This document shows, piece by piece, positions 1-64,000 of a DNA stretch of 64,000 nt (positions within the stretch are counted from its first letter, which is position 1; each line of letters opens with the position of its first letter). The DNA is taken from the IMG/VR virus record IMGVR_UViG_3300025010_000010, one strand, 5' to 3'. The position numbers and the translations under genes were made by a program. Under the pieces are notes generated by a model that worked only from the letters and a program-made list of their open reading frames with translations, made no database searches and was not told the origin of the DNA. This DNA comes from a virus.

Positions 1-1928
1 TCAGATGGACAACAAGAATCGCTTCAATGTGTGAAGGATTTGAGATAAAACAACAAGCTGTTTCTCTTCCCTCAATAATGGAATTTAAGGATGATGAAGA
101 AGAAAATGAATTTCTTTGGAGTCAAATTGTCCGGGGAATGAAACGTAAATTAAATCATTTGAGTGATGAGGAATATGTCAATTATTCTGCAAGAGTCGAC
201 GAAGAGATTGAATTAATCAAAAAGATGAAATTTCAAAGATACTTTTTGATTGTATGGGATTTGATTAATTGGTGCAAGAAAAATAATATTATGGTTGGCC
301 CTGGCAGAGGATCGGTGGGGGGTTCGCTTATCGCTTTTTTGCTGGGGATTACTGATGTCGATCCCATAATTCATAATTTGGTATTCTTCAGGTTCATTTC
401 TCCTGACAGAAATGATCTACCCGATATTGATCTTGATTTTGAGGATCATAAACGGTATCAAGTCCGGGAATATTTAGAGAATAAATATGGCAAGAATAAT
501 GTTGCTGGCCTTTCTACATTTATGTTGATGAAGGGAAGGAGTGTTATCAGGGATGTTGCAAGGGTATTTGATATTCCCCTGAATGAAGTTGATGTTGCTG
601 CAAAGGCAATGAATGATGATAATAAAAATAATGAACAAGTAAAGGGTTCATTTGAAAATATTATTGAATGTAAACAATTTAAACATAAATATCCTAAAAT
701 TGTAAAGATAGCGGAAAACCTTGAAGGTCAGGTACGCGGTTGCGGCCAACATGCCGCTGCTCTTTGTATTTCCTCGGAAGATTTAACAATCGGGACAAAA
801 TGTAATCTTGCTTTGAGAAGTAATCAAATTGTTGCAAATTGGGATAAGGATAATGCTGAATATTGTGGATTGATGAAACTTGATATTCTGGGATTATCAG
901 CCTTATCTGTCCTGAATGAAACAAAAAAAATGGTCAAGGAAAATCATAATGTTAATATTGATTTTCAAAAATTATCTCTTGATGATCAAAAAGTTTATGA
1001 CCAAATAAATAATGGAAATACAATAGGGGCATTTCAGATTGGAACTTATGGATTGACAAAATATTGTATTGATTTGGGGGTAGATAATTTTGAAGTTCTT
1101 TCTGCTGCTACCGCCTTGTTTCGTCCTGGTCCTTTGGATTCAGGGATGGCAGAAGAATTCGTTAAAAGGAAAAATGGTAAGGCTAAAATCAAAAGTATCA
1201 ATCCTGCTTATGACAAAATAACTGAAAATACTTATGGGATTATTGTTTATCAAGAACAAGTAATGCAAGTTATCAATAAACTTTCTGGAATCCCCATGAA
1301 TATTTGTGATAAAATTCGGAAGGTAATGGCCAAAAGCAAGGGGGAAGAAGCATTAAACAAATATTATGATCAATTTATTGAAGGATGCCTGAATAATAAA
1401 TCTGTCGATAAGAAAAAGGCAAAAGAAATCTGGAAAACAATATTAACATTCGGTAATTACGCATTTAACCGTAGCCATTCTGTTGAGTATTCCGTTATTA
1501 CCTATTGGGATATGTATTGTAAAACATATTTCCCTAATGAATTTATTGCTTGTTCCTTGACATTTGGAAGTAAAGAACATTCACCTAAATTGATTCAAGA
1601 AAGTAAAAGATTACGGATGAAATTGAAACTGCCCAAAATAGGAATTTCAAAAGCAAAAAGCTGGATTGTGGATACAAAAGGAAATCTATATGCTCCTTTT
1701 ATCTCAATTAATGGGGTTGGGGAAACAGTTGCCTTGAATCTTGAAAATGCTTCTGCTCAAAAACAAAAAAATAAAGGGTTTTTCAACTCTGATAATATGG
1801 AATCGACAAGTATAAAAGGAGTAAATAAGAATATTGTTTTGATATTAAAAGAGATTGGGGCCTATGAAAAAGAGAAGGTTTTTACCCCGATAGAGTATAA
1901 TAAAATAAAGCATTTATTTTCTTTTTGA
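1..1928 (+). CDS. dnaE: DNA polymerase III alpha-type replicative polymerase (DnaE family), C-terminal ~640 aa; 5' part lies upstream of the window
   Basis: Frame is open back to the window edge. Motifs GPGRGSVGGSLIAFLLGITDVDP, PDIDLDFED (catalytic Asp pair), LFRPGP, YGIIVYQEQVMQ and FNRSHSVEY are typical of the Pol III alpha palm and fingers. Confidence 0.9.
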   Translation, partial: RWTTRIASMCEGFEIKQQAVSLPSIMEFKDDEEENEFLWSQIVRGMKRKLNHLSDEEYVNYSARVDEEIELIKKMKFQRYFLIVWDLINWCKKNNIMVGPGRGSVGGSLIAFLLGITDVDPIIHNLVFFRFISPDRNDLPDIDLDFEDHKRYQVREYLENKYGKNNVAGLSTFMLMKGRSVIRDVARVFDIPLNEVDVAAKAMNDDNKNNEQVKGSFENIIECKQFKHKYPKIVKIAENLEGQVRGCGQHAAALCISSEDLTIGTKCNLALRSNQIVANWDKDNAEYCGLMKLDILGLSALSVLNETKKMVKENHNVNIDFQKLSLDDQKVYDQINNGNTIGAFQIGTYGLTKYCIDLGVDNFEVLSAATALFRPGPLDSGMAEEFVKRKNGKAKIKSINPAYDKITENTYGIIVYQEQVMQVINKLSGIPMNICDKIRKVMAKSKGEEALNKYYDQFIEGCLNNKSVDKKKAKEIWKTILTFGNYAFNRSHSVEYSVITYWDMYCKTYFPNEFIACSLTFGSKEHSPKLIQESKRLRMKLKLPKIGISKAKSWIVDTKGNLYAPFISINGVGETVALNLENASAQKQKNKGFFNSDNMESTSIKGVNKNIVLILKEIGAYEKEKVFTPIEYNKIKHLFSF

Positions 1929-1940
1929 ATGGTGATTTAA

Positions 1941-2306
1941 ATGTCTCTTTCTTGCTATGTCCCAGAAGATTATTATGGAGAAGGCTGGTATTATTATCCT
2001 CCTGATGATTTTACAATATTAAGAACTTTAAGAAGGAAAAGATGTTGTTCTTGTAAAAAATTAATTGATTACGGTTCTGAATGTTTAAAGTTTATTCGAA
2101 CAAGAGAACCAAGAACCGATCTTGAAATAAAAATATATGGAGATGGAGAAGATTCAATAACACTTGCTCCTTGGTATATGTGTTCTGCCTGTGGGGAACA
2201 ATTTTTAAATTTAAATGAATATGGATATTGTATTGATATAGCTGAAAATATGTTTGATTTATTGAAAGAACATAGAGAAATTAATGGAATCAAGATAGGT
2301 GATTGA
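1941..2306 (+). CDS. hypothetical Cys-rich (zinc-ribbon-like) protein
   Basis: 121-aa ATG ORF directly after dnaE; cysteine pairs CCSC...CSAC. Confidence 0.55.
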   Translation: MSLSCYVPEDYYGEGWYYYPPDDFTILRTLRRKRCCSCKKLIDYGSECLKFIRTREPRTDLEIKIYGDGEDSITLAPWYMCSACGEQFLNLNEYGYCIDIAENMFDLLKEHREINGIKIGD

Positions 2307-2568
2307 AATGATTAAGAAGGGGAAACAATGTATCGAATGCTTCAACAATAAAACAAAGATATTTAGAAACGAAAATGATTTGTTGAAATTTCTGGAAGAG
2401 AAAAGGATCAAATCAAAAGTTCCTAAAACATGGTTGGAGAAAATAATTGATGATGGATATATCCAATTGTTTTGGTGTTCTGAACAAAAGCCAACGAGAC
2501 CAACAGTAAATTTATTGAATCATGGAAATAATTATAAACGGGTAATTTGCCCTGGAATATCAAAATGA
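2299..2568 (+). CDS. hypothetical protein
   Basis: 89-aa ORF with an 8-nt overlap on the upstream ORF; co-directional operon context. Confidence 0.5.
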   Translation: MIEMIKKGKQCIECFNNKTKIFRNENDLLKFLEEKRIKSKVPKTWLEKIIDDGYIQLFWCSEQKPTRPTVNLLNHGNNYKRVICPGISK

Positions 2569-3407
2569 GGATTATTCGTATTTTCCCAAGAAAAACTTCT
2601 GCTACTCCCAATGATGAATTGGCCATAATAAATAGAAGGCCAGGATTTTATGATGAAGCCGATGAAATTCATATTTCTGTAGCTTTTGAGTGGGATTTAA
2701 AAAGAGCAGAAGAATTAGCTAAATATTGGGGGAAAGTTGCAAATGTGAAAATTGGTGGGCCAGCACTTAATGAACCTGGTGGAGATTTTGTTCCAGGAAG
2801 GTACCTTAAAAAAGGTTATATCTTAACATCAAGAGGTTGTCCAAATAGATGTTGGTTTTGTAAAGTTTGGATTAGAGAAGGTGGGGACGTAAGGGAGTTA
2901 CCAATAACTGAAGGAAATAATATATTAGATGATAATTTATTGGCTTGTTCAAAACTGCACATATTGAATGTTTTTAATATGCTTAAAAATCAAAAACAAA
3001 TTCAGTTTACTGGAGGATTAGAAGCATTAAAACTTCGTGAATGGCATGTCAAAGAATTTAAAAAATTAAGTTTAAGCCAATTATTTTTTGCTTATGATAC
3101 CCCTGATGATCTTGAGCCATTAATTGAAGCTGGAAAATTATTGAATAAATACGAAATAAATTGGCCTAAATTAAGAGCGTACGTTTTCATGGGTTGGCCT
3201 GAAGATAAAAAAAGAAAAATAAAAGCAGATACATTTGAAAATGCAGAAAAAAGACTTTATGAAACAATATCTGCTGGATTTATGCCAATGGCAATGTTAA
3301 TGAGAGATGAAAATGGAAATGCCAATTATAAATGGAAAACATTTCAAAGAAGTTGGGCAAGACCGGCAATGATATATAGAATGGCAAAAAATAAAAATTT
3401 AATATAA
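2565..3407 (+). CDS. radical SAM domain protein
   Basis: CPNRCWFC (CxxxCxxC) cluster after a Rossmann-like N-terminus. Start trimmed to the ATG at 2565, which forms an ATGA overlap with the upstream stop. Confidence 0.7.
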   Translation: MRIIRIFPRKTSATPNDELAIINRRPGFYDEADEIHISVAFEWDLKRAEELAKYWGKVANVKIGGPALNEPGGDFVPGRYLKKGYILTSRGCPNRCWFCKVWIREGGDVRELPITEGNNILDDNLLACSKLHILNVFNMLKNQKQIQFTGGLEALKLREWHVKEFKKLSLSQLFFAYDTPDDLEPLIEAGKLLNKYEINWPKLRAYVFMGWPEDKKRKIKADTFENAEKRLYETISAGFMPMAMLMRDENGNANYKWKTFQRSWARPAMIYRMAKNKNLI

Positions 3408-3415
3408 GGAAATTT

Positions 3416-4339
3416 ATGAGCCTTGCAATAGATCATCGCCCAGCAACATTTGATGAAGTAATTGGCAATCAAGGAACAATCAAGGGGATTAAATCGTTAT
3501 TTGAAAATAGGCAAGATAAATTTCCTCATGCAATCCTTCTGACCGGCCCAACAGGTTGTGGGAAAACCACGATCGGGAGAATAGTTTCAAATGCCCTCGG
3601 TGCACAGGAGGCAGATTTCCGGGAAATTGATACAGCTGATTTCCGGGGAATTGATACAATACGGGAAATCAGAAAACAAGTTCGGCTCAAGCCGCAAGAT
3701 CCAAAAAGCTCTTGCCGGGTATGGTTACTGGATGAATGTCACTCTATCAGTAAAGACGGTCAGAATGCCTTGCTAAAAGCCCTGGAGGATGCCCCTGGCC
3801 ACGTTTATTTTATCCTCTGCACTACAGACCCTCAGAAGCTCTTGCCGACCATACAGGGCAGATGCACCCATTTTATGGTATCCCCTTTGAACGAAGGAGA
3901 AATGAGCGTATTACTCAGAAAGGTTTGCAGAGCTGAAAAGATTACATTGCCGAACGAGGCCAGGGAATTGATTTATGAACAATCATTTGGTCATCCCAGG
4001 AATGCCCTCAAATTACTGGAGAAGGTTGCTGGTTTGAATCCAGAGGAAATGGCAGAAGTTATTTTTGAGGAAGCGGCAAAACAAAATGCTGCAATTGATC
4101 TTGCAAGAGCATTGATTCAGAAATCTTCCTGGAAAAAAGTTTCTTCAATATTGGAAGGATTGAAGAATGAAGAAGAAGAATCATTGAGACGAATGGTATT
4201 GTCCTATTGCAATACAATCCTTTTAAAGAAAGAAGATTTCCAGGCATTTATTGTAATGGATGAGTTTGCAGAACCATTTTATAATACTGGGAAACCTGGC
4301 TTGACATTGGCTTGTTTTAAAGCTGTTCATGCCCAATAA
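3416..4339 (+). CDS. AAA+ clamp-loader subunit (DnaX/HolB/RFC-like)
   Basis: Walker A GPTGCGKTT, Walker B LLDECH, sensor-1/SRC-like TIQGRC. Size and order match DNA polymerase III gamma/tau-like clamp loaders. Confidence 0.85.
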   Translation: MSLAIDHRPATFDEVIGNQGTIKGIKSLFENRQDKFPHAILLTGPTGCGKTTIGRIVSNALGAQEADFREIDTADFRGIDTIREIRKQVRLKPQDPKSSCRVWLLDECHSISKDGQNALLKALEDAPGHVYFILCTTDPQKLLPTIQGRCTHFMVSPLNEGEMSVLLRKVCRAEKITLPNEARELIYEQSFGHPRNALKLLEKVAGLNPEEMAEVIFEEAAKQNAAIDLARALIQKSSWKKVSSILEGLKNEEEESLRRMVLSYCNTILLKKEDFQAFIVMDEFAEPFYNTGKPGLTLACFKAVHAQ

Positions 4340-4367
4340 TTTTCAGCAGAATTTTTAGGTTTCTGAG

Positions 4368-4373
4368 TATAAT
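4368..4373 (+). promoter_or_regulatory. candidate -10 box (gagTATAAT) in the intergenic gap
   Basis: Perfect TATAAT in the 55-nt gap before the small ORF at 4395. The same AGTATAAT context recurs at 52481, 56174 and 58743. Confidence 0.3.
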
Positions 4374-4394
4374 ATAAATAAATAGGAATAAATT

Positions 4395-4574
4395 ATGAGA
4401 ACGTTTATTGAAACCAATGGAGTTAAAGAATCAGGAAAATCAATTATTGAATTAACTGGAGAAGAATCAAATTTAATAATTATTGCACTTGAAGAATATT
4501 GTAATAAAAATAAACGAAAGAAAATAGCAAAGAATTTACTTTATCAAATGGAAAATACCCTTCCAATAAAATGA
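4395..4574 (+). CDS. small hypothetical protein (59 aa, below ORF-track cutoff)
   Basis: ATG ORF fills the gap between 4339 and 4571; its stop forms an ATGA overlap with the next start. Confidence 0.4.
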   Translation: MRTFIETNGVKESGKSIIELTGEESNLIIIALEEYCNKNKRKKIAKNLLYQMENTLPIK

Positions 4575-4828
4575 ACTGGGTAAAATATAATGGCAATCCA
4601 ATTCCAAAAATAGCTCTTCCTGATGATGTTGATCGAGAATTGTTATTTTTGGTATTATCTGGAAAATGCCCTCATTGCAAAATAGGGAAACTTGTTGAGG
4701 CAATTGACAAGGAATATCCACCCAAAAAAGTTATTTGTGGAAATTGCCTTGCAAAAGGAATGGGAATGAAAATGCGAGAAGCATTTGTTGATTTAATCTT
4801 AAATGGAGATAAACAAAATGGGATATGA
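4571..4828 (+). CDS. hypothetical zinc-ribbon protein
   Basis: CPHC...CGNC cysteine pairs; 85 aa. Confidence 0.55.
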   Translation: MNWVKYNGNPIPKIALPDDVDRELLFLVLSGKCPHCKIGKLVEAIDKEYPPKKVICGNCLAKGMGMKMREAFVDLILNGDKQNGI

Positions 4829-5321
4829 AAATTATGATCTAAATCCGGAAAACGATATTAATGTAATCCCAGAAGATTTGGATATCGAATGGTTGCGGCA
4901 ATCAGGGCTTTTCCTAAAATATTCTAAGGCGGCAGCGGATTGTGAACTTGCTGTTAAAAATGCAATTGAAAATATTAAAATAATTCGTTCGGAATTAACT
5001 CTTGAGGCAAATTCAAAATTAGAAAAGCCGACTATTGCAAATGTTGAAGCATATTATCGTACTCATCCGAAACATCAAAGGGCAAAAGAAGATTTGTTTG
5101 CTGCTGAATATGAGCGGGATATTATCAATGCCGCAAAGTCAGCAATCTATATGCGGAAATCAGCCCTTGAGAACTTTGTAAAATTGGCGGCAATGGGCTG
5201 GACTTCTGTGCCGGTTGCTCCGAAAACATTTGAACAATTATCAGCAAAAATGGAGGAATATGAAAATCGTTCTGTAAATGAAAAAATCAGAGCTGCAACC
5301 AAACCAAGGAGGACAAAATGA
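4818..5321 (+). CDS. hypothetical protein
   Basis: Start chosen at the ATG at 4818, 8 nt after GGAGA. Helical, charged composition. Confidence 0.55.
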   Translation: MGYENYDLNPENDINVIPEDLDIEWLRQSGLFLKYSKAAADCELAVKNAIENIKIIRSELTLEANSKLEKPTIANVEAYYRTHPKHQRAKEDLFAAEYERDIINAAKSAIYMRKSALENFVKLAAMGWTSVPVAPKTFEQLSAKMEEYENRSVNEKIRAATKPRRTK

Positions 5322-5322
5322 A

Positions 5323-5493
5323 ATGGATTGGACTATTCAACATTGGATATATTTATTTTTTGGCTCATTGATTTGGGTTTATATAGCGTCAAGGTTATGG
5401 CATTCCGGATTGATTATAACAATTAGCCGGATTATTGAAAGAATCTTATCAACAAAACAAATAAGGGAGAACAAACATGGCGGCAAGAAGTAA
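5323..5493 (+). CDS. small membrane protein
   Basis: Internal ATG after AAGGAGGACAAA; one hydrophobic span (WIYLFFGSLIWVYIA). Confidence 0.45.
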   Translation: MDWTIQHWIYLFFGSLIWVYIASRLWHSGLIITISRIIERILSTKQIRENKHGGKK

Positions 5494-6685
5494 ATCAACC
5501 AGAAAGTATGGATCGGCTGCAGACAGGGCCAGGGCAGGAGCAGCCGTTGCTGGTCCGCAAGGTGGAAGTGGGACAATGTTCAAGAATCTCGGAGATGGAA
5601 CGGAGTTTTTTAATGTTGATATTCCCAAGGGTAAGACGGAGGTAAAATATACCTTGCGGCTCTTGCCCTATATCGTTTCCGATCCCAAACACCCAGATGG
5701 GCAGAATATTGCTCCTGTTGGGGAATTGTGGTATAAACGGCCCTTCAAGCGAGTTCGGCAGGTTGGGGTCGATAAGAAATCATACATCAGCCCTCTTTCC
5801 ATTGGGAAGGCTTGCCCGATTAATGAATATTACATTAAGGCAAAAGCTGATCCTTCTATTCCTGACGCTGAAGCGAATAAGTTCAAGGCCCAGGATTGCG
5901 TAATGTACAATGTTCAGGTAATCGAGAAAGGTGAACCTGGACCGATTATGTTCTGGTGGTTTTCTTACGCTTGTTTTGAAAAGCGGCTGAAAAAAGAATT
6001 GCTTGACCCGGATAATGATGAATACGCAACCTTTATGGATTTGGTTGGTGGATTTGATCTTCGGGTGCGTTTTCAGAAAGAGAACTTTGCCGGACATGAT
6101 TTCGTATCTGCTGATAGCATTTCTTTTATCGAAAGGGATGATATTGACGAATCTATTCTCGATGAGGCAATCAATCTCGATGATGTCTTGGTCATTAAAT
6201 CTTACGATGAATTGAACAATATTTTCCTCGAAATGGATTCCGGGGAAGAAACCGAAGACGAACCGGAAGAAAAGCCAGCAAAGGAGACAAGACAACGGAA
6301 AACAGCAAAGCCTGAACCACCCGAGGAAGATGAAGGAACAGGAGATGATGTACCGTTGAATGTTGGGGAAGAAGAAGATAGCGGTTCTGAGTGTCCTCAT
6401 GATTTGACATTTGCTGTTGATTTTAATTCCAAGAAAGTTTGCCGGAAGTGTGAAGTCAAAGATGAATGTGAGGAAGCGTTTGATGCGTTGCCGGAAGATG
6501 GAGACGGACCTGAAGAACACGGAGAGCAGGAACCGGAACCAGCTCCAGCCAGAAACAAGAAAACAGCAAAACCGAAAGGTGATTGTCCGCATGGATTTGC
6601 GTTTGCTGTAGATTGTGATAAGCATAAGCAATGTGATGTCTGCAAGGTTTGGGATTCTTGTATGGAAGCTCAGGAAAAGCTGTAA
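5477..6685 (+). CDS. putative ssDNA-binding protein (T4 gp32-like core) with acidic tail and two C-terminal 4-Cys modules
   Basis: The core pattern TLRLLPY...WYKRPF...CPINEYY...MYNVQV...WWFSY resembles gp32 OB-fold landmarks. It is followed by a long acidic linker and then two paralogous CPH..FAVD..C..C.....C modules. Confidence 0.45.
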   Translation: MAARSKSTRKYGSAADRARAGAAVAGPQGGSGTMFKNLGDGTEFFNVDIPKGKTEVKYTLRLLPYIVSDPKHPDGQNIAPVGELWYKRPFKRVRQVGVDKKSYISPLSIGKACPINEYYIKAKADPSIPDAEANKFKAQDCVMYNVQVIEKGEPGPIMFWWFSYACFEKRLKKELLDPDNDEYATFMDLVGGFDLRVRFQKENFAGHDFVSADSISFIERDDIDESILDEAINLDDVLVIKSYDELNNIFLEMDSGEETEDEPEEKPAKETRQRKTAKPEPPEEDEGTGDDVPLNVGEEEDSGSECPHDLTFAVDFNSKKVCRKCEVKDECEEAFDALPEDGDGPEEHGEQEPEPAPARNKKTAKPKGDCPHGFAFAVDCDKHKQCDVCKVWDSCMEAQEKL

Positions 6686-6742
6686 TTTAAGATTTGGAAA
6701 ACGTCAATTCCAATTCCCTCCCCTTATAAAATGGGCGTGACA

Positions 6743-6767
6743 GCCAGGAGAGACTGGCATTTTTATT
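6743..6767 (+). terminator. weak candidate intrinsic terminator
   Basis: GCCAG-gagaga-CTGGC hairpin followed by ATTTTTAT, 57 nt after the SSB stop. Confidence 0.35.
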
Positions 6768-6785
6768 AATTCAATGGAGGAAATT

Positions 6786-6923
6786 ATGAATGATAAGGGA
6801 TTTGCAAAAATTCAAATAATGACAATTATTGGTCTTATCCTTAGTACCGTTTTAAGTATTAGTATTTTAGGATTTATCGGCTGGGTAATAATTAAAACAA
6901 TGCAGCATTTTGGTATTATTTAA
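6786..6923 (+). CDS. small membrane protein (45 aa, below ORF-track cutoff)
   Basis: GGAGG lies 6 nt before the ATG; single TM (IMTIIGLILSTVLSISILGFIGWVII). Confidence 0.45.
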   Translation: MNDKGFAKIQIMTIIGLILSTVLSISILGFIGWVIIKTMQHFGII

Positions 6924-6935
6924 CGGTTATCAATA

Positions 6936-7985
6936 ATGGAAAGAACGAAAAGCAAAACAGTTGAAAGAGTCAAGGCAGCACTTTCCCAGAAGCATCAAAA
7001 ATCAGAAACAACCTATGATGGGGATTTCAATAATACAATTTCCACTGGTTCAACTCTTCTTGATCTTGCAATATCCGGGGAAATCATTCATGGTGGCGGG
7101 ATTCCAACCGGGATAGCAGTAGAAATATTCGGGGATTCATCTGCAGGTAAAACTGTCCTCATGTGTGAAATTGCTGGGGCTATTCAGCGAAAAGGTGGAG
7201 ATGTAATATTCAATGACCCTGAAGCAAGATTAAATAAAGAATTTGCTGCCCTTTTTGATTTTTCCATTACTGACAAAACAATTAAAGAACCAGATACAAT
7301 TGCAGAAGTATTCAATTTGTTCGATTCCTGGAAACCTTCTGGAAATCCCCCCCATGCCATAATTGCGGACTCAATAGCAGCCCTTTGTACTGAAGAAGAA
7401 ATGAAAGATGCCAAGGGTTATGACGGGGCGAAAAGAGCGAATGATTTTAGCCAGGGATTCCGGCGCACCTGTAGAATGCTAAAACAACGAGGCTGGCTTA
7501 TGGTATTTTCGAATCAAATTAGAGATACCATGGCCACTATGCCTTTTGCTAAAAAGACGAAAGCAACGGGCGGACATGCCCCTAAATTCTATGCTTCATT
7601 AAGATTGGAGATTTCTAAGAAACAAGTGATCAAGGCTGAAAAGAGTTTGTATGGGAAAGAGCATAAAGAATCAATTGGTATATTATCCCATATAGATGTT
7701 GTTAAATCCTCTGTGGGGAAGGGATATCGCTCTGCCGACATTTATATTATGGATAATTATGGGATTGATGATATCCGGGCTAATCTTGTTTTCCTGAAAC
7801 AGAATTCAAAATACAAGAAATATTCTATTGACGGGGAAGAAATATTTTCAAATAGCCTTGATGCAGCGATTTCTTATGTTGAAGAAAACGGAATTGAAGA
7901 AGAATTGAAAGAAGCAGTAATTGAATTATGGGAAGAAATACAGGCTCAATTTGTCCAGGATAGAATGCCGAAAAGGAGAATATGA
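6936..7985 (+). CDS. RecA-family recombinase (RecA/UvsX/RadA-like)
   Basis: GGIPTGIAVEIFGDSSAGKTVL (Walker A), AIIADSIAAL (Walker B), RecA-like core length. Confidence 0.8.
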   Translation: MERTKSKTVERVKAALSQKHQKSETTYDGDFNNTISTGSTLLDLAISGEIIHGGGIPTGIAVEIFGDSSAGKTVLMCEIAGAIQRKGGDVIFNDPEARLNKEFAALFDFSITDKTIKEPDTIAEVFNLFDSWKPSGNPPHAIIADSIAALCTEEEMKDAKGYDGAKRANDFSQGFRRTCRMLKQRGWLMVFSNQIRDTMATMPFAKKTKATGGHAPKFYASLRLEISKKQVIKAEKSLYGKEHKESIGILSHIDVVKSSVGKGYRSADIYIMDNYGIDDIRANLVFLKQNSKYKKYSIDGEEIFSNSLDAAISYVEENGIEEELKEAVIELWEEIQAQFVQDRMPKRRI

Positions 7986-8839
7986 AATACATCCTTTTTG
8001 ATTCTAATTATTTCTGCTGGCGAGCTTTCCATACCCCTGCCGGAAATCTTTCTTATGAAGATTTCGGGACAGGTATTATTCATTCATTCCTTGTTCAAGT
8101 ATTGATTCATTCCCGGAATTTTGGCTTAACATTTCCTGTTTTCTTTTGGGATTCAAAGAAGAAAATCAGAAAACAGATTTATGCTGGGTATAAGGACCGG
8201 CAACAAGAAGAAATGACAGATGATGAAATGGAAGCCAGAAAGGAACTTTATCATCAAATGGAAATTCTTCGAACAGAAATTCTCCCGGCCATTGGATTTA
8301 AAAACAATTTTATTCAAACCGGATATGAAGCAGATGATTTAATTGCAAAATTTGTAATTGATAATCCTAATCAATCTGTTATTTTGACAAATGACGAAGA
8401 CCTTTTGCAGCTTACTGATTATTGCTCCTGGTATTCCCCTTCAAAAAAGATATTGATTAACGGAAAAGAATTCAGAAAGAAATATGGAATTGAACCAAAA
8501 CAATGGATGGATGTAAAGGCATTAGCTGGTTGCAGCTCTGATAAAGTGCCTGGCATTTCGGGGATTGGGGAGAAATATGCAATCCAATATTTAAAAAATG
8601 AGATGAAATCTGACTCAATCAGGTATAATAAAATTGAGAGTGTAAAGGGGAGATGGGTCAGAAAGAGAAATGAAAAACTTGTTTCCCTTCCATTTCCTGG
8701 AACTGAAGAAATTGAATTGAAAGAAAATAAATTTAGCATTGATTCATTCCTGGAAGTTTGTAAAATTTATGGAATGCATCATTTGGCTGAACAAGCAAGT
8801 GAATGGCAAAATCATTTTAGGATTGGTTATGGATTATAA
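7982..8839 (+). CDS. 5'-3' exonuclease / flap endonuclease (FEN, RNase H-like)
   Basis: PIN-like N-terminus with acidic clusters (YEADDLIA, TNDEDLLQL) and H3TH motif DKVPGISGIGEKYA. Confidence 0.8.
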   Translation: MKYILFDSNYFCWRAFHTPAGNLSYEDFGTGIIHSFLVQVLIHSRNFGLTFPVFFWDSKKKIRKQIYAGYKDRQQEEMTDDEMEARKELYHQMEILRTEILPAIGFKNNFIQTGYEADDLIAKFVIDNPNQSVILTNDEDLLQLTDYCSWYSPSKKILINGKEFRKKYGIEPKQWMDVKALAGCSSDKVPGISGIGEKYAIQYLKNEMKSDSIRYNKIESVKGRWVRKRNEKLVSLPFPGTEEIELKENKFSIDSFLEVCKIYGMHHLAEQASEWQNHFRIGYGL

Positions 8840-9098
8840 AGACGGAGAAGAATGTTCACGCGGCTGCGCAAATCATACAACTCATCTATGTGAAAAATGT
8901 GGGCGAATAAATGCAAATATACAATCAACTACAGATTATTTAATCGATAAATTTGCTGAATATCTCGCGGATCTTATTGCATTTCAAATCCTTTATAAAA
9001 AGATTACTGGAAAGAAAATTCCTGGAAGTGATAGGACAAAGAGACTTAGAAAAAAGAAAATGTCAAGATTGTATAATGATTTTAAAAAATATAATTGA
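8829..9098 (+). CDS. hypothetical zinc-binding protein
   Basis: Track ORF 8739 trimmed to the ATG at 8829, which overlaps the FEN stop; CANHTTHLCEKCG. Confidence 0.5.
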   Translation: MDYKDGEECSRGCANHTTHLCEKCGRINANIQSTTDYLIDKFAEYLADLIAFQILYKKITGKKIPGSDRTKRLRKKKMSRLYNDFKKYN

Positions 9099-9105
9099 GT
9101 TGGTT

Positions 9106-9411
9106 ATGGAATATAAATCGATTTTATTGAATAATATTAATATTTCATCTGGATTGTTAAAAAAACTTAATGATTTAGGATTCACTGAAACTGGAAATTT
9201 TATTGATAGTGATGATATAATTTTTGTAAGATATTTAACAAAAGATGAATTTGTCAAATTGGCGATGGAAATTACACGATATAAAGCAGCAATTTTTTAC
9301 AATATAGAAAAATCAAAAGAAGACGAAACATTAAAAAATCTACCTTGGGCCTGCTGCGGGGCAAAAATCCCGGCAGGTGAAAGATGTCCTGTTTGTGGAG
9401 ATACGGAATGA
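9106..9411 (+). CDS. hypothetical protein with C-terminal zinc ribbon
   Basis: Track ORF 8953 trimmed to the ATG at 9106, just after the upstream stop; CCG...CPVCG. Confidence 0.5.
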   Translation: MEYKSILLNNINISSGLLKKLNDLGFTETGNFIDSDDIIFVRYLTKDEFVKLAMEITRYKAAIFYNIEKSKEDETLKNLPWACCGAKIPAGERCPVCGDTE

Positions 9412-9689
9412 CAAATGAAATACTTTATATTGGTCAAAAGATTTCTGTTGCTGGATATTTGTACGAAGTAATCCGGGGTTCAGGACCGTTTTTTACTCTT
9501 AAATGGAAAGGACCATGGGAGAAAGAAAAAGAAGTCTTTCCCACGAGATTGAAAAAGAAAGATCAATTTACAGTAAATGATGATATTCAGATAAAAGTGG
9601 TTGCTGTTTCTGGAACATTATTCAGAATAAAGGTGAAACGTGAACAAATCAGAATTTTGGAAAGTAATATGGATTCCGATAAAGAATAG
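9408..9689 (+). CDS. hypothetical protein
   Basis: ATGA overlap with the upstream stop. Confidence 0.55.
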   Translation: MTNEILYIGQKISVAGYLYEVIRGSGPFFTLKWKGPWEKEKEVFPTRLKKKDQFTVNDDIQIKVVAVSGTLFRIKVKREQIRILESNMDSDKE

Positions 9690-9867
9690 ATTGCCCCCAC
9701 GGATTGATGATTTTGTTTTGGTCTGGAATCCTATCTGGAAAAGAACATTTCTGATTGAATCATATATCGCTCATGAAGCAGCAAAAGTAATACTTGAAAA
9801 TGGATCAATAACAAACGATAGATTTTTTACCCATTGGTGCCAACCTTTTCCACCGGAAGGAAAATGA
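9640..9867 (+). CDS. hypothetical protein (start uncertain)
   Basis: 75-aa ORF overlapping the upstream gene by 50 nt. It fills the space before the endonuclease VII gene. Confidence 0.3.
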   Translation: MNKSEFWKVIWIPIKNRLPPRIDDFVLVWNPIWKRTFLIESYIAHEAAKVILENGSITNDRFFTHWCQPFPPEGK

Positions 9868-10355
9868 AAAGATCAAAGAATATTCAATTAACAAGTTCTA
9901 AAATTCCAAAAATCAGAAATCAATTACTTGAAAAACAAAATGGAATATGCCCAATCTGTAAAGAACAGGTAAAAAGTCCTTGTTTGGATCATCACCACAA
10001 AAGAAAAATAAAAGGGACCGGCCTTGTCCGGGGTGTCCTTTGCAGAAATTGTAATTCATTTATTGCAAAAGCGGAAAACAATTGTATCAGGTTTGCAATA
10101 GATCAATCAAAGTTACCTGAAATATTACGATCTGTTGCTAATTATCTGGAGCAGGATCATACAATATTTATTCATCCCTCTGAGAAACCGAAAGAAAAGA
10201 AATTAAAGAAATCATCATATTGTCAATTGAAAAAGGAATATCTTAAATGTCCTGTAAGAACTCTATTTCCTGATTATCCTAAATCTGGAAAATTGATAAA
10301 ATCATTAGAAAAATTATATCAATATTATAAACTTGAACCTGGATTTTATAAATGA
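9864..10355 (+). CDS. recombination endonuclease VII-like (T4 gp49 family) junction-resolving nuclease
   Basis: CPIC...CLDHHH....G.VRGVLCRNCN matches the Endonuclease_7 zinc/His-Me pattern. ATGA overlap at the start. Confidence 0.75.
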   Translation: MKRSKNIQLTSSKIPKIRNQLLEKQNGICPICKEQVKSPCLDHHHKRKIKGTGLVRGVLCRNCNSFIAKAENNCIRFAIDQSKLPEILRSVANYLEQDHTIFIHPSEKPKEKKLKKSSYCQLKKEYLKCPVRTLFPDYPKSGKLIKSLEKLYQYYKLEPGFYK

Positions 10356-11428
10356 TAAAACAACTTGAAATTATTAATCACGAATCCCATAAAAATACAA
10401 TTATTGATTTCTCCCCTGGATTGAATATTTTCATTGGGCCAACTGATGCCGGGAAATCATCTGCATTCCGGGCCGCCAATCTCCTATTTTTCAATGATCC
10501 TCTTGGGGATTCCATGTTACCTTTATTCTGGAAAGGTGATATGCGAATTACCGGAAGATTTTCAAATCCAGGTTGTGTTATTTCCCGGCTAAAAGGGAAG
10601 GGCTTAAATCATTATCAAGTTGATAACAATGAGCCAATTAATGCCGGTGCTGGTATTCCCCCTGGGGATATCCCTGAATTAATTGGAATGGATAAAGTAA
10701 ATTTTCAGACACAAATTGATCGTGCCTTTTTGATGTTTGAATCCACTGGGGAGCGGGGCAGGATTTTAAATAAGATTGCTGGCCTGGATGATATTGACCG
10801 GGTAATGAGTAATGCCAAATCTGATGAATTGCGGTTAAGCAGGGATTATCAAACGAAAAAGGCATTGTTAATTGATCTTGAAAAAGAGATTGAACAATTT
10901 AATGATATTGAAACAAGGGAACAGAAATTAATTGTTTGTGAACAACTTGAAAAACATATTCTGAATTCCTGGAACAAATCAAAGAAGCTAAAATGGATTA
11001 TCGAGAAGGTAAAACAAGTTGATATTGAACTGGAACCCCTGAATAATTTCCTGAAATGTGAACCACTCGTTAAAGAGGCGGAAACGACCCGTAGAACGAT
11101 TTCTGAAATTCTGAGTAGGGTAGATAGGATTTCATCTATAAATCGCAGGATCAGGCGAACAGATGCCTTGCTGAGTGAATTAAATGATCTGCTAGAAAGA
11201 GAAAAGAAGATTTCCGAGCTGAAGGGGATTTCCGGGAAGATTGATGAGAGTAAAAATAAAATAAAAAAGTTACGAAGAATTTGTTCTGAGTTGAGTATAA
11301 TAAAGGAAAAGGAAAATGAAAATGAGGATGAGATAAAATTGCTTGTATCACAAATTGTAATTGAGAAACAGAAACAACCAAAAATATGTCCAACTTGTGG
11401 GCAGGAGGTGAAGAATGAGGGGCCATAA
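10352..11428 (+). CDS. SbcC/Rad50-like ATPase, N-terminal half (Walker A head + coiled coil + CxxC hook)
   Basis: The N-terminus LEIINHESHKNT...FIGPTDAGKSS is Rad50/SbcC-like. It is followed by a long heptad-rich region. The protein ends with CPTCGQEV. Confidence 0.65.
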   Translation: MIKQLEIINHESHKNTIIDFSPGLNIFIGPTDAGKSSAFRAANLLFFNDPLGDSMLPLFWKGDMRITGRFSNPGCVISRLKGKGLNHYQVDNNEPINAGAGIPPGDIPELIGMDKVNFQTQIDRAFLMFESTGERGRILNKIAGLDDIDRVMSNAKSDELRLSRDYQTKKALLIDLEKEIEQFNDIETREQKLIVCEQLEKHILNSWNKSKKLKWIIEKVKQVDIELEPLNNFLKCEPLVKEAETTRRTISEILSRVDRISSINRRIRRTDALLSELNDLLEREKKISELKGISGKIDESKNKIKKLRRICSELSIIKEKENENEDEIKLLVSQIVIEKQKQPKICPTCGQEVKNEGP

Positions 11429-11807
11429 TGGAACCAAAAGTGTTAGAGTTTGTAAATATATGTTGGAAAATAAGGTGAAATTTAAGGGATTAACTGCCGA
11501 ACATATTACGAGAATTATAAGCAGAAATTTTGAACAAGTTAGTATAACAACTGTTCAAGATATAAATAGGATAATGAATTTTGAATTTTTTCCATGCACA
11601 AGAAAGAAAAACCCCGCTTTTTTTACTTCTAACTTGAAACGTGAAAATGCGATTGAAAAGTCAATCGATGATAACCAAGGCAAAAATATAGCTGATAATG
11701 ATTTAAATAAAAAAATTGATGATCTTTATTGGATTGTTAGTCTTTTGTGTGATGATCTTGGTGTTGATATTGAAGATTTGGCAAAAAGGGCTGATAATAA
11801 AAAATGA
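11415..11807 (+). CDS. hypothetical protein
   Basis: 130-aa ORF lying between the SbcC halves. Confidence 0.5.
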   Translation: MRGHNGTKSVRVCKYMLENKVKFKGLTAEHITRIISRNFEQVSITTVQDINRIMNFEFFPCTRKKNPAFFTSNLKRENAIEKSIDDNQGKNIADNDLNKKIDDLYWIVSLLCDDLGVDIEDLAKRADNKK

Positions 11808-11814
11808 GGAAACC

Positions 11815-12036
11815 ATGAAAAAAATTATAATTATCTGTCTACTTTTTCTTTCCGGCTGTGCCAGTATGAATACAATGATGGTTAACCCAGCAACAAACGA
11901 AACACAACCATGTCATGCATGGGGATTTGGCTTGATTGGGGTGCCAGTAGCTCTGGTTGCTCATAATAATTGTGTGAATAAATTTAAGGAAGCGGGATAC
12001 GTGCCAGCTGATGAAATAAAAATTTCTACCAAATAA
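11815..12036 (+). CDS. small lipoprotein
   Basis: GAGGAAA RBS; MKKIIIICLLFLSGC lipobox signal peptide. Confidence 0.6.
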   Translation: MKKIIIICLLFLSGCASMNTMMVNPATNETQPCHAWGFGLIGVPVALVAHNNCVNKFKEAGYVPADEIKISTK

Positions 12037-12045
12037 GGGGAAAAA

Positions 12046-12228
12046 ATGGCTGATATCCCATTGACGCTTCTTGAAAATTTACGAGAAATGCAAAAAAATA
12101 TGCCGATGTATTTAGAACTCATAAAAATACAAGCTGAATTGAAAAGAGTAAAATTTCTTGAATTAAAAAATCAAGGATTTACTGATGAACAAGCAATTGA
12201 GCTTTGTAAGGGAAACGCATTGATATGA
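12046..12228 (+). CDS. hypothetical protein
   Basis: 60-aa ORF with an ATGA overlap onto the next gene. Confidence 0.5.
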   Translation: MADIPLTLLENLREMQKNMPMYLELIKIQAELKRVKFLELKNQGFTDEQAIELCKGNALI

Positions 12229-13163
12229 AAGCATCGGCAATACTTACTGCAGATATCGAACTCAGGGCCTATGCCCCTTTGTGTCGGACTGATGATCATT
12301 GGAAAACCCAAGAACGAAAAATCAAATGGCTTAGGGAATTACAGGAGAAACATGACAATTGTCCTATTCTGGATGCCGGGGATTTATTTGACAAGAAATA
12401 TAAAGTCAATCCATCTCATGAACTGTTAGGTTGGGCAATAGAAAATTTACCAAGGCCATTTTATACTGTTCCTGGGAATCATGATCTTCCGGGTAAATCA
12501 ATTGAAAATTATCAGAATTCAGCAATGGCTGTATTGGAAAGGGCTGGTATTGTCACAAGTATAAATTTTCATAAATTTGATAGAAATATTTTATTAAATT
12601 ATCAAAAATGCAATATAGCAAATTTGGCATTAATCCCATGGGGGGTTGGTATTAAGCCGGATTTACCTGCAAATTGGGATAAGGGGATTAATATTGCCCT
12701 TGTTCATGCAATGGTTTACAAAGATTCTCCCCCATTTCCAGGTTGTGAAGGATATTCAGCAAAAGAATTAATGAATCTTCTTCCTGATTTTGATTTAATT
12801 GTTTCAGGACATAATCATCAAACATTTACCCATAAAATTGGGAATCGAATTCTTGTTAATCCTGGTTCATTGATGCGGAATGATGCGGACCAGATTGACC
12901 ATAAACCATCTGTATTTCTTTGGTTTGCGGAAACAAATGAAATTGAGCAGGTATTTGTCCCAATCAGAAAAGGAGTAATCAGCCGGGAACATATTGAAGA
13001 AGTATATGCAAGAGAAACAAGGCTTGATGCATTTGTAGAAAAATTAGGTGATACCGTTGAACACGGAATTGATTTTTTGAAGAATTTGGAAACAGCAACG
13101 GATAATAAAGAAATTCCTCAACCTGTGAAAGATAAGGTTTGGGGATATGTCGAACAAAAATAA
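12225..13163 (+). CDS. sbcD: SbcD/Mre11-like metallophosphoesterase nuclease
   Basis: Calcineurin-like motifs GDLFD, VPGNHD, ALVHA and SGHNHQ, in the position expected between SbcC-like pieces. Confidence 0.75.
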   Translation: MKASAILTADIELRAYAPLCRTDDHWKTQERKIKWLRELQEKHDNCPILDAGDLFDKKYKVNPSHELLGWAIENLPRPFYTVPGNHDLPGKSIENYQNSAMAVLERAGIVTSINFHKFDRNILLNYQKCNIANLALIPWGVGIKPDLPANWDKGINIALVHAMVYKDSPPFPGCEGYSAKELMNLLPDFDLIVSGHNHQTFTHKIGNRILVNPGSLMRNDADQIDHKPSVFLWFAETNEIEQVFVPIRKGVISREHIEEVYARETRLDAFVEKLGDTVEHGIDFLKNLETATDNKEIPQPVKDKVWGYVEQK

Positions 13164-13401
13164 ATCAAGGAAACAAGAAATGACACTTGATGAAATGACC
13201 AGAAAACTTGAACAGAAAAAGGAAAGAGCCGCTGAACTCCGAGGGGAGAAGACTTCACAAATTAAACGGCTTGCCGAGGAAGGATGTAAGACAATTGAAG
13301 AAGCCGAAAAGGAAATTGAAAAAGAAGAATTGAAAGCCGCAAAACTCCAGAAAGAATTTGACAAAAAACTTGAGCAACTTGAAACAGAATATGAGTGGTA
13401 A
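13147..13401 (+). CDS. coiled-coil protein (possible descending coiled-coil piece of the split SbcC)
   Basis: 84 aa, almost entirely charged heptad repeats (KLEQKKERAAELRGE...). Confidence 0.45.
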   Translation: MSNKNKSRKQEMTLDEMTRKLEQKKERAAELRGEKTSQIKRLAEEGCKTIEEAEKEIEKEELKAAKLQKEFDKKLEQLETEYEW

Positions 13402-14037
13402 ATGAATACTCAACAATTCAGATCAGCAATTGACCAGAGAAAGGGTAAACGGGATCAAATTCAAAATCAAATTGATTCTACCCGTTTGGAATCCCAAAAA
13501 CTCAGAAGGGAACACAGGTTAGCGGAACGGGCCAAAATCCTAATTCAAACGGTTGCTCAGCAAACTCAGGAAGAGTTGAAATATCAATTATCGGAACTTC
13601 CCAAACTCGCATTGCAGGGGGTTTTTGATGATCCTTATGATTTTGAAGTTGCAATTGAATTGAGAAGGGGGAAAACAGAAGCTGATTTTTGGTTTGTTAG
13701 GGATGGACAAAGATTGAATCCTAAAAAATCAACTGGCCTTGGCTCCGTTGATATTGCTGGAACAGCATTAAGGGCTGCATTATGGAGCTTAAAAAGGCCA
13801 AGAAACAGGCCAATTATATTTTTGGATGAACCATTTAAACATTTGAAAGGGCAAGAAACAAATATCAGAGCCTTGGCAATGCTAAAAGAAATTTGTAAAC
13901 CAAGACCTGAACAGAATTGGCCTGGATTACAAATTATAATGATTGCGGACGAGCGGGCATCAAGAGACGACCTTGAATTGGTTGCCGATAAAATATTTGA
14001 ATTTTCGATTAAAAACAGGGAAACAAAAGTAAAATAA
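13402..14037 (+). CDS. SbcC/Rad50-like ATPase, C-terminal half (signature-like + Walker B/D-loop)
   Basis: N-terminal coiled coil, then KSTGLGSVDIAGTALRAAL (signature-like) and PIIFLDEPFKHL (Walker B). Confidence 0.5.
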   Translation: MNTQQFRSAIDQRKGKRDQIQNQIDSTRLESQKLRREHRLAERAKILIQTVAQQTQEELKYQLSELPKLALQGVFDDPYDFEVAIELRRGKTEADFWFVRDGQRLNPKKSTGLGSVDIAGTALRAALWSLKRPRNRPIIFLDEPFKHLKGQETNIRALAMLKEICKPRPEQNWPGLQIIMIADERASRDDLELVADKIFEFSIKNRETKVK

Positions 14038-14049
14038 AAGGAGGACAAA

Positions 14050-14358
14050 ATGTTTCAATCAATTACGAATGCTCATGTAATAGGAATGCTTGTAGCCATC
14101 GCAATTTTCTTTAGCGGTGCAATATCTGGAATATGGTGGAAAGAATTAATTAATTTGGGAATTGTTAAAAATGGGGATTTTTTATCGAAAAGTGTAGAAG
14201 AAAAAATTAAACAAAAAGCAGTAAAACTTGGATATGCATTTTGGGAAGTTGATGAATTTGGAGAAACAGCCTTCACCTGGAAGGAAAATGTTAATATCAA
14301 TATTTATCAGGCAGGTGGGATAACAAGCCTCTGCGGAGAACGGGAAAATAAATTATGA
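14050..14358 (+). CDS. membrane protein
   Basis: GGAGGACAAAATG start context; N-terminal TM (VIGMLVAIAIFFSGAISGIWW). This is the last AT-rich gene before the compositional switch. Confidence 0.55.
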   Translation: MFQSITNAHVIGMLVAIAIFFSGAISGIWWKELINLGIVKNGDFLSKSVEEKIKQKAVKLGYAFWEVDEFGETAFTWKENVNINIYQAGGITSLCGERENKL

Positions 14359-14362
14359 ACAA

Positions 14363-14495
14363 GTACGGCGGTGGCGGAAAGGGTAGACGCTATGGATACG
14401 GCCCAGACCAGTGCGATATGGCCAATCGAGCTGTCGTAAGCGCAAATGCCTAAGTTGCTGGAGTGCAGAGTTCGATTCTCTGCCAGCCGTACACC
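14363..14495 (+). tRNA. aberrant tRNA-like element (tRNA-Leu-type acceptor/D arm and canonical T arm, ~40 nt too long, no foldable anticodon arm); possibly pseudo, intron-bearing or a novel tRNA-derived RNA
   Basis: The 5' end reads ACGGCGG-TG-GCG-GAAAGGGTAGA-CGC, which has the class II Leu D-arm architecture. The T arm is CAGAG-TTCGATT-CTCTG (14466-14482). The 3' acceptor strand CC(A)GCCGT pairs with the 5' strand with one bulge, and the discriminator is A14491. Confidence 0.45.
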
Positions 14496-14508
14496 TTAAG
14501 GAGGGGAT

Positions 14509-14820
14509 ATGCACTATACTGATAGCATAATGGATGGGGTAGATTGGGACGCGCCAGGGAGTAAAGAAAAATTAAACACATCAACACTGACCTTGCTTGT
14601 TCCTGCTTTAAGGCAATATCAGCACAATGATGGATCAGGGTTGCTTGCTGGATATGATAGGAATGAAACGGAAAGAATTGTTGCTGGCCTGGCCGCCCGC
14701 ATCCAGCAGCTCGAAGCCGAGCTTGCGCAGAAGGATGAGGCGCTGAGGGAGATAGAAACCATTGCTATATTGACAAAATTTATGGATATAGCCGACAAGG
14801 CCAGGGAGGGGCTGAAATAA
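14509..14820 (+). CDS. hypothetical protein (GC-rich island)
   Basis: AAGGAGG RBS; 103 aa; coiled-coil C-terminus. Confidence 0.6.
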   Translation: MHYTDSIMDGVDWDAPGSKEKLNTSTLTLLVPALRQYQHNDGSGLLAGYDRNETERIVAGLAARIQQLEAELAQKDEALREIETIAILTKFMDIADKAREGLK

Positions 14821-15053
14821 TGGAGGGAGCAATGGACACGGAAGCGAATGAGAAAAGCGGAGAGGTTGGCGCTCCGGTTGAGGCTGTGGTTATTTCACGC
14901 CCAGACGGAATTAAAAAAATGTTGTGCATGGAGGTGTTGTGCGCCCGGTGCGGTGAGGTTAATCATCACGAATATACGTCGCTCCCCACATTGGTTGAGT
15001 GTTTTTTCTGTGGGCTGAAGGGAGAGATATCCGACAAGGCCAGGGTGAAATAA
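14820..15053 (+). CDS. hypothetical zinc-ribbon protein (GC-rich island)
   Basis: TAATG overlap with the upstream gene; CARCG...CFFCG. Confidence 0.5.
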   Translation: MEGAMDTEANEKSGEVGAPVEAVVISRPDGIKKMLCMEVLCARCGEVNHHEYTSLPTLVECFFCGLKGEISDKARVK

Positions 15054-15223
15054 AACGCCCCACGCCGGGAGGGAGGTCCAGCATGGGGCAACCGTCCCGA
15101 GGAGGTGTAGGACGGAACTATTGATTCATTTCCTTCAGAGCTTTCATCATTTTACGGTGCTTCTCTTCCCGCCGCCGTTCAATCAGCGGAACAAGATTCA
15201 ATATTTTCTGTTTCGGAGGTTTC

Positions 15224-15607
15224 TTAACTCCGGTAGAATTCGTGGTTTCCAATCTTTTTCACCAGTGCCATACTCGCGGCCCAGGGTGGCCTGACAACGG
15301 AAGGATTGAAATAATGATCAGCGCCGTGCAGGGTAAATCCAGTCAGCCGCTCTGCAAAGGCATCCACCACAGACACCGCACATTTAATCATTTCCTGCGG
15401 CGATTTGATTGCCGGGATAGATCCGCCATTGTACCATGAGAACTGTTGCGACGCCCTAATTACCTCTTCCACGTCCTGCTTCCGTCGCTGTGCCCTGTTC
15501 AGCACGACATGACAGATTGCAATGCGTCCCTCATTCGATTCGCCCCGCGCCTCAAAATAGAGGTTGATGGTCAGCCAGAACAGCCAATCAATCCATTTTG
15601 CGTTCAT
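15224..15607 (-). CDS. cell-wall hydrolase, SleB/CwlJ (Hydrolase_2) type; likely endolysin
   Basis: NLYFEARGES..G..AI.HVVLNR ... QFSWY ... HYF pattern of Hydrolase_2. Start trimmed to the ATG at 15607 after GGGAG. Confidence 0.75.
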   Translation of the reverse strand: MNAKWIDWLFWLTINLYFEARGESNEGRIAICHVVLNRAQRRKQDVEEVIRASQQFSWYNGGSIPAIKSPQEMIKCAVSVVDAFAERLTGFTLHGADHYFNPSVVRPPWAASMALVKKIGNHEFYRS

Positions 15608-15795
15608 TCGATCTCCCTGAAATAAATACACTCCTGCGGGCAACACGCCTTTGCCGTGAGTATCAGCTCCTCAATATCATCGCTGCGCCTGCAAACAATC
15701 TGCCGCCCCCCATACATCGAGACAAAACCGGGTACCCATTCCTCACAGCATTCGCACATCGTGCAGGCTGGCCCAGCGCAGAGGATGAATTTCAT
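15604..15795 (-). CDS. small Cys-rich protein
   Basis: ATGA overlaps at both ends; CAGPACTMCECCEE. Confidence 0.5.
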   Translation of the reverse strand: MKFILCAGPACTMCECCEEWVPGFVSMYGGRQIVCRRSDDIEELILTAKACCPQECIYFREIE

Positions 15796-16325
15796 GGCCT
15801 GATTGTCCAAACGTCTATTGGCAGGCCGTGGTGTCGAATATCCTTTTTCGTCTCTTCGACAAACCGCACATTCGCCGGGTTCTCCAGGATAAACAGAATG
15901 CCGCCCCTGTCCCTCCCGGACAACCGCATGTACCTGAGGGCCTGCCCCATGGCTTCGTAATGCTTGAACCCTGCGAACTCCACCTCAACCGCGTGGGTAT
16001 CGGTCAGGCAATCAATCTCCTTGCTCTGGATGGTGACCACCTTCCCGCCGTGGGCATCACACCATTTCTTTTGGAAAAAGGATTCCGGCAAGGGATGGCC
16101 GGCAATTGCACTTGTGGTCACCGCATGAGCCATAAAACAGATTGTTGTCAATATTTTGCAAAATCTGAGCGACAACATCATAAAAAACACCACCAGCAGG
16201 TAGATTCGTACCCGCAGAACCAGAAATAAATGAACGTCAGGACCGGGCCGAGGATCGATCCGCCAATTATCAGATATTGTTTTGTGAGCCTGGTCATGCT
16301 TCGTGATTGATCGGTGGGATTTCAA
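15792..16325 (-). CDS. membrane-anchored or secreted protein with a PD-(D/E)XK-like motif (start uncertain)
   Basis: Hydrophobic segment YLLVVFFMMLSL, then IDCLTDTHAVEVEFAGFK...GQALRY. The function assignment is tentative. Confidence 0.45.
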   Translation of the reverse strand: MKSHRSITKHDQAHKTISDNWRIDPRPGPDVHLFLVLRVRIYLLVVFFMMLSLRFCKILTTICFMAHAVTTSAIAGHPLPESFFQKKWCDAHGGKVVTIQSKEIDCLTDTHAVEVEFAGFKHYEAMGQALRYMRLSGRDRGGILFILENPANVRFVEETKKDIRHHGLPIDVWTIRP

Positions 16326-16764
16326 GCTTGTTTGCTATTCTACCCAAGTAAACCAGGATGTTTGTTTTCCAGCGCTGGTCAGTATCTTTCCACCGTTGGT
16401 CTTCTTCCCTGGCCTTGTCGCGGGAATGGTCCATCTCATCCTGCCTTACTGATACGTCTGTCACTTTATCAAAAATAGCCTTCCGACATTTAACTGAATC
16501 AGCTTCGTGGTCGGACCAAGTTATGCAATGCTCTTTAAGCGCCGTGATCTCCCTGCCGTGACTTGATACAGTTTGGCGCATATCATCAAGTTTAGACACG
16601 GTTGCCCGCATGTCCTCAAGTTTGGATACAGTTGCCCGCATATCCTCAAATTGCTGATCCTTTGCCCCCTCGGCTCTTGCCCGTCTACGGTCAAGTGAGA
16701 TTACCGTTCCGATTGTTACAGCAGCAGACAAAACAGTTACCACCACCGAAAGTTCAATGTTCAT
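16294..16764 (-). CDS. type II membrane coiled-coil protein with decapeptide repeats (i-spanin-like architecture)
   Basis: Start trimmed to the ATG at 16764 after AAGGAG. N-terminal TM (LSVVVTVLSAAVTIGTVI), then EDMRATVSKL x2.5 and a coiled coil. Confidence 0.6.
   Translation of the reverse strand: MNIELSVVVTVLSAAVTIGTVISLDRRRARAEGAKDQQFEDMRATVSKLEDMRATVSKLDDMRQTVSSHGREITALKEHCITWSDHEADSVKCRKAIFDKVTDVSVRQDEMDHSRDKAREEDQRWKDTDQRWKTNILVYLGRIANKLEIPPINHEA
16561..16667 (-). repeat. ~3.5 tandem copies of a 30-bp unit (in-frame decapeptide repeat)
   Basis: Units are gcatatcatcaagtttagacacggttgccc, gcatgtcctcaagtttggatacagttgccc and gcatatcctcaaattgctgatcctttgccc, plus a partial leading copy. Confidence 0.85.
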
Positions 16765-16828
16765 CCCCAGCTCCTTTGCCCGGCCTGTTGAGGCTCGCGA
16801 GCTTTCATTTTTATTCCCTTTGCCCGGA

Positions 16829-17038
16829 CTACTTACGAGCGTACTTTTTTGGTATTGACTTAGTCCGCCCCTGTTCGTCTTTCCAAAATTCCCAACTCGC
16901 CGTCCCGTCCGCGGACCAAGAAGTACAGCCATTGGTGAAGCAGACTGCCGTACCATTTTTCCAATGTGAGAAATACCGCTTCTCCCATTCCAGGCCTGTG
17001 TTGCTCACGTAAATCTTGTCGTTCTTTTTCATTTTCAT
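16829..17038 (-). CDS. hypothetical protein
   Basis: 69 aa; ATGA overlap with the upstream gene. Confidence 0.5.
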   Translation of the reverse strand: MKMKKNDKIYVSNTGLEWEKRYFSHWKNGTAVCFTNGCTSWSADGTASWEFWKDEQGRTKSIPKKYARK

Positions 17039-17481
17039 GGTTTGAGCGCCTCATTGTTGAAGTCAGGCCAGAGGCCTATTTCTTTTTGTTTCTGCTTCAA
17101 TTCCCAGAATATCTGGCCCAATGCCAATTTTGTATTGACACCGCTGTAATAGACCATAGCCGTCTGTCGGCGCAACATCTTCAACCATTCCCACCTCGAT
17201 TTGTTGTCTATGATGGAAAGCGTGTTTAGCAAGAAGAGCCTATTCATCAACGTGAACCCGTCTTGCGTCGGCTCAGTCATTTCCATATCAGTGTCGTGGA
17301 AATAGCAAGCAGGGCTTATCCTGAGGAACCAAATGCGCTCTGGTACGACTTTCTCCCAAAACCCTTGTCCTGCCCCGCAGCAATCAGGGAACTCGCTCAA
17401 CGTCTTGTATGGAACCTCTATGCCCTTGCGAACGATGAAGGGTACACCATCAAGAGTGATGAGATCGTAGGTGTCGAACAT
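17035..17481 (-). CDS. hypothetical protein (possibly DUF1353-like)
   Basis: 148 aa; CYFHDTDM and downstream hydrophobic helix pattern. Tentative. Confidence 0.5.
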   Translation of the reverse strand: MFDTYDLITLDGVPFIVRKGIEVPYKTLSEFPDCCGAGQGFWEKVVPERIWFLRISPACYFHDTDMEMTEPTQDGFTLMNRLFLLNTLSIIDNKSRWEWLKMLRRQTAMVYYSGVNTKLALGQIFWELKQKQKEIGLWPDFNNEALKP

Positions 17482-17483
17482 GA

Positions 17484-17684
17484 CTATTCGCCGCGATTCG
17501 CCTTTACTGCCTTGTGTGCAAACCCACCACCTACGAACAGCAGCCCCAACTCATCACAGACGCCAGCCCAAATGATAAGATGAGGAAAATAATTCCTTAG
17601 AATTACTGATACAGTAAAAAGAAGTGAACCGATTGCAACTTTCTTCCCGCTGAAGAACTCCCATGCTTGCTCAAAAATGTTCAT
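17484..17684 (-). CDS. small two-TM membrane protein (holin candidate)
   Basis: 66 aa with two hydrophobic spans and a charged C-terminus (KAVKANRGE). Confidence 0.45.
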   Translation of the reverse strand: MNIFEQAWEFFSGKKVAIGSLLFTVSVILRNYFPHLIIWAGVCDELGLLFVGGGFAHKAVKANRGE

Positions 17685-17899
17685 AGCCCACCTCCCGGAA
17701 CCAGTGGAATGGTAACTTCCGGTTTGATGTCAGGGGTATTCGTCGCCCGCTCGTCGGTGTTCGACTTCATGACCTCCGTAGAAAACGGACTGTGGCAGAT
17801 CATAAATGTCCCGCCTTCGTGAACATGAATCGTCAGGTTTCGGCTTGAGTTTGCGCACCCGGCCAGCATCATCACCGCAATCAGTATCAGGTATCTCAT
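17681..17899 (-). CDS. small lipoprotein (o-spanin-like)
   Basis: MRYLILIAVMMLAGC lipobox; ATGA overlaps at both ends. Confidence 0.6.
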   Translation of the reverse strand: MRYLILIAVMMLAGCANSSRNLTIHVHEGGTFMICHSPFSTEVMKSNTDERATNTPDIKPEVTIPLVPGGGL

Positions 17900-18090
17900 A
17901 AGCCCCTCCTGTTCCAAATTTTAACGTCATACCTTTGCACAATCATCCGCGCCCCTTCGTCCTCGTTGATATTCCATTCCTGGTTGTTCAGCGATAGGAA
18001 GCAGTCCGGTTTGTGGTTTATGGCAAATGCTATTTCCCCAAGCGGTTCCGGCTCTGCTTTGCACCACGGGCATTTTTTCATTTTGACCAT
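17896..18090 (-). CDS. small zinc-binding protein (Lar-like N-terminus, tentative)
   Basis: MKKCPWCKAEPEP...; TGATG overlap with the upstream stop. Confidence 0.4.
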   Translation of the reverse strand: MVKMKKCPWCKAEPEPLGEIAFAINHKPDCFLSLNNQEWNINEDEGARMIVQRYDVKIWNRRGL

Positions 18091-18875
18091 CAATATTTGT
18101 GGTAACACTCTCCGGTATGCTTCTGGTAATCAGCCAGCCCGTCCCCGCGCCCGTCTGAATAGTGCTGATACTTCTTCCCGCCGATGGTCCAGACGAACAG
18201 GCCAGCGGTCTGCGTTTCGCTCTTTTTCTGGAAGTAGTGATTCGTCCACTGCTCCCGGCCTACGCCCTTGTCAAGTCCGTCTTTCATATGGAAGTGAAAT
18301 GCGGTATCATGAAAGGTCACACTGGTCACATCATCCCCGGCACAGAATACAATCGTGGTGCCTTGGCCATTCCAACTCATGTGATTGATGTGGGCGAACC
18401 GCTTTGATTCTACCGCACCATCAGCAGGAGGCGTTACCGGAGGGGTAACTGGTGGAGGAGTAACAGTCTCGCCGCTGGGATAGCTGATATACGCTTTCTT
18501 GTCCCGGAAGCTGGCAGGAGCGATTACAACCATCGTCCGCCGAGTCTCCGAGTTGCGAACTTCAACTTGAGAGTCCTTATAGGCCATCGAAATGGTGTAC
18601 TTTTTGTACGCACCGTCAACCCCAATAAAGAGATCAAACTTGCCATAGTCCGCAATCGGCTTGGGGAAGTACCAATCTGTTTCAGCCGAGAAAACAGCCT
18701 TCACCCCTTGCTCCGTAACTGATGTCTGCACTGGAGGTGGAGGAGTTACAGGCGGAGGGGTAACTGGCGGATTCACCGGCTTGCCGTCGAACCAGCCACC
18801 GGGAAGCGTGCCCTTTGCATACGCTGAACCGCAGGTGATGAATATTGCCAGCGATAAAATGATAAGTCGTTTCAT
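18090..18875 (-). CDS. secreted protein with two proline-rich PPVTPP linkers
   Basis: Signal peptide MKRLIILSLAIFITCGSAYA. Pro-rich linkers PPVTPPPVTPPPP (nt 18732-18770) and VTPPPVTPPVTPP (nt 18426-18464). Confidence 0.6.
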   Translation of the reverse strand: MKRLIILSLAIFITCGSAYAKGTLPGGWFDGKPVNPPVTPPPVTPPPPVQTSVTEQGVKAVFSAETDWYFPKPIADYGKFDLFIGVDGAYKKYTISMAYKDSQVEVRNSETRRTMVVIAPASFRDKKAYISYPSGETVTPPPVTPPVTPPADGAVESKRFAHINHMSWNGQGTTIVFCAGDDVTSVTFHDTAFHFHMKDGLDKGVGREQWTNHYFQKKSETQTAGLFVWTIGGKKYQHYSDGRGDGLADYQKHTGECYHKY

Positions 18876-19069
18876 TTTTTCTCCTTATACTTCACAAAAA
18901 CGTGAGGATTGATGATATAATACCGCAGCAGCTCCCCGCAGTTCGGGCACGGCCCGATCATCTTCTTCTCGGTCGCGGTCTTGATAAACTGCTCTCCGAC
19001 AATCTGCTTCTTGCAGTACGGGCATGATCCGAGGGGACTTTTAACCTTGCCGCTGAGTTTGATTTTCAT
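18872..19069 (-). CDS. small zinc-ribbon protein
   Basis: Trimmed to the ATG at 19069 (ATGA overlap); CPYC...CPNC. Confidence 0.5.
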   Translation of the reverse strand: MKIKLSGKVKSPLGSCPYCKKQIVGEQFIKTATEKKMIGPCPNCGELLRYYIINPHVFVKYKEKK

Positions 19070-19647
19070 TCTCTCCCCCGCATCAGCCACGGAATAATTA
19101 CCGTAGCCAGTACAACCTGAGTTTCGTTCACCTGCTCCGGTACCCGCTTTTTGTGATATCTCAAACATGGCAGACAGGCCGGTACCGCGTTCATCGCCGC
19201 GTCAAATGCTGCTTGTGCCCCTGCGCCGTTGCTCATCTCTCGGTAAAAAGTATCCTGCCAAGCTACTGTTTGCGGCCAGCACTCGCCGCACTCCGACTCA
19301 GACATATTGCAGTAGCCAACCGATTCATCTGCCGACTCCGCAAAAGTCCCATCAGCAACCGAGCACATCCCGTCGCAGCTCGCGAAGAATCCCAGTCGGT
19401 ACCCGGTAAGCTGGTCCGGGGTGATATCCGGTCTGCTGCACAGCGGGGTGATAAGCTGCGGCCCACCATGTGCGATCTCGTAGAACTGATCGGGCGCATC
19501 CCAGAAAGCTGCGTTCATTGCCCACGGGTGCCACTCCCAGGTGCAGCCCTCGTAGGCCCCTTCGATCACGGTGCCATGAGCCTGGACAGCAAGCGTCAGG
19601 AGGAGGGCGAGAATTACGGCTATTGCCCATTTATCCCAGGTGGTCAT
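19066..19647 (-). CDS. secreted Cys-rich protein with C-terminal hydrophobic anchor
   Basis: Signal peptide WAIAVILALLLTLAVQAHG, many Cys, C-terminal VVLATVIIPWLM. Confidence 0.55.
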   Translation of the reverse strand: MTTWDKWAIAVILALLLTLAVQAHGTVIEGAYEGCTWEWHPWAMNAAFWDAPDQFYEIAHGGPQLITPLCSRPDITPDQLTGYRLGFFASCDGMCSVADGTFAESADESVGYCNMSESECGECWPQTVAWQDTFYREMSNGAGAQAAFDAAMNAVPACLPCLRYHKKRVPEQVNETQVVLATVIIPWLMRGRE

Positions 19648-19649
19648 TG

Positions 19650-20225
19650 TTAATACCCCAGCACCGTCATCATCTGAGCAGTCTTTTCGGCCTGTCCCGC
19701 TGCGCTATAATGCGTTCCATCTGTAGTCATCGTTGCCCCATCATCCCCGCCCTCAAGCCATACTCGCTCATCATCTCCCAAATGTGCTATCAACGGACGA
19801 TCAGATACAATGGTGCCTATTGCCGCCGCTATTTGATTCCACTCTGTTCCTATTCGTGCCCACGGTCGGCTCAAATAAAAATCAGCGTTTGGGCATACAG
19901 TAGCCAGTTGGTCTATAAGACTTTCATAGTCAGATACCCATACCGCAACTTCACCAGCATTGTCAAAATCAATACTCGCTTGATCGTTTACCCCAAAATT
20001 AATTAATATTTTTTTAGTATTCTCAGGATCGTCTATTTCGGCGATTTTGTCATCTATCACAGCAAGAAAACTGGCAACAGTAGCACCAGAAATCCCGATG
20101 TTAAAATGTGTCCAGCCTGTTTCTTCTTCAACGTTTACAGCAGCATCAAGATCACTCGGCCACGAATTAGGCCAGGTAGCGTCTGTTTTGCTATCCCCGG
20201 CCATAACTATATTCTCCGTGACCAC
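19650..20225 (-). CDS. SGNH/GDSL-family hydrolase (esterase or deacetylase)
   Basis: Block I MAGDSKT, block III FGVND, block V DGTHYS. Confidence 0.75.
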   Translation of the reverse strand: MVTENIVMAGDSKTDATWPNSWPSDLDAAVNVEEETGWTHFNIGISGATVASFLAVIDDKIAEIDDPENTKKILINFGVNDQASIDFDNAGEVAVWVSDYESLIDQLATVCPNADFYLSRPWARIGTEWNQIAAAIGTIVSDRPLIAHLGDDERVWLEGGDDGATMTTDGTHYSAAGQAEKTAQMMTVLGY

Positions 20226-20243
20226 GGGTATATAGCATGTATC

Positions 20244-22352
20244 TCATAACCCAACGCATAAATAATTGAATTTTCCACTTTGTATATCGCCAGAAAATGT
20301 AACTGTTATTGCGGAGGTTGACGATGCTGATAAGTATGATGTTACGTTAGCTTGAGGAATAACTATGCATGACGGTTCAGCTGTAAATGCAGACGCGAAA
20401 GTTACTGTGCATGCAGTAACCGCGCCCCCTCCGCCAACTGTTACAATCCCTGATGTATCTGAACCTGTGATTGTCGGAGATGTCCCGCACGACGATACAG
20501 CCGGATCAGCCCCAGATGATACAATGTGCGATTTATTTGTTATCCTAAGTTGCGGAGTACCACCAACCTGTAAATTAACAATGTTATGCTCGCCAGTACC
20601 AATGGCTGTTTCTGTCCGGTTGATAAACAAATCATTAGCCCCGGCAGTATCAGTCTGGTTATATATTGGGAGTATTGCTACACCATTAAAGGTCTCGCCG
20701 GTCCCTTGCGTTAGTGTATGCCCTGATCCTCCAAAAAATTCGACTCCGTTATCCGTATTGTTGTATGTATTGGTCCCGTTAATAGCCAGAGTGCTATTAT
20801 TTGATCCATGTTTTATTAGTGGCCCAACAAATCCAGCGGTCGTAAGGCCCCCCGAAATAACGGAATCACCAGCATTTGATACATTAAATCTTGACGTTCC
20901 ATCCTTTCCAGACCAAATCAAATATGATGTACCAGGGGATGATGTATCGGTTTGGTTGATATACAGTCCGTAGTCAGCTCCACTTGTCGCCTTATTCGTT
21001 GTATACGACAAATTCAAAGCCTTTTCGTCCCCCGTTGCTTCGTCCAGCACGATAGGTGTTGTCGGGGTAATAGCGGTTGTCACTGCAGCGGTAAACGCCC
21101 CGGCACCACCATCGGCCTTGCAGTACCAAAGATCAGCATCGGCGTCATAGGCCACGACATAGTCATCAGTGCAACCCTCAGCCGTTGCAGCGGTCATGTC
21201 GAGCAGTTGTTTAGTCGCCGCCCCGTTGTAGTATCTCAACGCACCGCCGGTAAAATTGGTTACAGTCGAGTCGTGCCTGGTATACCCAGCTGTAGCCGTT
21301 ACGTCAGCGTTGGACGAAGGCAACTTGAACTGTGTGTCAACTGCAAAGTTGTTCGCGGTCCACAGGGAGGCGGAAGAGGTAAGTGTTGCGCTCTGGTCAT
21401 TCTGCCCGGATATCACCGCGCCGTCACCGAAGAAGACATCAGCCCATTCTACCGTTGCGGAGCCGAGTGCAATGGTGTTTGCGGCGTTGGGGACGGGGGC
21501 GCCTGTCATGGCAACCGAGCCGTCTGCCAGGAAATCACCAGCCCCAGCAGCTTCGGCCTTGCAGTAAAACAAATCTGCGTCGGCATCGTAGGCTACGACC
21601 TGATCGTCTGTACATCCTTCAGCCGTTGCCGCTACCATATCCACAGCCTGCCGGATATTCGTACCGTCATGCCACCTGACTGCACCGTGCGCATGATTGG
21701 TCACTGTCGTGTCATGGACAAGATACCCGGCGGTCGCGGTTGGGTCCGCATTGGCTGCAGGAAGCCGCCATGTGGCAGATGCAAAATCGAAGGCATTGGC
21801 CGGCGCGGTCCCCCCAGGGATATCGGCAAGATTTACCTGCCCAGCACCGGAGCCCCAATCAACATGCGTGTCTTTGACGTTATCGGTTCCTGCAGTGAGC
21901 AAGGCTGTTGGATCAGTTTCAGCAGTGAGATACGCCCCAAGATCGGAAATATCTGACTCGGTAATCCCGGCAGGCTCATACGTCCCCGACAAGTCCGGAA
22001 TATCATCAGCCACCAAAGCCCTGAAAGTAGGCGCGGCGGCTGCCCCGGAGGTCGGCCCGGCAAGCACATAATTCGCCACCTGCACATCCGCGCTCAACTC
22101 CTGACCCGCTGAGATACCAAAAATGTCAGTCAGGCTGGCGGCGAGAGTTACCGCATCGTGACCACCGGCAAGGGTTTCGATCTTTGCCGCAACTGCGGTA
22201 GCCGGAGCGTAGCAGTTTGCATATTGCGCCTGCCAGGACTCCGCGTTGTAGGGGATGGGGGCGCGGCAGGGGGGAGGGATGGCTGGTGGCCCAGCGGCCA
22301 TCACGATTGAATAATAAAATAATATAAATAAAACAACTATTAATTTTTTCAC
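20244..22352 (-). CDS. fibre/receptor-binding-like repeat protein with N-terminal signal-peptide-like segment (GTG start)
   Basis: 702 aa, rich in Ala/Gly/Thr/Asp/Asn. It carries the motif YVLAGPTSGAAAAPTFRALVADDIPDL, which I recall from phage tail-fibre proteins. Two ~72-aa paralogous modules. It lies downstream of the tail genes. Confidence 0.6.
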   Translation of the reverse strand: MKKLIVVLFILFYYSIVMAAGPPAIPPPCRAPIPYNAESWQAQYANCYAPATAVAAKIETLAGGHDAVTLAASLTDIFGISAGQELSADVQVANYVLAGPTSGAAAAPTFRALVADDIPDLSGTYEPAGITESDISDLGAYLTAETDPTALLTAGTDNVKDTHVDWGSGAGQVNLADIPGGTAPANAFDFASATWRLPAANADPTATAGYLVHDTTVTNHAHGAVRWHDGTNIRQAVDMVAATAEGCTDDQVVAYDADADLFYCKAEAAGAGDFLADGSVAMTGAPVPNAANTIALGSATVEWADVFFGDGAVISGQNDQSATLTSSASLWTANNFAVDTQFKLPSSNADVTATAGYTRHDSTVTNFTGGALRYYNGAATKQLLDMTAATAEGCTDDYVVAYDADADLWYCKADGGAGAFTAAVTTAITPTTPIVLDEATGDEKALNLSYTTNKATSGADYGLYINQTDTSSPGTSYLIWSGKDGTSRFNVSNAGDSVISGGLTTAGFVGPLIKHGSNNSTLAINGTNTYNNTDNGVEFFGGSGHTLTQGTGETFNGVAILPIYNQTDTAGANDLFINRTETAIGTGEHNIVNLQVGGTPQLRITNKSHIVSSGADPAVSSCGTSPTITGSDTSGIVTVGGGGAVTACTVTFASAFTAEPSCIVIPQANVTSYLSASSTSAITVTFSGDIQSGKFNYLCVGL
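21114..21770 (-). repeat. internal duplication: two ~72-aa modules (21555-21770 and 21114-21329) within the fibre-like gene
   Basis: Copy 1 is WRLPAANADPTATAGYLVHDTTVTN...ATAEGCTDDQVVAYDADADLFYCKA. Copy 2 is FKLPSSNADVTATAGYTRHDSTVTN...ATAEGCTDDYVVAYDADADLWYCKA. Confidence 0.85.
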
Positions 22353-22383
22353 AATTTATCAACCTCCTTTTATATTCTGCTTT

Positions 22384-22389
22384 ATTATA
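22384..22389 (-). promoter_or_regulatory. candidate -10 box (TATAAT on - strand) upstream of the fibre-like gene
   Basis: The - strand reads TTTTAGGATATAATAAAGCAGAATATAAAAGGAGGTTGATAAATTGTG. This gives TATAAT, then AAGGAGG, then the GTG start. Confidence 0.3.
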
Positions 22390-22421
22390 TCCTAAAACTC
22401 TTATATTTCTAAATTTTATTT

Positions 22422-22925
22422 TTATCTATCCGCATACAATCCATAAAACTTCAAATAAAATTTTGAACCAGAAACAGCATTGCCAGTAGTTGATATTGTC
22501 CAAATTTCAGAATATACCGGCCACAAATAGGTTGAAATACCAAGAAATGTATTTTTGCCCAATGTTTCCTGTTTCGTTGTTTCATCAATAAAATTCGTTC
22601 CATTTGCCCCAAGTAAGGAAAGTCCATCGGAATCAGTAATGATCAAATCAGTTTCATCAGTTGGAGCAGGAGAAGAAGGAATATATTTGATTTTATAAAT
22701 ATATTGTCCTGACAATTTCTGCATTGCAGATTCATCACCATTCGAGGCCAAAGGGGCAGAAAGAGAATTATCAGTATGATGAGTGCAAAGAATAGTCAGA
22801 ACTGTTCCAACTTTATTTCCCCGATAATCTTTGACAACTTCCCAATCTGTTTCTGTACAAGTTCCAGCGGCAAAAACATTCCCGTAAAACAATAATGCAA
22901 ATAATACAACAATAAACTTTTTCAT
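22422..22925 (-). CDS. secreted protein (signal peptide paralogous to that of the fibre-like gene)
   Basis: MKKFIVVLFALLFYGNVFAAG; GGAG RBS. Confidence 0.6.
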   Translation of the reverse strand: MKKFIVVLFALLFYGNVFAAGTCTETDWEVVKDYRGNKVGTVLTILCTHHTDNSLSAPLASNGDESAMQKLSGQYIYKIKYIPSSPAPTDETDLIITDSDGLSLLGANGTNFIDETTKQETLGKNTFLGISTYLWPVYSEIWTISTTGNAVSGSKFYLKFYGLYADR

Positions 22926-22936
22926 CTCATTTCTCC

Positions 22937-23203
22937 TTAATTTCTTTGAATCTGTTGACCAGCCTGTTTTGACATTCTTTTTGAGATGATTATATCCCTT
23001 TCTTTTGAGAAAATTACTTGAGCCTGATAAGGAATATGAATCATTTTATTATCTATTGTTGTAAAAAACCTAAATGGTTCAGGAAGGTTTATAAATTCCC
23101 CGGAATCAACCAGTCTTGAAGTAATTCCATCGCCTATTACATTTTTAATTGTTGTCCAAAACCAATCTTCTTTCAATTTATATTTAACCGTGTAACTGTC
23201 CAT
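22937..23203 (-). CDS. hypothetical protein
   Basis: 88 aa; AAGGAG RBS. Confidence 0.55.
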   Translation of the reverse strand: MDSYTVKYKLKEDWFWTTIKNVIGDGITSRLVDSGEFINLPEPFRFFTTIDNKMIHIPYQAQVIFSKERDIIISKRMSKQAGQQIQRN

Positions 23204-23236
23204 TTTAATTTTCTCCTTATTGTGGTTAATAAGAAA

Positions 23237-24169
23237 TTAAGCAACCTTCATGATATAAAAACATGAAAGAAAAAGTGGCCTATTTTCATTTGAACTTGCT
23301 GCTGTTGCATCTACTGCTGTATTTCCGGTTGCTGCTGCTGTATTCCCGCTTGCTGCCCCAGTATTCGTATAATTTGAAGCATAAGTTGAACCATGTTCAT
23401 GAGTTGCCCCAGAACCAGCAGAAGAAGAAGTATAAACACCTCCTAATCCTTTATTCGAAATATATTCAGCGCTATCAATCGTCCCGGAAGTAACCGTATT
23501 GATCATCTGAACTGTATGACTATGCGCTGGCAATTGAGCAATTGTCAATGCAACAGGAGGAGTTACATGTGTATGACTCTGCATCGAATGAACATGACTA
23601 TTCAATCCGTGCGTATGACTATTCATTCCATGACTATGGGAATGGGTATGGCTATTTGAAGCAGCGCCACCAATACTGCCAGCAGTTGTATCCCCCATAA
23701 TAAAACGAGAATCCGTTAAATTTGGAAGATATCGACTTGCCCCGTTAAATATCCCAGTTCCAGTATTTAAGGCAGCGCCGTTACAAACATACCAATTATC
23801 CGCATTAAGATAAGCATTTGCTAAAGCAACACTATTTCCTCCAAGCAAAACATCTGTATAACTTCCATTTGATCCGTCCCCAAAATATCCACCAATCCAA
23901 GGAACAATTGAACCAGCAGGAATTCCGGCGTCTACAGGTTGACGTTGAAGTTTCCAACGCTTATCCCCAGCAGCGGAATCATCAGGGGAAATAATACTCG
24001 GAGAACTTTCAGCAGCACCCGAATCAACATCTAATTGATAAAGATAAAATGTTGTTCCATTTGCAACAATACATAAATCCTTATCATTAAGAATTGAACT
24101 GTCAATTCCATCAAGATCAGTTGCCGCACCACCAGTAATCCCTTGCCGATAATAAACAATAACAGCCAT
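23237..24169 (-). CDS. tail fibre protein with phage tail-collar domain and His-rich repeat
   Basis: IVPWIGG...NWYVCNGAALN...YLPNLTDSRFIMG (tail-collar pattern). It also has HTHSHSHGMNSHTHGLNSHVHSMQSHTH and LTIAQLPAHSH (MdpB/COG4675-like). Confidence 0.65.
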   Translation of the reverse strand: MAVIVYYRQGITGGAATDLDGIDSSILNDKDLCIVANGTTFYLYQLDVDSGAAESSPSIISPDDSAAGDKRWKLQRQPVDAGIPAGSIVPWIGGYFGDGSNGSYTDVLLGGNSVALANAYLNADNWYVCNGAALNTGTGIFNGASRYLPNLTDSRFIMGDTTAGSIGGAASNSHTHSHSHGMNSHTHGLNSHVHSMQSHTHVTPPVALTIAQLPAHSHTVQMINTVTSGTIDSAEYISNKGLGGVYTSSSAGSGATHEHGSTYASNYTNTGAASGNTAAATGNTAVDATAASSNENRPLFLSCFYIMKVA

Positions 24170-24963
24170 TATCTTACCTCCGTTAATTGATATGTCAATT
24201 CTGTATATCCATTGAGTTCTGGTGAGTGCCTTCCTTTAGGATCAACCGTAAATCTTGCATAAACAAGCCATCTCGAATCATTCAAATCAGTAATAAGCCA
24301 AGCAGCAGGCCGCATCTTAACAATCTTTTTTACAAGAAATAAAAAATCATTAAAGGCACTATCCCTTGTAATTATGTGTCTATTGTCGAATGTTCTTAAA
24401 ACATCCCTATCTTTTACAAATACCGCCCCAGAATTATATTCATCAACAAAGGACAAATCTTTTGTCCCCTCCATAATTTCCCCATGAGGACCGGCAAAAG
24501 ATAAAATCAGTCCAGCAACAATAGTTCCGGCAAATACCGCAGCACCGGCAGAATTAGCAAGAGAAACAATTATTTCAAGATCAGCCGATACTTGATCCCA
24601 TTGAATCATAAATGCTCCGGTCTCATCGTCTTGGGCAGCAATAGTTTCTGTAGGAACAATAAAACTAGACCATTCAATACCGGCTTCCCATTCAACCCCA
24701 TCATCACCAGAAGATAAAACGGCTACTTCCCATTGAATTAAATTCGGATCACTTATTTGAGCCGAAATACTATCTGCATTTGTATTAAAAATTGCAAAAC
24801 CTGAACATAAACCAGAAATTGACACGGTTAAAGTTTCAGAAGCAGTATCCCCCTTCCAAATATGTCCAGGATATTCATCGAGCAAATTCTCGTCAGCATA
24901 ATCTGCACTTTCTTCCGATGAAGCAAGAACACCCGTAATTAAATTTTCAGAAATTACTTTCAT
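24169..24963 (-). CDS. minor tail / baseplate-associated protein (by position)
   Basis: 264 aa; overlapped starts and stops with both neighbouring tail genes. Confidence 0.5.
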   Translation of the reverse strand: MKVISENLITGVLASSEESADYADENLLDEYPGHIWKGDTASETLTVSISGLCSGFAIFNTNADSISAQISDPNLIQWEVAVLSSGDDGVEWEAGIEWSSFIVPTETIAAQDDETGAFMIQWDQVSADLEIIVSLANSAGAAVFAGTIVAGLILSFAGPHGEIMEGTKDLSFVDEYNSGAVFVKDRDVLRTFDNRHIITRDSAFNDFLFLVKKIVKMRPAAWLITDLNDSRWLVYARFTVDPKGRHSPELNGYTELTYQLTEVR

Positions 24964-26540
24964 GCTATTACTCCATCACCGGAAACAATTATTTTATAAT
25001 TCGCTAAATCAAAAGAAATATTTCTTGTATAAAGTGTAGCATCAATTCCAGCAACTGAATTATCAGGAGGAACCATTGTATCAGTAAACGTAATTGGTTG
25101 TCCCGGAACAGGAACATTTGCCGCAAGTAAATCCATTTTTAATGTAATCTGCGGCCTTTCAAGAATTGTTTTTCTATTCCCGAGATGAGTGGCCATTGCA
25201 GAAGCAGAAGCAACCACACTTGTATAAATTCCGCGATTACCCGAGCCAGAATAATTATACCAACTAAAATTAAACCCTTCTGTAAAGTCATCATAAAATA
25301 ATTCTTCCAATATTAAACCATTACTATCAACTTCATAGACAGCAACAAAATCAATATCCATTATCCCGGCGGCAGATGACGAATTAAATACCAATACCGG
25401 CCTAATATATTCTGTTATTACTGCACCTAAACTTGCATCATACATTGTTCCTGGACTAGCAATATTTGGTGCAGGAATATATGTAGCAGGATCGCTCCAG
25501 TCCTTTGAATAACCAGTACTTATTGTCCAATCAACATCATCTAATGATGCATTATTAGCACAATGCCAACAGGCAAGAGCATAATTTGTACCACCATTAC
25601 GGTCAACAATTGTTGTTCTATCAGATGCATAACCAAGAAATCCAGCAACAAAAGTACCAGTTCCGGCAGGCCGCCGAACTTTAACTTTCATCATATAATA
25701 TTTATTGGCTTCATAAGCGATAAAAAATGCTTGCGGCATTAACCAAAGTTGATCATTGCCCGAATTATTCCCGACCCTTCCATACAAATGTTCAATACTA
25801 TTTGCAACATCGGATGATTCAACAGTTCCATAAGCATAAGAACCAGCCAATTTATATTTCTTTATTGCCTCACTTGTATATTGTTTATATGCAGGTAAAT
25901 ATTTATATTCAGGTGGATAAATCCTTATTCCAGGAGTAAGAGCTGATCCATTACTCAATAACATATCTACAAGATAAAGAGTCCCATTTTTAATATAAAA
26001 AAGATGATTTGTTGCTTCCGCCAATTTGGAAAGCATATCAATTACAATTTCACCTTCTTCAAAAACATTATAAACACTTGGCTGTGTTACCCTTGCATAA
26101 GTAGTATTTAATGTCAACCCAAGATAAGCAGAGGCACAATATGTATCAAATACATCTGATAATGTATCATCAATATAAGTTTTTTCAGAAAGAGTTAATG
26201 AATATTCTTCTCCAAACAATCCATAAGAAATTTCAGATTGTCCTATTGATTCAAGATGAGCGGTTCCAGAAAACATTAATACTGCCGCTTCTTCCGTTGT
26301 ATCCGTTATATAAATTGATATTGCACAAGAAACAGGAGGTGGATAATCAGAAGCAAATAAATCAGGAGATAATACAATTTTGCCTGATTCTGGTTCAACA
26401 TATCCACCAACATAAGATTTTATCGAATATCTAGGTGGAGTCAAATCCTTAATTTTCCTCACCCATTGATGAGTCAAATAGCAATATTCATCGGAAATCC
26501 GATTAACTACACTATTTATTGTAAATTCGACAAGTATCAT
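24960..26540 (-). CDS. distal tail / tail-tip protein (by position)
   Basis: 526 aa, immediately downstream of the tape measure gene. Confidence 0.5.
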   Translation of the reverse strand: MILVEFTINSVVNRISDEYCYLTHQWVRKIKDLTPPRYSIKSYVGGYVEPESGKIVLSPDLFASDYPPPVSCAISIYITDTTEEAAVLMFSGTAHLESIGQSEISYGLFGEEYSLTLSEKTYIDDTLSDVFDTYCASAYLGLTLNTTYARVTQPSVYNVFEEGEIVIDMLSKLAEATNHLFYIKNGTLYLVDMLLSNGSALTPGIRIYPPEYKYLPAYKQYTSEAIKKYKLAGSYAYGTVESSDVANSIEHLYGRVGNNSGNDQLWLMPQAFFIAYEANKYYMMKVKVRRPAGTGTFVAGFLGYASDRTTIVDRNGGTNYALACWHCANNASLDDVDWTISTGYSKDWSDPATYIPAPNIASPGTMYDASLGAVITEYIRPVLVFNSSSAAGIMDIDFVAVYEVDSNGLILEELFYDDFTEGFNFSWYNYSGSGNRGIYTSVVASASAMATHLGNRKTILERPQITLKMDLLAANVPVPGQPITFTDTMVPPDNSVAGIDATLYTRNISFDLANYKIIVSGDGVIA

Positions 26541-29500
26541 TTAAAACACCATTGGGCGACCTTTCATCCCCCGTAAATCAGCTTGAACCCTATTATTATC
26601 AGCAATCTTCACAATTTGAGCATCAAGCTCTTTTGAGGCAGTAACATTTACATCAACAGAAATTTTTCTTGTTGTACTATCATTTGAATTTGAGCCGTAA
26701 TTTTCCCCTGAAGGATAGTCATTTCCTCCATCCCCGACACCGGCAAGCAAATCATTAATATTATAAACAGTATCCTCTGCAATTCTTACCATTCCATCTG
26801 CTGCCGTTCTTACTGCATTATGAACGTCACCAAGAGCATTTTCAAGATCGGTAAGGCCATAATCAAGAGTTCCAACAGTATTTACAAAATTCCGCAAACC
26901 ACTTGATGCAGAAGTAAAACTTCCTTCTATTCCTAACACATCAAGTCCTAATTGCTCAATAACAACACCAACTTGATCACTTGCTAAACCAAGTCCCTTT
27001 AATTCTGATTTAAGTTTTGAAGTATCTTTAGAAACACCAGAAATAATATTACTTACTTCATCAAAAATAATTGTTAATTCTTCACCCTCAACTCCCATAT
27101 TTTGTAAAGATTCAATTGCAATATCCAAACTTGTTTTCTGAGCATCGGTAATATTAATTAATTCTTCGGAAAGTCCTACAACGCCTGATTTTGCTTCAAT
27201 CATTGATGCAGCAGTGGACCGTCCCATCGTAGTTGCAAGAATTTCAAATGATTTAAACTCCCCACCTAGATCAATCCACATCTTTTTCTGGTTGTCATAC
27301 ATTTGCAAATTGATATCATTTATACTGTCTGCGGTTTCTCTAATCCCCAACCCGAGCCGTTTTGAGCGAGTCAGGATTGAACTTTCAGCATCCATCATAA
27401 ATGCTTCAAGTCCACCAAATACCGGGTTCATGCCCTGCTTAAAAGTATCCCCCATCGCATAAGCAAAAGCATCAGGGCCAATACCCATTTGATTCATCAA
27501 TTCTGACATAGGGGGGACGTCCTCTTTCATCATCTGTGCAGCCCAAAGAGAAATCCCAATAGCAAAAACAGAGGCAACTGCTGCACCACCTATCCCGCCG
27601 CTAACCCCTCCTAATCCAGCACTACCACCTTCTTCAGCAGCAATCCCACCTACAACACCCTCATATGCCCCACCATACATCCCAGTAATCGCGGCTTCCT
27701 GGGCGGCTTGAGCCGCTATTTCAGCGGCAATAGCCTCATAAGCAGCAGAACCCACAACCGTTCCTGCATATCCAACCCCGCCACCAACAGGACCACCAAC
27801 GGATACTCCAGATGCAGAAGTAGGAAGTAATGAACTTCCACCAGTTAAATATTGATACCCAGAATAAAGAGTTCCAAGCGATCCTAAACCGCCACCAAAT
27901 CCGCCGCCGCCACCACCACTTGAACCACCACCAATAAAGCTACCAATTGCTCCAAGAATCCCCCCAGAACCACTTAATAGATTGCCAATTGCCATCCGGC
28001 CCATATTCATAAGCCATGCAGCAACCATTTCGGCAAGCATATTTTTAAACATGCTAAGGAATGAATCAAAACTTATCTCACCTGTTTTTATCCATTCAGC
28101 CAATATATCTTGTATTCCATTATATGCTTCATCCCAACGATCTTGAATATATTTTGCAGTTTCATCTGTATCGGACTTATATAATTCATCAGTATTTATA
28201 ATCTCGGCCCTTAATACATCTTGGCCTTGTTGGAAATCAGATTGCATTACATCATAAGACATGCCTGTTTCCATTACTGATTCAGTAAGACCATCTTGTG
28301 CCAATCTCGCTTGTTTGGAGGATACTGTTAAATTGTCAAGTGCTTCTTTTAATCTATCGGCATTTGACGCACTCCCCCCAAGAGCTTCCTTCAAAAGCAA
28401 TTCGGCTTCATTTGCGTCTCTTATTTCCTTTTCAAGAGGGAGGTATGTATCAACAACCCTTTGAAGTGCGTTTGCATGATCTTTTGCTGCTTTTGTTACT
28501 TTTTCAGTTGTATCAACATTATTTTTATTACCCTTATTTAAATCATTAACTACGTCAGCTGTATCACCAACAACTTTAGCAACTTTTTTATAAACTCCAG
28601 CCTCTTTATACATTTCATCCGCAATTTCACGAGTTACAACAATTTCCTTATCCATTTCTGATACAAGTTGATTTATCTTCTCCTTATGATTATCAACCGC
28701 TACAGAAGAAATATTTAAACTATTACCAACATTAATAATTGCAGAACCAATCTTATCACCAAATGGCATAGCCGCCATTAAATTTCCAAGGTCAACAATC
28801 CATTCCTTGAATTTTAATTGCATTTCATAAATAATGGTATCCCATCCACTTTTAATTCCTTCAAAGGCAATTAACGCACCATATTTAATATACGTCCAAG
28901 ATTGATCTAAACTCGTTACAAGATTTACTCCAGCCTTTCTTACAATCTCAAATTCATCATATAAATATTTGCCTATTTGATATCCAATCCAACCAGCAAA
29001 TATCATATTTACAGCATTGCCAAGTGTCAAAAAAGAAAAAGTCGCCTTCTTTGCCGCTGCATCAGCAACAACAATTGCTTCTGCATGTCTTGCAGTCGCC
29101 CCTGCCGCTATAATTTGTGCTCTTGAATTATTAGCTACAGCGGTAGATAATTGAGCTTGTACAATTGCAGCTTCTTGAGTTGTTACGACATATCTCTGTT
29201 GTAACATTGAAACATCAGCAGTCGCCCTTCCCTCTACAATTAAAGTTTGAATCTGATTTTGTTCAGCAGTAATTAAGGCAAGTTTTGAACGTAATGAATT
29301 TATTTCAGAAGCAGACTGTTGAACCCTTGCAATAGCCAATGCCTCTACAGAAGCCAACTCTTGAACATTGGCTGCAGTTTTCATTGCAGTCGCTTGAGCA
29401 CTACTCAACATTACTGCATTTCCGGCAGCAACTTGCGTATGAAATTGAACAGTTGCTGCAACTGCCTTATATTTTAATGCTATCCAAGCACCAATAGCTG

Positions 29501-30428
29501 CCAGAACAGCAGGGCCATAAGCAACAACGATATAACCAGCAAAAATTTTAGTTGCAGTGGAAATTGTATTTATCAATGATACAACAGCATCTCTATTTTC
29601 TCCTAAAAATTTTGTCATTGCCTTCATTGCTTCTGTTGATGCCTTCAATCCAGAAGTCAATGCATCCATTACACCTGCTTCGCCAACCTCATTTTTAAAA
29701 TCCTTAAATGCAGTTATTGATCTTTTCCATGCGGCAATCGCATTATCAGAAGCATCAATTGCACCTTTTGCATATCTTTCATGTAATGCTTTTGCCAATT
29801 TAGGAAGCAAATCATCAGACAATACTTGTCCAGATTCAACCAACTTCGTAAAACTCTGTTGAGTCATCCCCATTGCACCAGCAGCCATTGCAAAAGCGCC
29901 CGGAAGTCTATCACCTAACTGCCGACGTAACTCTTCCATTGATACAACACCCTTTGACAACATCTGTTCAAGGGCATATAATGTACCTTTTGTTTGATCT
30001 GTCGAAAGTCCTAATGCGGTTGATGCTTCAATTACAGATGTAAAAATATCATGCTGTTGTTGTAATGATAAATTTGATGTTTTAGCAGCAGCAGAAAATG
30101 ACCGATATGCATCAGCAACAGAATAAAATTCTTGTCCAAGTTTATTTGTTATTTCTCTTACATAATCAAGTTCCTGTTGAGCAGCTCCAACTGAACCATT
30201 GATGGCGCGAAATGAATAATCAAGGCGTTGAACCTCCATTCCTGTTTGATAAAGTTCCTTAATCACTTCAACAATTCCAAATCCAGCAAATACTCCCATT
30301 GCTGTATTTTTTAAAGAATTTAATCCTCGTTCCATTGCTCCGGTAGACGATTTCAAATCCTTTTCGGCGCGCTTCAAGTCGGAGGTATCAACCCCCAAAT
30401 GGGCCATCAATGTTCCGATATTAGCCAT
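26541..30428 (-). CDS. tail tape measure protein
   Basis: 1295 aa, helical and Ala/Gln-rich with an internal Gly-rich segment, directly after the G/G-T chaperone pair. Confidence 0.9.
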   Translation of the reverse strand: MANIGTLMAHLGVDTSDLKRAEKDLKSSTGAMERGLNSLKNTAMGVFAGFGIVEVIKELYQTGMEVQRLDYSFRAINGSVGAAQQELDYVREITNKLGQEFYSVADAYRSFSAAAKTSNLSLQQQHDIFTSVIEASTALGLSTDQTKGTLYALEQMLSKGVVSMEELRRQLGDRLPGAFAMAAGAMGMTQQSFTKLVESGQVLSDDLLPKLAKALHERYAKGAIDASDNAIAAWKRSITAFKDFKNEVGEAGVMDALTSGLKASTEAMKAMTKFLGENRDAVVSLINTISTATKIFAGYIVVAYGPAVLAAIGAWIALKYKAVAATVQFHTQVAAGNAVMLSSAQATAMKTAANVQELASVEALAIARVQQSASEINSLRSKLALITAEQNQIQTLIVEGRATADVSMLQQRYVVTTQEAAIVQAQLSTAVANNSRAQIIAAGATARHAEAIVVADAAAKKATFSFLTLGNAVNMIFAGWIGYQIGKYLYDEFEIVRKAGVNLVTSLDQSWTYIKYGALIAFEGIKSGWDTIIYEMQLKFKEWIVDLGNLMAAMPFGDKIGSAIINVGNSLNISSVAVDNHKEKINQLVSEMDKEIVVTREIADEMYKEAGVYKKVAKVVGDTADVVNDLNKGNKNNVDTTEKVTKAAKDHANALQRVVDTYLPLEKEIRDANEAELLLKEALGGSASNADRLKEALDNLTVSSKQARLAQDGLTESVMETGMSYDVMQSDFQQGQDVLRAEIINTDELYKSDTDETAKYIQDRWDEAYNGIQDILAEWIKTGEISFDSFLSMFKNMLAEMVAAWLMNMGRMAIGNLLSGSGGILGAIGSFIGGGSSGGGGGGFGGGLGSLGTLYSGYQYLTGGSSLLPTSASGVSVGGPVGGGVGYAGTVVGSAAYEAIAAEIAAQAAQEAAITGMYGGAYEGVVGGIAAEEGGSAGLGGVSGGIGGAAVASVFAIGISLWAAQMMKEDVPPMSELMNQMGIGPDAFAYAMGDTFKQGMNPVFGGLEAFMMDAESSILTRSKRLGLGIRETADSINDINLQMYDNQKKMWIDLGGEFKSFEILATTMGRSTAASMIEAKSGVVGLSEELINITDAQKTSLDIAIESLQNMGVEGEELTIIFDEVSNIISGVSKDTSKLKSELKGLGLASDQVGVVIEQLGLDVLGIEGSFTSASSGLRNFVNTVGTLDYGLTDLENALGDVHNAVRTAADGMVRIAEDTVYNINDLLAGVGDGGNDYPSGENYGSNSNDSTTRKISVDVNVTASKELDAQIVKIADNNRVQADLRGMKGRPMVF

Positions 30429-30777
30429 TTTTCTTTTTTCCTTTCATGGAGTCCCGAAGTGATTTGAAAATATCTTTAACCGTTATAACATTTACTTTAT
30501 TTTTCTTATCAGATGCAGTTGGCACCATAAATTGATCAGGGGTAAACGGCTTTGTCAATTTCTTTGTCCGCATTGCAAAATTGGCAATTGTTGAAGCAAT
30601 TATCCCCATACCAATATCTTGATGCCTATTCCCAAATGGCTCAATCTCACTATATGCCTTCCACTCTGCCATTTGTTCACTCGTCAAATTCGCCAAAAGA
30701 AAATCCGGGTGAGGAAAGCCCAATGCCAGGCAGAGGCGAAAGGCAAAAACTCTGCCTGGCCGGGCAATTAGTTTTTT
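30421..30777 (-). CDS. tail assembly chaperone, -1 frame extension (gpT-like part of the G-T fusion)
   Basis: The -1 frame is open from the slippery site at 30771-30777 through to the stop at 30421. The track ORF start at 30723 is only a TTG inside this frame. Confidence 0.7.
   Translation of the reverse strand, partial: KKLIARPGRVFAFRLCLALGFPHPDFLLANLTSEQMAEWKAYSEIEPFGNRHQDIGMGIIASTIANFAMRTKKLTKPFTPDQFMVPTASDKKNKVNVITVKDIFKSLRDSMKGKKKNG
30725..30777 (-). promoter_or_regulatory. programmed -1 ribosomal frameshift signal (A AAA AAC slippery heptamer + 11-bp stem-loop)
   Basis: The - strand reads ACA AAA AAC TAA at the end of the gpG-like ORF. After a 10-nt spacer comes the stem GCCAGGCAGAG/CTCTGCCTGGC (30725-30735/30750-30760) with a 14-nt loop. 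Confidence 0.75.
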
Positions 30778-31166
30778 GTGAGTTCCTCAACATCCTGTTT
30801 CCCTATTTTGTTCAGGCGCATTGCAACAGTAAAAATCCGCTCAATTGCTGCAGCAGATTTCCCACCAAGCTGCTCAATTTCATCAACAGAATTAAACATC
30901 CTTTTTCCTTTCTCATTACAAATTGTTCTGGCACAAAGAGAAGCCCGGAAATTTTTCAAATTCCGTTCCGTGGTGCCATCTTCCTTCATAATAACCATAT
31001 CTTTTTCAAACTCATCCCTGCCGGTTGCGGTCATCATGGACACATAAATTGATCCATTCCATTCAGGGATATCCACCCTTTCCCGAATAAGATCGTCAGC
31101 GGCCAGAATTGCCTCACGAGTAAGAAAGGGAAGAGTTGCCATTTTACCAGTTTCATTTTTTTTCAT
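30768..31166 (-). CDS. tail assembly chaperone (gpG-like)
   Basis: 132 aa between the major tail protein and the tape measure; it ends in the slippery heptamer. Confidence 0.7.
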   Translation of the reverse strand: MKKNETGKMATLPFLTREAILAADDLIRERVDIPEWNGSIYVSMMTATGRDEFEKDMVIMKEDGTTERNLKNFRASLCARTICNEKGKRMFNSVDEIEQLGGKSAAAIERIFTVAMRLNKIGKQDVEELTKN

Positions 31167-31212
31167 TTTGATTCCTCTTTACTTCTTGGTTATTAATTCA
31201 AACCCTTATTGA

Positions 31213-31632
31213 TTAAGAGCTTACAGTAATCGAGCCAGTAATTTTAAAAGTAACATCAACAGCAATCTTTTCATCCGGTCCAGGAACATTACCGCCCATA
31301 TCCTGAACATACCCGGCAAAATCAATAGTCGTATTACTTGCATCAGGCAAAACAATCTGATAATTTACCGAACTATCAGAAAGTAAATCCGCCCGCATCG
31401 CAATATAAGTATTGCGGGTAAAATTCATATTGATTGTTACCTGTCCAGAATCCAGTAAGCCAGGGATAAACTCTCTTGCTGTACTGGAAAGATCGGTAAC
31501 ATCAATCATGGGCCGGGACTGTGAAGGCAGCCCAACACTATTAATTTCCGTCAAGGTAGCAAACACTTCATTGCTTGCCCCATCGCCTCTTTTAAAAACT
31601 GTCCCCTTGCTTACAACTGCACTTACAGACAT
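31213..31632 (-). CDS. major tail (tube) protein
   Basis: 139 aa. The pattern GTVFKRGDG...F..L.EINSVGLPSQSR..IDVTDLSS...EFIPGLLDSGQV is typical of siphovirus tail-tube proteins, and the position fits. Confidence 0.7.
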   Translation of the reverse strand: MSVSAVVSKGTVFKRGDGASNEVFATLTEINSVGLPSQSRPMIDVTDLSSTAREFIPGLLDSGQVTINMNFTRNTYIAMRADLLSDSSVNYQIVLPDASNTTIDFAGYVQDMGGNVPGPDEKIAVDVTFKITGSITVSS

Positions 31633-31652
31633 ATCATTGTCCTCCTGTTTTG

Positions 31653-32045
31653 TTAGGCCGATGTTCTTTGAATTTCAAAATTAATTGAAAACATTGGCCG
31701 GTTTTTATTATCGACTCCCAGGTAAAGCGGATCATGGCCCGCCTGAATCATCTTATAAATCGCTGAATTTACCGTTTCATTTACCAGTCCATGGAGAGAT
31801 ACCTTAACGGCTACGGCTTTCGCGTACACAGCCTGATAGCCACCTTCTACCCCTCTAATTAAAGCCTGCACCCCGGTATAATCCCACTCATATCTTGATT
31901 CTGGTTTTCCTAATCCCTGATTATCAGACAAACAAATACAAGAATCGGGAAGTTCGGGCATCATACCAATAAAAATATCAGTCCCTAATGACCCAATAGA
32001 ATCATCTTCAAGAATGTCTTTTATATCTTCGGCAACTGAGTTCAT
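31653..32045 (-). CDS. tail terminator / head-tail joining protein (by position)
   Basis: 130 aa, between the gp10-like gene and the major tail gene. Confidence 0.45.
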   Translation of the reverse strand: MNSVAEDIKDILEDDSIGSLGTDIFIGMMPELPDSCICLSDNQGLGKPESRYEWDYTGVQALIRGVEGGYQAVYAKAVAVKVSLHGLVNETVNSAIYKMIQAGHDPLYLGVDNKNRPMFSINFEIQRTSA

Positions 32046-32461
32046 CTAATTTTTGCATCCTCGGCAATTATTGATAAAATCTTATCTGCATTTTGATATA
32101 ATGCATTTCGTAAAAACTGCGGTTCAGCCCTTCCCTGTGGATCCCAAAATCTCCCCTTATGTGGCCTTGGCCTTGGTAATCCCTTCAATTTCCCAGATGC
32201 CTCATGAACAAAAGGAGCATAAAAAGCGGTATATCCAATTTCGACACCAAGTCTCCCCATGGAGTCATGAATTGGATCAACATAAGCGGATGCCTTCAAA
32301 TTTCCAATATCAACAGGGGTTTTCAACTGTGCTTCTCGTTTTACGAGTAAACCAGCAGTCATTAATCCTTTCTGCGTTCTATTTTCAATTGCTTTCACTT
32401 CTCGATTGAGATTTTGCAACACTTTGTCTAATCCGGTAAGATTCAAGCTCATATCAGCCAC
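32042..32461 (-). CDS. HK97 gp10-like head-tail joining protein
   Basis: KTPVDIGNLKAS motif and ~140 aa size, typical of the HK97 gp10 family. Confidence 0.6.
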   Translation of the reverse strand: MADMSLNLTGLDKVLQNLNREVKAIENRTQKGLMTAGLLVKREAQLKTPVDIGNLKASAYVDPIHDSMGRLGVEIGYTAFYAPFVHEASGKLKGLPRPRPHKGRFWDPQGRAEPQFLRNALYQNADKILSIIAEDAKIR

Positions 32462-32799
32462 GCAGTCCTTACAAAAACATTTGCTTTCGGATCAGGATTC
32501 TTCGAGAATTTCATAATTTCAAAAGACTCTTCATCTTCAGGAAGTTGGGAACTATTCAAATTATCAAGATCAGTCAAGGCCAATCTCCCCCCAACTTCAA
32601 CATCATCACTCAATGCAACAACAGCCTTTGAAAGAACTTCTTCCATATTCTGTAATACAATCTTTTCCTGTTTAACCATCCAACGACATTCAACTTCTAC
32701 AGGGGCAGCAAACGTCTTTCCTCCATACCCATCATTTACCGGAGAACCCCAATAAACAGCGGTTTGTCTCAACAGATTTTTTCTTACTCGATTGTTCAT
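32449..32799 (-). CDS. head closure / head-tail adaptor protein (by position and size)
   Basis: 116 aa, in the connector gene series. Confidence 0.5.
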   Translation of the reverse strand: MNNRVRKNLLRQTAVYWGSPVNDGYGGKTFAAPVEVECRWMVKQEKIVLQNMEEVLSKAVVALSDDVEVGGRLALTDLDNLNSSQLPEDEESFEIMKFSKNPDPKANVFVRTAWLI

Positions 32800-33183
32800 T
32801 TATACATCCGTCGAATAATCAATCATTCCGATACTTGCCCGTTTTCTACCAAGAGCCGCCAATCTGCCAGTAAAATCCAAAAGCAATGCATTCTGCCCAT
32901 AAGGAGTAGATTCAAGACCTTTTCCGAACTGGCCCATATATTTCACCCTTACCCCCTCATTACCGCCTGCCCATTCCTCTATTGTTCTCTGATCCCTGGA
33001 ACAAATAATATGAGCAACAATATATCGTTCAATTTCTTTTAATGTTGCATCACCAACTTGCGTATCCCCGGAAAATGCATTTGTTACCAACAAATTCCCA
33101 GCAGTAATAAATGGAGTGATATCAGTTATTGATGAATCAATATCAATTATTTCTCGAACTTCTGCGGAAGTAACCCGGCCCAT
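32800..33183 (-). CDS. head-tail connector (gp6-like) protein (by position and size)
   Basis: 127 aa, first gene of the connector series. Its start overlaps the sulfotransferase stop (TAATG). Confidence 0.5.
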   Translation of the reverse strand: MGRVTSAEVREIIDIDSSITDITPFITAGNLLVTNAFSGDTQVGDATLKEIERYIVAHIICSRDQRTIEEWAGGNEGVRVKYMGQFGKGLESTPYGQNALLLDFTGRLAALGRKRASIGMIDYSTDV

Positions 33184-33857
33184 TATTTTTTACCTCCATA
33201 TAAAGCAGGATCAACAAAGGCATTTACAAGATTCTGTTTCCATTCAAGCCCTAACCATTCAATCATTTGTTTCATCTCTAATTGATCCCCGGCAATTATT
33301 TTAGAGGGCCAAACTTCCATAATTTCAAGACCAGCCTTGTTCATTTGTCTGAATCTATCTTCATGAACTTTTACCCAATCCAACCAGCCATCTTTTGTCT
33401 TATAAGCACGCATGAAAGAAGTTCGCAAACAAGATTCAGCAATTTGATCAGCTTCACGTCTTACAATTACCCATTTAGCAGCAGGAAAGGCAAGATGCCA
33501 CATATACCAAAACAAACACATCTTCGCCCCCTTGTAATACCAAATCCCGTCCTTATATCCTTGATATTGTATTACTGATTGTATCCTTTTTCTCCATTGT
33601 TCTCCTTGCTGTTGAGTTACCTCAAAAACCTGCCGGGAATTAGGTAATGGCCTTTGCCCTAAAGGGTCACAACCAATGCTTTTCAAATATGGTTTAGTAA
33701 TTGAATTTCTTATTTCAAGATTTTCAAACATCCCCTTTTGATTATGAATATTCGGGCCTGCCGTATCCCCGCCAAATCCACCACAAATATGAATAATCCC
33801 AGCGGTCATACTTGTTCCAGAACGGGCAGCGCCGGTTATAAGGATAGGATCAATCAT
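33183..33857 (-). CDS. sulfotransferase-family protein
   Basis: PAPS 5'-PSB-like ILITGAARSGTS and 3'-PB-like WVIVRREADQIAES. Start trimmed to the ATGA overlap at 33854-33857. Confidence 0.6.
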   Translation of the reverse strand: MIDPILITGAARSGTSMTAGIIHICGGFGGDTAGPNIHNQKGMFENLEIRNSITKPYLKSIGCDPLGQRPLPNSRQVFEVTQQQGEQWRKRIQSVIQYQGYKDGIWYYKGAKMCLFWYMWHLAFPAAKWVIVRREADQIAESCLRTSFMRAYKTKDGWLDWVKVHEDRFRQMNKAGLEIMEVWPSKIIAGDQLEMKQMIEWLGLEWKQNLVNAFVDPALYGGKK

Positions 33858-36229
33858 ACCCAAATCTCCTTGACCCATTGATGTTTGCAAGTATGTGGCC
33901 GCTCTCTCCCGTGGAAACAAACAATATCAAACTCATTTGGCTTATTACTCGTACTTGAGCAATGCCTTTTGTATGATGCTATTCTTGAAAAACGGCCAAT
34001 TGATTCAATTTTAACTCCTCGTTTTTCAAGTGTCTTTGAAATATAAACCTGATCCCACCCCTCATAATTTTTACGATCAAATTTATCAATTAAATATCTA
34101 AAATCCCCATGCCAAGCCATTATCCCAGATGCCCACATCCCCTTTTCCCTCCTGGAAGAATTAAAAGGAGGAAGCATCCAAAATTGACCATTATCCATCC
34201 TTGATACAGAATTTACAAGTTTATCAATATTATGTAAAATTACTGTATCAAGATCAATATAAAGTACCGGACCATAAAGAGAAAATAATTCAAGTTTGGA
34301 CCACCAACCCGGAAAATTCTTTTTAAGTATAATTAATTCAATATCCTTAACATTCATATCAGTTAAAACACAAAACTTATAAGGAATTGTTACAGTCTTT
34401 TCAATCATTCGTTTCATAATCTGGACGTATTTTTCGTCATAATCCCCACCAGATTTGAGGACACAAGCAATTGTCAAACAAGGAGAACGTTTTAATTCAA
34501 CAGATTTAATAACCTTTTCATTTTTCTTTGTTTGAACTTCCCTCTTTCCTGTTGGCAAAGGAAGTTTGGAAGGTTTTGCAATCCCTTCGATTATTCCTAT
34601 TGATTTAGTTGTTAATGAATTAACATTAATCCCATTTGTATTTTCGGTAAAATATGTTTTATTCCAAACTTCCGGTTGAACACAATTCCAGGCAAAATCC
34701 CTATTATAATAATCGTTCCATATTGTAAGGGTTTTAATCCCCATCGAAGCAGAAAGAATTGTCAACCCGGAAGGATAACCAACAACCAATTCTGAACCTT
34801 TCAATAATCCAAACAATTGCTGAACAGTCGTCTTCCCTACAAGATCAATTGAGTCAGGAAAATTCTTTTTTATTTCATTCAATGGATTATCATCACCATC
34901 CCATATTGCTCCGGTAAATACTGCTTTCAATCCTGTCCGATTCAATACCTTCCTGATATACCCAATAATATTCTTAATTGGGAATTGCTGCGTCCAATAA
35001 CTATAAGTCCCACCAAAAATAAAATAAAAAACAATATATTTCCCAAATTGTTCTTGACACATCTTCTGAAAATTAAGTTGTTCAAGAGAAACAAACATTT
35101 TCGGATTCCAGGAACATTTCAAATCAGGATCAATCTCATTCATACTTTTGCCAATTCGTAAATGGCCATTATATGAAACGAAATAATTACAATTTAAAAC
35201 ATCTCTGAAAATTGTCCTTCCTTCTTGAGCATACGCTTCTTTCCAGATTTTTTTATTACTTTCCCCATCTGTAGAAAGAGAGAACCCGGAAGAATGAACA
35301 AAAGGAAACATTTCAATAAAAGGAAATGCCCTCTTGTGTCCGTTGTATTTTTTCTCTTTATTACAAGCAACTGCTATTTCAGGAATTCCAATATTTTCCC
35401 TTTCAATCAATGCCGGTAATTTAATCAAGGACCAATATGAGTCCCCAATCCCAGGAGGGAGCAAAATTGTTTTTCTATCTTCTTCTGGTTTGGCACAAGT
35501 AAATAATATTTTTGATTCAATTGGATTTTTTATTCCACTGATTATAAATCCTGTTTTTGCAAGCAATTCTTTTAATTGATCTGTATTAAAATACCAAATA
35601 TGTTCAATCTTCCAATGATGTTTTCCAGCCTCAACATGAAAATTGGGAAAATCAATAATACATTTTCCACCCTGTTTGGTAATTCTGAACATTTCCTTTA
35701 TAAAAGAAACCGGGTCAAGACAATGCTCTAATACATCATGGCACGTTACAACATCAAAATGATCAGTTGGGAATGCAATATCCTCCAACATCCCATTATA
35801 AATAAAATTCCCAGTAGGGGCATAGGCATATTGGGAAATCTCACAACCATAAGCCGCCGCACCCCTGGACCGGCATTCATCTACAAACGCCCCGGAACCG
35901 GAACCAACATCAAGCAAAATAAGTTCACAACCTCCATAAATTCCGTAATCATTTGCCCGTAATTTAGCAATTCTCAAGTCATGATCATAATCTTTTGCCT
36001 TATATTGTTCATTTACCGGCTGATATTCCTGATAATATTTCTTATATTCTGTTTTAACAAAAGGAAGAGTTGTCTGTCGAATAACCCCACAATCAAGACA
36101 TTCGGCCAATTTTATTCTTGATCCATTTTTAGCAATTACAGTTTCCCCTTCTGGGGTCACTTCATAATATTGTGATTCCCGCTCTGTGAAACGGTCACTA
36201 TTACAAATACATTTGGTTAATGCATTCAT
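33854..36229 (-). CDS. multidomain methyltransferase-glycosyltransferase fusion (Cys ribbon + class I SAM MTase + GT-B-like + GT-A-like)
   Basis: LLDVGSGSGAF with FDVVTCHDVLEH (SAM MTase). A middle segment PPGIGDSYWSLIKLPAL (heptosyltransferase-like, tentative). C-terminal LYIDLDTVIL (DxD). Confidence 0.65.
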   Translation of the reverse strand: MNALTKCICNSDRFTERESQYYEVTPEGETVIAKNGSRIKLAECLDCGVIRQTTLPFVKTEYKKYYQEYQPVNEQYKAKDYDHDLRIAKLRANDYGIYGGCELILLDVGSGSGAFVDECRSRGAAAYGCEISQYAYAPTGNFIYNGMLEDIAFPTDHFDVVTCHDVLEHCLDPVSFIKEMFRITKQGGKCIIDFPNFHVEAGKHHWKIEHIWYFNTDQLKELLAKTGFIISGIKNPIESKILFTCAKPEEDRKTILLPPGIGDSYWSLIKLPALIERENIGIPEIAVACNKEKKYNGHKRAFPFIEMFPFVHSSGFSLSTDGESNKKIWKEAYAQEGRTIFRDVLNCNYFVSYNGHLRIGKSMNEIDPDLKCSWNPKMFVSLEQLNFQKMCQEQFGKYIVFYFIFGGTYSYWTQQFPIKNIIGYIRKVLNRTGLKAVFTGAIWDGDDNPLNEIKKNFPDSIDLVGKTTVQQLFGLLKGSELVVGYPSGLTILSASMGIKTLTIWNDYYNRDFAWNCVQPEVWNKTYFTENTNGINVNSLTTKSIGIIEGIAKPSKLPLPTGKREVQTKKNEKVIKSVELKRSPCLTIACVLKSGGDYDEKYVQIMKRMIEKTVTIPYKFCVLTDMNVKDIELIILKKNFPGWWSKLELFSLYGPVLYIDLDTVILHNIDKLVNSVSRMDNGQFWMLPPFNSSRREKGMWASGIMAWHGDFRYLIDKFDRKNYEGWDQVYISKTLEKRGVKIESIGRFSRIASYKRHCSSTSNKPNEFDIVCFHGRERPHTCKHQWVKEIWV

Positions 36230-36877
36230 TTAATAATTGCTCCGGGTAATTGTAATCTCATTTATGTTTAATGATTTATAATTTTGACATAAATCAAAAA
36301 TAACTCTTGCAACTTCTTTCGGGTCAATAAGTTTATCCCAGTCAGGACGATGCTTTGTCATATCGGTTTTCATTGCCCCGGAATAAACATTCAAAATTTT
36401 TATATTGTATTTTGTGGCTTCAAATTTCAAAGAATCGAAGAACCCTTTTAAGGCGTGTTTACTGGCTGCGTATGCCATTTCTCCCTTTCCGGCTACTACC
36501 CCAGCCAGAGAGTTTAAATTAACGATACAGCCCCCATTCCGCCTGCGGAATAGCGGGAATAATTTCATAGTCAGAAGGACTGTTGCGAAAAAATTTACAT
36601 CCATTACTTTTTTAAGTTCTGCTTGATTAAATTCCCCATTAGCATAAATCCCGGCACAATTAATCAATATATCAATCCCATCAACCAATTCTGCTTCATG
36701 ACATAATGTATTGATTGTTGCGGGATGAGTTAAATCCCCGCTTACCACAACACCTTCTTCATGCAATTCATAAATGTCATTACGATTACTCATTATCAAA
36801 TAATTCCCATGGCCAGAAAATACATTAACAAGTTCTTTTCCAAGTCCCCGAGATGCACCTGTAATCATAACTTTCAT
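36230..36877 (-). CDS. short-chain dehydrogenase/reductase (SDR)
   Basis: ITGASRGLGKEL (TGxxxGxG), NSLAG, YAASKHAL (YxxxK). Confidence 0.85.
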   Translation of the reverse strand: MKVMITGASRGLGKELVNVFSGHGNYLIMSNRNDIYELHEEGVVVSGDLTHPATINTLCHEAELVDGIDILINCAGIYANGEFNQAELKKVMDVNFFATVLLTMKLFPLFRRRNGGCIVNLNSLAGVVAGKGEMAYAASKHALKGFFDSLKFEATKYNIKILNVYSGAMKTDMTKHRPDWDKLIDPKEVARVIFDLCQNYKSLNINEITITRSNY

Positions 36878-37356
36878 ATGAATGGCAGCCTCTCATTCTT
36901 CAAGCAAATTACCGCTGGAACTCCCATCAAATAAGCATCAAGCATTGCCTTTTCGGTCTCAAATTGATTTCTCGGAAAGAAACCATGAACATTTTTCAAC
37001 AAACCAATAAGCCCCTCGGGATTCAATGCCCTATGGGTCGGCCCATGCGTAGGATAGTCAGAATTGCCAACCAGTATTACTGGCAAATTCTGCTCATCAA
37101 TATCAATCTTTAATTGTTCAAATGGCCTTTCAATCAGGAACGGAGTCAAGGAATAAACAATTGGCCTCAATCCTTCACAAGCCATTCCAGCAGCTACAGA
37201 AAGGAGGGACTGTTCACAAATCCCCATGTTGTAAATCCGATCAGGAAACCGTCTCTGAAATTCATCCATTTCCTGAAATACATCACCGTGAAGAACGACA
37301 ATTCGTTTATCCTTCTCCCCAAGCCTTACAATAGTTTTACCGAACGCCCTTCTCAT
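36874..37356 (-). CDS. transketolase-like C-terminal subunit, truncated (Pyr domain only)
   Basis: FGKTIV.LGEKD..IVVL.GDV, NMGICEQSLLSVAAGMA, PTHGPTH. At 160 aa it is far shorter than the roughly 300 aa I recall for typical subunits. Confidence 0.65.
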   Translation of the reverse strand: MRRAFGKTIVRLGEKDKRIVVLHGDVFQEMDEFQRRFPDRIYNMGICEQSLLSVAAGMACEGLRPIVYSLTPFLIERPFEQLKIDIDEQNLPVILVGNSDYPTHGPTHRALNPEGLIGLLKNVHGFFPRNQFETEKAMLDAYLMGVPAVICLKNERLPFI

Positions 37357-37359
37357 ATA

Positions 37360-38136
37360 TCACCAAATAAAATTCTCTCTTGTATAGCCAAAAGAAGTCA
37401 TAAATGGAAAAATAATTGATGCCATATTCTGTAAATACTTAACACTTGCTTGTTTTTGTCCCAACAAATTCATTATCCCGTCAATATCCTTATTCTCATA
37501 CATTTCTTTAAATTTATTATTCGGTGTTATATTTTGTGGAATCCATTCTTCAGCATATTTATTGACAATACTTTCATCAAAATTATCAATTTCACAATGA
37601 TTTAATACCTTCAATAATAAATCTTTTCGTTGCTCAAATGAATAATTCAAATCAATAGGTAAAAACATAATATTCGGATGTTGAACAAATTCCGTAGCCA
37701 ATGCAACAAAATTATCAATAATATAAAAATGTCTGAATTGAGGATGCCTTACTTCTCTTGTCAATATTGCGGCCAATGGATCGCGCACCGGAATAACTGT
37801 TTTAAAAAAATTACAGAACAATAAAATTGTCGAAATCGGAAGACTTCTCATTGTCTCAAGATTACTTTTCCAACCATTATAAAATTGTTCATCCATTAAA
37901 TCAAGACCACTATCCTGCTGGACTATCGGTAAATGAATATGAGCAATTGTTTTTTTATCAAGAGGGCAATCATACTTGTATTGATAATTAATATGTTCTG
38001 CATCGTATTTCTTCCTATCTTCAAGCAACAAAGTAAGTTCTTTTTCTTGTTCAAAGAAATTCAAAAGAAAATTTATCACAAACCAAGTTCCGGTATGCTG
38101 AACAGATGGAACAAATATAATATCGTTCAATTTCAA
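37360..38136 (-). CDS. second sulfotransferase-like protein (tentative)
   Basis: VPSVQHTGTWF (5'-PSB-like) and IPVRDPLAAILT (3'-PB-like RDP motif). It separates the two transketolase subunit genes. Confidence 0.4.
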   Translation of the reverse strand: MKLNDIIFVPSVQHTGTWFVINFLLNFFEQEKELTLLLEDRKKYDAEHINYQYKYDCPLDKKTIAHIHLPIVQQDSGLDLMDEQFYNGWKSNLETMRSLPISTILLFCNFFKTVIPVRDPLAAILTREVRHPQFRHFYIIDNFVALATEFVQHPNIMFLPIDLNYSFEQRKDLLLKVLNHCEIDNFDESIVNKYAEEWIPQNITPNNKFKEMYENKDIDGIMNLLGQKQASVKYLQNMASIIFPFMTSFGYTRENFIW

Positions 38137-38855
38137 TTCAATTCCTCGAAAGCTAAATCCATAAATTCTTTATTAGGCCAATTGGCATGCCATTTAGGAT
38201 CATTTTCCATATAGGAAACACCTTTGCCCTTTGTCGTTTGGGCAATTATAAATTTAGTTGTTTTACAAGGTTCTTCAATTATCTTTCTCAATTGATCAAC
38301 ATTATGTCCATCAACAATCCAAGTATCAAAACCAAGAGCATTTGTTACTTCATACAAATTAAATGATAAAATATCTTGATTCCAGCCTGAACCTTGAATT
38401 CTATTTTCATCAACAATTACAATTAAATTATCAAGATTATGTTTTTTGGCAATTAACATTGATTCCCAAGTCGTACCCTCCTGGGCCTCGCCATCACCCA
38501 TCAAAACATAAACATTCCCTGATTCACCTTTCATCTTTTTGGCAAATGCCATTCCAACAGCAGCAGGAAAACCATGGCCCAATGATCCTGTTGTATAATT
38601 TATGCCATTTGCTACATCTCTTTCAGGATGTCCAGATAATTTCGGATTCAACCCATGTTCCTGAAGAATCACATAGAGCGGCCAACAAGCATGGCCCTTG
38701 CTCAATACAAACTTGTCATCTTCTTTAAGACAAAAATCATAAAGAGCAATTAAAATTTCAACAATTGAAAAACAACCACCATAATGATACCCACCGTTTG
38801 CAGTAGAAAGTTTTAATGTATCACGGCGAAGTTGTTTTGACCTTTCATTCAACAT
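38133..38855 (-). CDS. transketolase-like N-terminal (ThDP-binding) subunit
   Basis: SKGHACWPLY, GSLGHGFPAAVGMA, ThDP motif GDGEAQEG...LIVIVDEN. Confidence 0.85.
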   Translation of the reverse strand: MLNERSKQLRRDTLKLSTANGGYHYGGCFSIVEILIALYDFCLKEDDKFVLSKGHACWPLYVILQEHGLNPKLSGHPERDVANGINYTTGSLGHGFPAAVGMAFAKKMKGESGNVYVLMGDGEAQEGTTWESMLIAKKHNLDNLIVIVDENRIQGSGWNQDILSFNLYEVTNALGFDTWIVDGHNVDQLRKIIEEPCKTTKFIIAQTTKGKGVSYMENDPKWHANWPNKEFMDLAFEELN

Positions 38856-39595
38856 ATAAACCCCACATCAGGACGGTCATTCTTGTTAGGATAATCAAGC
38901 CCTTGGACACTCCCTTGATATTCAGCCGGTACAAAATTGTCCACCAAATTTTTATGGACAAATGTACATTCCAACAGCGGAGGAACCAGATATCCATTCA
39001 TTTCCCGCATTCCAAGTGAATTATTGGGATGGATATGGACAAGATGAAAACTATCCTTCAATTTTCTCAATATATCAAGATAAGCAGAAAACAATTCCTC
39101 ATTAAACTTTTCAAAAACACCAGAATAAAAACTATTGAAATATTTAGTCAATCCTTCTCTTGGTTCACAATGAACAAGATGAAATTCAATCACAATTTGA
39201 GAAGCACTATATAATTCAAGTGGGGCAATTTTGTTTAACGCTTCCCACTCATTATATTCAACATCAATTTTAAGCATTGGGGATTTATGGAATTTGAAAA
39301 ATTTCAACGAATTCTCAATTCCTTCTTTGACAAATACAAATCTCCCATTCTGTTTAGGTAATCCATCAATTGTCGGGTCAAACAAAAATGCCTTCTGAAT
39401 ATTAAGAAATCTATTCAATAAATCAAGTTCGAACTCAACATCATCCCCGATCCCATAGGAATATAATGCATCTGATTGTTCACAGATTTCTTTCAAAACA
39501 ACATAGCCACCATCATGATCAGGACCAACCCTAATCTTGGTCAATCCTATGTCAACCAGTTGTAATTCTTTCAGAAATTTGCCAACATTATTCAT
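38849..39595 (-). CDS. putative methyltransferase (FkbM/Methyltransf_21-22-like, tentative)
   Basis: VGPDHDGGYVV...YSYGIGDD pattern. Start trimmed to an ATGA overlap. Confidence 0.35.
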   Translation of the reverse strand: MNNVGKFLKELQLVDIGLTKIRVGPDHDGGYVVLKEICEQSDALYSYGIGDDVEFELDLLNRFLNIQKAFLFDPTIDGLPKQNGRFVFVKEGIENSLKFFKFHKSPMLKIDVEYNEWEALNKIAPLELYSASQIVIEFHLVHCEPREGLTKYFNSFYSGVFEKFNEELFSAYLDILRKLKDSFHLVHIHPNNSLGMREMNGYLVPPLLECTFVHKNLVDNFVPAEYQGSVQGLDYPNKNDRPDVGFIC

Positions 39596-40626
39596 TGATT
39601 CATCTCCAGAATACAACGACAAACTTTTCCTGATTTAACCATTTCAATTGCCTTGTTTACTTCACTCAATGGAAATCTCCTGGTAATCAAGTCCTCAAGA
39701 TTTATTTTCCCATTCAAATAAAGTGCGGCATATCGAGGAATATCAACAGTTGGATTGGTCAGCCCTCCTTGACTATCAATTATTGTTTTCCCGGTATACA
39801 TATTTCTTGCATTGGAAATCTTATAATCAACCCCAATCTTAGGTTGACCAACAAGAATTAATTTCTTCGATAAATGTAATCCCATATCAATAATTTCAGG
39901 GACTCCGGTACAATCGACAAATACATCTACACCCTTTCCACTTGTAGATTTGTTTATTTCGTCAATAATAAACTCTTGATCAATACTGGAATTAATCAAA
40001 TGAGTTGCACCAAATCTCATTGCCATTTCAAGTTTGCTATCATGAATATCAATACCAAATATTTTATCAGCACAAACAAGTTTTGCCCCTTGAATCACAT
40101 TAAGGCCAACACCACCACAACCAGCAACAGCAATGGATTGTCCAATCTTTAATTGTGCTTCATTATTTATTAAACCAAATCCTGTTGTAACCGCACATCC
40201 AAGTAAGGCCGAAATCTCAAAAGGAAGAGCAGAAGGCACCTTTGTTAAACGATTCTCTGAAACAACGGCCATTTCATTAAATGTTGTTACCCAACCGCCA
40301 CCAACAGTTTCTGCCCCAAGTTTATATTTTGGCGGTATTGCATTAATCCCTTCTCCTTTTCGCCAATGCAAACAAACATGATCCCCATTTTTTACAGTTG
40401 TTACTCCAGGACCAACTTTCTCTACAATACCACCGCCTTCATGCCCGAGAAGATGGGGAAGATATTTATCTGGCCCTTTTGCCCCAGATATTTCCCCAAT
40501 CTGAGCGCCACAAATACCAGAAGCAAATACCCTTACAAGTACCTGTCCAACATCAAGAATATTCGGAAGAGATATATTCGCAACAACCAAATTCTGATTC
40601 AGTTCTGTAAGTATTGCAGCTTTCAA
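39592..40626 (-). CDS. zinc-dependent medium-chain alcohol/sugar dehydrogenase
   Basis: GHEGGGIVEKVGPGV and the GCGGVGL NAD fold. Likely TTG start at 40626 (TTGA overlap with the upstream stop), giving MKAAIL... Confidence 0.8.
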   Translation of the reverse strand: MKAAILTELNQNLVVANISLPNILDVGQVLVRVFASGICGAQIGEISGAKGPDKYLPHLLGHEGGGIVEKVGPGVTTVKNGDHVCLHWRKGEGINAIPPKYKLGAETVGGGWVTTFNEMAVVSENRLTKVPSALPFEISALLGCAVTTGFGLINNEAQLKIGQSIAVAGCGGVGLNVIQGAKLVCADKIFGIDIHDSKLEMAMRFGATHLINSSIDQEFIIDEINKSTSGKGVDVFVDCTGVPEIIDMGLHLSKKLILVGQPKIGVDYKISNARNMYTGKTIIDSQGGLTNPTVDIPRYAALYLNGKINLEDLITRRFPLSEVNKAIEMVKSGKVCRCILEMNQ

Positions 40627-41252
40627 ATTAATTTCTCCAGCTTCATAAATGGAAAATCCTTTATTGCACTGTCCGGTGTTGCGTTGATGATTTCCAACCC
40701 AACTTCTGCCGCATCCCTTGCAATATACGGCCAACAGCGCATATGATTTTTATACGGGTCAAATGTCTTCGCTCTGGTCGGATAAAAATCATGAAAATTA
40801 TGTCGATCATTATCAGGATGCATATCAAACCCAAGTAAAACAATCCGCCGAGCACCAAACCAATAGGCAATATTAATAGCACTGGCACCAGAGTTGCCAT
40901 TCCAAGAAACAAATCCAACTTTCTTTGTTTCAATGCCATAATTTTTCGATCTTCCAACACGACGAATCCCCCTCCATCCTTTTCCAAGTTCTGGAACCCG
41001 CCCACAGCTAGTCACCTTAATTCCGGGCCACTGGTCGATACTTGGGGCAAGCTCCCTGAACTGACAATCCCCAAAGTAAGTTACGTCCACCCAAGGGTAA
41101 ACTCTGAATGCTTGATTTACTCCAATTACTCGTTTCAATCTTAAGCAATTCAGTTCCATACCCTTCAAAGATGGCCCGCCACCGATAATAAATATGGTAC
41201 TCTCCGACCATAGCTTTGGTATTACCCAGGGAGTTCTTTGACAGGCCGGCAT
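40623..41252 (-). CDS. DUF115/Maf-like putative (CMP-)sugar transferase (tentative)
   Basis: IFIIGGGPSLKG....LKRVIGVNQA pattern recalls the MAF_flag10/MptE-like fold. Confidence 0.4.
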   Translation of the reverse strand: MPACQRTPWVIPKLWSESTIFIIGGGPSLKGMELNCLRLKRVIGVNQAFRVYPWVDVTYFGDCQFRELAPSIDQWPGIKVTSCGRVPELGKGWRGIRRVGRSKNYGIETKKVGFVSWNGNSGASAINIAYWFGARRIVLLGFDMHPDNDRHNFHDFYPTRAKTFDPYKNHMRCWPYIARDAAEVGLEIINATPDSAIKDFPFMKLEKLI

Positions 41253-41791
41253 TACTCATTCAGCCCTCGCAATGCTTCCCTCAAATCATCGTCTGTTTCC
41301 CAATCATCATTCCATTCAACCCCGGCTTTCTCCAGTTCCTTCACCAGATCATCCCAGCCAAGTTCATTAATATTGATTGGTTTAACTTCACCTTGAGTCA
41401 ATTCAATCAAAAGTTTTTCTGCATCCTTCTTCCTGAGTGCCTTGGCATTTACCGGCTTATCAGGATTCAAGGAGTTGATTATATCGTAAAAAGCGGTTGT
41501 TCCACGTCTTACCATTTCAAGTTGGGCAACCGGCTTATTTTCTTCCTGAATAATTTCCTGTTCAATCTTTTGCTCTTCTGCATCTACCGGACCATTTGAA
41601 GTCAATGCATCAAACTGTTTCAGCCCATCAATTCCCAACTCAGAAGGATAACAATAAACAGTATTGCCGGGACGAAGGACAGCACGGCCCTGTACCGGCT
41701 GTCCATTCACCTTCGTCCCTTCCTGAAAATTACGAACCACATGCATTCCAGTATTTTTCTTTTTACGAAATGTTTGCCTTTCCATTTTCAA
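41252..41791 (-). CDS. hypothetical protein
   Basis: 179 aa with an acidic C-terminus, immediately downstream of the capsid gene. Confidence 0.55.
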   Translation of the reverse strand: MKMERQTFRKKKNTGMHVVRNFQEGTKVNGQPVQGRAVLRPGNTVYCYPSELGIDGLKQFDALTSNGPVDAEEQKIEQEIIQEENKPVAQLEMVRRGTTAFYDIINSLNPDKPVNAKALRKKDAEKLLIELTQGEVKPININELGWDDLVKELEKAGVEWNDDWETDDDLREALRGLNE

Positions 41792-41827
41792 TCTCCTTGG
41801 TTATGAGATAAATTATTGTTAAATCAA

Positions 41828-42910
41828 TTAAGCCGAAAGAACAGTAATACCACAATTGCCATTCTGATCAGCCCGGATCTGCGGAACCATAATGGCCATT
41901 ACCTTATAGTTGGTCGCAAAACCACCGCCCTCATCCCACTCAACAGTCGTAATTGCCATACCTTCAACAATCCGAACCGTTTCAGGACGCATTTCAGCAA
42001 GTACAACCTTGTTTGCGGTACACTTATCTGCAACCTTGATATCCTGAATACCGCCAATCTTCATGATACGCTCCCTGATCGTAGTCCCAGGAGTAGACGT
42101 ATCATAATCATTGTCTAGTACGGTTTCATAACCAGTCGGAACATACAATTCCCAAGGGCCTTGATGGAGGGCATCAATGCTGGCCTGTTTCATGGACAGG
42201 ACATCATCCAGAATTTCCGCACCAGTCTTGCCAGATGCATCCCAGTTCTGACTCAATGTTACACTGTTCTTGTTGGGATGATCCAGATACCCATACAGAG
42301 TCCCACCACCATAAGCATAAGACGATGCACCCTGAAAAAGGATGGTTTCAATCTTTTCTGCAACCTGGCGAGCAGCCAAAATACCAGTGGTCACATCAAT
42401 CGGCTGGCCAGTGGTCCGAGAAGCTGCCAGAACCCGAACATTAAAAGAAAAATCCTTATGAACAATGGGCAGAGGCAAATACTTCAGCTCATAATTCGGA
42501 CGATCCTTGGTGCTCCGGGTAATCGCGTCCATGGTCATTTCAGCAGCGGAAAGCTGATCAATGTCCTCATATTCCAAAACCGTTTTACCAAGACCATTAC
42601 CAATCCGGTAAACCAGATTCTTAGAATACAAGGATGCTACACCAACAAGCCGATCTTCGGCAGCCTGAACAAGAGCAGTATCAAGTTCGATCCACTCTTT
42701 CGTACGAAGGGTTGCATTCAGGTAAGGAGCAGGAACCGCAACAGCCTTGCCATTATACATCTTCGTTACATAAGCCCTGCCGTCCTTCCCCATATAGGGC
42801 TTCAAGCAATTGGGGTCCATTCCATTTGCAAGCAGTCGTTTACCTACGCTGCCACCAAGAATCATGGGCATTCCCTGCCCAGGGGTGATAATTTCAACAT
42901 TTGCTCCCAT
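41828..42910 (-). CDS. major capsid protein (DUF2184-like family, tentative)
   Basis: Start at the ATG at 42910, 8 nt after AAGGAG. ~360 aa, with strong expression signals, following the DUF2190-like and scaffold-like genes. Confidence 0.75.
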   Translation of the reverse strand: MGANVEIITPGQGMPMILGGSVGKRLLANGMDPNCLKPYMGKDGRAYVTKMYNGKAVAVPAPYLNATLRTKEWIELDTALVQAAEDRLVGVASLYSKNLVYRIGNGLGKTVLEYEDIDQLSAAEMTMDAITRSTKDRPNYELKYLPLPIVHKDFSFNVRVLAASRTTGQPIDVTTGILAARQVAEKIETILFQGASSYAYGGGTLYGYLDHPNKNSVTLSQNWDASGKTGAEILDDVLSMKQASIDALHQGPWELYVPTGYETVLDNDYDTSTPGTTIRERIMKIGGIQDIKVADKCTANKVVLAEMRPETVRIVEGMAITTVEWDEGGGFATNYKVMAIMVPQIRADQNGNCGITVLSA

Positions 42911-42938
42911 AATATATCTCCTTTTAAATTGATTAACC

Positions 42939-43406
42939 TTAAACAACCATTACTTTAATGCGACCAGTAGGATCGGCGGCAGACGAATCAGACATATCCA
43001 CCGCTTCCAGAGCCAAGGCCACAATAGCCCGAGGATAGATAGTACCAGCACCGGCAGAAGCCCACGTATCGGCCACATACTTCTGGAGAGTACCATCCCC
43101 GGCGGACTCCAGAAAATCACCTACAGCGATATTCTGACCATTGGCAAGCAGGGCATATACTTCATCCCCAGGCTGCATTACATTGTACTGAACCTGATCA
43201 GCAGCGGCATAAGCATCACTAATGTCATTACCCTGAAGATCATCTTCAACAGCAAACATCGGGATTGCATTACCAGAAGCAGTTGCGTGGACCCTGACCT
43301 TGCTGGTGCTCATCAGTTCCACAAGATGGCCGGGAGTAATAGCCGCATTGGCGACTGCTTCCCGACGAATTCCATGTCCTTTCAAAATTACTGCATTGTT
43401 AGCCAT
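42939..43406 (-). CDS. DUF2190-like head protein (decoration or auxiliary)
   Basis: GGAGGAAAC RBS; 155 aa; conserved position between the scaffold/protease-like gene and the capsid gene. Confidence 0.5.
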   Translation of the reverse strand: MANNAVILKGHGIRREAVANAAITPGHLVELMSTSKVRVHATASGNAIPMFAVEDDLQGNDISDAYAAADQVQYNVMQPGDEVYALLANGQNIAVGDFLESAGDGTLQKYVADTWASAGAGTIYPRAIVALALEAVDMSDSSAADPTGRIKVMVV

Positions 43407-43436
43407 TATTGTTTCCTCCAATAAATATTAAATTGA

Positions 43437-44924
43437 TTACTGTTTCTTGTTAAACATCGTTACAGGCACATATGCTTCTTCGGGCTCGGTCGAATTCGGA
43501 GTGAAAGAACCATTTGCCCCAAAATAAGCAGGAGTCTCAACAGCAACAGACTGTTTAGCCAGATGAGCAATAGCCTCAAGATTCTGAGTATCCATAGCCT
43601 TGAGCTGTTCATCTTTAAACATATTGTTGGGATTTTCCATAATCTGTTTCATCAGATCATTCCGCTTATTATCCAACTCCCGAAGGCCAGCGTTCAGCAC
43701 TGCCCGAATTTCATCAGGAGCAGATTCGAGATAAGATTTCATATCAACCTTAGCGGCAGTATTCACTACAGGAGCAGTCTCAACTTTCTTTTCCTCTTTC
43801 ATTTCGAGACTGTTGACAATCTTATCCAACTTGTCTTCGGTCAAACCTTCCAGAAATTCCTTATCTGCATCGGTGAAAGCCGATTTCTCGTTTGCGATTA
43901 GTGCAGCTACCTTCTTGGGGCAACAGGTCTTCTCAGCCATTTTCTTTTCCTCCGTATTTGTTTTAACTTGAATCGTTTCATTTGTTACCGGGATATATTT
44001 CAAATCTTCCCGCACTTCAGATATATCATCGCCAATAACAACTTTGTCATCTGCGTCAATTTGGAAATCACGTTTAAACAATTTCCTGCCCTGATCAGTA
44101 CGTTGGCTATATACAAAATGATCATCATATACAGCCTGGATCATATGCATTGATACATAATTCCCGTCTGATCCTCTTATATCCAGCCCATCAATAAACT
44201 GATAAAGCTGATTTGCAATTCCCTCATGGGATAATTCATTTTGGACATGTACGGCAGAGGCCAGATACTCCTTAATTTTTCCCGGCTCAATTTCTACCGT
44301 TCCGCCCACTGCCAGCACAACCTTTGTTTTCATCTTGTTTTTGTCCTCCTGATTCAATTTAATATTGGCCCTAACGCCACAACCATCATCCCACGAACAA
44401 GCACCCTGCGCCCCTGGGAGCAACGCAAGATGGTCCGGTATAATCTCAGTAATTGAACCTGAATATTGTTCTCCGTTCCAAGTTCCAGGTATTCCATCAT
44501 CAAGAGCAAGCAAACCAGTGCTTACATCCATCGGCTCATTTGCATCAATGGCTTCCAACAATCCAGGCTGTTTCTGTTTAGCCAATTCAATATTGATCCA
44601 TGCATCTGCCCTCAATTTACCATCGACAAACTTTGGATTTTCTAACCAACCAATTGACCACTCAGCGGAAACAATAGGATCATTACAAAGTAAGTATTCC
44701 CCAGTATTATCTTGAGGATGATAAACCGGAATCGGCATCCTTTCCCAATCCTGGACAGATGCGGCAATTACTTCCGAGGGATAAAATACAGGATTGCCAA
44801 TCGCCCCATGATGAACTCCTTCAACCAGCATCACTACAGGATAAACTGCATAATCAAAACCATTATGCTTCCGTTTTGTCCCGGTCCCGGAAAAATGTAC
44901 TTTGAATTCTCTAAATTGTTTCAT
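43437..44924 (-). CDS. prohead scaffold/protease-like protein (DUF2213-like)
   Basis: 495 aa with a globular N-terminus and a long charged helical C-terminus. It lies between the MuF-like and capsid genes. Confidence 0.5.
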   Translation of the reverse strand: MKQFREFKVHFSGTGTKRKHNGFDYAVYPVVMLVEGVHHGAIGNPVFYPSEVIAASVQDWERMPIPVYHPQDNTGEYLLCNDPIVSAEWSIGWLENPKFVDGKLRADAWINIELAKQKQPGLLEAIDANEPMDVSTGLLALDDGIPGTWNGEQYSGSITEIIPDHLALLPGAQGACSWDDGCGVRANIKLNQEDKNKMKTKVVLAVGGTVEIEPGKIKEYLASAVHVQNELSHEGIANQLYQFIDGLDIRGSDGNYVSMHMIQAVYDDHFVYSQRTDQGRKLFKRDFQIDADDKVVIGDDISEVREDLKYIPVTNETIQVKTNTEEKKMAEKTCCPKKVAALIANEKSAFTDADKEFLEGLTEDKLDKIVNSLEMKEEKKVETAPVVNTAAKVDMKSYLESAPDEIRAVLNAGLRELDNKRNDLMKQIMENPNNMFKDEQLKAMDTQNLEAIAHLAKQSVAVETPAYFGANGSFTPNSTEPEEAYVPVTMFNKKQ

Positions 44925-45925
44925 TGTTCAACCTCTGGAATCCAAGGAATAGCCACGCACCTGCATTGTGGGTGGGCAGGAATCATCCCTTTTATTTTCT
45001 GAATATCATATACCCTTCCGTCCATTGGGGCACAAATCTTACAAACCCTGGAATCCCCAGCGGTTGACCATTCAGCTTTTACTTTAACACCTAACAATCC
45101 TGCCCTTTCATATTCCGATATTGTAGCCATATGATGAGCACGGATTATTTCTGTCCTGGCCAATATTTCCGCTCTTCTCCTGCCCGGTATCCATCTCCCC
45201 AATGAATCAAATATTCCAAAATCTTCCCCCATTCCGGTAATAATTTTATCCAAAATAGAAGCCAACTCCATAGGGCCACGACCTTCTGCCATCCCTTGAG
45301 CCAATGCCCTGGAAATCATCGTGTCCATTGCGCTAGTAATTCCCTGCAAATCAGTAAATGTCCTAATATATACCAGTCCAACCCTTTCAACATTAAAGGG
45401 CTGATTAAATACAACTGTTAAGGAATCTTCTCCAGGCATATCCCCGAAATCAGGAATATCAATACCAGCATTCCTTAATTCCTGCCTGCCCCTCTGCAAT
45501 CCCCGCTGATAAGCAGCTTGGATATAAATATCAGTCCAATTCGCCTCTGTTATCCTTCCGGTTGGGGAAATAATCTTAATCCCCCTTGTACCACCAGACA
45601 GAATATATTCCTGATATTGATCCTGTAACCAACGCATAAACTCCGTTATTTTATCGGAGGATAATGCATAATCAAATTGAGCAGGACCAGCCTCAATATT
45701 TGTTCTAATTCTTGCCGGGGTATTCAACCCAAAACAATCATTATCCACAATCGAAATTCTAATTACTTTGGCAAGCTGGTTGAACCTTCTTCGCATTTCT
45801 TTAACAAACCTATTTCTCAATGTCAAAGTCCTGGTCGGATCAACCTGATTTATTCTTATGCCGTTTAAAGGGGCTGTACAGCAGCTACATTCCATTTTCT
45901 TATTCCCCTGTACCTTCCCCTTCAT
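44921..45925 (-). CDS. head morphogenesis protein (SPP1 gp7 / Mu F-like)
   Basis: C-terminal CKICAPMDGRVY...IPAHPQCRCV, characteristic of the Phage_Mu_F domain. An alternative start exists at 45895. Confidence 0.75.
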   Translation of the reverse strand: MKGKVQGNKKMECSCCTAPLNGIRINQVDPTRTLTLRNRFVKEMRRRFNQLAKVIRISIVDNDCFGLNTPARIRTNIEAGPAQFDYALSSDKITEFMRWLQDQYQEYILSGGTRGIKIISPTGRITEANWTDIYIQAAYQRGLQRGRQELRNAGIDIPDFGDMPGEDSLTVVFNQPFNVERVGLVYIRTFTDLQGITSAMDTMISRALAQGMAEGRGPMELASILDKIITGMGEDFGIFDSLGRWIPGRRRAEILARTEIIRAHHMATISEYERAGLLGVKVKAEWSTAGDSRVCKICAPMDGRVYDIQKIKGMIPAHPQCRCVAIPWIPEVEQ

Positions 45926-47390
45926 TTTCCCCAGAAGTCGCAGGAACAGCTAATTTGCCACCTTCCTGACCTATAAGATCGTCATCCCCTTCCCCGTCAT
46001 CCTGAATCAAGGTTTCATTCTGCTTTTGCCTTGCATCCATAATCCTTTTTACTTTCTCGGAATCCAAATCAAGAATTTCTTCAAGGAATGAATCAAACGG
46101 AATCAATAATTCAGTATCCGGGGCAGTTGCATAATTCTTAATTGAATCTGACCTGACCTTGCCAACATCGGCCTTATCTTTATCGGAAGGAGCAGACAAA
46201 TCAGCCCATTCAATTTCATATCCATCAGTTCCAGGAGCGGTTATTACTTGATTTTCAATAAGTTTATTGATAACCGGCTCAAGGATAAACGGATTAATAA
46301 AATAGATTCTCCGATTTTCCAATTTATCATTCCAATGCCCCTCATCCTGGGAAGAAGCCAATTCACCCCGTTCTGAGCCTTCCAGAATCCTTTTTGGGAT
46401 ACCAGTTGCAATTGAAATCATCAATAATTGTACATTAACATGATTAGAAGGATCAGCAATATCAGAGGACAATTTCTCAACTTCAATCCCCTGAAGTTTC
46501 ATATATCGCTTGAAATCATGAACATATAAATCAATTTCATCTTCCAATTCGGAAGCAGTAGCGGTTAAATCCGCATCAGCCTGAGCCTGAAAGGCAAATC
46601 CAGGGAAAGCCCCTTGCCAGAACATTTCTGCAGAACCGCCAACAATCAATTCGAGATTTAACAGGCGATTGTAAATCCTCTCCAATATCGGAAGGGCAAA
46701 TATGTTTGATTCAAGCAATCCTTCTGTTACATGTAAAACTCTTGAATGATGAACCAATAAATCATTTGTAATTTTTGCATTACTTCCCGGCTCAGTATAT
46801 GAAAGCTGGTATACTTCCGGTTTCCCATATCGCTCTGAACCAGGGTTTCTGTCCCAACTTTTTATTGTCGCATTCCCTTCCGAATAAGGCTGGAGATAAA
46901 GCAATTCGACCTTGCCAGTTACAGGTTTAGCCATATCCTCTTTTACTTTTACATCTGAGAAACCAAACAGCAAAACACCATATTGCCCAATTCTAATCAA
47001 TTTCTCCAAACGAATTATTGTTGAGTAAATATGATGCTTCTTTTCGAGTTCACTCCATTCCTTTTCAAAGATAGTTTCATTATCAACTGACTCAATTACC
47101 TCAGGCATGGACTGCCAAGCACCATCAACAGGAGCATCTATAATCCTTGCCGCTATATCTCCCCGGCGATACTTCCCGTAATAATCATCGAATGTTATTT
47201 CATTTAATTGAGGATAACCAAGGGCCTCGTACAAATCCCTTTTACCATGAAAGGACTGACCCAATTTATGAGCTAAAGAAGCCCTGGAAGTAAGCAACGA
47301 AGAGGACAAAACACGATGAATAGAAGATCGAAGCATTTTTCTTGCTTCTTCTTTTACATTTACAACTTGTTTTGGCTTTGTTCTATTCAT
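45900..47390 (-). CDS. portal protein
   Basis: 496 aa with an acidic C-terminus, positioned between the terminase (plus kdsB) and the MuF-like gene. Confidence 0.7.
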   Translation of the reverse strand: MNRTKPKQVVNVKEEARKMLRSSIHRVLSSSLLTSRASLAHKLGQSFHGKRDLYEALGYPQLNEITFDDYYGKYRRGDIAARIIDAPVDGAWQSMPEVIESVDNETIFEKEWSELEKKHHIYSTIIRLEKLIRIGQYGVLLFGFSDVKVKEDMAKPVTGKVELLYLQPYSEGNATIKSWDRNPGSERYGKPEVYQLSYTEPGSNAKITNDLLVHHSRVLHVTEGLLESNIFALPILERIYNRLLNLELIVGGSAEMFWQGAFPGFAFQAQADADLTATASELEDEIDLYVHDFKRYMKLQGIEVEKLSSDIADPSNHVNVQLLMISIATGIPKRILEGSERGELASSQDEGHWNDKLENRRIYFINPFILEPVINKLIENQVITAPGTDGYEIEWADLSAPSDKDKADVGKVRSDSIKNYATAPDTELLIPFDSFLEEILDLDSEKVKRIMDARQKQNETLIQDDGEGDDDLIGQEGGKLAVPATSGENEGEGTGE

Positions 47391-48118
47391 CTGTTCAACC
47401 TTTTTAAGTCAGCGGGACAATTTATATCGGGGCCACAATCATTATTAACAACTACACATTGAACATTTATCCCATTCTCCAACCATCTTAATTGTTCCAA
47501 CCTTTCATATTGCTCAAGTTTAGTTGGCTTTAATTTAGATACCTTTTGCAATATCTCGTTTCTATATGCATAAATCCCAATATGTTTATGCCAAATCGGA
47601 AATAGATCAACCGGATAAGGAGACGAATCAGGAATTGGTCTACGAGAAAAATACAATGCCTTATTATTTAAATCAAAAACAGCCTTAACCGTATTGGAGT
47701 CAAGGAAATCTCTCTGCTGTCCTACTCCTTGAGCGATTACCGGAGATGCTATATCAATATCCTTATTATCGACTAAACATTGAATAAGTTGTTCACAAAC
47801 TTTTGGATCAACAAAAGGAAGATCACCTTGAACATTTAATATAATCCTATCAGAACGCATTCCATTTGCTATTTCCGCAACTCTATCTGTTCCTGATTGA
47901 TGATTCTCGGAAGTAAATATTGCAATTCCGCCAGCATCCGTAACTGTTTTAATAATTAAATCACTATCAGTTGCAACAACAACGCCATCAATTCCTTGAA
48001 TTTCCCTAGCCCGCTTATAAACATGAAGAACCATTGGCCAGCCAGCAATAAGGGCAAGTGGTTTACCAGGGAACCTTGTCGACGCAAATCGAGCTGGAAT
48101 TACCGCTATTGCATTCAT
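47387..48118 (-). CDS. kdsB: 3-deoxy-manno-octulosonate cytidylyltransferase (CMP-Kdo synthetase)
   Basis: Near full-length resemblance to KdsB: AVIPARFASTRFPGKPL, HQSGTDRVAE, NVQGDLPF, ALYFSR, HIGIYAYR, LEQLRWLENG. Confidence 0.9.
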   Translation of the reverse strand: MNAIAVIPARFASTRFPGKPLALIAGWPMVLHVYKRAREIQGIDGVVVATDSDLIIKTVTDAGGIAIFTSENHQSGTDRVAEIANGMRSDRIILNVQGDLPFVDPKVCEQLIQCLVDNKDIDIASPVIAQGVGQQRDFLDSNTVKAVFDLNNKALYFSRRPIPDSSPYPVDLFPIWHKHIGIYAYRNEILQKVSKLKPTKLEQYERLEQLRWLENGINVQCVVVNNDCGPDINCPADLKRLNR

Positions 48119-49524
48119 CTTTGGGCAATGCTCACTTTAGGTTTTGAACCCCAAACACCAGCCACTTTAACATTAGTCAATTCATCAAACGCATCTGAAG
48201 CAGCGTCAATTTGATCCTTTGTTCCATCAGGAAAGTTTTCAGCTTCCAACAAAAATGATTCATTCCAACTTCCTCGTAACAATTTAACATTGCCGGCTTG
48301 TGCTTGTGCCGATAATGGAGTTGCTCTTGTCTCTTTGCTCCCGGAAACAGGATATGAAACAATATTATATCCGGCCATTTCAGAAATAAAATGTTTCGCC
48401 TGAGATTTCCCGGCCTGCCCCGGATCTTGCGGAATCCGCACTTTCGTTTTTACCCCATCCTGTGAAGCGGTATTCTTTATTGTCGAAAGAACTTTACTTG
48501 AATCAATTTGACTTCTTTCAATATCCTCAACAAAATAAATGCCCCCAACCTTGACCATCTTGACTCCAACAGTCCAAGCTGGCCCATCCGCCTTTTCCCG
48601 AATTTTCTTTTCAACAGGATCAGCTTTTGTCCCGGCCAAGTCCCAAGCCCTCACTCTTTTGCCACCTGCCGGAATAGCTGAAACAATCTCAAAATCAGAA
48701 CGCCGAAAAAACATACCGGCAGAGGGGCGAATATTCCAATTCCCTTCAAGAAGTTGTGCCCGCTCTACCCTTGGAAGGGCATGAAGTTTAGATAAATATG
48801 CCGGGTCTTTCTCCAACAAAATCCTATTATCAAAAACAGAAGAACGGATAAACGTAAAACTTGAAGGAATCAACATTGGATATTTATCAACCAATTCCTG
48901 TCTTGTTTCTCCCCAAACAACCTGATCCCCATCAAGAACAAACCAACGAATTACCCCAGAGCGAGATTTAATTACAAATCCATCTTCCCCAATATACCAA
49001 TCAATAAATTGCCGTACCCAACTATCAGGATCAGGATTACAAGTGCCAAGAATTTTCCCGGATACTCCAGAAGCAGACCTATTCCTAGAATACATATAAG
49101 AAAATTGTTTCCAGGTGAAATGAGTTATTTCATCGAAACCAATAAGGGGAATCTGGGAACCTTGCCAATCAAACCGATCCTTTTCATGTTGCATGTGAGC
49201 AAATGCAACTCTCATCCCCGTTGAAAAGGTAAATTTCAATTTATTTTCATTTGATTTTGCACCAAGTGGAGTATAAAGCCCGGTCGCCTCATCCCATAAT
49301 GCGCCTTCCTCCTGAATTTGTTTTGTTGTCCTCCTGAATATTACCGCGCCAAACTTGGAATTGTTAAAATTATAAAGAGGTTTCAACAATAACGCAAAGG
49401 ACTTGCCGCCCCCGGCACTCCCTCCGAAAAATACAACATCAGCCGGACACTGCAAGAAATCTGTCTGCGGTCCAGGCTGGGGACGAATCTCAATAATGTT
49501 CTGTTTAGGGCAGGCTTCACCCAT
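48115..49524 (-). CDS. terminase large subunit
   Basis: Walker A FFGGSAGGGKSF, Walker B-like LIGFDE, C-terminal nuclease-like region with a DAASDA acidic motif. Confidence 0.85.
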   Translation of the reverse strand: MGEACPKQNIIEIRPQPGPQTDFLQCPADVVFFGGSAGGGKSFALLLKPLYNFNNSKFGAVIFRRTTKQIQEEGALWDEATGLYTPLGAKSNENKLKFTFSTGMRVAFAHMQHEKDRFDWQGSQIPLIGFDEITHFTWKQFSYMYSRNRSASGVSGKILGTCNPDPDSWVRQFIDWYIGEDGFVIKSRSGVIRWFVLDGDQVVWGETRQELVDKYPMLIPSSFTFIRSSVFDNRILLEKDPAYLSKLHALPRVERAQLLEGNWNIRPSAGMFFRRSDFEIVSAIPAGGKRVRAWDLAGTKADPVEKKIREKADGPAWTVGVKMVKVGGIYFVEDIERSQIDSSKVLSTIKNTASQDGVKTKVRIPQDPGQAGKSQAKHFISEMAGYNIVSYPVSGSKETRATPLSAQAQAGNVKLLRGSWNESFLLEAENFPDGTKDQIDAASDAFDELTNVKVAGVWGSKPKVSIAQR

Positions 49525-50086
49525 TATTCAAACTCCGTTCAGGAGGGAGAATCACAACAACATTGCCAGCCTGGAGTGGTTCCCCATTAGGACCAGATAT
49601 TTCTTGCTGTTGATTTACTGTCCAGCGTTTATCAGGGGATAATTGTTTTGTCCGATTTGTAAGCCAAAGAGTTGCAGCGCCAACATCAGGAGGATAATGC
49701 TTTTTAATTGGGGTGATTGTTACCCCTCCCATATAACTGCTTATATGGACATCCTCATGGGTGTAACCGCAAGCTCTATGATATAAGGATTTGGCCACGT
49801 TAGCGTCTGCAATCTCCCTTCCCTCCCTTATGGCCCTAAAAAACTCATCATATTGTCTTATCCAATTTTCTATGCTAATCGTGGATACTCCTAACAATTG
49901 CCCCAATCTTTCATTAGTACAACCCAATAAACAAAACTTATGAGCTAATTCAGGGTGAACCTTTGAGTCATATATAGGGGGTCTGCCTTCTGGCTGTTTA
50001 GGGACAGGGGATACTCTTTGAGGCTTCTTTCTAGCCTTTTTAATTGGTTTGGGGGGAGATTTTGTTTTTGTACGAACCATTTTCAA
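49517..50086 (-). CDS. terminase small subunit
   Basis: Basic N-terminus, HTH-like LGCTNERLGQLLGVSTISIENWI. First gene of the - strand operon, overlapping the large subunit gene. Confidence 0.6.
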   Translation of the reverse strand: MKMVRTKTKSPPKPIKKARKKPQRVSPVPKQPEGRPPIYDSKVHPELAHKFCLLGCTNERLGQLLGVSTISIENWIRQYDEFFRAIREGREIADANVAKSLYHRACGYTHEDVHISSYMGGVTITPIKKHYPPDVGAATLWLTNRTKQLSPDKRWTVNQQQEISGPNGEPLQAGNVVVILPPERSLNNG

Positions 50087-50118
50087 TCTTTTTTATTAGG
50101 GTTGAATGACTTATTTAT

Positions 50119-50137
50119 CTTAAATATATAGGATTTT
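50119..50137 (-). promoter_or_regulatory. partial copy of the AAAA-NNN-TATATATTTAA motif, oriented toward the terminase operon
   Basis: The - strand reads AAAATCCTATATATTTAAG, about 33 nt upstream of the terS start. Compare the + strand copies at 50211 and 51503. Confidence 0.3.
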
Positions 50138-50204
50138 ATTAGGAAAATAAAGGGGTTGGATTTTTTTTGGGGTTTTTCCTCTTTTTTCTTACTTTTTCCT
50201 TTTC

Positions 50205-50270
50205 TTTTTTTTGAAAAGGATATATATTTAAATTAAGAGAGGGAGAAAAACAAACCCCAAGGAGGACAAA
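50205..50270 (+). promoter_or_regulatory. promoter/leader element, copy 1 (TTGAAAAGGATATATATTT core)
   Basis: The 19-nt core at 50211-50229 is identical to 51503-51521. Similarity continues to the RBS and start. It is preceded by a long T/C-rich tract (50161-50210). Confidence 0.5.
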
Positions 50271-50534
50271 ATGAAAGCAACAACGAGAGTAAGGTTTATC
50301 GGAACAGGAACAGCACAAAGATCGGCTTTATGTCCTTTTGAATTTGCTTATGTAGAGATAGAAACAAATGGTATCAGGTATCGGTGGTTTAATGAGCAGG
50401 GAGCGTGGGATGCCCATAAAATTTTTGGAAAGGAAGGATGTCTTTGTGATATCACTGCAAACTTCACAGAAAAAAGAACATTGCAAAGAGTAAGGGTATT
50501 AACAAGTAACATTCCCAATAATAACATGAGATAA
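50271..50534 (+). CDS. hypothetical protein
   Basis: AAGGAGGACAAAATG start context; 87 aa. Confidence 0.6.
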   Translation: MKATTRVRFIGTGTAQRSALCPFEFAYVEIETNGIRYRWFNEQGAWDAHKIFGKEGCLCDITANFTEKRTLQRVRVLTSNIPNNNMR

Positions 50535-50581
50535 ACTAACCTGTCCTGGGCATGACTCTAAACTGCCCAAGGGAGGACAAA

Positions 50582-50797
50582 ATGAAATGTACATGGTTTT
50601 ATTTTATTAATGATAATTTTTTAAGCGTTCGCCGTCAAATCCATGTTATTATTGATGGCCAATTTTATCGAATTTTCGGGACTGAAGACCGAGAAATTCG
50701 TAGAGTTGAATCTGCAACGAAACAACCCAAAATTCAAAATAAAAAAATTATTAATCAACTTTTAGAAGCGGTTGATAATTTTGCTCAAGTTATTTAA
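50582..50797 (+). CDS. hypothetical protein
   Basis: Trimmed to the ATG after GGGAGGACAAA. Confidence 0.55.
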   Translation: MKCTWFYFINDNFLSVRRQIHVIIDGQFYRIFGTEDREIRRVESATKQPKIQNKKIINQLLEAVDNFAQVI

Positions 50798-50808
50798 AAT
50801 TAATCAAA

Positions 50809-50994
50809 ATGACCAAACAATCTAATATCCTGGTAGTGCAGTGCTCATACTGCACCACTTTTATCCGGGTAATCGATTCCAAAGGAACCCAGGGTGGTCT
50901 TTCTCACGGGATTTGTGAAAAATGCTTTGAAAAATTAATGGAGGATTTTGAGCAATGCAAAGAACTCATTTCAAAGGAAAGGGACAAAAAATGA
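50809..50994 (+). CDS. small zinc-binding protein
   Basis: CSYC...HGICEKC. Confidence 0.5.
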   Translation: MTKQSNILVVQCSYCTTFIRVIDSKGTQGGLSHGICEKCFEKLMEDFEQCKELISKERDKK

Positions 50995-51473
50995 ATATCT
51001 TGGTCACAAAGCATATCAATCAGGCTCATTCTTTAGCTTGGTCCTTTTGCCGAACAACTGGGATTGATTTTGAGGAATTGAAATCTGAAGCCCTTTTGGC
51101 CCTTTGTATTGCTGTTGATAATTATAATCCTTCCAGGGGAAAATTATCAACCTGCGTCCACCATTATGTTACCAGGGCATTATGTGATTTCGTTAAAGAT
51201 CAAAAGGAAAATGTTTGTGATGAATATGAAGATATTGCTAAGAATATCAACACTGAAAATACAGCTGTTTTTCGGCATCTATTAAGCAATTTAGGGGAAG
51301 AGGCCAAAATGGTTGCGAATATTATCTTTTCTGGTCCTGCGGAAATTATGGGGATTGCTGCCGATACCTCCTATTATTCAATCAAGGGAAAAATCAAGGA
51401 ATTTTTAGTTGGTAAGGGAATTAAGAAATGCAGGATTGATGAGGCTTTTGAGGAATTAAGAAATTTATTTTAA
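50991..51473 (+). CDS. sigma-70-family (ECF-sized) sigma factor-like protein
   Basis: The region-2-like segment is DFEELKSEALLALCIAVDNYNPSRGKLSTCVHHYVTRAL. There is also a C-terminal HTH-like region. ATGA overlap at the start. Confidence 0.55.
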   Translation: MNILVTKHINQAHSLAWSFCRTTGIDFEELKSEALLALCIAVDNYNPSRGKLSTCVHHYVTRALCDFVKDQKENVCDEYEDIAKNINTENTAVFRHLLSNLGEEAKMVANIIFSGPAEIMGIAADTSYYSIKGKIKEFLVGKGIKKCRIDEAFEELRNLF

Positions 51474-51496
51474 AAAAGATTGTATTTACCCTTTAC

Positions 51497-51565
51497 TTTT
51501 GTTTGAAAAGGATATATATTTTAATCATAGAGAGGAAGAAATCAAACTCAACAAGGGAGAAAATC
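51497..51565 (+). promoter_or_regulatory. promoter/leader element, copy 2 (TTGAAAAGGATATATATTT core)
   Basis: Core at 51503-51521. The track ORF 'start' at 51503 is just the TTG of this motif. Confidence 0.5.
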
Positions 51566-51799
51566 ATGACTACGAAGGGCGAATATATCGAAAATCACCC
51601 CAAAAGCGAATTGGCAAGAAGATTAAATCTTAATGATTGGCCATCAGATACAAAAATCGAAATTATCGGAGGGCTTATTGCTCCTTATAACAAAAATAGT
51701 AATCTCTATAAGGCTTTGCAAATTACGACCAAAAAAGAATGGATAATCGGCGGCCACAGACGGTATGGTACAGAGGGCTGGTGGATTGCGGTAGCTTAA
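51566..51799 (+). CDS. hypothetical protein
   Basis: ATG after AAGGGAGA; 77 aa. Confidence 0.55.
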   Translation: MTTKGEYIENHPKSELARRLNLNDWPSDTKIEIIGGLIAPYNKNSNLYKALQITTKKEWIIGGHRRYGTEGWWIAVA

Positions 51800-51815
51800 C
51801 AAAAGGAAATAACTT

Positions 51816-52070
51816 ATGATCAGACAACAAAACATAACCGGCAAGGGCGGTAAAAGACCAGGGGCAGGACGGCCAAAACTGCCCCTTAATCGAAAAAAAG
51901 TAGCCTGGCTGGCTACCCTATCCCCGGAAGTGCGAGAATGGCTACAGGGGCAGAAAAACGCTTCCAGGATCGTAGAAAACCTTATCAGGGAGAAAATGAA
52001 AATAGGAATTGTTTTATTAATTGTTTACTCCTATCTTTTTGTCGGGTGGATCGAATGGATACCGATCTGA
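51816..52070 (+). CDS. small basic DNA-binding-like protein with C-terminal TM
   Basis: GGKRPGAGRPKLP motif; hydrophobic tail. Confidence 0.5.
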   Translation: MIRQQNITGKGGKRPGAGRPKLPLNRKKVAWLATLSPEVREWLQGQKNASRIVENLIREKMKIGIVLLIVYSYLFVGWIEWIPI

Positions 52071-52471
52071 AACAAGCCGAATTAATGGGGAATAAAATTA
52101 AATTTTCTTTTCCCCGAACTTTTATTGATGCCAGAAGGGCTAAACTCCTTTCAGGTCGAGGATATATTGAAAAATTTGATTTCTGGACCTGTGATCTTTT
52201 AATTCAGAATGTAATTGCCCTTAAACAATGGGGATTCACTTTTGAAACAAAATTAAATCATTGGCATTCCCAGAACAAACCAGAATTAAATGAATTATCA
52301 AACAATTTAAAAATCCCTTGGTATAGGATAGAAGAAACTGGAGAAAAACGCTGTAATAATTGTATTTATAATATCGCTTATGCCTGCGGAATTTGTTCAG
52401 AATTGAGAATACCGGCCGAAATATGGAATTATGGTTGTATAAATTTTAGATATTTTAACGGATATTTTTAA
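52055..52471 (+). CDS. hypothetical protein
   Basis: Trimmed to the ATG at 52055; Cys cluster CNNC...CGIC. Confidence 0.5.
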   Translation: MDTDLKQAELMGNKIKFSFPRTFIDARRAKLLSGRGYIEKFDFWTCDLLIQNVIALKQWGFTFETKLNHWHSQNKPELNELSNNLKIPWYRIEETGEKRCNNCIYNIAYACGICSELRIPAEIWNYGCINFRYFNGYF

Positions 52472-52480
52472 ACAATCCAG

Positions 52481-52486
52481 TATAAT
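52481..52486 (+). promoter_or_regulatory. candidate -10 box (cagTATAAT)
   Basis: In the gap before the small ORF at 52512. Confidence 0.3.
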
Positions 52487-52511
52487 AAAATAAACAAAGG
52501 AGGGCATAAAT

Positions 52512-52685
52512 ATGGATAATCTCAAAACAACAATTATGCGACGAGACAATCTTTCTTCCGATGAAGCGGATAATTTAATCAATGAAGCAAAACAAGAAGT
52601 GAATAATGGAGCTGATCCAGAAGAAGTTTTATATAATTATTTCGGGCTTGAACCGGATTATATTTTTGATCTTCTGGATTTTTAA
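52512..52685 (+). CDS. small acidic protein (57 aa, below ORF-track cutoff)
   Basis: AAAGGAGGG RBS 8 nt upstream. It ends 4 nt before the primase ATG. Confidence 0.5.
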   Translation: MDNLKTTIMRRDNLSSDEADNLINEAKQEVNNGADPEEVLYNYFGLEPDYIFDLLDF

Positions 52686-52689
52686 TAAT

Positions 52690-53613
52690 ATGCTCAACAT
52701 AAAACAATTATATCAGGATTTTCACCTAAATGGGATAACATCTGGACATAAACACTGCTCAGGTGGATGGATTCATATTGAGTGTCCATTCTGTTCCGGC
52801 AATCTCGGTTATCATTTAGGGTATTGTTTTGATATTCAATCTAGATTTTTTGATAAATTTGTTTGCTGGCGTTGTGGCGGGAAATCCCAGAGAAAGGCAC
52901 TTTCAGGACTTTTACGAATCTCAACTTATGAAGCTGATGAAATAATAAGAAAATATACCGTTTTAACAATTCAAAAAAAGAAAGAGATAAAACGAAAAAG
53001 CAATTTCAAATTTCCGGGAGGGATGACCGATCTACTGCCGCATCATGAAACATATCTCAAAAAGCGCAAATTTGACCCAGAACTGATTAAAAATAAATAT
53101 GGGGTAAGAAGTACCGGTCCACTTGCCCCACTGGAAATAGAGGGCAAAACACTCGATTATAGCCACAGAATAATTATTCCGGTTGAGTGGGAAGGTGAAA
53201 TTGTTTCATTTCAGGGACGGGATATTACTGGAAAACACAAATTGAAATATATCGCCTGTCCCCAGGAATTAGAAATAATCGAACATAAAACAATCTATTA
53301 TGGGAATCCAATAAATGAACGATGTGTAATTGTTGAAGGGGTTACGGATGTTTGGCGTTTAGGAAATGGGGCCATTGCTCTATTTGGGATCAAATACCGA
53401 TTGGAGCAAATCAGAAAATTAGCAAAAATGAAAGAAGTATTTTTATTATTTGACCCTGAATCTCAAGCCAGAAAACAAGCTGAAAAAATATATTCTGAAC
53501 TTTGTTTTCGAGGGATAAAATGTTGGAAATTACCGGATTTGAAAACTGATCCAGGGGATATGGAACAAGAAGAAGCGGATGAATTAATGTTTAAATTGGA
53601 GATGAGGAAATGA
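52690..53613 (+). CDS. DNA primase (zinc finger + TOPRIM)
   Basis: HKHCSGGWIHIECPFCSG zinc finger; TOPRIM motifs VIVEGVTDVWRL and LLFDPESQARKQAE. Confidence 0.75.
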   Translation: MLNIKQLYQDFHLNGITSGHKHCSGGWIHIECPFCSGNLGYHLGYCFDIQSRFFDKFVCWRCGGKSQRKALSGLLRISTYEADEIIRKYTVLTIQKKKEIKRKSNFKFPGGMTDLLPHHETYLKKRKFDPELIKNKYGVRSTGPLAPLEIEGKTLDYSHRIIIPVEWEGEIVSFQGRDITGKHKLKYIACPQELEIIEHKTIYYGNPINERCVIVEGVTDVWRLGNGAIALFGIKYRLEQIRKLAKMKEVFLLFDPESQARKQAEKIYSELCFRGIKCWKLPDLKTDPGDMEQEEADELMFKLEMRK

Positions 53614-53807
53614 AACAGATAGAATTTGATGAAGTAAAACAATATTTAGAAAACGGTTATTCCCAATTCATTTCAAAAGATTTTCTGACCCATTTTTCAA
53701 CTGAAGAAGGAGTTGTCAAAAGATTAAATCTTGAAACAAAAATGGAAACCGTTTATTCCAAGCTCCCAACAGGATTTTATATTGGGTTGATAAGGGAAAA
53801 GAAATGA
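53610..53807 (+). CDS. hypothetical protein
   Basis: ATGA-coupled 65-aa ORF. Confidence 0.5.
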   Translation: MKQIEFDEVKQYLENGYSQFISKDFLTHFSTEEGVVKRLNLETKMETVYSKLPTGFYIGLIREKK

Positions 53808-53995
53808 AAATACTAATTGATTTATCGGAAATCCCGGCCTGTGAATTGATCCATTTTCATAACGGAATCATTAAAAAATTGGGAGAAAATCACGAAACAG
53901 CAATTGCCATCCGGGAATATCTCTCAAAAGATAAATCTTGGACAGTTAAATATTTTAAAGGTAATAAAGAGATTTCATCTATCATCATAAGATAA
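53804..53995 (+). CDS. hypothetical protein
   Basis: ATGA-coupled 63-aa ORF. Confidence 0.5.
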   Translation: MKILIDLSEIPACELIHFHNGIIKKLGENHETAIAIREYLSKDKSWTVKYFKGNKEISSIIIR

Positions 53996-54042
53996 TGAAA
54001 TAATTAATAAAAATATCCCTTTATTTTCCCTTAGATTTTTAA

Positions 54043-54048
54043 TATAAT
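54043..54048 (+). promoter_or_regulatory. candidate -10 box (aaTATAAT)
   Basis: In the 240-nt intergenic region. A TTTTCCC element upstream also appears before the 56174 box. Confidence 0.3.
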
Positions 54049-54101
54049 AAGCCAGAAATAAGGATACCCTGACTGATCATCGGGGGAAGCTGCCCAGGCT
54101 G

Positions 54102-54135
54102 GAAGGTTGATATTACGCCAATTATATCAACCTTC
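54102..54135 (+). other. perfect 12-bp hairpin (10-nt loop) in the intergenic/leader region
   Basis: GAAGGTTGATAT-tacgccaatt-ATATCAACCTTC. A second hairpin, TTGCGG-attcacg-CCGCAA, lies at 54152-54170. Confidence 0.5.
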
Positions 54136-54236
54136 TTCCCTTTCAATTAACTTGCGGATTCACGCCGCAATTGGCGAGGTTCAAATGACATTTCTATTTT
54201 TTCATTGCCATTTGCAATCTCTAAAGGAGGTAGTAA

Positions 54237-54533
54237 ATGGGCCGATCAAAACAGCATTATGAACCAAATCTTACAATTAGCAAAAACCTTATAAAAGAAA
54301 TTGGTTCATTTCCAGCACTTTATTATTCTTATCTTCTTTCAAAAATACCTTTCATAAAAAATGAAAATAAATCCGGTAACGGCTATTTTTCTATTTCAAT
54401 CAAGGAACAATCCGAAGATTTAAAAACAGGTAAGGAAAAAATAAATTCACTTCGAATTGAACTTGCCTCATTAGGATTAATTTCTGTAATAAAATTTGGA
54501 TTTCCGGCTAAATTTTATTTTAAAATTTTATAA
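54237..54533 (+). CDS. small winged-helix-like protein, paralogous to the N-terminus of the next gene
   Basis: GYFSISIKEQSEDL...LASLGLISVIKFGFPAKFYFKI here, against GWFFLTEQEQMENT...INEVGFIEIKRKGIPAKLFYKI in the 54546 gene. Confidence 0.55.
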   Translation: MGRSKQHYEPNLTISKNLIKEIGSFPALYYSYLLSKIPFIKNENKSGNGYFSISIKEQSEDLKTGKEKINSLRIELASLGLISVIKFGFPAKFYFKIL

Positions 54534-54545
54534 TAGGTAAATATT

Positions 54546-55541
54546 ATGACTGAATCAAAAGAATTATTTTTTCAATTATTTTCACAAAATTCATTTCTAA
54601 AAATAAATAAAAAAATCCTCATGATTTTTGGCCCTGAATTTTCAGTCGTCCTTTTAAATTTAATTGATAAATTTGAATATTTTGATCAAAGGAATATGAC
54701 AGAGGATGGATGGTTTTTCCTTACAGAACAAGAGCAAATGGAAAATACAGGAATGTCATTAGAGAGACTTCAAAAAACAAAAAAGAATATTAACGAAGTT
54801 GGATTTATTGAGATAAAAAGAAAAGGAATACCGGCCAAATTATTTTACAAAATAAATTACCAAAAAATCATGGGATTTTTAGAAATAAATAAGGAAAATA
54901 CAACAATTGATGATGAAAATATTAGGATAACAACTAATAACAAGTTATGGCTAATATCGGTAACTGGAGGAATCAGAGAACGGTCACAAGTTATGGCTAA
55001 TATCGGTAACTATATAAGGAGACCTAAAGAAGGAGACCTAAAGAAGGAAACTAAAAATATGGAGCGTTCTCGTCTTCCTATTTCTCAGGAAAATAATTCT
55101 TCAAAAAAACCTTCCTTAAAAGAAAGGAATGAAAAGTTCCTCCCCTTGGCTGAAAAGCTATCAAAAACAATCTCCTCAAAAAAGAATATCATTCATACGA
55201 CCAAACAATTAAATCAATGGTCCAATGAATTTCGTATCCTTGAAGAACAAAATGGAATTGAATTAAAAAGACAAAGAAAAGTCCTTTATGAATATTCAAA
55301 GATTTTTGGGCTTGATTATGTTCCTGAAGCTGAAAGCGGTTCAGCTTTTCGGCAAAAGTTTATAAAGATTGAAGCTGCAATTGAGCGCCATAAAAATCCT
55401 CGTAAAAACAATCAACAATCCAAACCAACCAATAGATTCATGTCTAAAAATAATGCTCCTCGGGATAGGATCGATGTAGTTGTCGATAATGGAGTATGGA
55501 CAAGATTAACCAATGAGAATGGAGATAGACTCAATGTTTGA
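54546..55541 (+). CDS. replication initiator-like protein (wHTH N-terminus, basic C-terminus; carries iteron-like DNA repeats)
   Basis: It lies immediately upstream of the DnaC-like loader. The N-terminal wHTH-like domain matches the paralog upstream. DNA-level repeats sit in the linker-coding region. Confidence 0.5.
   Translation: MTESKELFFQLFSQNSFLKINKKILMIFGPEFSVVLLNLIDKFEYFDQRNMTEDGWFFLTEQEQMENTGMSLERLQKTKKNINEVGFIEIKRKGIPAKLFYKINYQKIMGFLEINKENTTIDDENIRITTNNKLWLISVTGGIRERSQVMANIGNYIRRPKEGDLKKETKNMERSRLPISQENNSSKKPSLKERNEKFLPLAEKLSKTISSKKNIIHTTKQLNQWSNEFRILEEQNGIELKRQRKVLYEYSKIFGLDYVPEAESGSAFRQKFIKIEAAIERHKNPRKNNQQSKPTNRFMSKNNAPRDRIDVVVDNGVWTRLTNENGDRLNV
54940..55011 (+). repeat. perfect 26-bp direct repeat x2 (54940-54965 and 54986-55011), period 46 bp
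   Basis: ACAAGTTATGGCTAATATCGGTAACT appears twice. The two copies are read in different codon phases, so this is a DNA-level rather than a protein-level repeat. Confidence 0.9.
55017..55058 (+). repeat. 14-bp tandem repeat (2 perfect + 1 degenerate copy)
   Basis: AGGAGACCTAAAGA AGGAGACCTAAAGA AGGAAACTAAAAAT. The period is not a multiple of 3. Confidence 0.9.
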
Positions 55542-56151
55542 AAAATTATTGGAATATGGAGTTCCTTCAAAGATTGCTAAAATTGCATATAAAATTTACA
55601 GAGAAGGGAATCAAAAATTTAATTTAGGTGAAAGTATTTATTTTACCGGGGAATCAGGAGCAGGCAAAACAATATCTTCTGTTCTTGCCTTGATTTATCA
55701 TATTGAACAATGGAAATTACATCCTAAATCATGGAATGATCCAAGAGCGGCAATTTTTATCAAGGAAAATGATATTGTTGAATCAATCAAAAACAGTTAT
55801 TCCCGACCAAATATAATAATCCGGGATTATGATGAAACAATAGAAGAAAATCCATATAGGGAACAAAAGGATTTTGTTTTTACCGCTTCTGAAATCCTGA
55901 TTAAAAGATACAAAGAAGTTGAATTGTTAATTGTAGATGATTTTGGAATAGATAAAACAACGGATTGGTCCTATGTTATGTTGTATTCAATCCTTGTTGC
56001 AAGATACGAGTGGGAAAGACAAATTATCTTTACTTCAAACTATTCCTTAAATGAATTGGCTGAAAAACTTCAAGACATCCGTTTGACTAATCGGATTTCT
56101 GATTGGTGTACTATTGTTCAGATGAAAAATAGAGATTTTAGAAAAAAATAA
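55534..56151 (+). CDS. DnaC/IstB-like AAA+ helicase loader
   Basis: Walker A YFTGESGAGKT, Walker B LLIVDDFG. Start chosen after GGAGA. Confidence 0.6.
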   Translation: MFEKLLEYGVPSKIAKIAYKIYREGNQKFNLGESIYFTGESGAGKTISSVLALIYHIEQWKLHPKSWNDPRAAIFIKENDIVESIKNSYSRPNIIIRDYDETIEENPYREQKDFVFTASEILIKRYKEVELLIVDDFGIDKTTDWSYVMLYSILVARYEWERQIIFTSNYSLNELAEKLQDIRLTNRISDWCTIVQMKNRDFRKK

Positions 56152-56173
56152 GCTAGATTTCTCTTTTCCCGAG

Positions 56174-56179
56174 TATAAT
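56174..56179 (+). promoter_or_regulatory. candidate -10 box (gagTATAAT) flanked by an 8-bp inverted repeat
   Basis: ATTTCTCT (56158-56165) and AGAGAAAT (56202-56209) bracket the box. Confidence 0.3.
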
Positions 56180-56314
56180 AAAGAAAAAGATAGCCGTCGG
56201 AGAGAAATTTATAATCTATTTTAAGAGTTTTTTACCTGACCCATATCTTCCTATTCATTTTAAAGAAAATCGTTCTACGGGCAAATTAGATATCTAGAAT
56301 CGAGTGTTGATAAA

Positions 56315-56590
56315 ATGAAAATAACCTGGAATTATATTTCAATATTTGTTATTGGATTTGGAATAGGAGCGTTATTTACCGAAAATTATCTTGATAAAAT
56401 CAATAAGGCAAAAAATCAGGAAGAACTTGAAATCAAATTGGAAGAATATTTAACTTATTGTGATGCAAGATTGCTTTCTGTCCTTAATTCACTTGATATG
56501 CGTTGCCTTGGAGAAGTAAATGCAGCAGATGGGGAAGTGATTTTATACCCTGATTGGGTAAAACCAAAATTTATAAAAGAAAAAGAATAA
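56315..56590 (+). CDS. membrane protein
   Basis: N-terminal TM (ISIFVIGFGIGALF). Confidence 0.55.
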   Translation: MKITWNYISIFVIGFGIGALFTENYLDKINKAKNQEELEIKLEEYLTYCDARLLSVLNSLDMRCLGEVNAADGEVILYPDWVKPKFIKEKE

Positions 56591-56602
56591 TTGGAGGATT
56601 CA

Positions 56603-56779
56603 ATGCCAGATATTAAATTTAAATATGATCTTGATCAATTGGTAACAACTGTTTTTGGTGATTCAGGAATTATTTCTATGCTTGGTTTTGATGAAGGTGG
56701 ACAAAAATATTTTGTCCAAACAAAACAGGATGGAATGTGGCTTAAAGAGGATAAAGTTTTTGAACATATCAAGGATTAA
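56603..56779 (+). CDS. hypothetical protein
   Basis: ATG after GGAGG. The track start at 56591 is a TTG. Confidence 0.5.
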   Translation: MPDIKFKYDLDQLVTTVFGDSGIISMLGFDEGGQKYFVQTKQDGMWLKEDKVFEHIKD

Positions 56780-56881
56780 CTTAAAATTTATAAAGGAGAA
56801 AATGCCTATGGAAAAATAAAAAAGCAATTTAGGAAATTGCAATTGTCTTCAATCAAAATTGGTTTGATTCGGAATGAATTT

Positions 56882-56917
56882 GGCCGGGAGGAAATTAAAA
56901 ACTCCCGGCCTATTTTT
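56882..56917 (+). terminator. intrinsic terminator
   Basis: GGCCGGGAG-gaaattaaaaa-CTCCCGGCC followed by TATTTTT. Confidence 0.7.
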
Positions 56918-56934
56918 GAATTTAAGGAGGGAAA

Positions 56935-57162
56935 ATGGCAAGAAAGAAAGGAGATTGCAGTGATATACTTTTAAAGGAATCAGTATTGACTGATTGCATT
57001 TGCCCAAGATGTAAAAAGAAACATCAAGTTAAATTGTTCTGGACTGGTCAACTTCCTGCCCGTAAATTCTGCCTTAGCTGTTTAGCAACTGTGAATAAAA
57101 TTGGTGATAATCCTCATTGCCAAAATAAAAATCAAGGATATGCAAGGCCAGGACAACCGTAA
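56935..57162 (+). CDS. small zinc-ribbon protein
   Basis: AAGGAGGG RBS; CPRC...CLSC. Confidence 0.55.
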   Translation: MARKKGDCSDILLKESVLTDCICPRCKKKHQVKLFWTGQLPARKFCLSCLATVNKIGDNPHCQNKNQGYARPGQP

Positions 57163-58691
57163 TGTCTGAGCAATTTATCGAAAGAAGAATCATTATTGGC
57201 CTGATTACCAATGATGAATTTCTAAGATTTATTTCTGAAAAATTTCAAGATCAATATTTTCAATCCCAAGCGGCAAATACCATTGCTTCATGGTGTATTC
57301 GTCATTTCAATACTCATAATAAATCACCACAAAGAGATATTGAATTAATTTTTGGATCATATAAAAGACGAAATATCCTTACCCAAGAACAAATTGAAGA
57401 TATTGACGATATTTTAACCAGCCTTTCGGGGGAATATGAAACCAATGAATATTCCTTTTCTGCATTAATTGATGAAACAATAAATTATTTTGATGAACAA
57501 AAGGTAATAAAACTTGCTGATGAAATCAAGCAGCTTGCAGAGCAAGGTGATTTATCACAAGCAAAATCAATAATTGAAAAATATTCCCCTTTTGAAAAGG
57601 AAGAAAAATCCGATCCCGATTTCTTTGCCGATAATATTGATCGAACAAGAAAAATATTCGAGGAAGTTTCCGAATCAATAATTGAATATCCTGGGAAATT
57701 AGGAAATTTATTGAATAGGCATTTTGTAAAAGGTGGCTTTGTTGGATTTCTTGGGCAAGAGAAAGTTGGCAAAACCTGGATCTTGATGGACATTGCCTTT
57801 CAAGCCATGAAAAATGGGAGGAATGTTGCCTTTTTCGCTGCTGGGGATATGAACCGGGAAGAAATGGAATTAAGAAAATATATCCATCTGGCAAGGAGAA
57901 GCAATGAAGTTGAATTTTGTAAAGAATTATTAATACCTGTTGCTGATTGCTGGAAAAATCAAACAGGAGAATGCCAATCTGCTCCTGGAAACAGCCCATT
58001 TATCGAGGAAAAGAAGCCATTTAAACTTGAGGGATTAGCCAAGAATTATTTACCGGCATTTAAAACCTATTCAGATCATATACCATGTGCCAAATGTGCT
58101 GGCACCCATGAATATATTGGTGCCCCCTGGTTTAGAATAAAGGAAAAATGTGAACCATTGACTTGGAAAGAAGGATATGAAATTGAACGTAAATTTGTAA
58201 AAACATTCAGGGGTGGAAAATGGAGATTTGCTGAATATCCGGCGGATACATTAACCACCAGGATGATTGATAATAAATTAGATGAATGGAAACAGGAAGG
58301 ATTTGAAGTCGATGTAATTTTGGTTGATTATCCCGATATTATGGCTACAGAAAAGGATGATCAACGTAAGGATTTCCGGCATGGGGAAAATTCTAAATGG
58401 AAAAAATTAAGGGCTATGGCCCATCGGCGGAATGCATTCATTGCCGCTGTTACCCAGGCAGATGGGAAAGCTCTTGGGAAAGAATGGATTTCACTAGATA
58501 ACTATTCGGAAGATAAACGGAAATATTCACATGCAACAGCCTTTTTTGGTTTGAATCAGACTGACGATGAAGCAGAGCTGGGGTTATTTAGGATAAATCA
58601 GTTGATGGTGAGGTCCGGGAAACGGGGTAAAAAATATGTTACAGTCCTTCAGAGATTGGAGATTGGCCGGGCATTTTTGGGGAGTTATTAA
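57162..58691 (+). CDS. DnaB-family replicative helicase
   Basis: DnaB-like N-terminal domain, Walker A GFLGQEKVGKTW, Walker B ILVDYPDIM, and a RecA-like C-terminal core. Confidence 0.75.
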   Translation: MSEQFIERRIIIGLITNDEFLRFISEKFQDQYFQSQAANTIASWCIRHFNTHNKSPQRDIELIFGSYKRRNILTQEQIEDIDDILTSLSGEYETNEYSFSALIDETINYFDEQKVIKLADEIKQLAEQGDLSQAKSIIEKYSPFEKEEKSDPDFFADNIDRTRKIFEEVSESIIEYPGKLGNLLNRHFVKGGFVGFLGQEKVGKTWILMDIAFQAMKNGRNVAFFAAGDMNREEMELRKYIHLARRSNEVEFCKELLIPVADCWKNQTGECQSAPGNSPFIEEKKPFKLEGLAKNYLPAFKTYSDHIPCAKCAGTHEYIGAPWFRIKEKCEPLTWKEGYEIERKFVKTFRGGKWRFAEYPADTLTTRMIDNKLDEWKQEGFEVDVILVDYPDIMATEKDDQRKDFRHGENSKWKKLRAMAHRRNAFIAAVTQADGKALGKEWISLDNYSEDKRKYSHATAFFGLNQTDDEAELGLFRINQLMVRSGKRGKKYVTVLQRLEIGRAFLGSY

Positions 58692-58742
58692 AAAAAAATA
58701 ATAAAAAGCAAAATATTTTGGTAGTTTTTTTATATTTTTCAG

Positions 58743-58748
58743 TATAAT
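58743..58748 (+). promoter_or_regulatory. candidate -10 box (cagTATAAT)
   Basis: In the gap between the helicase gene and the 58815 gene. Confidence 0.3.
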
Positions 58749-58814
58749 AATAGTGACAATAGGTTGTCGGCAAGATGCAGACAATATTTAAACCAAAATA
58801 TTTTGGAGGAAACC

Positions 58815-59576
58815 ATGAGTGAGAAGGAAACGGTAACGAGGGGTGAATTGGTCAAGGCAGCCAAGGAGCTTAATGATGTGCTGTTTGAGGAAGATGACAA
58901 GCAGCGCATTGATATCAAGGCAAATGCCAAGGTGCTTGATCAGAAAATCCGGGAAGCCAGCACCCTGCTGGCCGATGATGATGAGATGTCCGAGGAAACG
59001 CTTGCGACCCTAAAGACTATTGGTGCTGACTTGCCGGAATCAATGGGTGGTACGGCAGGCGGCGAAGAGGGTAACGAAGAAACCGGAATGACTGATGCCG
59101 AAGAGCGAGAACAGGGCGAGCCGGTTGAGACCGAAAAGATTGATACCACTGCTGCTGTAAAATCTGCCAAGGTTGCCAAGAAAGTTGCCGAACTTCAGGC
59201 TATTGCCAAGGAAATGGGTGTTCGGATTGCCCCGCCCTTCCTGAAGGACTTGAAGAAATGCCGTGACTATGTGGTTGAGAAGCTCCAGAAGCTGGCCACT
59301 GAGGGTCGGCCTGTAAAAATGGCGAATGCTACCAAGACACCTAAGAAATCTTCAGGTGAAAAGCGTTATACCAGGGCGCAGTCCTTAGCGGATGCCATCA
59401 AGGCCGGGAATACTGCCAAGGCAGAAATTATTTCTGAATCCAACCGCCTTTTTATCGAGAAGGGTGGCAAGGATAATGAAAAAGAAGCTGCCTGGATTTG
59501 TAGCCAGGGCCTTGCGGTTCTTGCCGCATACGGCGTTGTAACTGTCGAAGGCAATACCGTTACCATTGTGGAGTAA
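58815..59576 (+). CDS. hypothetical acidic/basic bipartite protein encoded by a GC-rich patch
   Basis: GGAGGAAACC RBS. Composition is clearly GC-richer than the flanks (hand count 35/60 at 59041-59100). TAATG coupling to the next gene. Confidence 0.6.
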   Translation: MSEKETVTRGELVKAAKELNDVLFEEDDKQRIDIKANAKVLDQKIREASTLLADDDEMSEETLATLKTIGADLPESMGGTAGGEEGNEETGMTDAEEREQGEPVETEKIDTTAAVKSAKVAKKVAELQAIAKEMGVRIAPPFLKDLKKCRDYVVEKLQKLATEGRPVKMANATKTPKKSSGEKRYTRAQSLADAIKAGNTAKAEIISESNRLFIEKGGKDNEKEAAWICSQGLAVLAAYGVVTVEGNTVTIVE

Positions 59577-60631
59577 TGGGTCACGGATTAAATGTGAGAG
59601 GGGACAGTGTATATTGCCCCCTCTCTTTTTCACTTGACAGTTATTGGAACTGTTTAACAAACTGTCATCATTGCTATCTGCGCAGATTAAACAGAACCTG
59701 GGGGCAAGACCTTCGCCCAACCTCCCCAGAAGAATTAGATATTAAATTGAGAAATGGGGTATTAAATAAAAATCCTAAATCCCCAATTGCGCATTGCCTT
59801 GCCAATAAAAAAACAATTCGTTGGGGTAATAAAACCGATCCTTTCCAAAAAATTGAACTTCAAAAACAAGTAAGCAAAAAGATTTTTGAAATTTTGATTA
59901 AACATAATTGGTCTTTTGTAATTCAAACAATGCACACAGATGTTTTGTTGAATTACGAAAGCCTAATTTTTAAGGCAGCTCAAAAGAAACTCATAACAAT
60001 AATGCCTGTTGTTTCCCCTGGCCTTGAAAGGGATTGGGAAATTTTGGAGCGGAAAAGAACAAATTCCCCATTGGAAAGGCTTGAGCATTTATCAAAATGG
60101 ATTAAACAAGGAATTCCGGGAGGAATAAATGGAGAACCATTTATTCCTGGTTTTCATAAAATATCTGAATTTGAAGATGCCGTCAAGTTGTTAAAAAATT
60201 ATAATATCAAAAGTTACAATACGTACAACCTTCATTTTAATGATCATGTGGCGAAAAATTTTCATAGTATTGGGTTAGATATTGAAAAAATATGGTTTAT
60301 GAATCAGGATCGACAATGGAAAAGAATTTTGAGGAAATTAATGGAAATTTCTCAAAAACACAATATCATCCTTGGTTGTCCTGATTTTGTTAATACCGGG
60401 CCTAAATGGATTGAAAAGGCGAATACTTGTTGCGGAATAAATGTTCCTACCCCAACAACATTTAATACTCATTTTTGGAAAAAGAAAATCCAAGAAGGGG
60501 TTAAACAAGAAGAATTTTTTGATCAGTCTTTTGATGGCTCTGGAGATTATGAAGAAGGAAAGAAAATAGTTTCGGAAAAATCATCAAAATTTTATACATT
60601 ATTTGATTCCGGGGTATATAATGATATTTAA
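59576..60631 (+). CDS. radical SAM protein (SplB/COG1533 'DNA photolyase-like' type)
   Basis: CLTNCHHCYL CxxxCxxC cluster close to the N-terminus; ~350 aa. Confidence 0.7.
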   Translation: MGHGLNVRGDSVYCPLSFSLDSYWNCLTNCHHCYLRRLNRTWGQDLRPTSPEELDIKLRNGVLNKNPKSPIAHCLANKKTIRWGNKTDPFQKIELQKQVSKKIFEILIKHNWSFVIQTMHTDVLLNYESLIFKAAQKKLITIMPVVSPGLERDWEILERKRTNSPLERLEHLSKWIKQGIPGGINGEPFIPGFHKISEFEDAVKLLKNYNIKSYNTYNLHFNDHVAKNFHSIGLDIEKIWFMNQDRQWKRILRKLMEISQKHNIILGCPDFVNTGPKWIEKANTCCGINVPTPTTFNTHFWKKKIQEGVKQEEFFDQSFDGSGDYEEGKKIVSEKSSKFYTLFDSGVYNDI

Positions 60632-61466
60632 TCATACCCCGATAGAATTATATAAAATTGATAATCATATTGTTTATGTTAAAAGAGAAGATAAAATTGT
60701 TTCCGATAATGGCCCAACCTTTTCAAAAATTAGAGGATTAATCCCGGTATTAAGCCGATTAAAACAAGCAGGTTTTATCCATATAGGATATACAGAAACG
60801 AATATTTCTATGGCTGGCTGGGGAGTAGCCTGGGCCTGTAAAAAAATCGGTTTAAAATGTATAATTTTTGATCCTCAATACAAAACAAAACAGCCATTAC
60901 TTGATTTTCATAGAAATCAATGGCGAGAATTTGAAGCAGAAATAATTCCTATTCAGGCCGGTAGAGCCAAGGTCAATTGGTATATTTCAAAAAAGAAACT
61001 CAAAAACAAATATAAAAATTCATACCTATTGCCGCTTGGATTGAAATTTCCTGAAACAATTGATGCAACATATGAAGAAGCCATTTGGACAAGAGCAAAT
61101 TCAAAAATAAAATTTAATACAATTATTTTGTGTATAGGAAGTGGAACTATTGGGGCAGGAGTCATTAAGGCATTTAATGATGCTAAAATTTACGGAATCA
61201 TAACCCGTTCCTGTAATGTTCAAAATAAGATACATCATATCGAGGATATTGGCGGATTTACTCAAAACGGTTTTTTTAAAAGGGATTTTGAATTAATTGA
61301 TGAAGGCTGGGAATATACAGAAAGAAGTAATATTGAACAATTGTTTCCTTGTCATCCTTGGTATGATTTGAAAGCGTGGGAATGGCTTTTAAACAACATA
61401 AATAAACTTAAAAAACCAATATTATTTTGGAATATTGGAGCCTTGCCAAAAGAATTTAAAGGATAA
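60621..61466 (+). CDS. PLP-dependent fold-type II enzyme (ACC deaminase / D-cysteine desulfhydrase / Trp-synthase-beta-like)
   Basis: Candidate PLP lysine in GPTFSKIRGL; Gly-rich phosphate loop CIGSGTIGAG. Confidence 0.5.
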   Translation: MIFNHTPIELYKIDNHIVYVKREDKIVSDNGPTFSKIRGLIPVLSRLKQAGFIHIGYTETNISMAGWGVAWACKKIGLKCIIFDPQYKTKQPLLDFHRNQWREFEAEIIPIQAGRAKVNWYISKKKLKNKYKNSYLLPLGLKFPETIDATYEEAIWTRANSKIKFNTIILCIGSGTIGAGVIKAFNDAKIYGIITRSCNVQNKIHHIEDIGGFTQNGFFKRDFELIDEGWEYTERSNIEQLFPCHPWYDLKAWEWLLNNINKLKKPILFWNIGALPKEFKG

Positions 61467-61470
61467 AATA

Positions 61471-62871
61471 ATGATTGATTATTATGAATTGAGAAAAATT
61501 GTTAGCAAAATCATTCCTCGTCAAACAAGATTAAAACTTGATAAGAATATAGTGGATGCTGTTAAGGAAAAGGGGAGGAAAACAGGATACCATCAATTCA
61601 ATATTAAGAATAAGGAATGGGTAAAACAAGAAAGATTGTTAAATACTGAAACAGTAAACAGTTTTCTGGAAATATCTATCAGGGCTGCTGCTTGCCCTAT
61701 GCCGCTGAATTTGGATGTTTGGGACGGACTTATATGTCCCTTCAAATGTATTTATTGTTTTGCTAATGCTTTCCGGGCCAGCCTTTATACCGCCTTTTTT
61801 GATAATTCCAAAACAATGGGATACCGCCATTGTAATCCCGATTTTTATAAAACAGAACTTGATAAATTAATGGGGAGTAGGGGGCAAAATCCTAAAGAGC
61901 TTTCTGATATTAAAAAAGCCCTCGCAATGGAAATTCCTATAAGGTTTGGAATTCGTTTTGAAGATTTCCTTTATGCGGAAGGAAAGAAGGGGATAAGTTT
62001 GGAGTTGCTTCAATATCTTGCCAATGTTGATTATCCTGTAATGATTAATACCAAATCTGATCTTGTAGCAAGGGAAGAATATTTGCGGGCATTGGCGGAT
62101 AACAAAGGGAAGGCTGCCGTCCATATTACAATGATTTCCTCAAATGAAGGAATATTGAAAAAACTTGAACCAGGTGCCCCGACATTCAAAAAAAGAATAG
62201 AAGCCGGGAAAAAATTGGTGGATGCTGGAGTAAGAGTTGTTGCAAGAATTGAGCCATTTTTATTGTTTGTAAATGATAATAAGGACGATGTTGAAGATTA
62301 TATTTCTCAACTTAAAGATGCTGGGATTAAAAACATAACATTTGATACATATAGTTATACCGCCCATAATCCCGGTATTCGATCCGCTTTTGTTTCTGAG
62401 GGATATGATTTTGAAAGATTATTTCTTCTTGGTTGTGACTCTCAGGCAATAGGATCATTATTGCTTGGTTCTTTTATGGATATTTTTCAGAAACAAGGAT
62501 TTAGTTGCTCGACATTTGACATGGGTAATACTCCTCAAAATAATCAAACGGTTTGTTGTGAGGTTGAAGATTGGTTTGGAGATGGATATAATTATGGGTG
62601 TACAGTTTGGGCTTCAAGATACATTCAACAACAAAATGGAAAGCCGGTAAATTGGTTTGAGTTTGAAAAATTTGTTGAAGGAAAGGGCGGGTTTCTTACT
62701 GAAAAAATCAAAGCAGATGTAAAACAACTTTGGAATTGCGACGGGAATAATGCTTATAGTCATTCTTGGGCAAAAGGAATGGAAGCTGTTGGAATAGATG
62801 AAAACGGATTAATATGGAAATTCGTTAAACAAAGTGACTTTAGACTTGATATTTTAAATTCTATCATTTAA
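61471..62871 (+). CDS. radical SAM protein (SplB/COG1533-like), second copy
   Basis: CPFKCIYCFAN cluster; 466 aa. Confidence 0.7.
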   Translation: MIDYYELRKIVSKIIPRQTRLKLDKNIVDAVKEKGRKTGYHQFNIKNKEWVKQERLLNTETVNSFLEISIRAAACPMPLNLDVWDGLICPFKCIYCFANAFRASLYTAFFDNSKTMGYRHCNPDFYKTELDKLMGSRGQNPKELSDIKKALAMEIPIRFGIRFEDFLYAEGKKGISLELLQYLANVDYPVMINTKSDLVAREEYLRALADNKGKAAVHITMISSNEGILKKLEPGAPTFKKRIEAGKKLVDAGVRVVARIEPFLLFVNDNKDDVEDYISQLKDAGIKNITFDTYSYTAHNPGIRSAFVSEGYDFERLFLLGCDSQAIGSLLLGSFMDIFQKQGFSCSTFDMGNTPQNNQTVCCEVEDWFGDGYNYGCTVWASRYIQQQNGKPVNWFEFEKFVEGKGGFLTEKIKADVKQLWNCDGNNAYSHSWAKGMEAVGIDENGLIWKFVKQSDFRLDILNSII

Positions 62872-62884
62872 TCAGGAGAATAAA

Positions 62885-63670
62885 ATGGGAAAGAAAATTT
62901 CAAAATTGGTTGAAGAAATATTTTCACTTGCAGTTTCTATGGATCAATCCGGGAAACTTCGTAATTCAATTTATGCAATCAAAAACAAAATTTATATTCT
63001 TAACAGTGATTCCACAGTTCTTTTGAGATTCTTTTTAAGAAAATTTGAAACACCATTTGATCATCCTGTTGCCTTCCGGGCAAATGATTATGATAGCAGG
63101 GAATTTGAAGAAAGAGATGGGAATATTGTTTTCATTACTAAAGAAGGCGGGTATTTGCGAGAAAAAAGTTGCCGGATTCCTGATTCAACTCCTGAAGAAA
63201 TTGAAAAACTTTATCTTTCATACGACACAGAAGAAGCTGATAACGAAGTGATTATTCCCAAAACTATTTTGAGCCTTTTGGAAGATGGATTGAGCCATAT
63301 TGAATTTCGTGGAGAAAATGGGAAATTGTATATGGTTCAGCGTGATATTTATAGTGGTTCCATTATTGAGATTTCAAAGGATAAGAGTGCAAGCGGATTT
63401 GGGATTGATGTTGATAAAAAAATAAGTGATTTTGGTCCTATTGGGATCAGAACAAATGATTTTACTTCTTTGTTTATTTTTCAAGATCAAGTCAATTTTA
63501 ATTTTTTCAATGACGATAAATCTGATTATATTTATATCAAAGGGTTGAGCAATACTGTAAATATGTCAGGATTTATTTCTTGTTGCCGATACGATGAACT
63601 TTCAAACATTACGAGAAGTCAGGAGGTAGAAGATGGGCGGGAAGAGCAGAAAGTCAGGCGGAGTAAGTAA
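62885..63670 (+). CDS. hypothetical protein (sliding-clamp candidate, speculative)
   Basis: 261 aa. No other clamp candidate is visible although a clamp loader is present. There is no diagnostic motif. Confidence 0.3.
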   Translation: MGKKISKLVEEIFSLAVSMDQSGKLRNSIYAIKNKIYILNSDSTVLLRFFLRKFETPFDHPVAFRANDYDSREFEERDGNIVFITKEGGYLREKSCRIPDSTPEEIEKLYLSYDTEEADNEVIIPKTILSLLEDGLSHIEFRGENGKLYMVQRDIYSGSIIEISKDKSASGFGIDVDKKISDFGPIGIRTNDFTSLFIFQDQVNFNFFNDDKSDYIYIKGLSNTVNMSGFISCCRYDELSNITRSQEVEDGREEQKVRRSK

Positions 63671-63806
63671 GAAATTGATTCAGACTCTTTTGAATAAAAA
63701 AGACGGCAAAAAGAGTAATTGTGGAAACAAAAAGAAAATTCCAAAAACAAGTGGTTTCTTCGGAAACATTTCTGGAAATTCTGGAGATGGGGAAGATAAC
63801 ACCTAA
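63633..63806 (+). CDS. small basic Gly/Lys-rich protein (57 aa, below ORF-track cutoff)
   Basis: AGGAGG lies 6 nt upstream of the ATG. It overlaps the previous gene by 38 nt. Confidence 0.35.
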   Translation: MGGKSRKSGGVSKKLIQTLLNKKDGKKSNCGNKKKIPKTSGFFGNISGNSGDGEDNT

Positions 63807-64000
63807 TTTTTGGTGTTCAAAAGAATATCTTGATTTACTTGATATTGATATTGTTATCGACAATAATATTATTGAATGTTATGATGACGATATTTTAATC
63901 TTTCCTCCAATAAATATTAATACTTTTGAAATTGACTTGTCAAATAATCCAAGACGTATTTGGTCGGATTTTGATAAAAAAGATATTCAAGGATATAAAA
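63787..64000 (+). CDS. hypothetical protein, 3' end beyond the window
   Basis: ATG ORF open to the window edge (MGKITPNFWCSKEYLDLL...). Confidence 0.3.
   Translation, partial: MGKITPNFWCSKEYLDLLDIDIVIDNNIIECYDDDILIFPPININTFEIDLSNNPRRIWSDFDKKDIQGYK

Follow-up and report, generated by a model that had tools for sequence, protein, structure and literature searches.

The window (the whole 64,000-nt stretch of viral DNA analysed here) is a nearly complete siphovirus-like phage of ~66–68 kb and ~37% GC. Early replication genes form an arm on the + strand and late virion genes an arm on the - strand; the two meet at 14–22 kb, where the GC-rich island described below is located. Genes for a DnaE-like polymerase, a clamp loader, a helicase, a primase, RecA and SbcCD give the backbone a replication set of its own. 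The distal late arm is an operon in which a large exported "fibre-like" protein is followed by exported proteins and lipoproteins and then by lysis genes, an architecture that recurs in many phages of these metagenomes irrespective of GC content and virion type. The backbone also retains an AT-rich tail-fibre-type gene (23237–24169), and an AT-rich 167-aa gene upstream has homologues (35–41%) in the same position in donor-like phages. The features of the island are collected in Table 1.

Table 1. Features in and next to the GC-rich island
Feature	Position	Strand	Basis or remark
Degenerate tRNA-derived element	14365..14492	+	Read from sequence; left edge of GC-rich zone
Conserved linker CGTACACCTTAAGGAGGGGATATG (tRNA 3' end, RBS and start codon)	14488..14511	+	Exact or near-exact copies elsewhere
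103-aa protein, C-terminal coiled coil, GC3 0.48	14509..14820	+	ORF
77-aa Cys-rich (zinc-ribbon-like) protein, GC3 0.58	14820..15053	+	TAATG overlap with preceding gene
Conserved GC-rich intergenic segment with terminator-like hairpins, between convergent operons	15052..15149	.	Alignment with L009
Small basic ORF, about 27 aa, ending in LIERRREEKHRKMMKALKEMNQ before the stop	15118..15201	-	Just after endolysin; start codon uncertain
Endolysin, 127 aa, Hydrolase_2 (SleB/CwlJ-type cell-wall hydrolase), GC3 0.57	15224..15607	-	Pfam PF07486, E=3e-16
63-aa Cys-rich protein	15604..15795	-	ATGA overlaps with both neighbours
~129-aa protein, hydrophobic N-terminus	15792..16181	-	37% to syntenic 131-aa gene of L016
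212-aa protein, one TM segment then repeated coiled-coil heptads	16294..16932	-	Sequence
148-aa protein	17035..17481	-	74% aa and 71% nt identity to L016 5383-5883
66-aa protein, two weakly hydrophobic stretches	17484..17684	-	Holin candidate by size and position only
72-aa lipoprotein, lipobox LAGC	17681..17899	-	Sequence
261-aa exported protein: signal peptide, Pro-rich linkers, two Ig-like beta-sandwich domains	18090..18875	-
~65-aa zinc-ribbon ORF	18872..19069	-	ATGA overlaps on both sides
193-aa Cys-rich protein, N-terminal signal peptide or anchor	19066..19647	-
SGNH/GDSL esterase, 191 aa, without signal peptide, GC3 0.38	19650..20225	-	Pfam PF13472, E=2e-10
702-aa "fibre-like" exported protein, Sec-type signal peptide, Gly/Ala/Thr-rich	20244..22352	-
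Sigma-70-like promoter match TTTAGA-18-TATAAT, 10/12	22384..22413	-	Consensus match only; AT-rich spacer upstream of fibre-like gene

Products of the island genes

The island is a late operon of lysis genes, envelope-targeted proteins and an esterase. The initial annotation described its genes as linked by overlaps, and the tight packing (five ATGA overlaps and one TAATG) supports a coherent, tightly coupled operon. The genes are translationally coupled, and no individual promoter or terminator matches were found for them.

The 702-aa protein contains an internal duplication (aa 195–284 and 340–425) and has no match in Pfam, PHROG, NCBIfam or PDB; its AlphaFold model has a pLDDT of 54. It is a patchwork whose segments are 55–83% identical to many unrelated large phage proteins, and its homologues in other phages are placed between the tail-tip and lysis genes. 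These homologues likewise carry a classical Sec signal peptide, which would be odd for a virion fibre. The initial annotation called the protein fibre-like; context and mosaic homology speak for this identity, and nothing beyond these two does. The host-range role proposed with it stands unproven, as the AT-rich tail-fibre-type gene is kept and the 702-aa protein and several of its neighbours carry secretion signals. Several secreted proteins or lipoproteins were rightly predicted, with signal-peptide or lipobox N-termini recognised by eye in the 702-, 193-, 261- and 72-aa products. The roles of these envelope proteins and of the esterase, like those of the other non-enzymatic genes, are putative.

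The 261-aa protein is 67% identical to its homologues in L016 and L020, 64% to that in L022 and 40–43% to those in L025/L027. Its AlphaFold model has a pLDDT of 73 (about 90 in domain 1), and the Foldseek matches, two-domain Ig light chains, are informative on fold class only. The neighbouring zinc-ribbon ORF has a weak Lar-like PHROG match (E=1.5e-4). The 193-aa protein is 63% identical to homologues in L027/L028, 37% in L016 and 30% in L020, and its slot is identical in all of them.

The esterase, assigned to the SGNH family from the start, has the Pfam match to this family and the motifs GDS (10), GVND (78) and DGTH (169). No homologue was found in any fetched locus, nor in cultured phages, and its gene is probably a separate insertion. 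SGNH esterase domains of phage tailspikes deacetylate O-polysaccharide, as reported for Pectobacterium phage PP99 (PMC6989608), for example. The island esterase resembles these domains in its intact catalytic motif and in being encoded directly after the fibre-like gene. On the other hand, it is free-standing, at 191 aa has no fibre or spike domain, and no counterpart of it was found among cultured phages.

The endolysin, identified as SleB/CwlJ-type in the initial annotation, is the only one recognised among the window proteins scanned. The PF07486 match spans the full profile and is accompanied by a PHROG endolysin match (E=3e-20) and a domain-level match to TIGR02869. The nearest homologues are 60–76% identical, and those with fetched contigs (67–72%) are on 52–56% GC contigs, namely L025/L027/L028 and the 52–53% GC contigs L029–L031. 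Identity is 29% to the endolysin of L009 and 50–53% to those of the AT-rich L013/L014. In L027, a 66-aa Cys-rich ORF precedes the endolysin gene with the same 4-nt overlap, and its N-terminus resembles that of the 63-aa protein by eye.

Holin and spanin functions are more tentatively assigned. The 66-aa protein had been described as holin-like, a label that finds no match in PHROG or any other family and no 19-residue hydrophobic window reaching 1.6; its slot in L016, L020, L025 and L027 is taken by small two-segment proteins. The 212-aa protein, with no match among the protein family profiles searched, is possibly i-spanin-like. The 72-aa lipoprotein is 56–61% identical to 67-aa lipoproteins of L020, L025 and L027, has weak profile matches at the signal-peptide level only, and is a candidate for either an o-spanin-like or a Cor/Llp-like protein. 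The lipoproteins Cor (of phi80/N15) and Llp (of T5) are encoded beside receptor-binding genes. The island likewise has a small outer-membrane-type lipoprotein gene a few genes after the fibre-like gene, and the PHROG match of its product to Cor is faint and limited to the signal peptide. The product shows no significant homology to Cor or Llp, and it could equally be an o-spanin.

Composition and relatives of the island

The abrupt switch in base composition reported initially is borne out by windowed GC. The 1-kb windows inside 14400–22000 have a GC of 0.43–0.56 (mean 0.508), and those outside the island (n=109) have a mean of 0.371 (sd 0.042, max 0.471). Maximum-likelihood change points are at 14307 and 22305, compared with the limits first drawn at 14363 and ~22298, and the original hand counts of 15/60 and 37/60 G+C are exact on recount. 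Overall, the GC of the island is 0.513 versus 0.345 and 0.374 in the adjacent flanks, and the right edge is sharp, falling from 0.70 at 22201–22300 to 0.20 at 22301–22400.

Codon usage also differs. GC3 is 0.537 in the island (2311 codons) versus 0.283 in the backbone (10687 codons), AGA makes up 12% versus 34% of Arg codons, and TTA 5% versus 28% of Leu codons. The shift is thus present at synonymous sites and goes beyond amino-acid content alone. The tetranucleotide deviation of the island correlates better with that of L016 (r=0.87) than with its own flanks (0.60–0.74), and the flanks correlate with each other at 0.87–0.95. GC3 is 0.53–0.68 in the donor orthologues, 0.48–0.64 in the corresponding island genes and 0.25–0.34 in the homologues of AT-rich phages.

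The island and flank proteins have separate relatives, those of the backbone being mostly 34–40% GC and the nearest ones of the island 52–56% GC. For five island genes and for the fibre-like protein over its N-terminal 179 aa, the nearest homologues belong to phages that are uniformly 52–56% GC, at 56–74% aa identity and with gene order largely kept. Synteny is found with L016/L017 (52% GC) for the fibre N-terminus (64%) and the 193-aa (37%), 261-aa (67%), 148-aa (74%), 129-aa (37%) and 103-aa (40%) proteins; by its identity, the 148-aa gene appears to be the best donor marker. L020 (54% GC) and L025/L027/L028 (56% GC) carry homologues of the lipoprotein (56–61%) and of the 261-aa and 193-aa proteins. 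A contig of the L016 type, L019, is present in the window phage's own sample (ERZ28564079). No candidate donor exceeded 80% nt identity, which leaves the true donor outside the sampled phages and the event without a fixed date.

A close relative of the window phage, IMGVR_UViG_3300025087_001646 (L009), is 87% identical at the nt level in the tail module, from 27898 down to 22285. After this point it has an unrelated 4.8-kb cassette, and homology returns at 15149. The shared breakpoints are just after the fibre-like signal-peptide codons and just after the endolysin gene. The alternative cassette of L009 is likewise GC-rich (45–56%).

Edges of the island

The right joint is at codon ~20 of the fibre-like gene (~22290–22300 in the window). 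The gene is near-identical to L009 up to 22300 and L016-like beyond, with the switch within about 15 nt, and the spacer and RBS upstream are nearly identical to L009 (one 1-nt indel). The joint is in frame and leaves an intact signal peptide and mature protein. With L016 only microhomology is found here, and recombination could have been either homologous or illegitimate.

The left boundary is ambiguous, because GC-rich sequence continues for ~800 nt past the part in which the window and L009 differ. A tRNA-like RNA had been reported at this edge. The element has an acceptor stem with 6/7 pairs, a D-arm-like segment and a perfect T-arm (CAGAG-TTCGATT-CTCTG), and its anticodon arm is replaced by ~72 nt. 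Both ends align with tRNA-Arg(TCT) of the close relative L010 (1494–1584; 42.9 bits on Rfam tRNA), and the ends, with a different insert, are also found in L046. ARAGORN at default settings and Rfam gave no tRNA call, and ARAGORN at an 80% threshold gave only a forced "tRNA-Asp with intron". The homology to the relative's tRNA in position and sequence thus upholds the tRNA-like label only in part, and the element appears to be a degenerate derivative of that intact tRNA with no recognisable functional tRNA left.

The linker CGTACACCTTAAGGAGGGGATATG occurs once in the window, and exact or near-exact copies are found in the AT-rich L010, L036 and L046 and the GC-rich L027/L033/L035/L044/L045; in L038 the last ~20 nt alone of the tRNA are retained. 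It is a candidate left recombination joint. The 103-aa protein that follows matches L009 over its C-terminal 41 aa (85%), a syntenic convergent gene of L016 (40%) and L022 (55%), and L009 has an unrelated 139-aa gene in place of the 77-aa Cys-rich gene. The intergenic segment is 89% identical at the nt level to L009 12417–12514, with a core nearly identical except for one mismatch, and contains a terminator-like site at 15070–15058 on the - strand. The ~27-aa basic ORF shows codon-level conservation in the alignment with L009.

In ERZ28564294 (99.56% nt identity), ERZ28564079, ERZ28564033 and ERZ27254733 (99.9%), one contig holds both junctions, and ERZ27254811 and ERZ28563639 contain the left junction only. 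The assemblies thus number at least six; they come from different samples and show two contig/assembler naming styles. In the aligned variants L001 and L003, the differences are in short patches outside the island, and no SNP is found inside it.

Origin of the island

The foreign origin first proposed is supported by composition, nearest homologues and tetranucleotide signature. Taken as a whole, the island is probably a late-operon segment swapped in from a 52–56% GC phage or prophage. Recombination in a co-infected or lysogenic cell would have replaced the region from fibre-like codon ~20 to the endolysin end (about 15200–22298) with an incoming allele from such a phage or prophage in that cell. 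This direction of transfer is likewise putative. The backbone would still give the promoter-like site, RBS and signal-peptide codons, and the incoming DNA the mature proteins. Crossovers would have occurred in short stretches that the two lineages have in common: the signal-peptidase region (Ala-Ala-Gly-Pro-Pro) on the right, and the terminator and small-ORF segment on the left. Further left, the tRNA-derived element and RBS linker would mark the start of an older GC-rich patch (14363–15150). The event would be recent, because the GC3 equals that of donor-like phages and no island SNP is found in the two aligned variants. The island itself would be composite, with a minimum of two or three events behind it. 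Also, since the L009 cassette is GC-rich too, a GC-rich cassette may have been present in the lineage for longer and have been swapped repeatedly.

Acquisition was not "wholesale", as first claimed: against the closest relative only about 15200–22298 is swapped and 14363–15150 is partly common, the esterase has no counterpart in donor-like loci and an intermediate GC3, and the GC-rich phages nearest to the endolysin differ from those nearest to the fibre, 148-aa and 261-aa genes. Nor was a new function set gained; the change is an allelic replacement within a cassette architecture already common to AT-rich and GC-rich phages.

The same transfer may have taken place between a donor and a recipient sharing one host, with the AT-rich virulent phage as a compositional outlier against a GC-richer host, a reading we hold to be a serious possibility a little short of even. 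The source of the island would then be a prophage resident in that host or a phage co-infecting it, and neither a host jump nor the "much GC-richer host" initially proposed would be involved. Recombination needs both genomes in one cell, and because of this a shared host is at least as likely. L016-type prophage-like contigs (with RusA, HNH and RHH genes) in the same sample and the backbone's own replication set are in line with it. The tRNA-Arg(UCU) of a close relative and the high AGA share of the backbone would suit an AT-rich phage whose host has little of that tRNA, but the tRNA is degenerate in the window itself. A phage-host GC gap of 15–20 points would also be unusual. The MAG labels on donor-like contigs (Geobacter, Sulfurimonas, Dehalococcoidia, Desulfobacteraceae) conflict, which weighs against a shared host and a much GC-richer one alike.

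A native region whose GC reflects local selection (fibre-like amino-acid content, expression level) or mutational regime is very improbable. Other late genes are somewhat GC-richer too (0.46–0.49 in the capsid region) and the fibre-like protein is Gly/Ala/Pro-rich, but the shift is equally strong at third codon positions (0.54 vs 0.28) and affects all 13 genes, small ones included. This reading is further contradicted by the unrelated genes of the close relative between the same breakpoints, and by nearest homologues and an oligonucleotide signature pointing to GC-rich phages. We give equally little credence to the insertion of a self-mobile element, either an integrative island or a transposon, at the tRNA-like site. 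The tRNA-derived sequence is exactly at the left edge and its 3' remnant in L038 resembles an att core, but no integrase, transposase, recombinase or nuclease family match was found among the island products scanned, no direct repeat of the tRNA 3' end was seen at the right edge, and the right joint is in frame inside coding sequence. Least probable is a joining of two phages of different GC by the assembler: the abrupt changes do fall exactly at short sequences common to AT-rich and GC-rich phages, which could mislead a de Bruijn assembler, but the joints recur in independent assemblies, the variants differ elsewhere, and the reading frame and operon coupling are intact. The independent assemblies, evidence of a different kind from reads spanning the joints, appear to exclude it.

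A moron is a lone accessory gene that has atypical GC and a promoter and terminator to itself. The island shares the atypical composition in the late region, and the esterase gene and the 261-aa homologue in the AT-rich phage L022 resemble such single-gene additions. Unlike a moron, the island replaces a 7-kb operon segment without insertion between two adjacent genes, and its genes are coupled and lack promoter or terminator matches of their own. Tail-fibre swapping with a retained N-terminus has reportedly been described by Haggard-Ljungquist et al. in 1992 for the P2, Mu, lambda and T-even families. Here too, the backbone keeps the 5' end of the gene, the rest is replaced and the protein is a patchwork. 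However, what is kept is a Sec signal peptide of ~20 residues instead of a baseplate-attachment domain, the 702-aa protein is only a putative virion protein, and the swap runs on through about 12 downstream genes, lysis genes included.

The modular mosaicism of tailed phages, said to go back to Botstein's modular theory and to the work of Hendrix et al. in 1999 and Juhala et al. in 2000 on HK97/HK022, is matched in the exchange of a functionally linked block by genomes that are otherwise unrelated, in joints that coincide with gene or domain borders and have short conserved "linker" sequences, and in the alternative alleles at the same site in close relatives. The island departs from the usual case in its unusually large, undecayed contrast (16 GC points, 25 GC3 points), in probable donors that co-occur in the same metagenomes, and in a joint exactly between signal peptide and mature protein. 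The island is a very clean but ordinary case of phage genome mosaicism, an event of a known kind.

Composition and gene content of the island

The window phage is a tailed phage, and the 64-kb window covers most of its genome. Contigs with the same sequence reach 66–68 kb, so the window represents nearly the whole genome. A + strand arm for replication and recombination and a − strand virion arm meet convergently at 14–22 kb, which is the site of the GC-rich island. A cluster of glycan- or sugar-type biosynthesis genes lies within the virion arm, with a CMP-sugar cytidylyltransferase (CTP_transf_3, E = 3e-50) between terminase and portal. In L020, a donor-like phage, glycosyl- and methyltransferases are found at a comparable position.

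Features of the window; genes of the − strand operon are listed in operon order
Feature	Position	Strand	Content
Replication/recombination arm	1–14358 and 50–64 kb	+	DnaE-type polymerase, clamp loader, RecA, 5'-3' exonuclease, endonuclease VII, SbcC/SbcD, ATPase, primase, DnaB-like helicase
tRNA-derived element	14365–14492	+	
Two small genes	14509–15053	+	
Promoter-like site	22413–22384	−	
Fibre-like protein	20244–22352	−	702 aa
SGNH esterase	19650–20225	−	191 aa
Cys-rich protein		−	193 aa, signal peptide/anchor
Zinc-ribbon ORF		−	~65 aa
Exported protein		−	261 aa
Lipoprotein	17681–17899	−	72 aa, LAGC
Weakly hydrophobic protein		−	66 aa
148-aa protein		−	
TM + coiled-coil protein	16294–16932	−	212 aa
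Protein with hydrophobic N-terminus		−	~129 aa
Cys-rich protein		−	63 aa
Endolysin	15224–15607	−	127 aa
Basic ORF		−	~27 aa
Terminator-like hairpin	15070–15058	−	
167-aa protein	22422–22925		AT-rich
Tail-collar-fibre-type gene	23237–24169		AT-rich, PHROG 1800 (E = 1e-6)
Virion arm	22.4–50 kb	−	Terminase, portal, Mu-F-like protein, capsid, tail terminator, tail tube, tape-measure chaperones, 1295-aa tape measure, distal tail proteins
Sugar-biosynthesis cluster	33854–40734 and 47387–48118	−	791-aa methyltransferase + glycosyltransferase fusion, short-chain dehydrogenase, transketolase/DXP-synthase-like protein, Zn-alcohol dehydrogenase
Large terminase	48115–49524		
Second GC-rich patch	58764–59576	+	Single 270-aa ORF

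The initial annotation described an abrupt switch in GC content, using hand counts that proved exact on recount, and the switch is borne out by windowed GC, a change-point fit, GC3 and the tetranucleotide profile. In 1-kb windows the island has a GC content of 0.43–0.56, while the sequence outside has a mean of 0.371 (sd 0.042, maximum 0.471); the overall value is 0.513 for the island versus 0.345 and 0.374 for the adjacent flanks. By a two-boundary likelihood fit, the composition changes at 14307 (≤60 nt from the edge drawn initially) and at 22305 (≤10 nt), and at the right edge GC goes from 0.70 to 0.20 across adjoining 100-nt bins. GC3 is 0.537 in the island versus 0.283 in the backbone, and the codon choice for Arg, Leu, Ile, Gly, Ala, and Thr shifts accordingly. 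Since this shift occurs at synonymous sites, amino-acid composition does not explain the GC content of the island. The composition-normalised tetranucleotide profile of the island correlates with that of the donor-like contig L016 at r = 0.87, versus 0.60–0.74 with its own flanks and 0.87–0.95 between flanks.

The second GC-rich patch has a GC content of 0.50 and a GC3 of 0.52, next to neighbours with a GC3 of ~0.28. Its ORF has no Pfam, PHROG, or PADLOC match, and this single-gene patch looks moron-like. A moron is a single gene with a promoter and terminator of its own, placed between genes that are neighbours in relatives. A moron reading of the whole island has been rejected, as the island is a multi-gene, translationally coupled replacement. 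A self-mobile island or integrative element has also been rejected: no integrase or transposase family is found among the island ORFs, and the tRNA-end linker at its edge occurs once in the window, with no flanking att repeat. PADLOC returned no defence-family matches.

The operon is tightly packed, with five ATGA overlaps at its gene junctions, and the promoter-like site is accompanied by a strong RBS; late expression from this backbone promoter would be expected. Only two of its products match curated families, Hydrolase_2 and GDSL_2. The 127-aa product is a predicted Hydrolase_2 (SleB/CwlJ-type) endolysin by its full-length match above the Pfam gathering score (PF07486, 60.3 bits versus a cut-off of 27, profile positions 1–100 of 100, E = 3e-16), and it matches PHROG 938 “endolysin” (E = 3e-20). 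No second lysin has been found among the ~40 other window proteins scanned, in agreement with its initial description as the only recognisable one. The segment 15054–16293 holds no gene in the returned gene tables, yet it contains three coupled ORFs, and the 127-aa endolysin is present in the protein collection (P0133). As a result, automated annotation of this phage may miss its lysin. The 191-aa product is assigned by sequence to the SGNH/GDSL hydrolase family (PF13472, 41.9 bits versus a cut-off of 32.9, E = 2e-10), with catalytic blocks I, III, and V present (GDS at 10, GVND at 78, DGTH at 169). It has no match in a tblastn search against phages, and its substrate may be an acetylated surface polymer or peptidoglycan.

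A two-component spanin pair consists of an outer-membrane lipoprotein and an N-terminally anchored coiled-coil protein, usually encoded by adjacent or nested genes. The candidates here are the LAGC lipoprotein and the TM/coiled-coil protein, which have no family matches and are separated by two genes. The holin candidate is the 66-aa protein, encoded beside the lipoprotein gene and four genes upstream of the endolysin; it has no 19-residue window ≥1.6 on the Kyte-Doolittle scale and no PHROG match. Together with the endolysin, the holin candidate and the spanin-like pair would form the lysis set.

Relatives of the island and its joints

The closest comparison is provided by L009/L010, a relative on IMG/VR contig 3300025087_001646. 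It aligns with the window at 87% nucleotide identity from 27898 down to 22285, and its products include five tail-side proteins that are 82–98% identical and an ATPase that is 96% identical. Between the positions matching 22285 and 15149, L009 carries an unrelated 4.8-kb cassette. Its products are a 181-aa protein that shares the signal peptide, an exported protein of 602 aa, a lipoprotein, a protein with a coiled coil, and an endolysin of the Hydrolase_2 type with just 29% identity to that of the window. Like the island, this cassette is GC-rich (45–56%). Homology resumes at 15149–15052, covering the small ORF after the endolysin and the terminator region, the core of which has one mismatch. 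No such island has been found in the distant backbone relatives L013, L014, and L015 (34–39% GC), and L012 (40% GC) shows only a modest local rise to 47–50% over ~1.5 kb.

A three-way alignment resolves the right joint. The spacer, the RBS, and the signal-peptide codons are near-identical to those of L009, and the switch to L016-like sequence (CCCTCCCCCCTGCCGCGCCCCCAT...) occurs within ~15 nt, at 22300–22290, in frame and directly after the Ala-Ala-Gly of the signal-peptidase site. At the left joint, divergence from L009 stops just past the endolysin. The GC-rich zone runs ~800 nt beyond this joint, to the tRNA-derived element, and is a gene-by-gene patchwork with respect to L009.

An assembly chimera is excluded by the presence of the same joints in at least six independent assemblies, which include two contig naming styles. 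By exact-protein look-ups, the island with both flanks is found in ERZ28564294, ERZ28564079, ERZ28564033, and ERZ27254733, and the left joint alone in ERZ27254811 and ERZ28563639. Of the seven stretches fetched, four match the window at 100% identity, one at 99.9%, and one at 99.56%. The strain variants L001 and L003 differ from the window in dense SNP patches at 22464–22988, 23975–24196, and 31743–32344; all of these differences lie outside the island, so L001 and L003 are distinct strains with the same joints. The patches show 7–10% divergence over 200–600 nt, with zero or one difference elsewhere, and look like gene-conversion tracts in the genes for the 167-aa protein, a 310-aa protein, and the tail terminator and tube.

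The island and its flanks have different relatives. Island genes are 56–74% identical to genes of phages with 52–56% GC (L016, L020, L025, and L027); flank genes have relatives at 60–97% in L009–L015, mostly of 34–41% GC, with the exception of L011 (49% GC). L016–L019 represent a 12-kb prophage-like contig of uniformly 52% GC with RusA, HNH, and RHH genes and a GH108 endolysin, whose 451-aa protein is 64% identical to the N-terminal 179 residues of the fibre-like protein. Synteny with L016 spans the whole island (193-aa 37%, 261-aa 67%, 148-aa 74%, 129-aa 37%, and the convergent 103-aa gene 40%) and also takes in the AT-rich 167-aa gene just outside it (35%). L020 (81 kb, 54% GC) shares the convergent architecture, its SbcCD and ATPase being 27–32% identical, and has homologues of the 261-aa protein (67%), the lipoprotein (56%), and the 193-aa protein (30%). 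The nearest relatives of the endolysin are 60–76% identical, and those on fetched contigs (67–72%) sit at 52–56% GC. These contigs include L025, L027, and L028, phages with SU10-type portals that have homologues in the same order (193-aa 63%, lipoprotein 59–61%, 261-aa 40–43%, 167-aa 40%). IMG/VR scans with the 148-aa and 702-aa proteins gave no closer donor, and neither the island nor 20 kb of backbone had a megablast match among 50,697 phage records.

GC3 values are 0.53–0.68 in the donor orthologues versus 0.48–0.64 in the corresponding island genes, and 0.25–0.34 in homologues of the endolysin and the 261-aa protein from AT-rich phages. One such homologue of the 261-aa protein (GC3 0.34) is found inside an array of 25 tRNA genes at 2167–14551 of L022, an unrelated AT-rich phage. 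From the relatives, the tetranucleotide profile, and the GC3 match to GC-rich phages, we infer that the AT-rich backbone received the island recently from a GC-rich lineage; the island composition shows no drift toward that of the backbone so far. Given the discontinuity, the distinct relatives, the alternative allele in L009, and the junctions in at least six assemblies, the island is a horizontally acquired mosaic module. The event is a recent allelic replacement in a late cassette that many phages share, and represents a textbook case of phage mosaicism with unusually strong contrast. The initial interpretation was therefore right that the block is foreign, coherent, derived from GC-rich phages, and no chimera; wholesale acquisition, a host-range function, a much GC-richer host, and a tRNA are details that were either mistaken or went unsupported.

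The “tRNA-like RNA” of the initial annotation does retain acceptor and T arms. The window element has an acceptor stem with six of seven pairs, a D-arm-like segment, a perfect T-arm, and one extra compensated base pair, with ~72 nt of unrelated sequence in place of the anticodon arm; the L046 element has the same ends and a different insert. On the other hand, neither copy is called by ARAGORN or Rfam at default thresholds, and the window has no call at E ≤ 10. Rfam returns nothing in the island, and a 12-bit mascRNA match covers the T-arm only. A forced tRNA-Asp with a 38-nt intron (relaxed ARAGORN thresholds, introns) and a reverse-strand tRNA-Met (60% threshold) have been rejected as lowered-threshold artefacts. 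The L010 homologue is a tRNA-Arg(TCT) by ARAGORN, with 42.9 bits on the Rfam tRNA model (RF00005) and a 37-nt stretch at the model's expected 18. With the kept acceptor and T arms, the replaced anticodon arm, and no default call, the window element is tRNA-derived, probably non-decoding, and not island-specific.

The 3' end of the element with the RBS (CGTACACyTTAAGGAGGGGATATG) recurs in AT-rich relatives and in phages of 50–55% GC, and may be a shared linker and possible recombination joint. Members of the family occur in AT-rich and GC-rich phages (window 14365–14511, L010 1494–1600, L027 1212–1305, L046, and L038 3316–3360, where only the last ~20 nt are present). They end in ...GCCGTACACyTTAAGGAGGGGATATG with an ORF directly downstream, and their middles vary: some have a normal anticodon arm plus a long extra arm, others an aberrant arm or an insert of ~70–90 nt. 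Such elements may signal processing or act as linkers for recombination.

Exported proteins and the host

The 702-aa protein is a patchwork with an internal duplication, in which matches cover 4–41% of the length at 28–83% identity. Sequence searches of Pfam, PHROG, NCBIfam, and PDB gave no match for it, and its AlphaFold model (pLDDT 54) was too poor for a fold search. A tblastn search against phages gives one weak match, in an uncultured virus with the predicted host Methanomicrobiales. The protein and its homologues begin with Sec or lipoprotein signals, and its cleavable-looking signal peptide would argue against cytoplasmic tail assembly. Pointing the other way, the homologues in other phages are located between tail-tip and lysis genes. 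The host-range role proposed initially is at most putative: the backbone retains its own tail-collar-fibre-type gene and distal tail proteins, and the 702-aa protein carries a secretion signal.

The 167-aa protein and the fibre-like protein have near-identical signal peptides, MKKFIVVLFALLFYGNVFAAG and MKKLIVVLFILFYYSIVMAAG (compare L009 6947–8064). In L016, L025, and L027, homologues of the 167-aa protein (35–41%, also with signal peptides) are encoded just upstream of a large exported protein.

By eye, signal peptides or lipoboxes are present in the window and in each of the donor-like cassettes. The predicted model of the 261-aa protein has two Ig-like beta-sandwich domains at moderate confidence, and a fold search with it gives generic two-Ig-domain matches only. 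Envelope-directed roles may be expected for the exported proteins. A broader reading, which we consider unlikely, is that the block is no virion “host-range” module but a portable cassette that combines lysis genes with genes for envelope proteins, either Sec-exported or lipid-anchored. Phages of unrelated virion types (siphovirus backbones, SU10-portal phages, and a prophage) would exchange it as one block across ~20 GC points, with short tRNA-derived RBS-bearing linkers and signal-peptide codons as joints. The exported set (the fibre-like protein, the Cys-rich 193-aa protein, the two-Ig-domain 261-aa protein, and the lipoprotein) would then act on the surface of the infected cell, for example in exclusion, receptor masking, or release, off the tail.

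To judge from the lipoproteins and the spanin-like genes, the host may have an outer membrane. Among cultured viruses, the large terminase is most similar to that of Methanoculleus (archaeal) viruses, at 47.5% identity, with Rhizobium phages next; the remaining genes speak for a bacterial host. An archaeal host, to which the Methanoculleus virus matches could point, has been rejected in view of RecA, the DnaE-type polymerase, the peptidoglycan hydrolase, and the lipobox. The best protein matches to cultured phages, TerL and polymerase included, are below 50% identity and thus allow no host inference. A GTDB genome scan with the 261-aa family returned nothing, and the MAG labels from a scan with the endolysin family have been rejected as host evidence, as the taxa are mutually inconsistent.

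The bin labels of the donor-like contigs also disagree (Geobacter, Sulfurimonas, Dehalococcoidia, and Desulfobacteraceae), the L016-type contig being deposited under a “Geobacter sp.” MAG. The same type of contig has been assembled from ERZ28564079, a sample containing the window phage. Recombination needs both genomes in one cell. In view of this requirement and of the co-occurrence of phage and donor-type contigs, transfer from the “much GC-richer host” of the initial annotation, a claim that the conflicting labels do not bear out, is no more plausible than a host shared by donor and recipient. The tRNA-Arg(UCU) of L010 and the heavy use of AGA in the backbone would be in line with a virulent AT-rich phage whose host is richer in GC, although this is suggestive only.

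Significance of the exchange

A published study considered as a precedent for GC-discordant modules reports no GC difference (PMC3398947). The island leaves the understanding of phage evolution unchanged. It provides a well-documented natural case in which phages far apart in base composition have recently exchanged a module, with the recipient and donor-like lineages sampled in the same metagenomes and one breakpoint resolved to ~15 nt. It can serve as a test case for recombination joints, at the signal-peptide boundary and the tRNA-derived linker, and for how fast transferred DNA in phages shifts toward the composition of the recipient. It also calls for caution in host prediction, as composition or k-mer callers would conflict between island and backbone. 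The sole lead with more potential is a largely exported-protein cassette, including the signal-peptide-bearing “fibre,” moving between virion types.

Follow-up and report, generated by a model that had tools for sequence, protein, structure and literature searches.

In the modular theory of phage evolution, as in the side-fibre mosaics of P2, Mu, P1 and lambda, tail-fibre and host-range genes are exchanged between phages as modules. The invertible G and C segments of Mu and P1 achieve a programmed switch in one genome, a constant Sc part being joined to alternative Sv or Sv' parts by Gin or Cin. Lambdoid morons (lom, bor and the HK97 morons), for their part, are genes lying downstream of the tail genes, with a promoter-like site of their own, an atypical composition and an exported product. 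Phage recombinases carry out relaxed homologous recombination (PMC3945230), and in lambdoid phages interdependent genes are transferred together (PMC9836094). Signal peptides are borne by the MAT (mosaic adhesive trimer) fibres of Bdellovibrio, which have a Sec leader, are related to phage tail fibres and are mosaic: the conserved N-terminal part that follows the signal peptide, a beta-rich domain of about 130 aa, is combined with swappable distal domains, and the fibres act outside the cytoplasm (PMC10769870). In Porphyromonas phages, signal peptides occur on capsid, spanin and unknown proteins, which have been read as envelope modifiers (Matrishin et al. 2023, PMC10367356).

The locus described here belongs to an uncultured, AT-rich, tailed phage of siphovirus type from groundwater, whose genome of about 66 kb is mostly covered by the window, that is, the whole 64-kb stretch of DNA that was analysed. 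A tape-measure gene (26541-30428) and tail- or fibre-like matches (24960-26540 and 23237-24169) are followed by a gene for a fibre-like protein of 702 aa (P0001, 20244-22352); this gene and all other features of the locus given below are on the minus strand. It is likely that a late 'host-interaction plus lysis' unit, starting inside this gene, was replaced as one 7.1-kb module through recombination with related GC-rich phages, with crossovers at a box encoding A-G-P-P and at a terminator box.

As in modular fibre exchange, the lineage kept a 5' part while the 3' part and functionally linked neighbours were replaced as a block, the breakpoints lie at short conserved boxes, and the phage encodes its own recombination genes (a UvsX-like recombinase, an exonuclease, endonuclease VII and SbcCD-like proteins). 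Here, however, the part kept is a signal peptide plus four codons instead of a virion-attachment domain, donor and recipient are more than 20 GC points apart, and fibre and lysis genes travel together, from a leader-coding box to a terminator box. With the G and C segments the locus shares one constant 5' coding part joined in frame to alternative host-range cargos, but the window has no alternative cassette, inverted repeat or invertase, and the variants are separate genomes. The position after the tail genes, the promoter-like site, the atypical composition and the predicted export recall the lambdoid morons; unlike these, the block carries a lysis cassette and fills an orthologous slot in relatives. 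Since the same slot is filled by a different block in the sister phage L001, and since the block holds the only recognisable endolysin of the phage, it is a replacement and not an extra, dispensable unit. The likeness to MAT fibres, beside which the protein is set by description, is one of architecture only (leader plus mosaic structure), MATs being chromosomal and displayed on the predator surface whereas this gene is part of the late operon of a phage, with tail genes on one side and lysis genes on the other. The Porphyromonas phages likewise have genes with the host general secretion signal, but the term 'tail fibre' has no occurrence in that paper (PMC10367356).

Breakpoints and parentage of the swapped block

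Base composition switches at about position 22290, from a GC content of 0.31-0.38 upstream to 0.55-0.60 downstream. A first-pass annotation had proposed an in-frame recombination junction right after the leader-coding segment of the fibre-like gene, and the sequences, coordinates and peptides that it quoted are as stated when re-read from the window. The turn to GC-rich sequence that it saw after GCC GCT GG is located directly behind the codons for A-G-P-P. In the AT-rich 5' flank, a promoter-like site, TTTAGA-18-TATAAT (22384-22413), matches at 10 of 12 positions and is nearly identical in L001; sites of this quality are common in AT-rich DNA (9 in the region, 4.7 expected), which makes the match weak when taken alone. 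The Shine-Dalgarno sequence AAGGAGG (22363-22369), read directly 10 nt upstream of the GTG start, is also conserved in L001. Codons 1-21 (22290-22352) encode the Sec-type leader MKKLIVVLFILFYYSIVMAAG, which is AT-rich and native to the backbone (GC 0.27, GC3 0.29). The crossover interval, GCT GGG CCA CCA (codons 20-23, 22284-22295), was placed by three-way alignment, by the end of L001 homology and by a branch in the assembly graph. It is followed by a foreign, GC-rich N-terminal domain and shaft (codons 24-450, 21003-22283), in which GC3 is 0.57-0.60 (0.57 over codons 22-250); this segment includes an internal duplication, 66% identical. In the C-terminal part (codons 451-702, 20244-21002) GC3 falls to 0.33, and this second break in composition, at codon 451, probably marks a separately acquired tip.

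Two phage relatives resolve the left breakpoint. The sister phage L001 is 86.6% identical to the window from 27898 to 22285, through the tail genes, promoter, ribosome-binding site and leader, and then unrelated until 15149, as judged by blastn. Its promoter, ribosome-binding site and leader, the latter with one extra codon, recur in L005, L006, L007 and L008, and in all five a different cargo of 181 aa follows; relatives with the same leader and other cargo, whose search the first-pass annotation had suggested, thus exist. In the GC-rich phage L002, a homologue of the neighbouring protein P0002 is followed by a GC-rich leader and then by GPPAIHPPCRAPIPYNA, and the cargo is 77% identical in nucleotides to that of the window over 96 nt. 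Another relative, P0004, Geobacter-binned and named 'Geobacter sp.' by its source, shares 63% of amino acids with P0001 over residues 1-179, and matches residues 410-606 at 37%. Both P0004 and the L002 protein (P0137) have GC-rich leaders of their own, followed by the same (A)GPP...PPCRAPIPYNA start as P0001. In the three-way alignment, the window goes with L001 upstream and with L002 downstream, and parentage switches at GCTGGNCCNCC; the A-G-P-P box is the only stretch common to backbone-type and donor-type sequences. The in-frame junction after the leader is therefore borne out, L001 homology ending at 22285 and likeness to L002 starting from the same motif.

At the other end, nucleotide homology to L001 is absent by blastn between 22285 and 15149, so that the swapped module spans about 7.1 kb (15150-22283). 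Behind the fibre-like gene it encodes an SGNH hydrolase (19650-20225), two leader-bearing proteins (19066-19647 and 18090-18875), a lipobox protein (17681-17917), a holin-like ORF (17484-17684), a transmembrane coiled-coil protein (16294-16956) and a SleB-type endolysin (15224-15646), as well as Zn-ribbon ORFs. GC3 is 0.37-0.64 in the block, in contrast to 0.18-0.25 in the backbone tail genes. The right-hand conserved box (15051-15116) has two hairpins and is terminator-like, the second hairpin having a GC stem of 12 bp with a run of U behind it. It folds better than each of 200 shuffled sequences (z = -3.2), and is nearly identical in L001 although the endolysins encoded upstream of it are only 29% identical. 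An Rfam search of 14000-15400 found nothing.

The first-pass annotation had held promoter, ribosome-binding site and leader to be native and the mature protein foreign. Both halves of this statement hold, except that the foreign unit is the 7.1-kb block and not the mature part only. Similarly, an exchange at a conserved 5' module agrees with a crossover in the conserved A-G-P-P box of about 12 nt, the partners being, however, orthologous genes that already bore leaders. Recombination would have joined the AT-rich phage to GC-rich relatives with a common gene order, a P0002-like gene followed by a leader-bearing fibre-like gene. The left crossover would have taken place within the gene that opens the unit, in the box where signal peptide and mature protein meet; this box is conserved in both lineages, and the join would be in frame because the partners are aligned orthologous genes. 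The right crossover would lie at or beside the terminator box with its two hairpins, which comes after the endolysin gene. The recombinant would then retain the backbone promoter, ribosome-binding site and AT-rich leader, and express a foreign mature protein. Mosaic module exchange is an event type already known, and belongs to ordinary modular phage evolution; the in-frame breakpoint is unusually sharp.

L001 and L002 are relatives and not true parents of the recombinant, and likeness to L002 (77%) extends over just 96 nt. The AT-rich leader and the GC-rich cargo may already have been joined in an ancestor, the junction being transferred later through homology of its flanks. For an exchange of the UvsX/RecA type, a box of 12 nt is short, which counts against the proposed crossover.

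The locus is an unusually well-resolved natural case in which host-range and lysis functions were swapped together with both breakpoints at short conserved boxes, and recipient-like, donor-like and alternative-cargo forms are all found in one aquifer community. It indicates that a signal peptide alone can be the fixed 5' adapter to which exchangeable host-recognition cassettes are joined, which constrains models that need the fibre N-terminus to match the baseplate.

Continuity of the junction and alternative origins

The window comes from a metagenome, and variants that share sequence on each side of the junction coexist in it; an AT-rich contig might thus have been misjoined to a GC-rich one at a short common sequence. 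The assembly graph indeed branches at 22273-22291, where one loose end, at 22291, carries L001-type cargo in reverse complement, and another, at 22277, decodes to the P0004-like ..ADEHDHPPV... Among the contigs listed, none bridges 22273-22300, where unitigs break, so that the case for continuity is built on independent assemblies and depth covariation and not on counted reads. Such a misjoining is nevertheless very improbable. Assemblers work with k-mers much longer than the roughly 12 nt that both sides have in common, and the other end of the block is joined to the backbone as well. The identical 702-aa ORF (100%) is present on 12 contigs from independent assemblies (4 JGI and 8 ENA), up to 68 kb long, and pieces of the window-type block free of differences were recovered in two independent studies (X5 and X8). 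When contigs were mapped on the window, backbone depth was about three times block depth. The window-type leader, recognised by the lack of an AAT insertion at 22317, by C at 22337 and by T at 22347, had depths of 83.5, 54.7 and 2.9 in runs X1, X4 and X5, tracking those of the block (77.1, 48.9 and 3.9). An assembly chimera was rejected on the strength of the 12 contigs, the short overlap and this covariation.

The two cargo variants, which have the 5' part in common and differ in the 3' part, coexist in the same groundwater samples at similar depths. A programmed switch within one genome, by inversion of the Mu/P1 G-segment type or by a shufflon, would produce this picture as well. Against this origin, which is extremely unlikely, blastn and tblastx found no L001-type cargo in the 64-kb window, and no second or inverted copy of the leader and A-G-P-P box was found there; about 3 kb of the genome lie outside the window, and no invertase-type gene was seen among the ORFs scanned. 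Moreover, the variants differ by about 13% across their common backbone and are therefore different genomes. A Mu-type switch was rejected on these grounds. Finally, A, G, T and P, residues with GC-rich codon positions 1 and 2, abound in the mature protein, and the jump in composition could be a by-product of its amino-acid content. There is next to no chance of this, for GC3 jumps too, from 0.29 to 0.57-0.60, and is also high (0.47-0.64) in the downstream genes that do not encode fibres, L001 has unrelated sequence here, and the nearest relatives of the cargo sit on GC-rich contigs. Both GC3 and the sequence of L001 contradict this explanation, which was rejected.

Among the GTDB genomes scanned, no member of the P0002 family turned up. 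Matches among GenBank phages were distant and to archaeal viruses only (MetMV, vir555); they are not read as a sign of an archaeal host, the phage having a SleB-type endolysin and lipobox proteins. Geobacter-like bacteria are a host lead only, taken from the source's naming of P0004.

The leader as a predicted export signal

In the late operon, the gene for the fibre-like protein comes after those for tape measure and tail tip, as expected of a tail fibre or receptor-binding protein. Its likeness to fibres consists in a mosaic of matches to metagenomic proteins without a name, and in Atlas neighbours that are viral and fibre-like but weak; as no match was obtained in Pfam, PHROGs, NCBIfam or PDB sequences, it is termed 'fibre-like' and not 'tail fibre'. 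Models of the monomer are poor (Atlas pLDDT 0.57; pLDDT 35.7 for residues 425-702, AlphaFold run without alignment).

The leader has the features of a Sec signal peptide. Its n-region, M-K-K in both P0001 and P0002, puts positive charge directly after the initial Met. The h-region, LIVVLFILFYYSIV, reaches a mean Kyte-Doolittle value of 2.89 in its best 11-residue window, and acidic residues (D, E) are absent up to residue 18. The c-region fits signal peptidase I when cleavage is placed at V-M-A|A-G-P-P, the most likely site, since positions -3 and -1 are then taken by small residues and +1 by a residue other than Pro; a cut at A-A-G|P, which would put Pro at +1, is unlikely. The corresponding site of the L002 counterpart is A-L-A|G-P-P. 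I infer from these features that P0001 would pass through Sec, lose its leader to signal peptidase I and form disulfides outside the cytoplasm. Support of an indirect kind comes from cysteines in apparent pairs, both in P0001, which has 10, and in P0002 (C23 and C47).

That a fibre-like protein should carry such a leader had been called odd. It is instead a family trait, the leader being present in 74 of the 117 full-length homologues of P0001 (63%); it is likewise found in 9 of 10 relatives of the L001 cargo, and the donor-side genes bear leaders too. For tail fibres, no description of such leaders and no direct precedent was found in the literature searched, where the 'signal peptides' of eCIS concern cargo tags and a rumen-phage study merely counts signal peptides. 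The AT-rich groundwater lineage would, from its gene sequences, be an addition to the phages with export signals on fibre-region proteins.

It is conceivable, though doubtful, that the leader works in this phage, as in the many uncultured phages with leaders on fibre-like genes, to send distal host-recognition proteins (P0002, P0001 and the beta-helix enzyme of the sister phage) through Sec; these would then either fold and form disulfides in the periplasm, meeting the cytoplasm-built particle no earlier than lysis, or work as free exported receptor binders. Were this routing true, the boundary between leader and A-G-P-P would be a general 'plug' for cargo exchange across phages of very different composition.

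Likeness of the leader to that of the neighbouring gene

The neighbouring gene (22422-22925) encodes P0002, of 167 aa, with its leader at 22863-22925. Family alignment, a structure model (pLDDT 74) and fold neighbours place it in a conserved family of small jelly-roll proteins, with an invariant A-A-G-T after the leader and a nearly invariant Cys pair, C23/C47. No match was found in Pfam, PHROGs, NCBIfam or PDB sequences, nor for the model by Foldseek against PDB at E <= 0.001; the best VIA-align Z, 7.3 to phage capsid cement proteins, is below the discriminating level and is a lead only.

The two leaders had been described as a duplicated segment, clearly homologous in nucleotides. Aligned ungapped and in register (22290-22352 with 22863-22925), they are identical at 44 of 63 nt, while their flanks are at background (25/85 upstream, 15/87 downstream). 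In protein, 14 of 21 residues are identical, well above chance likeness between leaders: comparison with 81 other leader-like N-termini gave a mean of 5.1 (sd 2.0, maximum 10). The same codon is used at 7 of 13 identical residues, however, against 6.46 expected from backbone codon usage, and blastn-short recovered no more of the P0002 leader than 26 nt, at E = 7.1. The nucleotide identity is therefore that of the amino acids plus AT codon bias. The likeness is significant at the protein level, and a recent nucleotide duplication is not visible.

Two Sec leaders of one AT-rich phage, serving one host export machinery and both ending family-wide in A-A-G, might also have converged, with neither duplication nor conversion. 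The lack of excess codon identity and the non-significant blastn-short match speak for convergence, which I consider possible if somewhat unlikely. Identity of 14/21 is far outside the other leaders, none of 3321 unrelated pairs reaching even 13; with MKK...AAG held fixed, the hydrophobic cores share 8 of 15 residues against a permutation mean of 2.07 (P = 1.9e-4); and the four other leaders of the same AT-rich window score only 3-6 of 21. Within GC-rich relatives, a comparison of N-termini by hand gave 7, 5 and 6 identical residues of 21 for leader pairs of the same phage, which is no unusual likeness. Since synonymous identity is not in excess, the likeness points to old paralogy or conversion and not to recent duplication, and I infer that it probably goes back to an old event within the lineage. 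P0002-type proteins are carried on 11 and 18 contigs.

Junction between leader and cargo

Recombination replaced the host-recognition and lysis module of this phage, with the left crossover at the boundary between a signal peptide and its mature protein. The gene for P0002, a 167-aa protein (22422-22925, minus strand), is followed by that for P0001, a 702-aa fibre-like protein (20244-22352, minus strand), and the two N-termini are classic Sec-type leaders, MKKFIVVLFALLFYGNVFAAG and (V/M)KKLIVVLFILFYYSIVMAAG, respectively. Upstream of the P0001 gene lie a promoter-like match, TTTAGA-18-TATAAT (22413-22384), and an AAGGAGG ribosome-binding site (22363-22369). At about 22290, GC content shifts from 31-38% to 55-60%; GC3 in the P0001 gene is 0.29 for codons 1-21 versus 0.57-0.60 for codons 22-450, the adjoining tail genes being at 0.18-0.25. 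The first-pass annotation had taken this break for an in-frame recombination junction, with native promoter, ribosome-binding site and leader followed by a foreign mature protein, and relatives bear this out. L001, a sister phage, is 86.6% identical to the window over 27898 to 22285 and has nothing in common with it from there until 15149. Both L001 and further carriers from other samples (L005-L008) have the same promoter, ribosome-binding site and leader (one codon longer), and after A-A-G-P-P they encode different cargo, a 181-aa protein and then a leader-bearing 602-aa protein. The foreign part is matched by L002, a phage contig of ~55% GC that encodes a P0002 homologue and then MRRLILAFILLALAGPALAGPPAIHPPCRAPIPYNA..., the window's mature N-terminus after a GC-rich leader (77% nucleotide identity over 96 nt; 67% amino acid identity), and by P0004, a Geobacter-binned protein ("Geobacter sp." per its source) 63% identical to P0001 over residues 1-179. 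In a three-way nucleotide alignment, parentage switches inside GCT GGN CCN CC (codons 20-23, window 22284-22295), the sole stretch common to all three sequences.

The same backbone with different cargo, the same cargo with different leaders and the switch of parentage together argue that the junction is real. The partners were orthologous genes, both leader-bearing beforehand; the join is in frame because these were aligned in register. The observation as a whole is confirmed, its first interpretation partly supported.

Logan contigs from four runs, all groundwater metagenomes, were aligned to window 14000-24000. The contig graph branches at 22273-22291, where unitigs break, and none among the contigs listed is seen to bridge the junction; its continuity is supported by the 702-aa ORF, present at 100% identity on 4 JGI and 8 ENA contigs, and by depth tracking. 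In run X1, depth is about 260 for the backbone and 77 for the block. At 22291 the loose end reads as the reverse complement of L001-type cargo, so the same samples contain both cargo variants. Markers at 22317, 22337, 22347 and 22368 separate the window-specific leader variant, whose depth in runs X1, X4 and X5 (83.5, 54.7 and 2.9) tracks that of the block (77.1, 48.9 and 3.9), while L001-type depth (96, 98 and 7.5) does not. At another loose end in X1 (22277), the contig matches window cargo from codon 26 downward and upstream, on the minus strand, reads ..A-D-E-H-D-H-P-P-V.., a P0004-type N-terminus in front of window-like cargo. The contig represents a candidate donor lineage; one of this type seems to live alongside the recombinant in the same community.

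Extent and contents of the exchanged block

The foreign part, which had been taken for mature P0001, reaches beyond it: the replaced unit spans 22283 to about 15150 of the window (7.1 kb), its L001 counterpart being 4.8 kb long. The window's unit encodes the fibre-like protein, an SGNH/GDSL hydrolase, two more leader-bearing proteins, Zn-ribbon ORFs, a lipobox protein, a holin-like ORF, a TM coiled-coil protein and a SleB-type endolysin. The L001 block has an analogous gene set, and the two endolysins are orthologous with only 29% identity. About 100 nt past the endolysin stops, a ~65-nt GC-rich box (15051-15116, minus strand) with two hairpins and a U run after the second (folding z = -3.2) is nearly identical in window and L001 although the flanking genes have diverged. 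This terminator-like box marks the right end of the module. Promoter, ribosome-binding site, leader and AGPP are shared on the left, and so both ends of the cassette are conserved.

The block is a patchwork in its own right. Around residue 450 of P0001 (window about 21000-21060; more broadly residues ~420-465, window 20950-21100), GC3 declines from about 0.55 to about 0.33 where the C-terminal domain begins with a ...SPIVLDEATG-type start common to P0004, and it is 0.375 in the SGNH hydrolase gene (19650-20225), which suggests that tip and hydrolase come from another source than the shaft.

The two additional leader-bearing proteins of the GC-rich block, with leader-like N-termini, are those at 18090-18875 and 19066-19647; neither has a family match, and the 261-aa member of the pair has PPVTPPP-type proline repeats. 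The second cassette gene of L001 (8013-9821) encodes the 602-aa protein, which bears a hydrophobic leader of its own; with an N-terminus of the kind typical for right-handed beta-helix enzymes (..ATNYYVRSDGS..), it is a candidate exported depolymerase. Between 14035 and 15150, window and L001 differ by a patchwork of small indels, and the runs show many contig joints there. The short box at 14697-14816 lies in a plus-strand ORF of 103 aa; it matches L001 at 94% identity and, over 55 nt, the GC-rich phage contig L003 (14460-14512) at 87%.

Leaders, export and the mode of exchange

The leaders of P0001 and P0002 had been called duplicated and homologous at the nucleotide level; only protein-level likeness stood. 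They share 14 of 21 residues, ungapped and in register, against a mean of 5.1 (sd 2.0, maximum 10) in a comparison set of 81 other leader-like N-termini, in which 0 of 3321 unrelated pairs reached 13. When the MKK and AAG ends common to the families are fixed, 8 of 15 positions agree between the hydrophobic cores, where permutation gives 2.07 on average (P = 1.9e-4). Four other leaders of the AT-rich window gave 3-6 of 21, and corresponding within-phage pairs in GC-rich relatives, compared by hand, share 7, 5 and 6 of 21. The nucleotide identity of 44/63 is, however, the level predicted from shared residues and AT-biased codon usage; 7 identical codons were observed at 13 identical residues versus 6.46 expected, and blastn-short recovered the P0002 leader only with E = 7.1. 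With likeness beyond chance at the protein level and not at the nucleotide level, the two leaders probably go back to an old within-lineage duplication or conversion event; no recent copy is present.

A Sec leader on a fibre-like protein, judged odd in the first-pass annotation, proved common: 74 of 117 full-length P0001 homologues start with one (13 of these going on with x-P-P), and leaders also occur in 9 of the 10 proteins related to L001's cargo. P0001 has no match in Pfam, PHROGs, NCBIfam or PDB; its Atlas neighbours are viral, and of its 141 metagenomic homologues 119 were examined, which match it piecewise, mosaic behaviour typical of fibres. Its ten cysteines form five apparent pairs. 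A 73-residue segment is duplicated at 66% identity (window ~21550-21770 and ~21110-21330), with the unit ...ADxTATAGY..HD.TVTN...ATAEGCTDD.VVAYDADADL.YCKA and a Cys pair in each copy, and recurs in many metagenomic homologues and virus vir555. In the P0002 family, A-A-G-T is invariant after the leader and the C23/C47 pair nearly so. The predicted P0002 model is a jelly-roll (pLDDT 74) whose confident fold neighbours are uncharacterised viral proteins; the best PDB hits, phage capsid cement proteins, have a Z of 7.3, a level that does not discriminate. The only GenBank phage relatives are archaeal viruses: Methanosarcina virus MetMV (67.8 kb), with a leaderless P0002 homologue (42771-43196) after a ~3000-aa protein, and Caudoviricetes sp. 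vir555, assigned to Methanomicrobiales, with a leader-bearing 769-aa fibre-like protein (38538-40844).

By what is established for Sec signal peptides, export of the chimeric precursor and cleavage at V-M-A/A-G-P-P would be expected, and the foreign mature protein would fold with disulfides outside the cytoplasm. It might then join virions at lysis or act on its own; periplasmic maturation of the exported protein is, in my judgement, unlikely. The crossover may reflect relaxed recombination or exchange through microhomology (compare PMC3945230); alternatively, an unsampled, closer donor may have taken part in ordinary homologous exchange. The event is classical modular phage evolution, of which co-transfer of linked functions is a part (PMC9836094). 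It resembles the constant/variable fibre arrangement of Mu and P1 in logic, but the defining traits of such a switch are absent from the window. Among documented families of exported fibre-like proteins, Bdellovibrio MAT (PMC10769870) comes closest; signal peptides are reported on other phage proteins in a paper from which tail fibres are absent (PMC10367356). The window offers a sharp, well-documented case of a known process acting on an insufficiently understood protein class.

Phage genome

The window is most of a ~66-kb phage genome and no prophage in a host chromosome. Contigs encoding P0001 or P0002 proteins measure 67-68 kb, and the 104.8-kb metagenome contig C687J13239_1000034 carries the tail/fibre region twice, 66 kb apart, an arrangement that implies concatemeric or circularly permuted assembly of a genome of ~66 kb. 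No P0002 relatives were found among 185,579 representative prokaryote genomes. On the minus-strand arm, terminase, a 1295-aa tape-measure protein and tail proteins precede, in that order, the two leader genes; the plus-strand arm has genes for DNA polymerase, clamp loader, UvsX-like recombinase, exonuclease, endonuclease VII and SbcCD-like proteins. In the tape-measure gene, ~2.4 kb (27898-30273) lack nucleotide homology to that 104.8-kb contig (L007/L008), both flanks being 87-93% identical. This stretch, an edge of which falls on a GC-rich bump (about 27300-28000), has the look of a further mosaic patch.

Follow-up and report, generated by a model that had tools for sequence, protein, structure and literature searches.

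The window, i.e., the whole analyzed stretch of 64,000 nucleotides from the virus record IMGVR_UViG_3300025010_000010, bears nine minus-strand ORFs that fill positions 33183-41252, flanked by the major capsid gene and by genes for head-tail adaptors. These, together with the genes bounding them and a kdsB gene further upstream, are:

47387..48118, minus strand: KdsB, CMP-Kdo synthetase, 243 aa, between TerL and portal (NCBIfam TIGR00466, NF003952)
41828..42910, minus strand: major capsid protein, HK97 fold, upstream boundary of the island (phrog_771, phrog_264; Linocin_M18 and DUF6260 on the source contig)
41252..41785, minus strand: ORF179, fast-evolving small protein between the capsid and Maf-like genes (no Pfam or PHROG match)
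40623..41252, minus strand: DUF115/Maf-CstII-like protein, 209 aa, first anchor (phrog_4603, 3.5e-31)
39592..40626, minus strand: Zn-dependent medium-chain alcohol dehydrogenase (ADH), 344 aa, TTG start overlapping the Maf-like stop (ADH_N, ADH_zinc_N; phrog_2640, 2.5e-78)
38849..39595, minus strand: ORF257, FkbM-type methyltransferase-like protein, 248 aa (Methyltransf_22/21 matches of its family)
38133..38855, minus strand: transketolase-like ThDP-binding N subunit, 240 aa (Transketolase_N 2.1e-25; NCBIfam transketolase models 1e-51)
37360..38136, minus strand: ORF258, divergent sulfotransferase-fold protein, 258 aa, between the transketolase subunits (AF2 fold)
36874..37356, minus strand: transketolase pyrimidine-binding subunit, Pyr domain only, 160 aa (Transket_pyr 2.4e-18)
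36230..36877, minus strand: short-chain dehydrogenase/reductase (SDR), 215 aa (adh_short 4.1e-39; phrog_3142)
33854..36229, minus strand: 791-aa fusion protein (Methyltransf_23/11, Glyco_transf_9, phrog_1962)
33183..33857, minus strand: ST1, Sulfotransfer_3 sulfotransferase, 224 aa, last anchor (Pfam 28.3 bits, cutoff 27)
32800..33183, minus strand: first head-tail connector gene, 127 aa, downstream boundary of the island (phrog_37884)

Going by the ORF coordinates, no intergenic gap exceeds about 46 nt from TerS through the tail chaperones. Upstream of the island on the minus strand lie the genes for TerS, TerL, KdsB, the portal and a MuF-like minor head protein, followed by those for a phrog_760 protein, a decoration protein and the major capsid protein; downstream, the 127-aa connector and the other adaptor-like genes lead into an HK97 gp10-like gene and those for the tail terminator, tail tube, chaperones and tape measure. 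The flanks are thus clearly those of a phage, and an assembly chimera is excluded because the block recurs in several independent metagenome assemblies. The preliminary description had the nine genes co-directionally chained by start/stop overlaps, and a direct reading of the sequence agrees, save that the junction at 38133 is TTGA, with a TTG start, and not ATGA. Neighbors in the block are joined by overlaps or gaps of 0-7 nt: TAATG at 41252 and 33183, TTGA at 40623, ATGA at 39592, 36874 and 33854, a 7-nt overlap (ATGTTGA) at 38849-38855, a 0-nt gap between the SDR and fusion genes, and a 3-nt gap between ORF258 and the Pyr subunit gene. The coupled start codons imply products shorter than the longest ORFs, and the shortened ADH (39592-40626, 344 aa), ORF257 (38849-39595, 248 aa) and ST1 (33183-33857, 224 aa) agree with independent gene calls on the source contigs.

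The C-terminus of the capsid protein is conserved and has no Ser/Thr-rich tail. Most relatives carry an ORF of about 110-180 aa in the position of ORF179, and these slot proteins are likewise not Ser/Thr-rich. Hence, neither the capsid C-terminus nor ORF179 offers a Ser/Thr-rich acceptor region, an observation that counts against the explanation that we prefer below.

The enzyme classes read from the translations in the preliminary description, namely two sulfotransferase-like proteins, a methyltransferase–glycosyltransferase fusion, a split transketolase with a truncated second subunit, an SDR, a Zn-ADH, a methyltransferase-like protein, a DUF115 protein and a KdsB of the same operon, were almost all recovered by profile or structure comparisons, and every motif quoted there is present (ITGAARSGTS, VIVRR, VQHTGTW, VRDP, LLDVGSGSGAF, TGASRGLG, YAASK, GDG...N, GHEGGG and IIGGGPSL). 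ST1 passes the Sulfotransfer_3 cutoff, and 19 of the 20 members of its family match the model (best 7.5e-10); it carries the PSB-loop GAARSGTS and an R...S 3′-PB region, and the only PDB matches of its family profile are protein-tyrosine sulfotransferases and SgdX2 (E 0.2-0.8). ORF258 has no sequence match in Pfam, PHROG, NCBIfam or PDB and belongs to a family of 76 metagenomic proteins with an invariant TGT in the QHTGTW motif, H68 and R118-D119-P120. The top 50 Foldseek PDB matches of its AF2 model (pLDDT 89.7) are PAPS sulfotransferases only, albeit at low TM-scores (0.37-0.46), with the divergence that a His occupies the PSB-loop position that is Lys or Arg in sulfotransferases; its GC content (29.6%) is the lowest in the block.

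The fusion protein displays N-terminal Cys pairs (taken from the translation), a class I SAM methyltransferase domain (aa 105-228), a GT9-like GT-B segment (about aa 250-550; Glyco_transf_9, 24.3 bits against a cutoff of 22) and a GT-A domain with a DxD motif (aa 585-790; the phrog_1962 glycosyltransferase, 3.7e-25). The last of these has a weak glycogenin/GT8-like match around its DxD motif, is homologous to PmgQ of phage P1 (27% identity, E 3e-15) and in most islands stands on its own, with a length of about 210-230 aa. The GDG...N motif of the transketolase N subunit is invariant in its family alignment, and the Pyr subunit, which is devoid of the C-terminal domain, spans 158-224 aa across 14 related phage loci, with most versions near 160 aa, as against 308 aa in the bacterial homologues; locus L114 has a version of 165 aa. 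Bacterial and archaeal homologues of the transketolase/ADH cassette are found in sugar-nucleotide and polysaccharide clusters, where bacterial ADH homologues with 45-56% identity adjoin split transketolases. ORF257 itself matches FkbM-type methyltransferase models weakly and has no sequence match in PDB; members of its family match Methyltransf_22 (6/9, best 1.6e-7) and Methyltransf_21 (5/9). KdsB exceeds the NCBIfam equivalog cutoffs (193.5 bits against 155.2 for TIGR00466; 253 against 193 for NF003952), and its gene lies in the same strand block, overlapping the TerL and portal genes by ATGA each. Only a subset of the relatives has KdsB, with L033, L034, L036 and L038 encoding it at the equivalent position.

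The 209-aa protein scores 22.6 bits against PF01973 (DUF115), which is under the gathering cutoff of 34.6; all 36 members tested of its family match this model, and many of its 220 homologues have a precomputed PF01973 match. PmgO of P1 and Orf7 of the Pseudomonas phage D3 are homologues as well. We treat it as a putative priming CMP-sugar transferase.

The preliminary description presented the block as a one-off nine-gene system. This does not hold: what the window carries is a single allele of an island for glycan synthesis that varies in content and lies within the head-morphogenesis operon of many related uncultured siphoviruses, a large clade with at least 572 capsid relatives in IMG/VR. 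The island has two conserved anchors, and its core has homologues in P1 and D3. In an independent capsid-seeded sample, the Maf-like gene directly follows the capsid gene (<1.5 kb) in 59 of 60 testable loci, and the order capsid, Maf-like gene, island, adaptor is seen in 86 loci. The Sulfotransfer_3 gene usually stands immediately before the adaptor gene, to which it is coupled by TAATG in the window; the adjacency is kept across loci, with the adaptor-like gene 0-100 nt downstream of ST1 in most. The position of the island is fixed, with the capsid gene on one side and the adaptor gene on the other, and everything between the anchors varies. Its length ranges from 60 nt to 13.6 kb (75 of the 86 loci, those with both flanks). 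A PmgQ-like GT-A is nearly universal among the islands, and the variable cargo includes GT-A, GT2, GT9-like, GT1 and DxD glycosyltransferases, hexapeptide acetyltransferases, methyltransferases, radical SAM/SPASM proteins, APS kinase and the transketolase/ADH/SDR cassette of the window. Minimal loci retain the Maf-like gene alone or with ST1; where an island is present, glycan enzymes always follow the Maf-like gene.

The common thread is that the nine genes form a real, tightly coupled cassette of soluble sugar-building and tailoring enzymes. We propose that the island specifies a late-expressed cytoplasmic pathway that furnishes the virion with a custom methylated, sulfated and acidic glycan coat, an explanation to which we give an even chance of being right. 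Late in infection, a conserved acceptor, most probably one of the head proteins that this operon encodes, would receive a CMP-activated ulosonic acid from the DUF115-like enzyme; the donor would be CMP-Kdo, whether produced by the host or by KdsB of the phage. Extension of the glycan would then fall to the GT-A and GT9-like domains. A non-standard sugar would be made ready or altered by the FkbM-like methyltransferase together with the Zn-ADH, the SDR and the compact transketolase pair. Capping by the class I methyltransferase and both sulfotransferases, with PAPS from the host or boosted by the phage, would yield a virion coat that differs in structure among related phages. The minimal loci fit a priming enzyme that acts on a conserved acceptor. 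Synteny favors the virion as the bearer of the putative acceptor; by itself, synteny with structural genes is only suggestive because morons too gather at such junctions. The restriction of KdsB to a subset of the relatives and the PSB-loop His of ORF258 also weigh against the proposal. The host is probably Gram-negative.

An unlikely alternative is that the island remodels the host envelope, i.e., the Kdo/heptose inner core of LPS at the cytoplasmic face or capsule precursors, rather than the virion. The phage might gain by sparing its progeny from sticking to debris, by shutting out superinfecting phages or by changing the cell as it lyses. In the literature, this is the usual interpretation of LPS and cell-wall genes carried by phages (PMC12801897). 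KdsB (CMP-Kdo) and GT9 (the heptosyltransferase family) are hallmark activities of the LPS inner core, so that Kdo and the GT9-like domain also count against our own explanation, and the variability of the island could mirror the diversity of host glycans. The inner core is assembled by soluble or peripheral enzymes on the cytoplasmic face of the membrane; hence, LPS is a possible target even though we found no polytopic membrane proteins among the 471 cargo ORFs. The same ORFs, however, include no flippase, polymerase, Gtr-type or acyltransferase-3 membrane protein, the GT9 match is marginal, and the block is absent from bacterial genomes. Moreover, the genes form part of the head operon and share its translational coupling; as their products arise only minutes before the cell lyses, newly built LPS would have little time to reach the surface. 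The Maf-like gene is also fixed beside the capsid gene and co-evolves with it, the identities of the two proteins being correlated (rho 0.65, n=137) no less well than those of the decoration and capsid proteins (rho 0.58).

It is improbable that the head/neck junction is simply a recombination hot spot collecting unrelated sugar genes with no common acceptor or link to the virion. The GC content of the cargo is below that of the flanks, whereas the Maf-like gene and ST1 resemble the structural genes; the cargo families are patchy from locus to locus; and near-identical genomes show mosaic content with breakpoints within the fusion gene and beside the capsid gene. Nevertheless, the cargo consists almost wholly of glycosyl-, methyl-, acetyl- and sulfotransferases and sugar-modifying enzymes, all the genes are translationally coupled, and the two anchors and the GT-A are conserved over the clade and track the capsid phylogeny. 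Further, an APS kinase gene stands immediately 5′ of the ST1 homologue in seven related loci, a recurrence that shows functional linkage.

Comparably improbable is that the DUF115-like protein is no glycosyltransferase but works on small molecules, for instance as an enzyme of the pyrophosphokinase type, or helps to assemble the head, with the island enzymes acting on a different substrate. The best PDB E-value in a Foldseek search with its AF2 model (pLDDT 95.8) is that of the MptE-type HPPK 8sd5 (1.7e-3), thiamin pyrophosphokinases are matched too, the current Pfam name of PF01973 derives from MptE, and some loci hold the Maf-like gene without any other glycan enzyme. Against this, sialyltransferases are matched with probability 0.8 (TM 0.41-0.46), the highest TM-score being that of CstII (0.46), and the family profile aligns, albeit weakly (E 0.07), with CstII over about 155 residues that include the four nucleotide-binding motifs (GxGPS, N, S and GxD). 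The gene is also accompanied by a GT-A in P1, by KdsB in the present phage and by glycan enzymes in every island. The analogy with Maf proteins drawn in the preliminary description is structurally ambiguous; the CMP-sugar transferase activity stays putative because the archaeal pyrophosphokinase is matched about as well as the sialyltransferases.

Glycan hypermodification of the DNA before packaging, as in phages decorating hydroxymethylated bases, is very improbable: the enzymes are cytoplasmic and the replication module carries unexplained radical SAM and PLP enzymes, but the island genes belong to the head operon rather than to that module, the Pfam/PHROG annotation of the contig shows neither a dCMP/dUMP hydroxymethylase nor a thymidylate-synthase-like gene, we know of no precedent for sulfotransferases and CMP-Kdo in DNA modification, and P1 DNA is not, to our knowledge, glycosylated, though P1 carries homologues. 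Hypermodification of DNA with various glycans by virus-encoded glycosyltransferases is on record (Pyle et al. 2024, as cited in PMC12619734).

Among known systems, the O-antigen conversion cassettes of temperate phages (Gtr, Oac and Wzy-type) are likewise phage-borne, variable and glycan-modifying; however, they center on polytopic membrane proteins and are expressed from the prophage, unlike the soluble enzymes seen here, which are chained to late structural genes. A routine O-antigen cassette copied from a host was rejected, as no bacterial genome with the block was found, bacterial homologues of the transketolase N subunit reach at most 44% identity, and polytopic membrane proteins are lacking. 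Giant viruses and chloroviruses, with their capsid glycosylation and viral Kdo pathways, also combine sugar-nucleotide synthesis with transferases independently of host machinery, and DUF115-like proteins occur in giant viruses too. These viruses, however, are eukaryotic and differ in their capsid proteins and enzyme sets, and we know of no sulfotransferase anchors or comparable island architecture in them.

Mycobacteriophages provide a precedent, as transferases of their own glycosylate their capsid and tail tube proteins (Freeman et al. 2023, Cell Host Microbe, cited in PMC11600133 and PMC12619734). As described in those citing papers, Che8, Corndog and Myrna deploy soluble, cytoplasmic glycosyltransferases and an O-methyltransferase on virion subunits; the enzymes are dispensable for growth, and masking of the particle surface has been proposed. 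The present island differs in its DUF115 protein, PmgQ-like GT-A, GT9-like segment, sulfotransferases, KdsB, transketolase pair, ADH and SDR, in its variable content at a fixed capsid-to-adaptor position, and in a capsid without the Ser/Thr-rich C-terminal tail used there; here, glycosylation is predicted from the genes. With the Maf flagellin glycosyltransferases and the GT42 enzyme CstII, it shares the PF01973/DUF115 core and its motifs, an associated CMP-ulosonic acid synthetase, and a variable glycosylation island beside the gene for an abundant self-assembling structural protein. In contrast, the phage protein has only 209 aa and lacks the domains that flank this core in Maf proteins of roughly 600 aa, its fold search does not separate it from the MptE pyrophosphokinases, and the activating enzyme is KdsB (for the 8-carbon Kdo) rather than one of a Pse/Leg/Neu pathway.

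The closest parallels are found in P1 and D3. The P1 genes pmgO (Maf-like) and pmgQ (GT-A) belong to the late 'morphogenetic' operon pmgO-pmgP-ppp-pmgQ; the pmg genes are annotated with a 'putative morphogenetic function', and screens by CRISPRi and by deletion showed them to be non-essential (PMC10695390). Both phages have minimal versions without sulfotransferase, transketolase, ADH or KdsB, and the P1 pair is not beside the capsid gene, whereas D3 orf7 occupies the equivalent slot, exactly between the major head protein and head-tail adaptor genes.

Our analysis points to a clade-wide, variable “glycan island” in the phage head operon, recognized through its gene order and sequence families and with homologues in the cultured phages P1 and D3. 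It is a larger entity than the single nine-gene block first noted, and we interpret it as probably a phage-encoded system for glycosylation of the virion. The window constitutes most of a phage genome of 66–68 kb, which several metagenome samples yielded in independent assemblies (ENA ERZ28564079 scaffold_227 and others). A single minus-strand block, running from ~50.1 kb to 22 kb, spans the terminase, head, island, connector and tail genes in the following order: TerS, TerL, a 243-aa cytidylyltransferase, portal, a MuF-like minor head protein, a phrog_760 protein, a decoration protein, the major capsid protein, the small ORF179 (about 177–179 aa), the nine island genes, two small adaptor-like genes, an HK97 gp10-like gene, the tail terminator, tail tube, chaperones, tape measure and distal tail genes. 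The plus-strand arms are dedicated to replication (Pol III alpha, clamp loader, RecA, 5′-3′ exonuclease, primase, DnaB-like helicase and a sigma factor). The features central to the argument are:

47387–48118, minus: KdsB, the 243-aa CMP-Kdo synthetase, wedged between TerL and portal with an ATGA overlap on both sides
41828–42910, minus: HK97-fold major capsid protein (Linocin_M18/DUF6260)
40623–41252, minus: Maf-like protein (PF01973/DUF115; phrog_4603, annotated “alpha-2,3-sialyltransferase”)
39592–40626, minus: zinc-dependent alcohol dehydrogenase (Zn-ADH)
38849–39595, minus: ORF257, FkbM-type methyltransferase-like, recognized via its relatives (6/9 match Methyltransf_22, best 1.6e-7)
38133–38855, minus: TK_N, transketolase-like ThDP N subunit (Transketolase_N, 2.1e-25)
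37360–38136, minus: ORF258, predicted sulfotransferase fold from its structural model; family of 76 metagenomic proteins
36874–37356, minus: TK_pyr, Pyr-only subunit of 160 aa (Transket_pyr, 2.4e-18)
36230–36877, minus: SDR
33854–36229, minus: fusion protein comprising a class I methyltransferase, a GT9-like segment and, at the C-terminus, a GT-A domain (phrog_1962)
33183–33857, minus: ST1 (Sulfotransfer_3, 28.3 bits vs the Pfam cutoff of 27)

The nine ORFs and the start/stop chaining claimed in the preliminary description are borne out when read from the sequence, save that the junction at 38133, given there as ATGA, reads TTGA. The same TTGA joins the genes at 40623, while TAATG occurs at 41252 and 33183 and ATGA at 39592, 36874 and 33854; the remaining island junctions are a 7-nt overlap (38849–38855), one 0-nt and one 3-nt spacer. 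From TerS to the tail chaperones no intergenic gap exceeds about 46 nt. Consensus-based promoter and terminator scans of 31–50.9 kb returned chance-level counts (63 vs 59±7.5 and 21 vs 16.7±4.8, respectively) and are therefore uninformative on transcription units; the window likewise had no hits in tRNA and Rfam scans. A phage-encoded Sigma70_r2 protein (50955–51473) opens the plus-strand arm, divergently from the late operon, and may control late transcription.

Two other regions of the genome are worth recording. The distal tail region coincides with an 8-kb patch (14500–22500) of 43–58% GC, against about 33–40% elsewhere in the genome. It encodes a 702-aa protein (20244–22352) and an SGNH/GDSL lipase-like protein (19650–20225), and also holds a 30-nt tandem repeat (16565–16652), several ORFs without a match, and a ~1.2 kb stretch (about 14.8–16.3 kb) with no called gene in the source-contig annotation; the patch may be a recently acquired host-range module. 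In the replication arm, a PLP-dependent threonine-dehydratase-like gene (60603–61466) is flanked by genes for paralogous phrog_13321 proteins (59576–60631 and 61435–62871), the second of which has a weak Radical_SAM match. A further radical-SAM-like protein is encoded at 2547–3407, and the other neighbors in 58764–63670 and around 2547–3407 have no match. These PLP and radical-SAM genes (58764–63670, 2547–3407) may belong to a nucleotide or DNA modification pathway.

The phage has no close relative among deposited genomes: the block had no megablast match in 50,697 phage records, TerL is at most 47% identical to that of any of those genomes, and the phage collection includes no cultured clade member. 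By capsid protein, the nearest cultured relative is the Brevundimonas phage MaInes, at 32% identity. It has no such island, and the feature therefore defines a clade rather than all phages with this capsid type. Phage contigs of the clade of 60–63 kb (JAAEPN010001622.1 and the record behind the protein P0125) sit in metagenome-assembled genomes labeled Gammaproteobacteria and Heimdallarchaeaceae; this placement is probably a binning artefact and unfit for host assignment.

IMG/VR was searched from two starting families, ORF258 and Maf-like (439 viral relatives for the latter), and the window's proteins, when mapped onto the loci retrieved, revealed a common order in 86 of them: the capsid gene and a small slot ORF come first, followed by the Maf-like gene and the variable stretch, in most cases an ST1 homologue, an adaptor-like gene, and then the connector and tail genes. 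The slot between the capsid and Maf-like genes measures 121–1058 nt across these 86 loci; the ST1 homologue, where present, usually lies 0–100 nt before the adaptor-like gene; and in the 75 loci that retain both flanks, the Maf-like and adaptor-like genes are 60 nt to 13.6 kb apart. Because this sample was chosen by its Maf-like gene, the survey was repeated with the capsid protein as the seed (at least 572 relatives, of which the best 80 were kept, with 60 loci offering enough downstream sequence), and in 59 of these 60 the Maf-like gene lies within 1.5 kb of the capsid gene. Sequence identities of the Maf-like and capsid proteins covary (Spearman 0.65, n=137), a relationship as tight as that of the decoration protein; the value for ST1 is 0.51. 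In the window, the two anchors, with GC contents of 43.7% (Maf-like) and 39.1% (ST1), are similar to structural genes at 42.2% and 39.8%, and the cargo between them is lower at 29.6–37.9%, except for the small TK_pyr gene at 42.4%. Two nearly identical assemblies illustrate the variation: in one (L002), differences from the window are confined to the GT9-like and GT-A portions of the fusion gene (33854–35512; 95–96% nucleotide identity vs 100% elsewhere), and the other (L003) is a mosaic, identical from the SDR gene to ORF179 (100%) with 82–94% identity on both sides. These patterns imply that recombination took place recently, the breakpoints falling within the fusion gene and adjacent to the capsid gene.

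Clustering of 471 island ORFs from 75 loci exposed the range of this cargo. Most islands carry a stand-alone homologue (~210–230 aa) of the fusion's GT-A domain, often in two copies. Other recurrent members are hexapeptide acetyltransferases and GT2 glycosyltransferases (21 loci each), DxD glycosyltransferases, small methyltransferases, radical SAM/SPASM proteins, GT1, PfkB kinases and DUF268 proteins. The cassette of the window, namely ADH, ORF257, TK_N, an optional ORF258, TK_pyr, SDR and the fusion, recurs in 14 loci; ORF258 is found in only some of these and at varying positions, implying that it came between the transketolase subunits as a secondary insertion. At the other extreme, minimal loci have the Maf-like gene alone or Maf-like plus ST1. 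None of the 471 cargo ORFs codes for a polytopic membrane protein, only three have two or three hydrophobic segments, and the island proteins of the window, outside the GT9-like and GT-A parts of the fusion, have none. Thus, the island lacks the flippases, polymerases and acyltransferases of surface-polysaccharide and seroconversion cassettes.

Evidence from HMMs, families and folds leaves the earlier gene annotations essentially correct. The Maf-like protein by itself scores 22.6 bits (E=1e-4) against PF01973, under the gathering cutoff of 34.6; the model is matched by all 36 of the family members searched (best 7e-7), and many homologues carry a precomputed PF01973 match. Its family profile aligns weakly with CstII (E=0.07) over ~155 residues, with the GxGPS, N, S and GxD motifs matched. 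In Foldseek searches with the predicted model, CstII gave the highest TM score (0.46, probability 0.80) and ST8SiaIII a probability of 0.82, yet the best E-value went to an MptE-type HPPK (pyrophosphokinase; 8sd5). Taken together, these matches make transferase activity likely but unproven. As for a candidate donor, the cytidylyltransferase encoded between TerL and portal passes the curated NCBIfam cutoffs for the KdsB equivalog (TIGR00466, 193.5 vs 155.2; NF003952, 253 vs 193), and the PseF model gives only 31 bits vs a cutoff of 206. A kdsB gene occupies this position only in a subset of the related phages (L033, L034, L036 and L038), and no NeuB/PseI-type synthase was seen on the phage contig.

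Sulfation is the second predicted activity. Sulfotransfer_3 is matched by 19 of 20 ST1 relatives (best 7.5e-10); in the PSB loop GAARSGTS the residues R12, S13, G14 and S16 are invariant, as is R134 of the 3′-PB motif, and S142 is at least 90% conserved. This motif region aligns with the motifs of TPST, and the ST1 family profile retrieves from the PDB only protein-tyrosine sulfotransferases and SgdX2, with non-significant E-values. ORF258 has no sequence match in Pfam, NCBIfam, PHROG or the PDB; its model (pLDDT 89.7) finds PAPS sulfotransferases in all of the top 50 PDB matches, with probabilities of 0.93–1.00 and TM scores of only 0.37–0.46. The family is invariant in the TGT within QHTGTW, in H68 and in RDP, and in its loop Q-H-T-G-T-W a histidine replaces the canonical PSB-loop Lys/Arg. 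Alignment of the ST1 and ORF258 family profiles with hhalign detected no relationship, so these two sulfotransferase-like genes are not recent duplicates. The window itself has no APS-kinase-like gene (PF01583, 57.9 bits), but at least nine related loci do, and in seven of them it lies directly upstream of the ST1 homologue, as typified by the L010 locus (15346–15708, about 120 aa) and six others with the same arrangement. This adjacency lends strong contextual support to a predicted PAPS-dependent sulfation by the island, wherein an APS kinase beside the terminal sulfotransferase would be a phage-encoded boost of the PAPS supply. Genomic context thereby links the island to the supply of both CMP-Kdo and PAPS.

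The transketolase and ADH genes are best read, from the company their homologues keep, as a predicted sugar-tailoring cassette. TK_N displays the invariant GDGE…N motif, and the GICEQ motif with the cofactor-activating Glu is found in TK_pyr, which lacks Transketolase_C and spans 158–224 aa across 14 phage loci, usually close to 160 aa, compared with 308 aa in bacterial homologues. TK_N homologues from bacteria and archaea are 36–44% identical, and four bacterial loci encode TK_N, a full-length TK_C and, no more than ~2.4 kb further on, a Zn-ADH with 45–56% identity to the phage enzyme. In one Bryobacteraceae genome, the cassette neighbors NDP-sugar epimerases, an HldE-like kinase/nucleotidyltransferase, a kinase, methyltransferases and a GT2. 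The closest compact pair outside the clade (55% identity; 246 aa plus a 165-aa Pyr-only subunit) comes from a contig (L114, 9720–10954) of a metagenome-assembled genome labeled “Woesearchaeota”, where it adjoins two B12-radical SAM enzymes, an NDP-sugar epimerase, a methyltransferase and a GT2. Hence, the Pyr-only second subunit is not confined to phages, and the placement of these homologues amid sugar-nucleotide genes is what assigns the cassette to sugar tailoring. It is conceivable, as hypothesized in the preliminary description, that it makes a two-carbon-branched sugar. The compact transketolase and the divergent ORF258 family are of enzymological interest in their own right. The block is not a copy of a host O-antigen locus, since no bacterial TK_N protein exceeds 44% identity or has the other genes of the block alongside.

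For the fusion, conclusions on the GT9-like and GT-A domains are based on the full-length protein and in-frame fragments. The GT9-like segment scores 24.3 bits against Glyco_transf_9 (cutoff 22), covering only profile positions 131–210 of 247, and the heptosyltransferase I model TIGR02193 gives 18.8 vs a cutoff of 185. PDB sequence searches with single proteins and family profiles were run for the Maf-like protein, ST1, ORF257, ORF258 and the fusion's GT9-like and GT-A parts; none gave a significant match, the only ones being weak and thematically consistent, to CstII, TPST and glycogenin.

The Maf-like family extends to 67 deposited phages. In Pseudomonas phage D3, orf7 (NC_002484, 5951–6409) is a homologue situated exactly between the major head protein and head-tail adaptor genes, and the same slot is so occupied in the other D3-like phages (Detrevirus) examined. 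In phage P1 (NC_005856, 79592–82150), the homologue is PmgO, and the protein encoded three genes downstream, PmgQ, shares 27% identity (E=3e-15) with the GT-A domain as its homologue. D3 orf12 was considered as a PmgQ-like glycosyltransferase and rejected on comparison; D3 orf13, between the head-closure and gp10-like genes, codes for a methyltransferase. The sole label of pmgO and pmgQ is “putative morphogenetic function”, and both are dispensable in CRISPRi and deletion screens (PMC10695390). Literature searches on phage DUF115, capsid-adjacent sialyltransferases, phage sulfotransferases with capsid glycosylation, and pmgO/pmgQ turned up neither a function for them nor an account of the island. 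The presence of homologues of the core pair in P1 and D3 renders the hypothesis directly testable with existing strains, and its confirmation would give a function to these long-unexplained “putative morphogenetic” genes.

What the analysis establishes is a set of translationally coupled, soluble glycan enzymes in a late operon, fixed beside the capsid gene, with conserved anchors flanking a variable cargo. The mechanism we infer is one wherein the universally conserved Maf-like enzyme would act on a conserved acceptor, and the variable enzymes would build on what it makes. The most economical candidates for the acceptor are virion proteins, given the timing of expression, the cytoplasmic enzymes, the co-inheritance of the Maf-like and capsid genes and the position of the D3 homologue. 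Mycobacteriophage virion glycosylation offers a precedent (as cited in PMC11600133 and PMC12619734). The capsid C-termini and ORF179 contain no acceptor motif and neither is Ser/Thr-rich. We also considered capsid divergence between near-identical contigs as a mark of an acceptor hot spot, and rejected it as the differences are scattered and conservative. The interpretation in the preliminary description is borne out in part: the enzymology and late-operon reading stand, with virion proteins as putative acceptors. The main alternative is that the island modifies the LPS inner core, of which Kdo and a GT9-like domain are ingredients, and whose assembly is likewise cytoplasmic. Glycosylation of DNA is less likely, as no hydroxymethylase is seen in the contig annotation.

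Returning to virion proteins as the acceptor, one can envisage a “virion serotype locus” throughout this clade of environmental siphoviruses, minimal in P1 and D3, in which the Maf-like enzyme would start the glycan by attaching Kdo or a related acid sugar to a head protein, and rapidly exchanging transferases would build a strain-specific sulfated coat; we advance this full scheme tentatively, and deem it somewhat improbable in all its parts. If true, the locus would specify a diversifying phage glycocalyx, analogous to bacterial O-antigens or flagellin glycans, and protein-linked Kdo and sulfated glycans would both be firsts for bacteriophages. Such a coat would affect adsorption to non-host surfaces and mucus, particle stability, and recognition by grazers, immune systems and host defenses. 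It would also bear on how the “LPS/cell-wall auxiliary metabolic genes” of viromes are interpreted.

Comparison with known systems brings out what is distinctive here. Maf proteins are multidomain proteins of ~600 aa with flanking acceptor-binding domains, whereas the Maf-like protein of the window is the core domain alone, at 209 aa; likewise, Maf systems are linked to genes for pseudaminic, legionaminic or sialic acid, whereas KdsB is the sole cytidylyltransferase in the window. Prophage O-antigen conversion cassettes feature a polytopic membrane transferase, flippase or acetylase, unlike the island, which has none. In mycobacteriophage-type systems the capsid or tail tube bears a Ser/Thr-rich C-terminal tail, whereas the capsid C-termini of this clade are conserved (…VPQIRADQNGNCGITVLSA) and of a different composition. 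To our knowledge, the demonstrated cases in which a phage's own enzymes glycosylate its virion are as yet limited to a few actinobacteriophages. The present locus suggests a different and far more elaborate glycosylation system, widespread in environmental phages of probably Gram-negative hosts, whose glycan would be acidic, methylated and sulfated. In its conserved anchors, variable cargo and fixed place beside the capsid gene, the island appears to be organized like a bacterial serotype locus.
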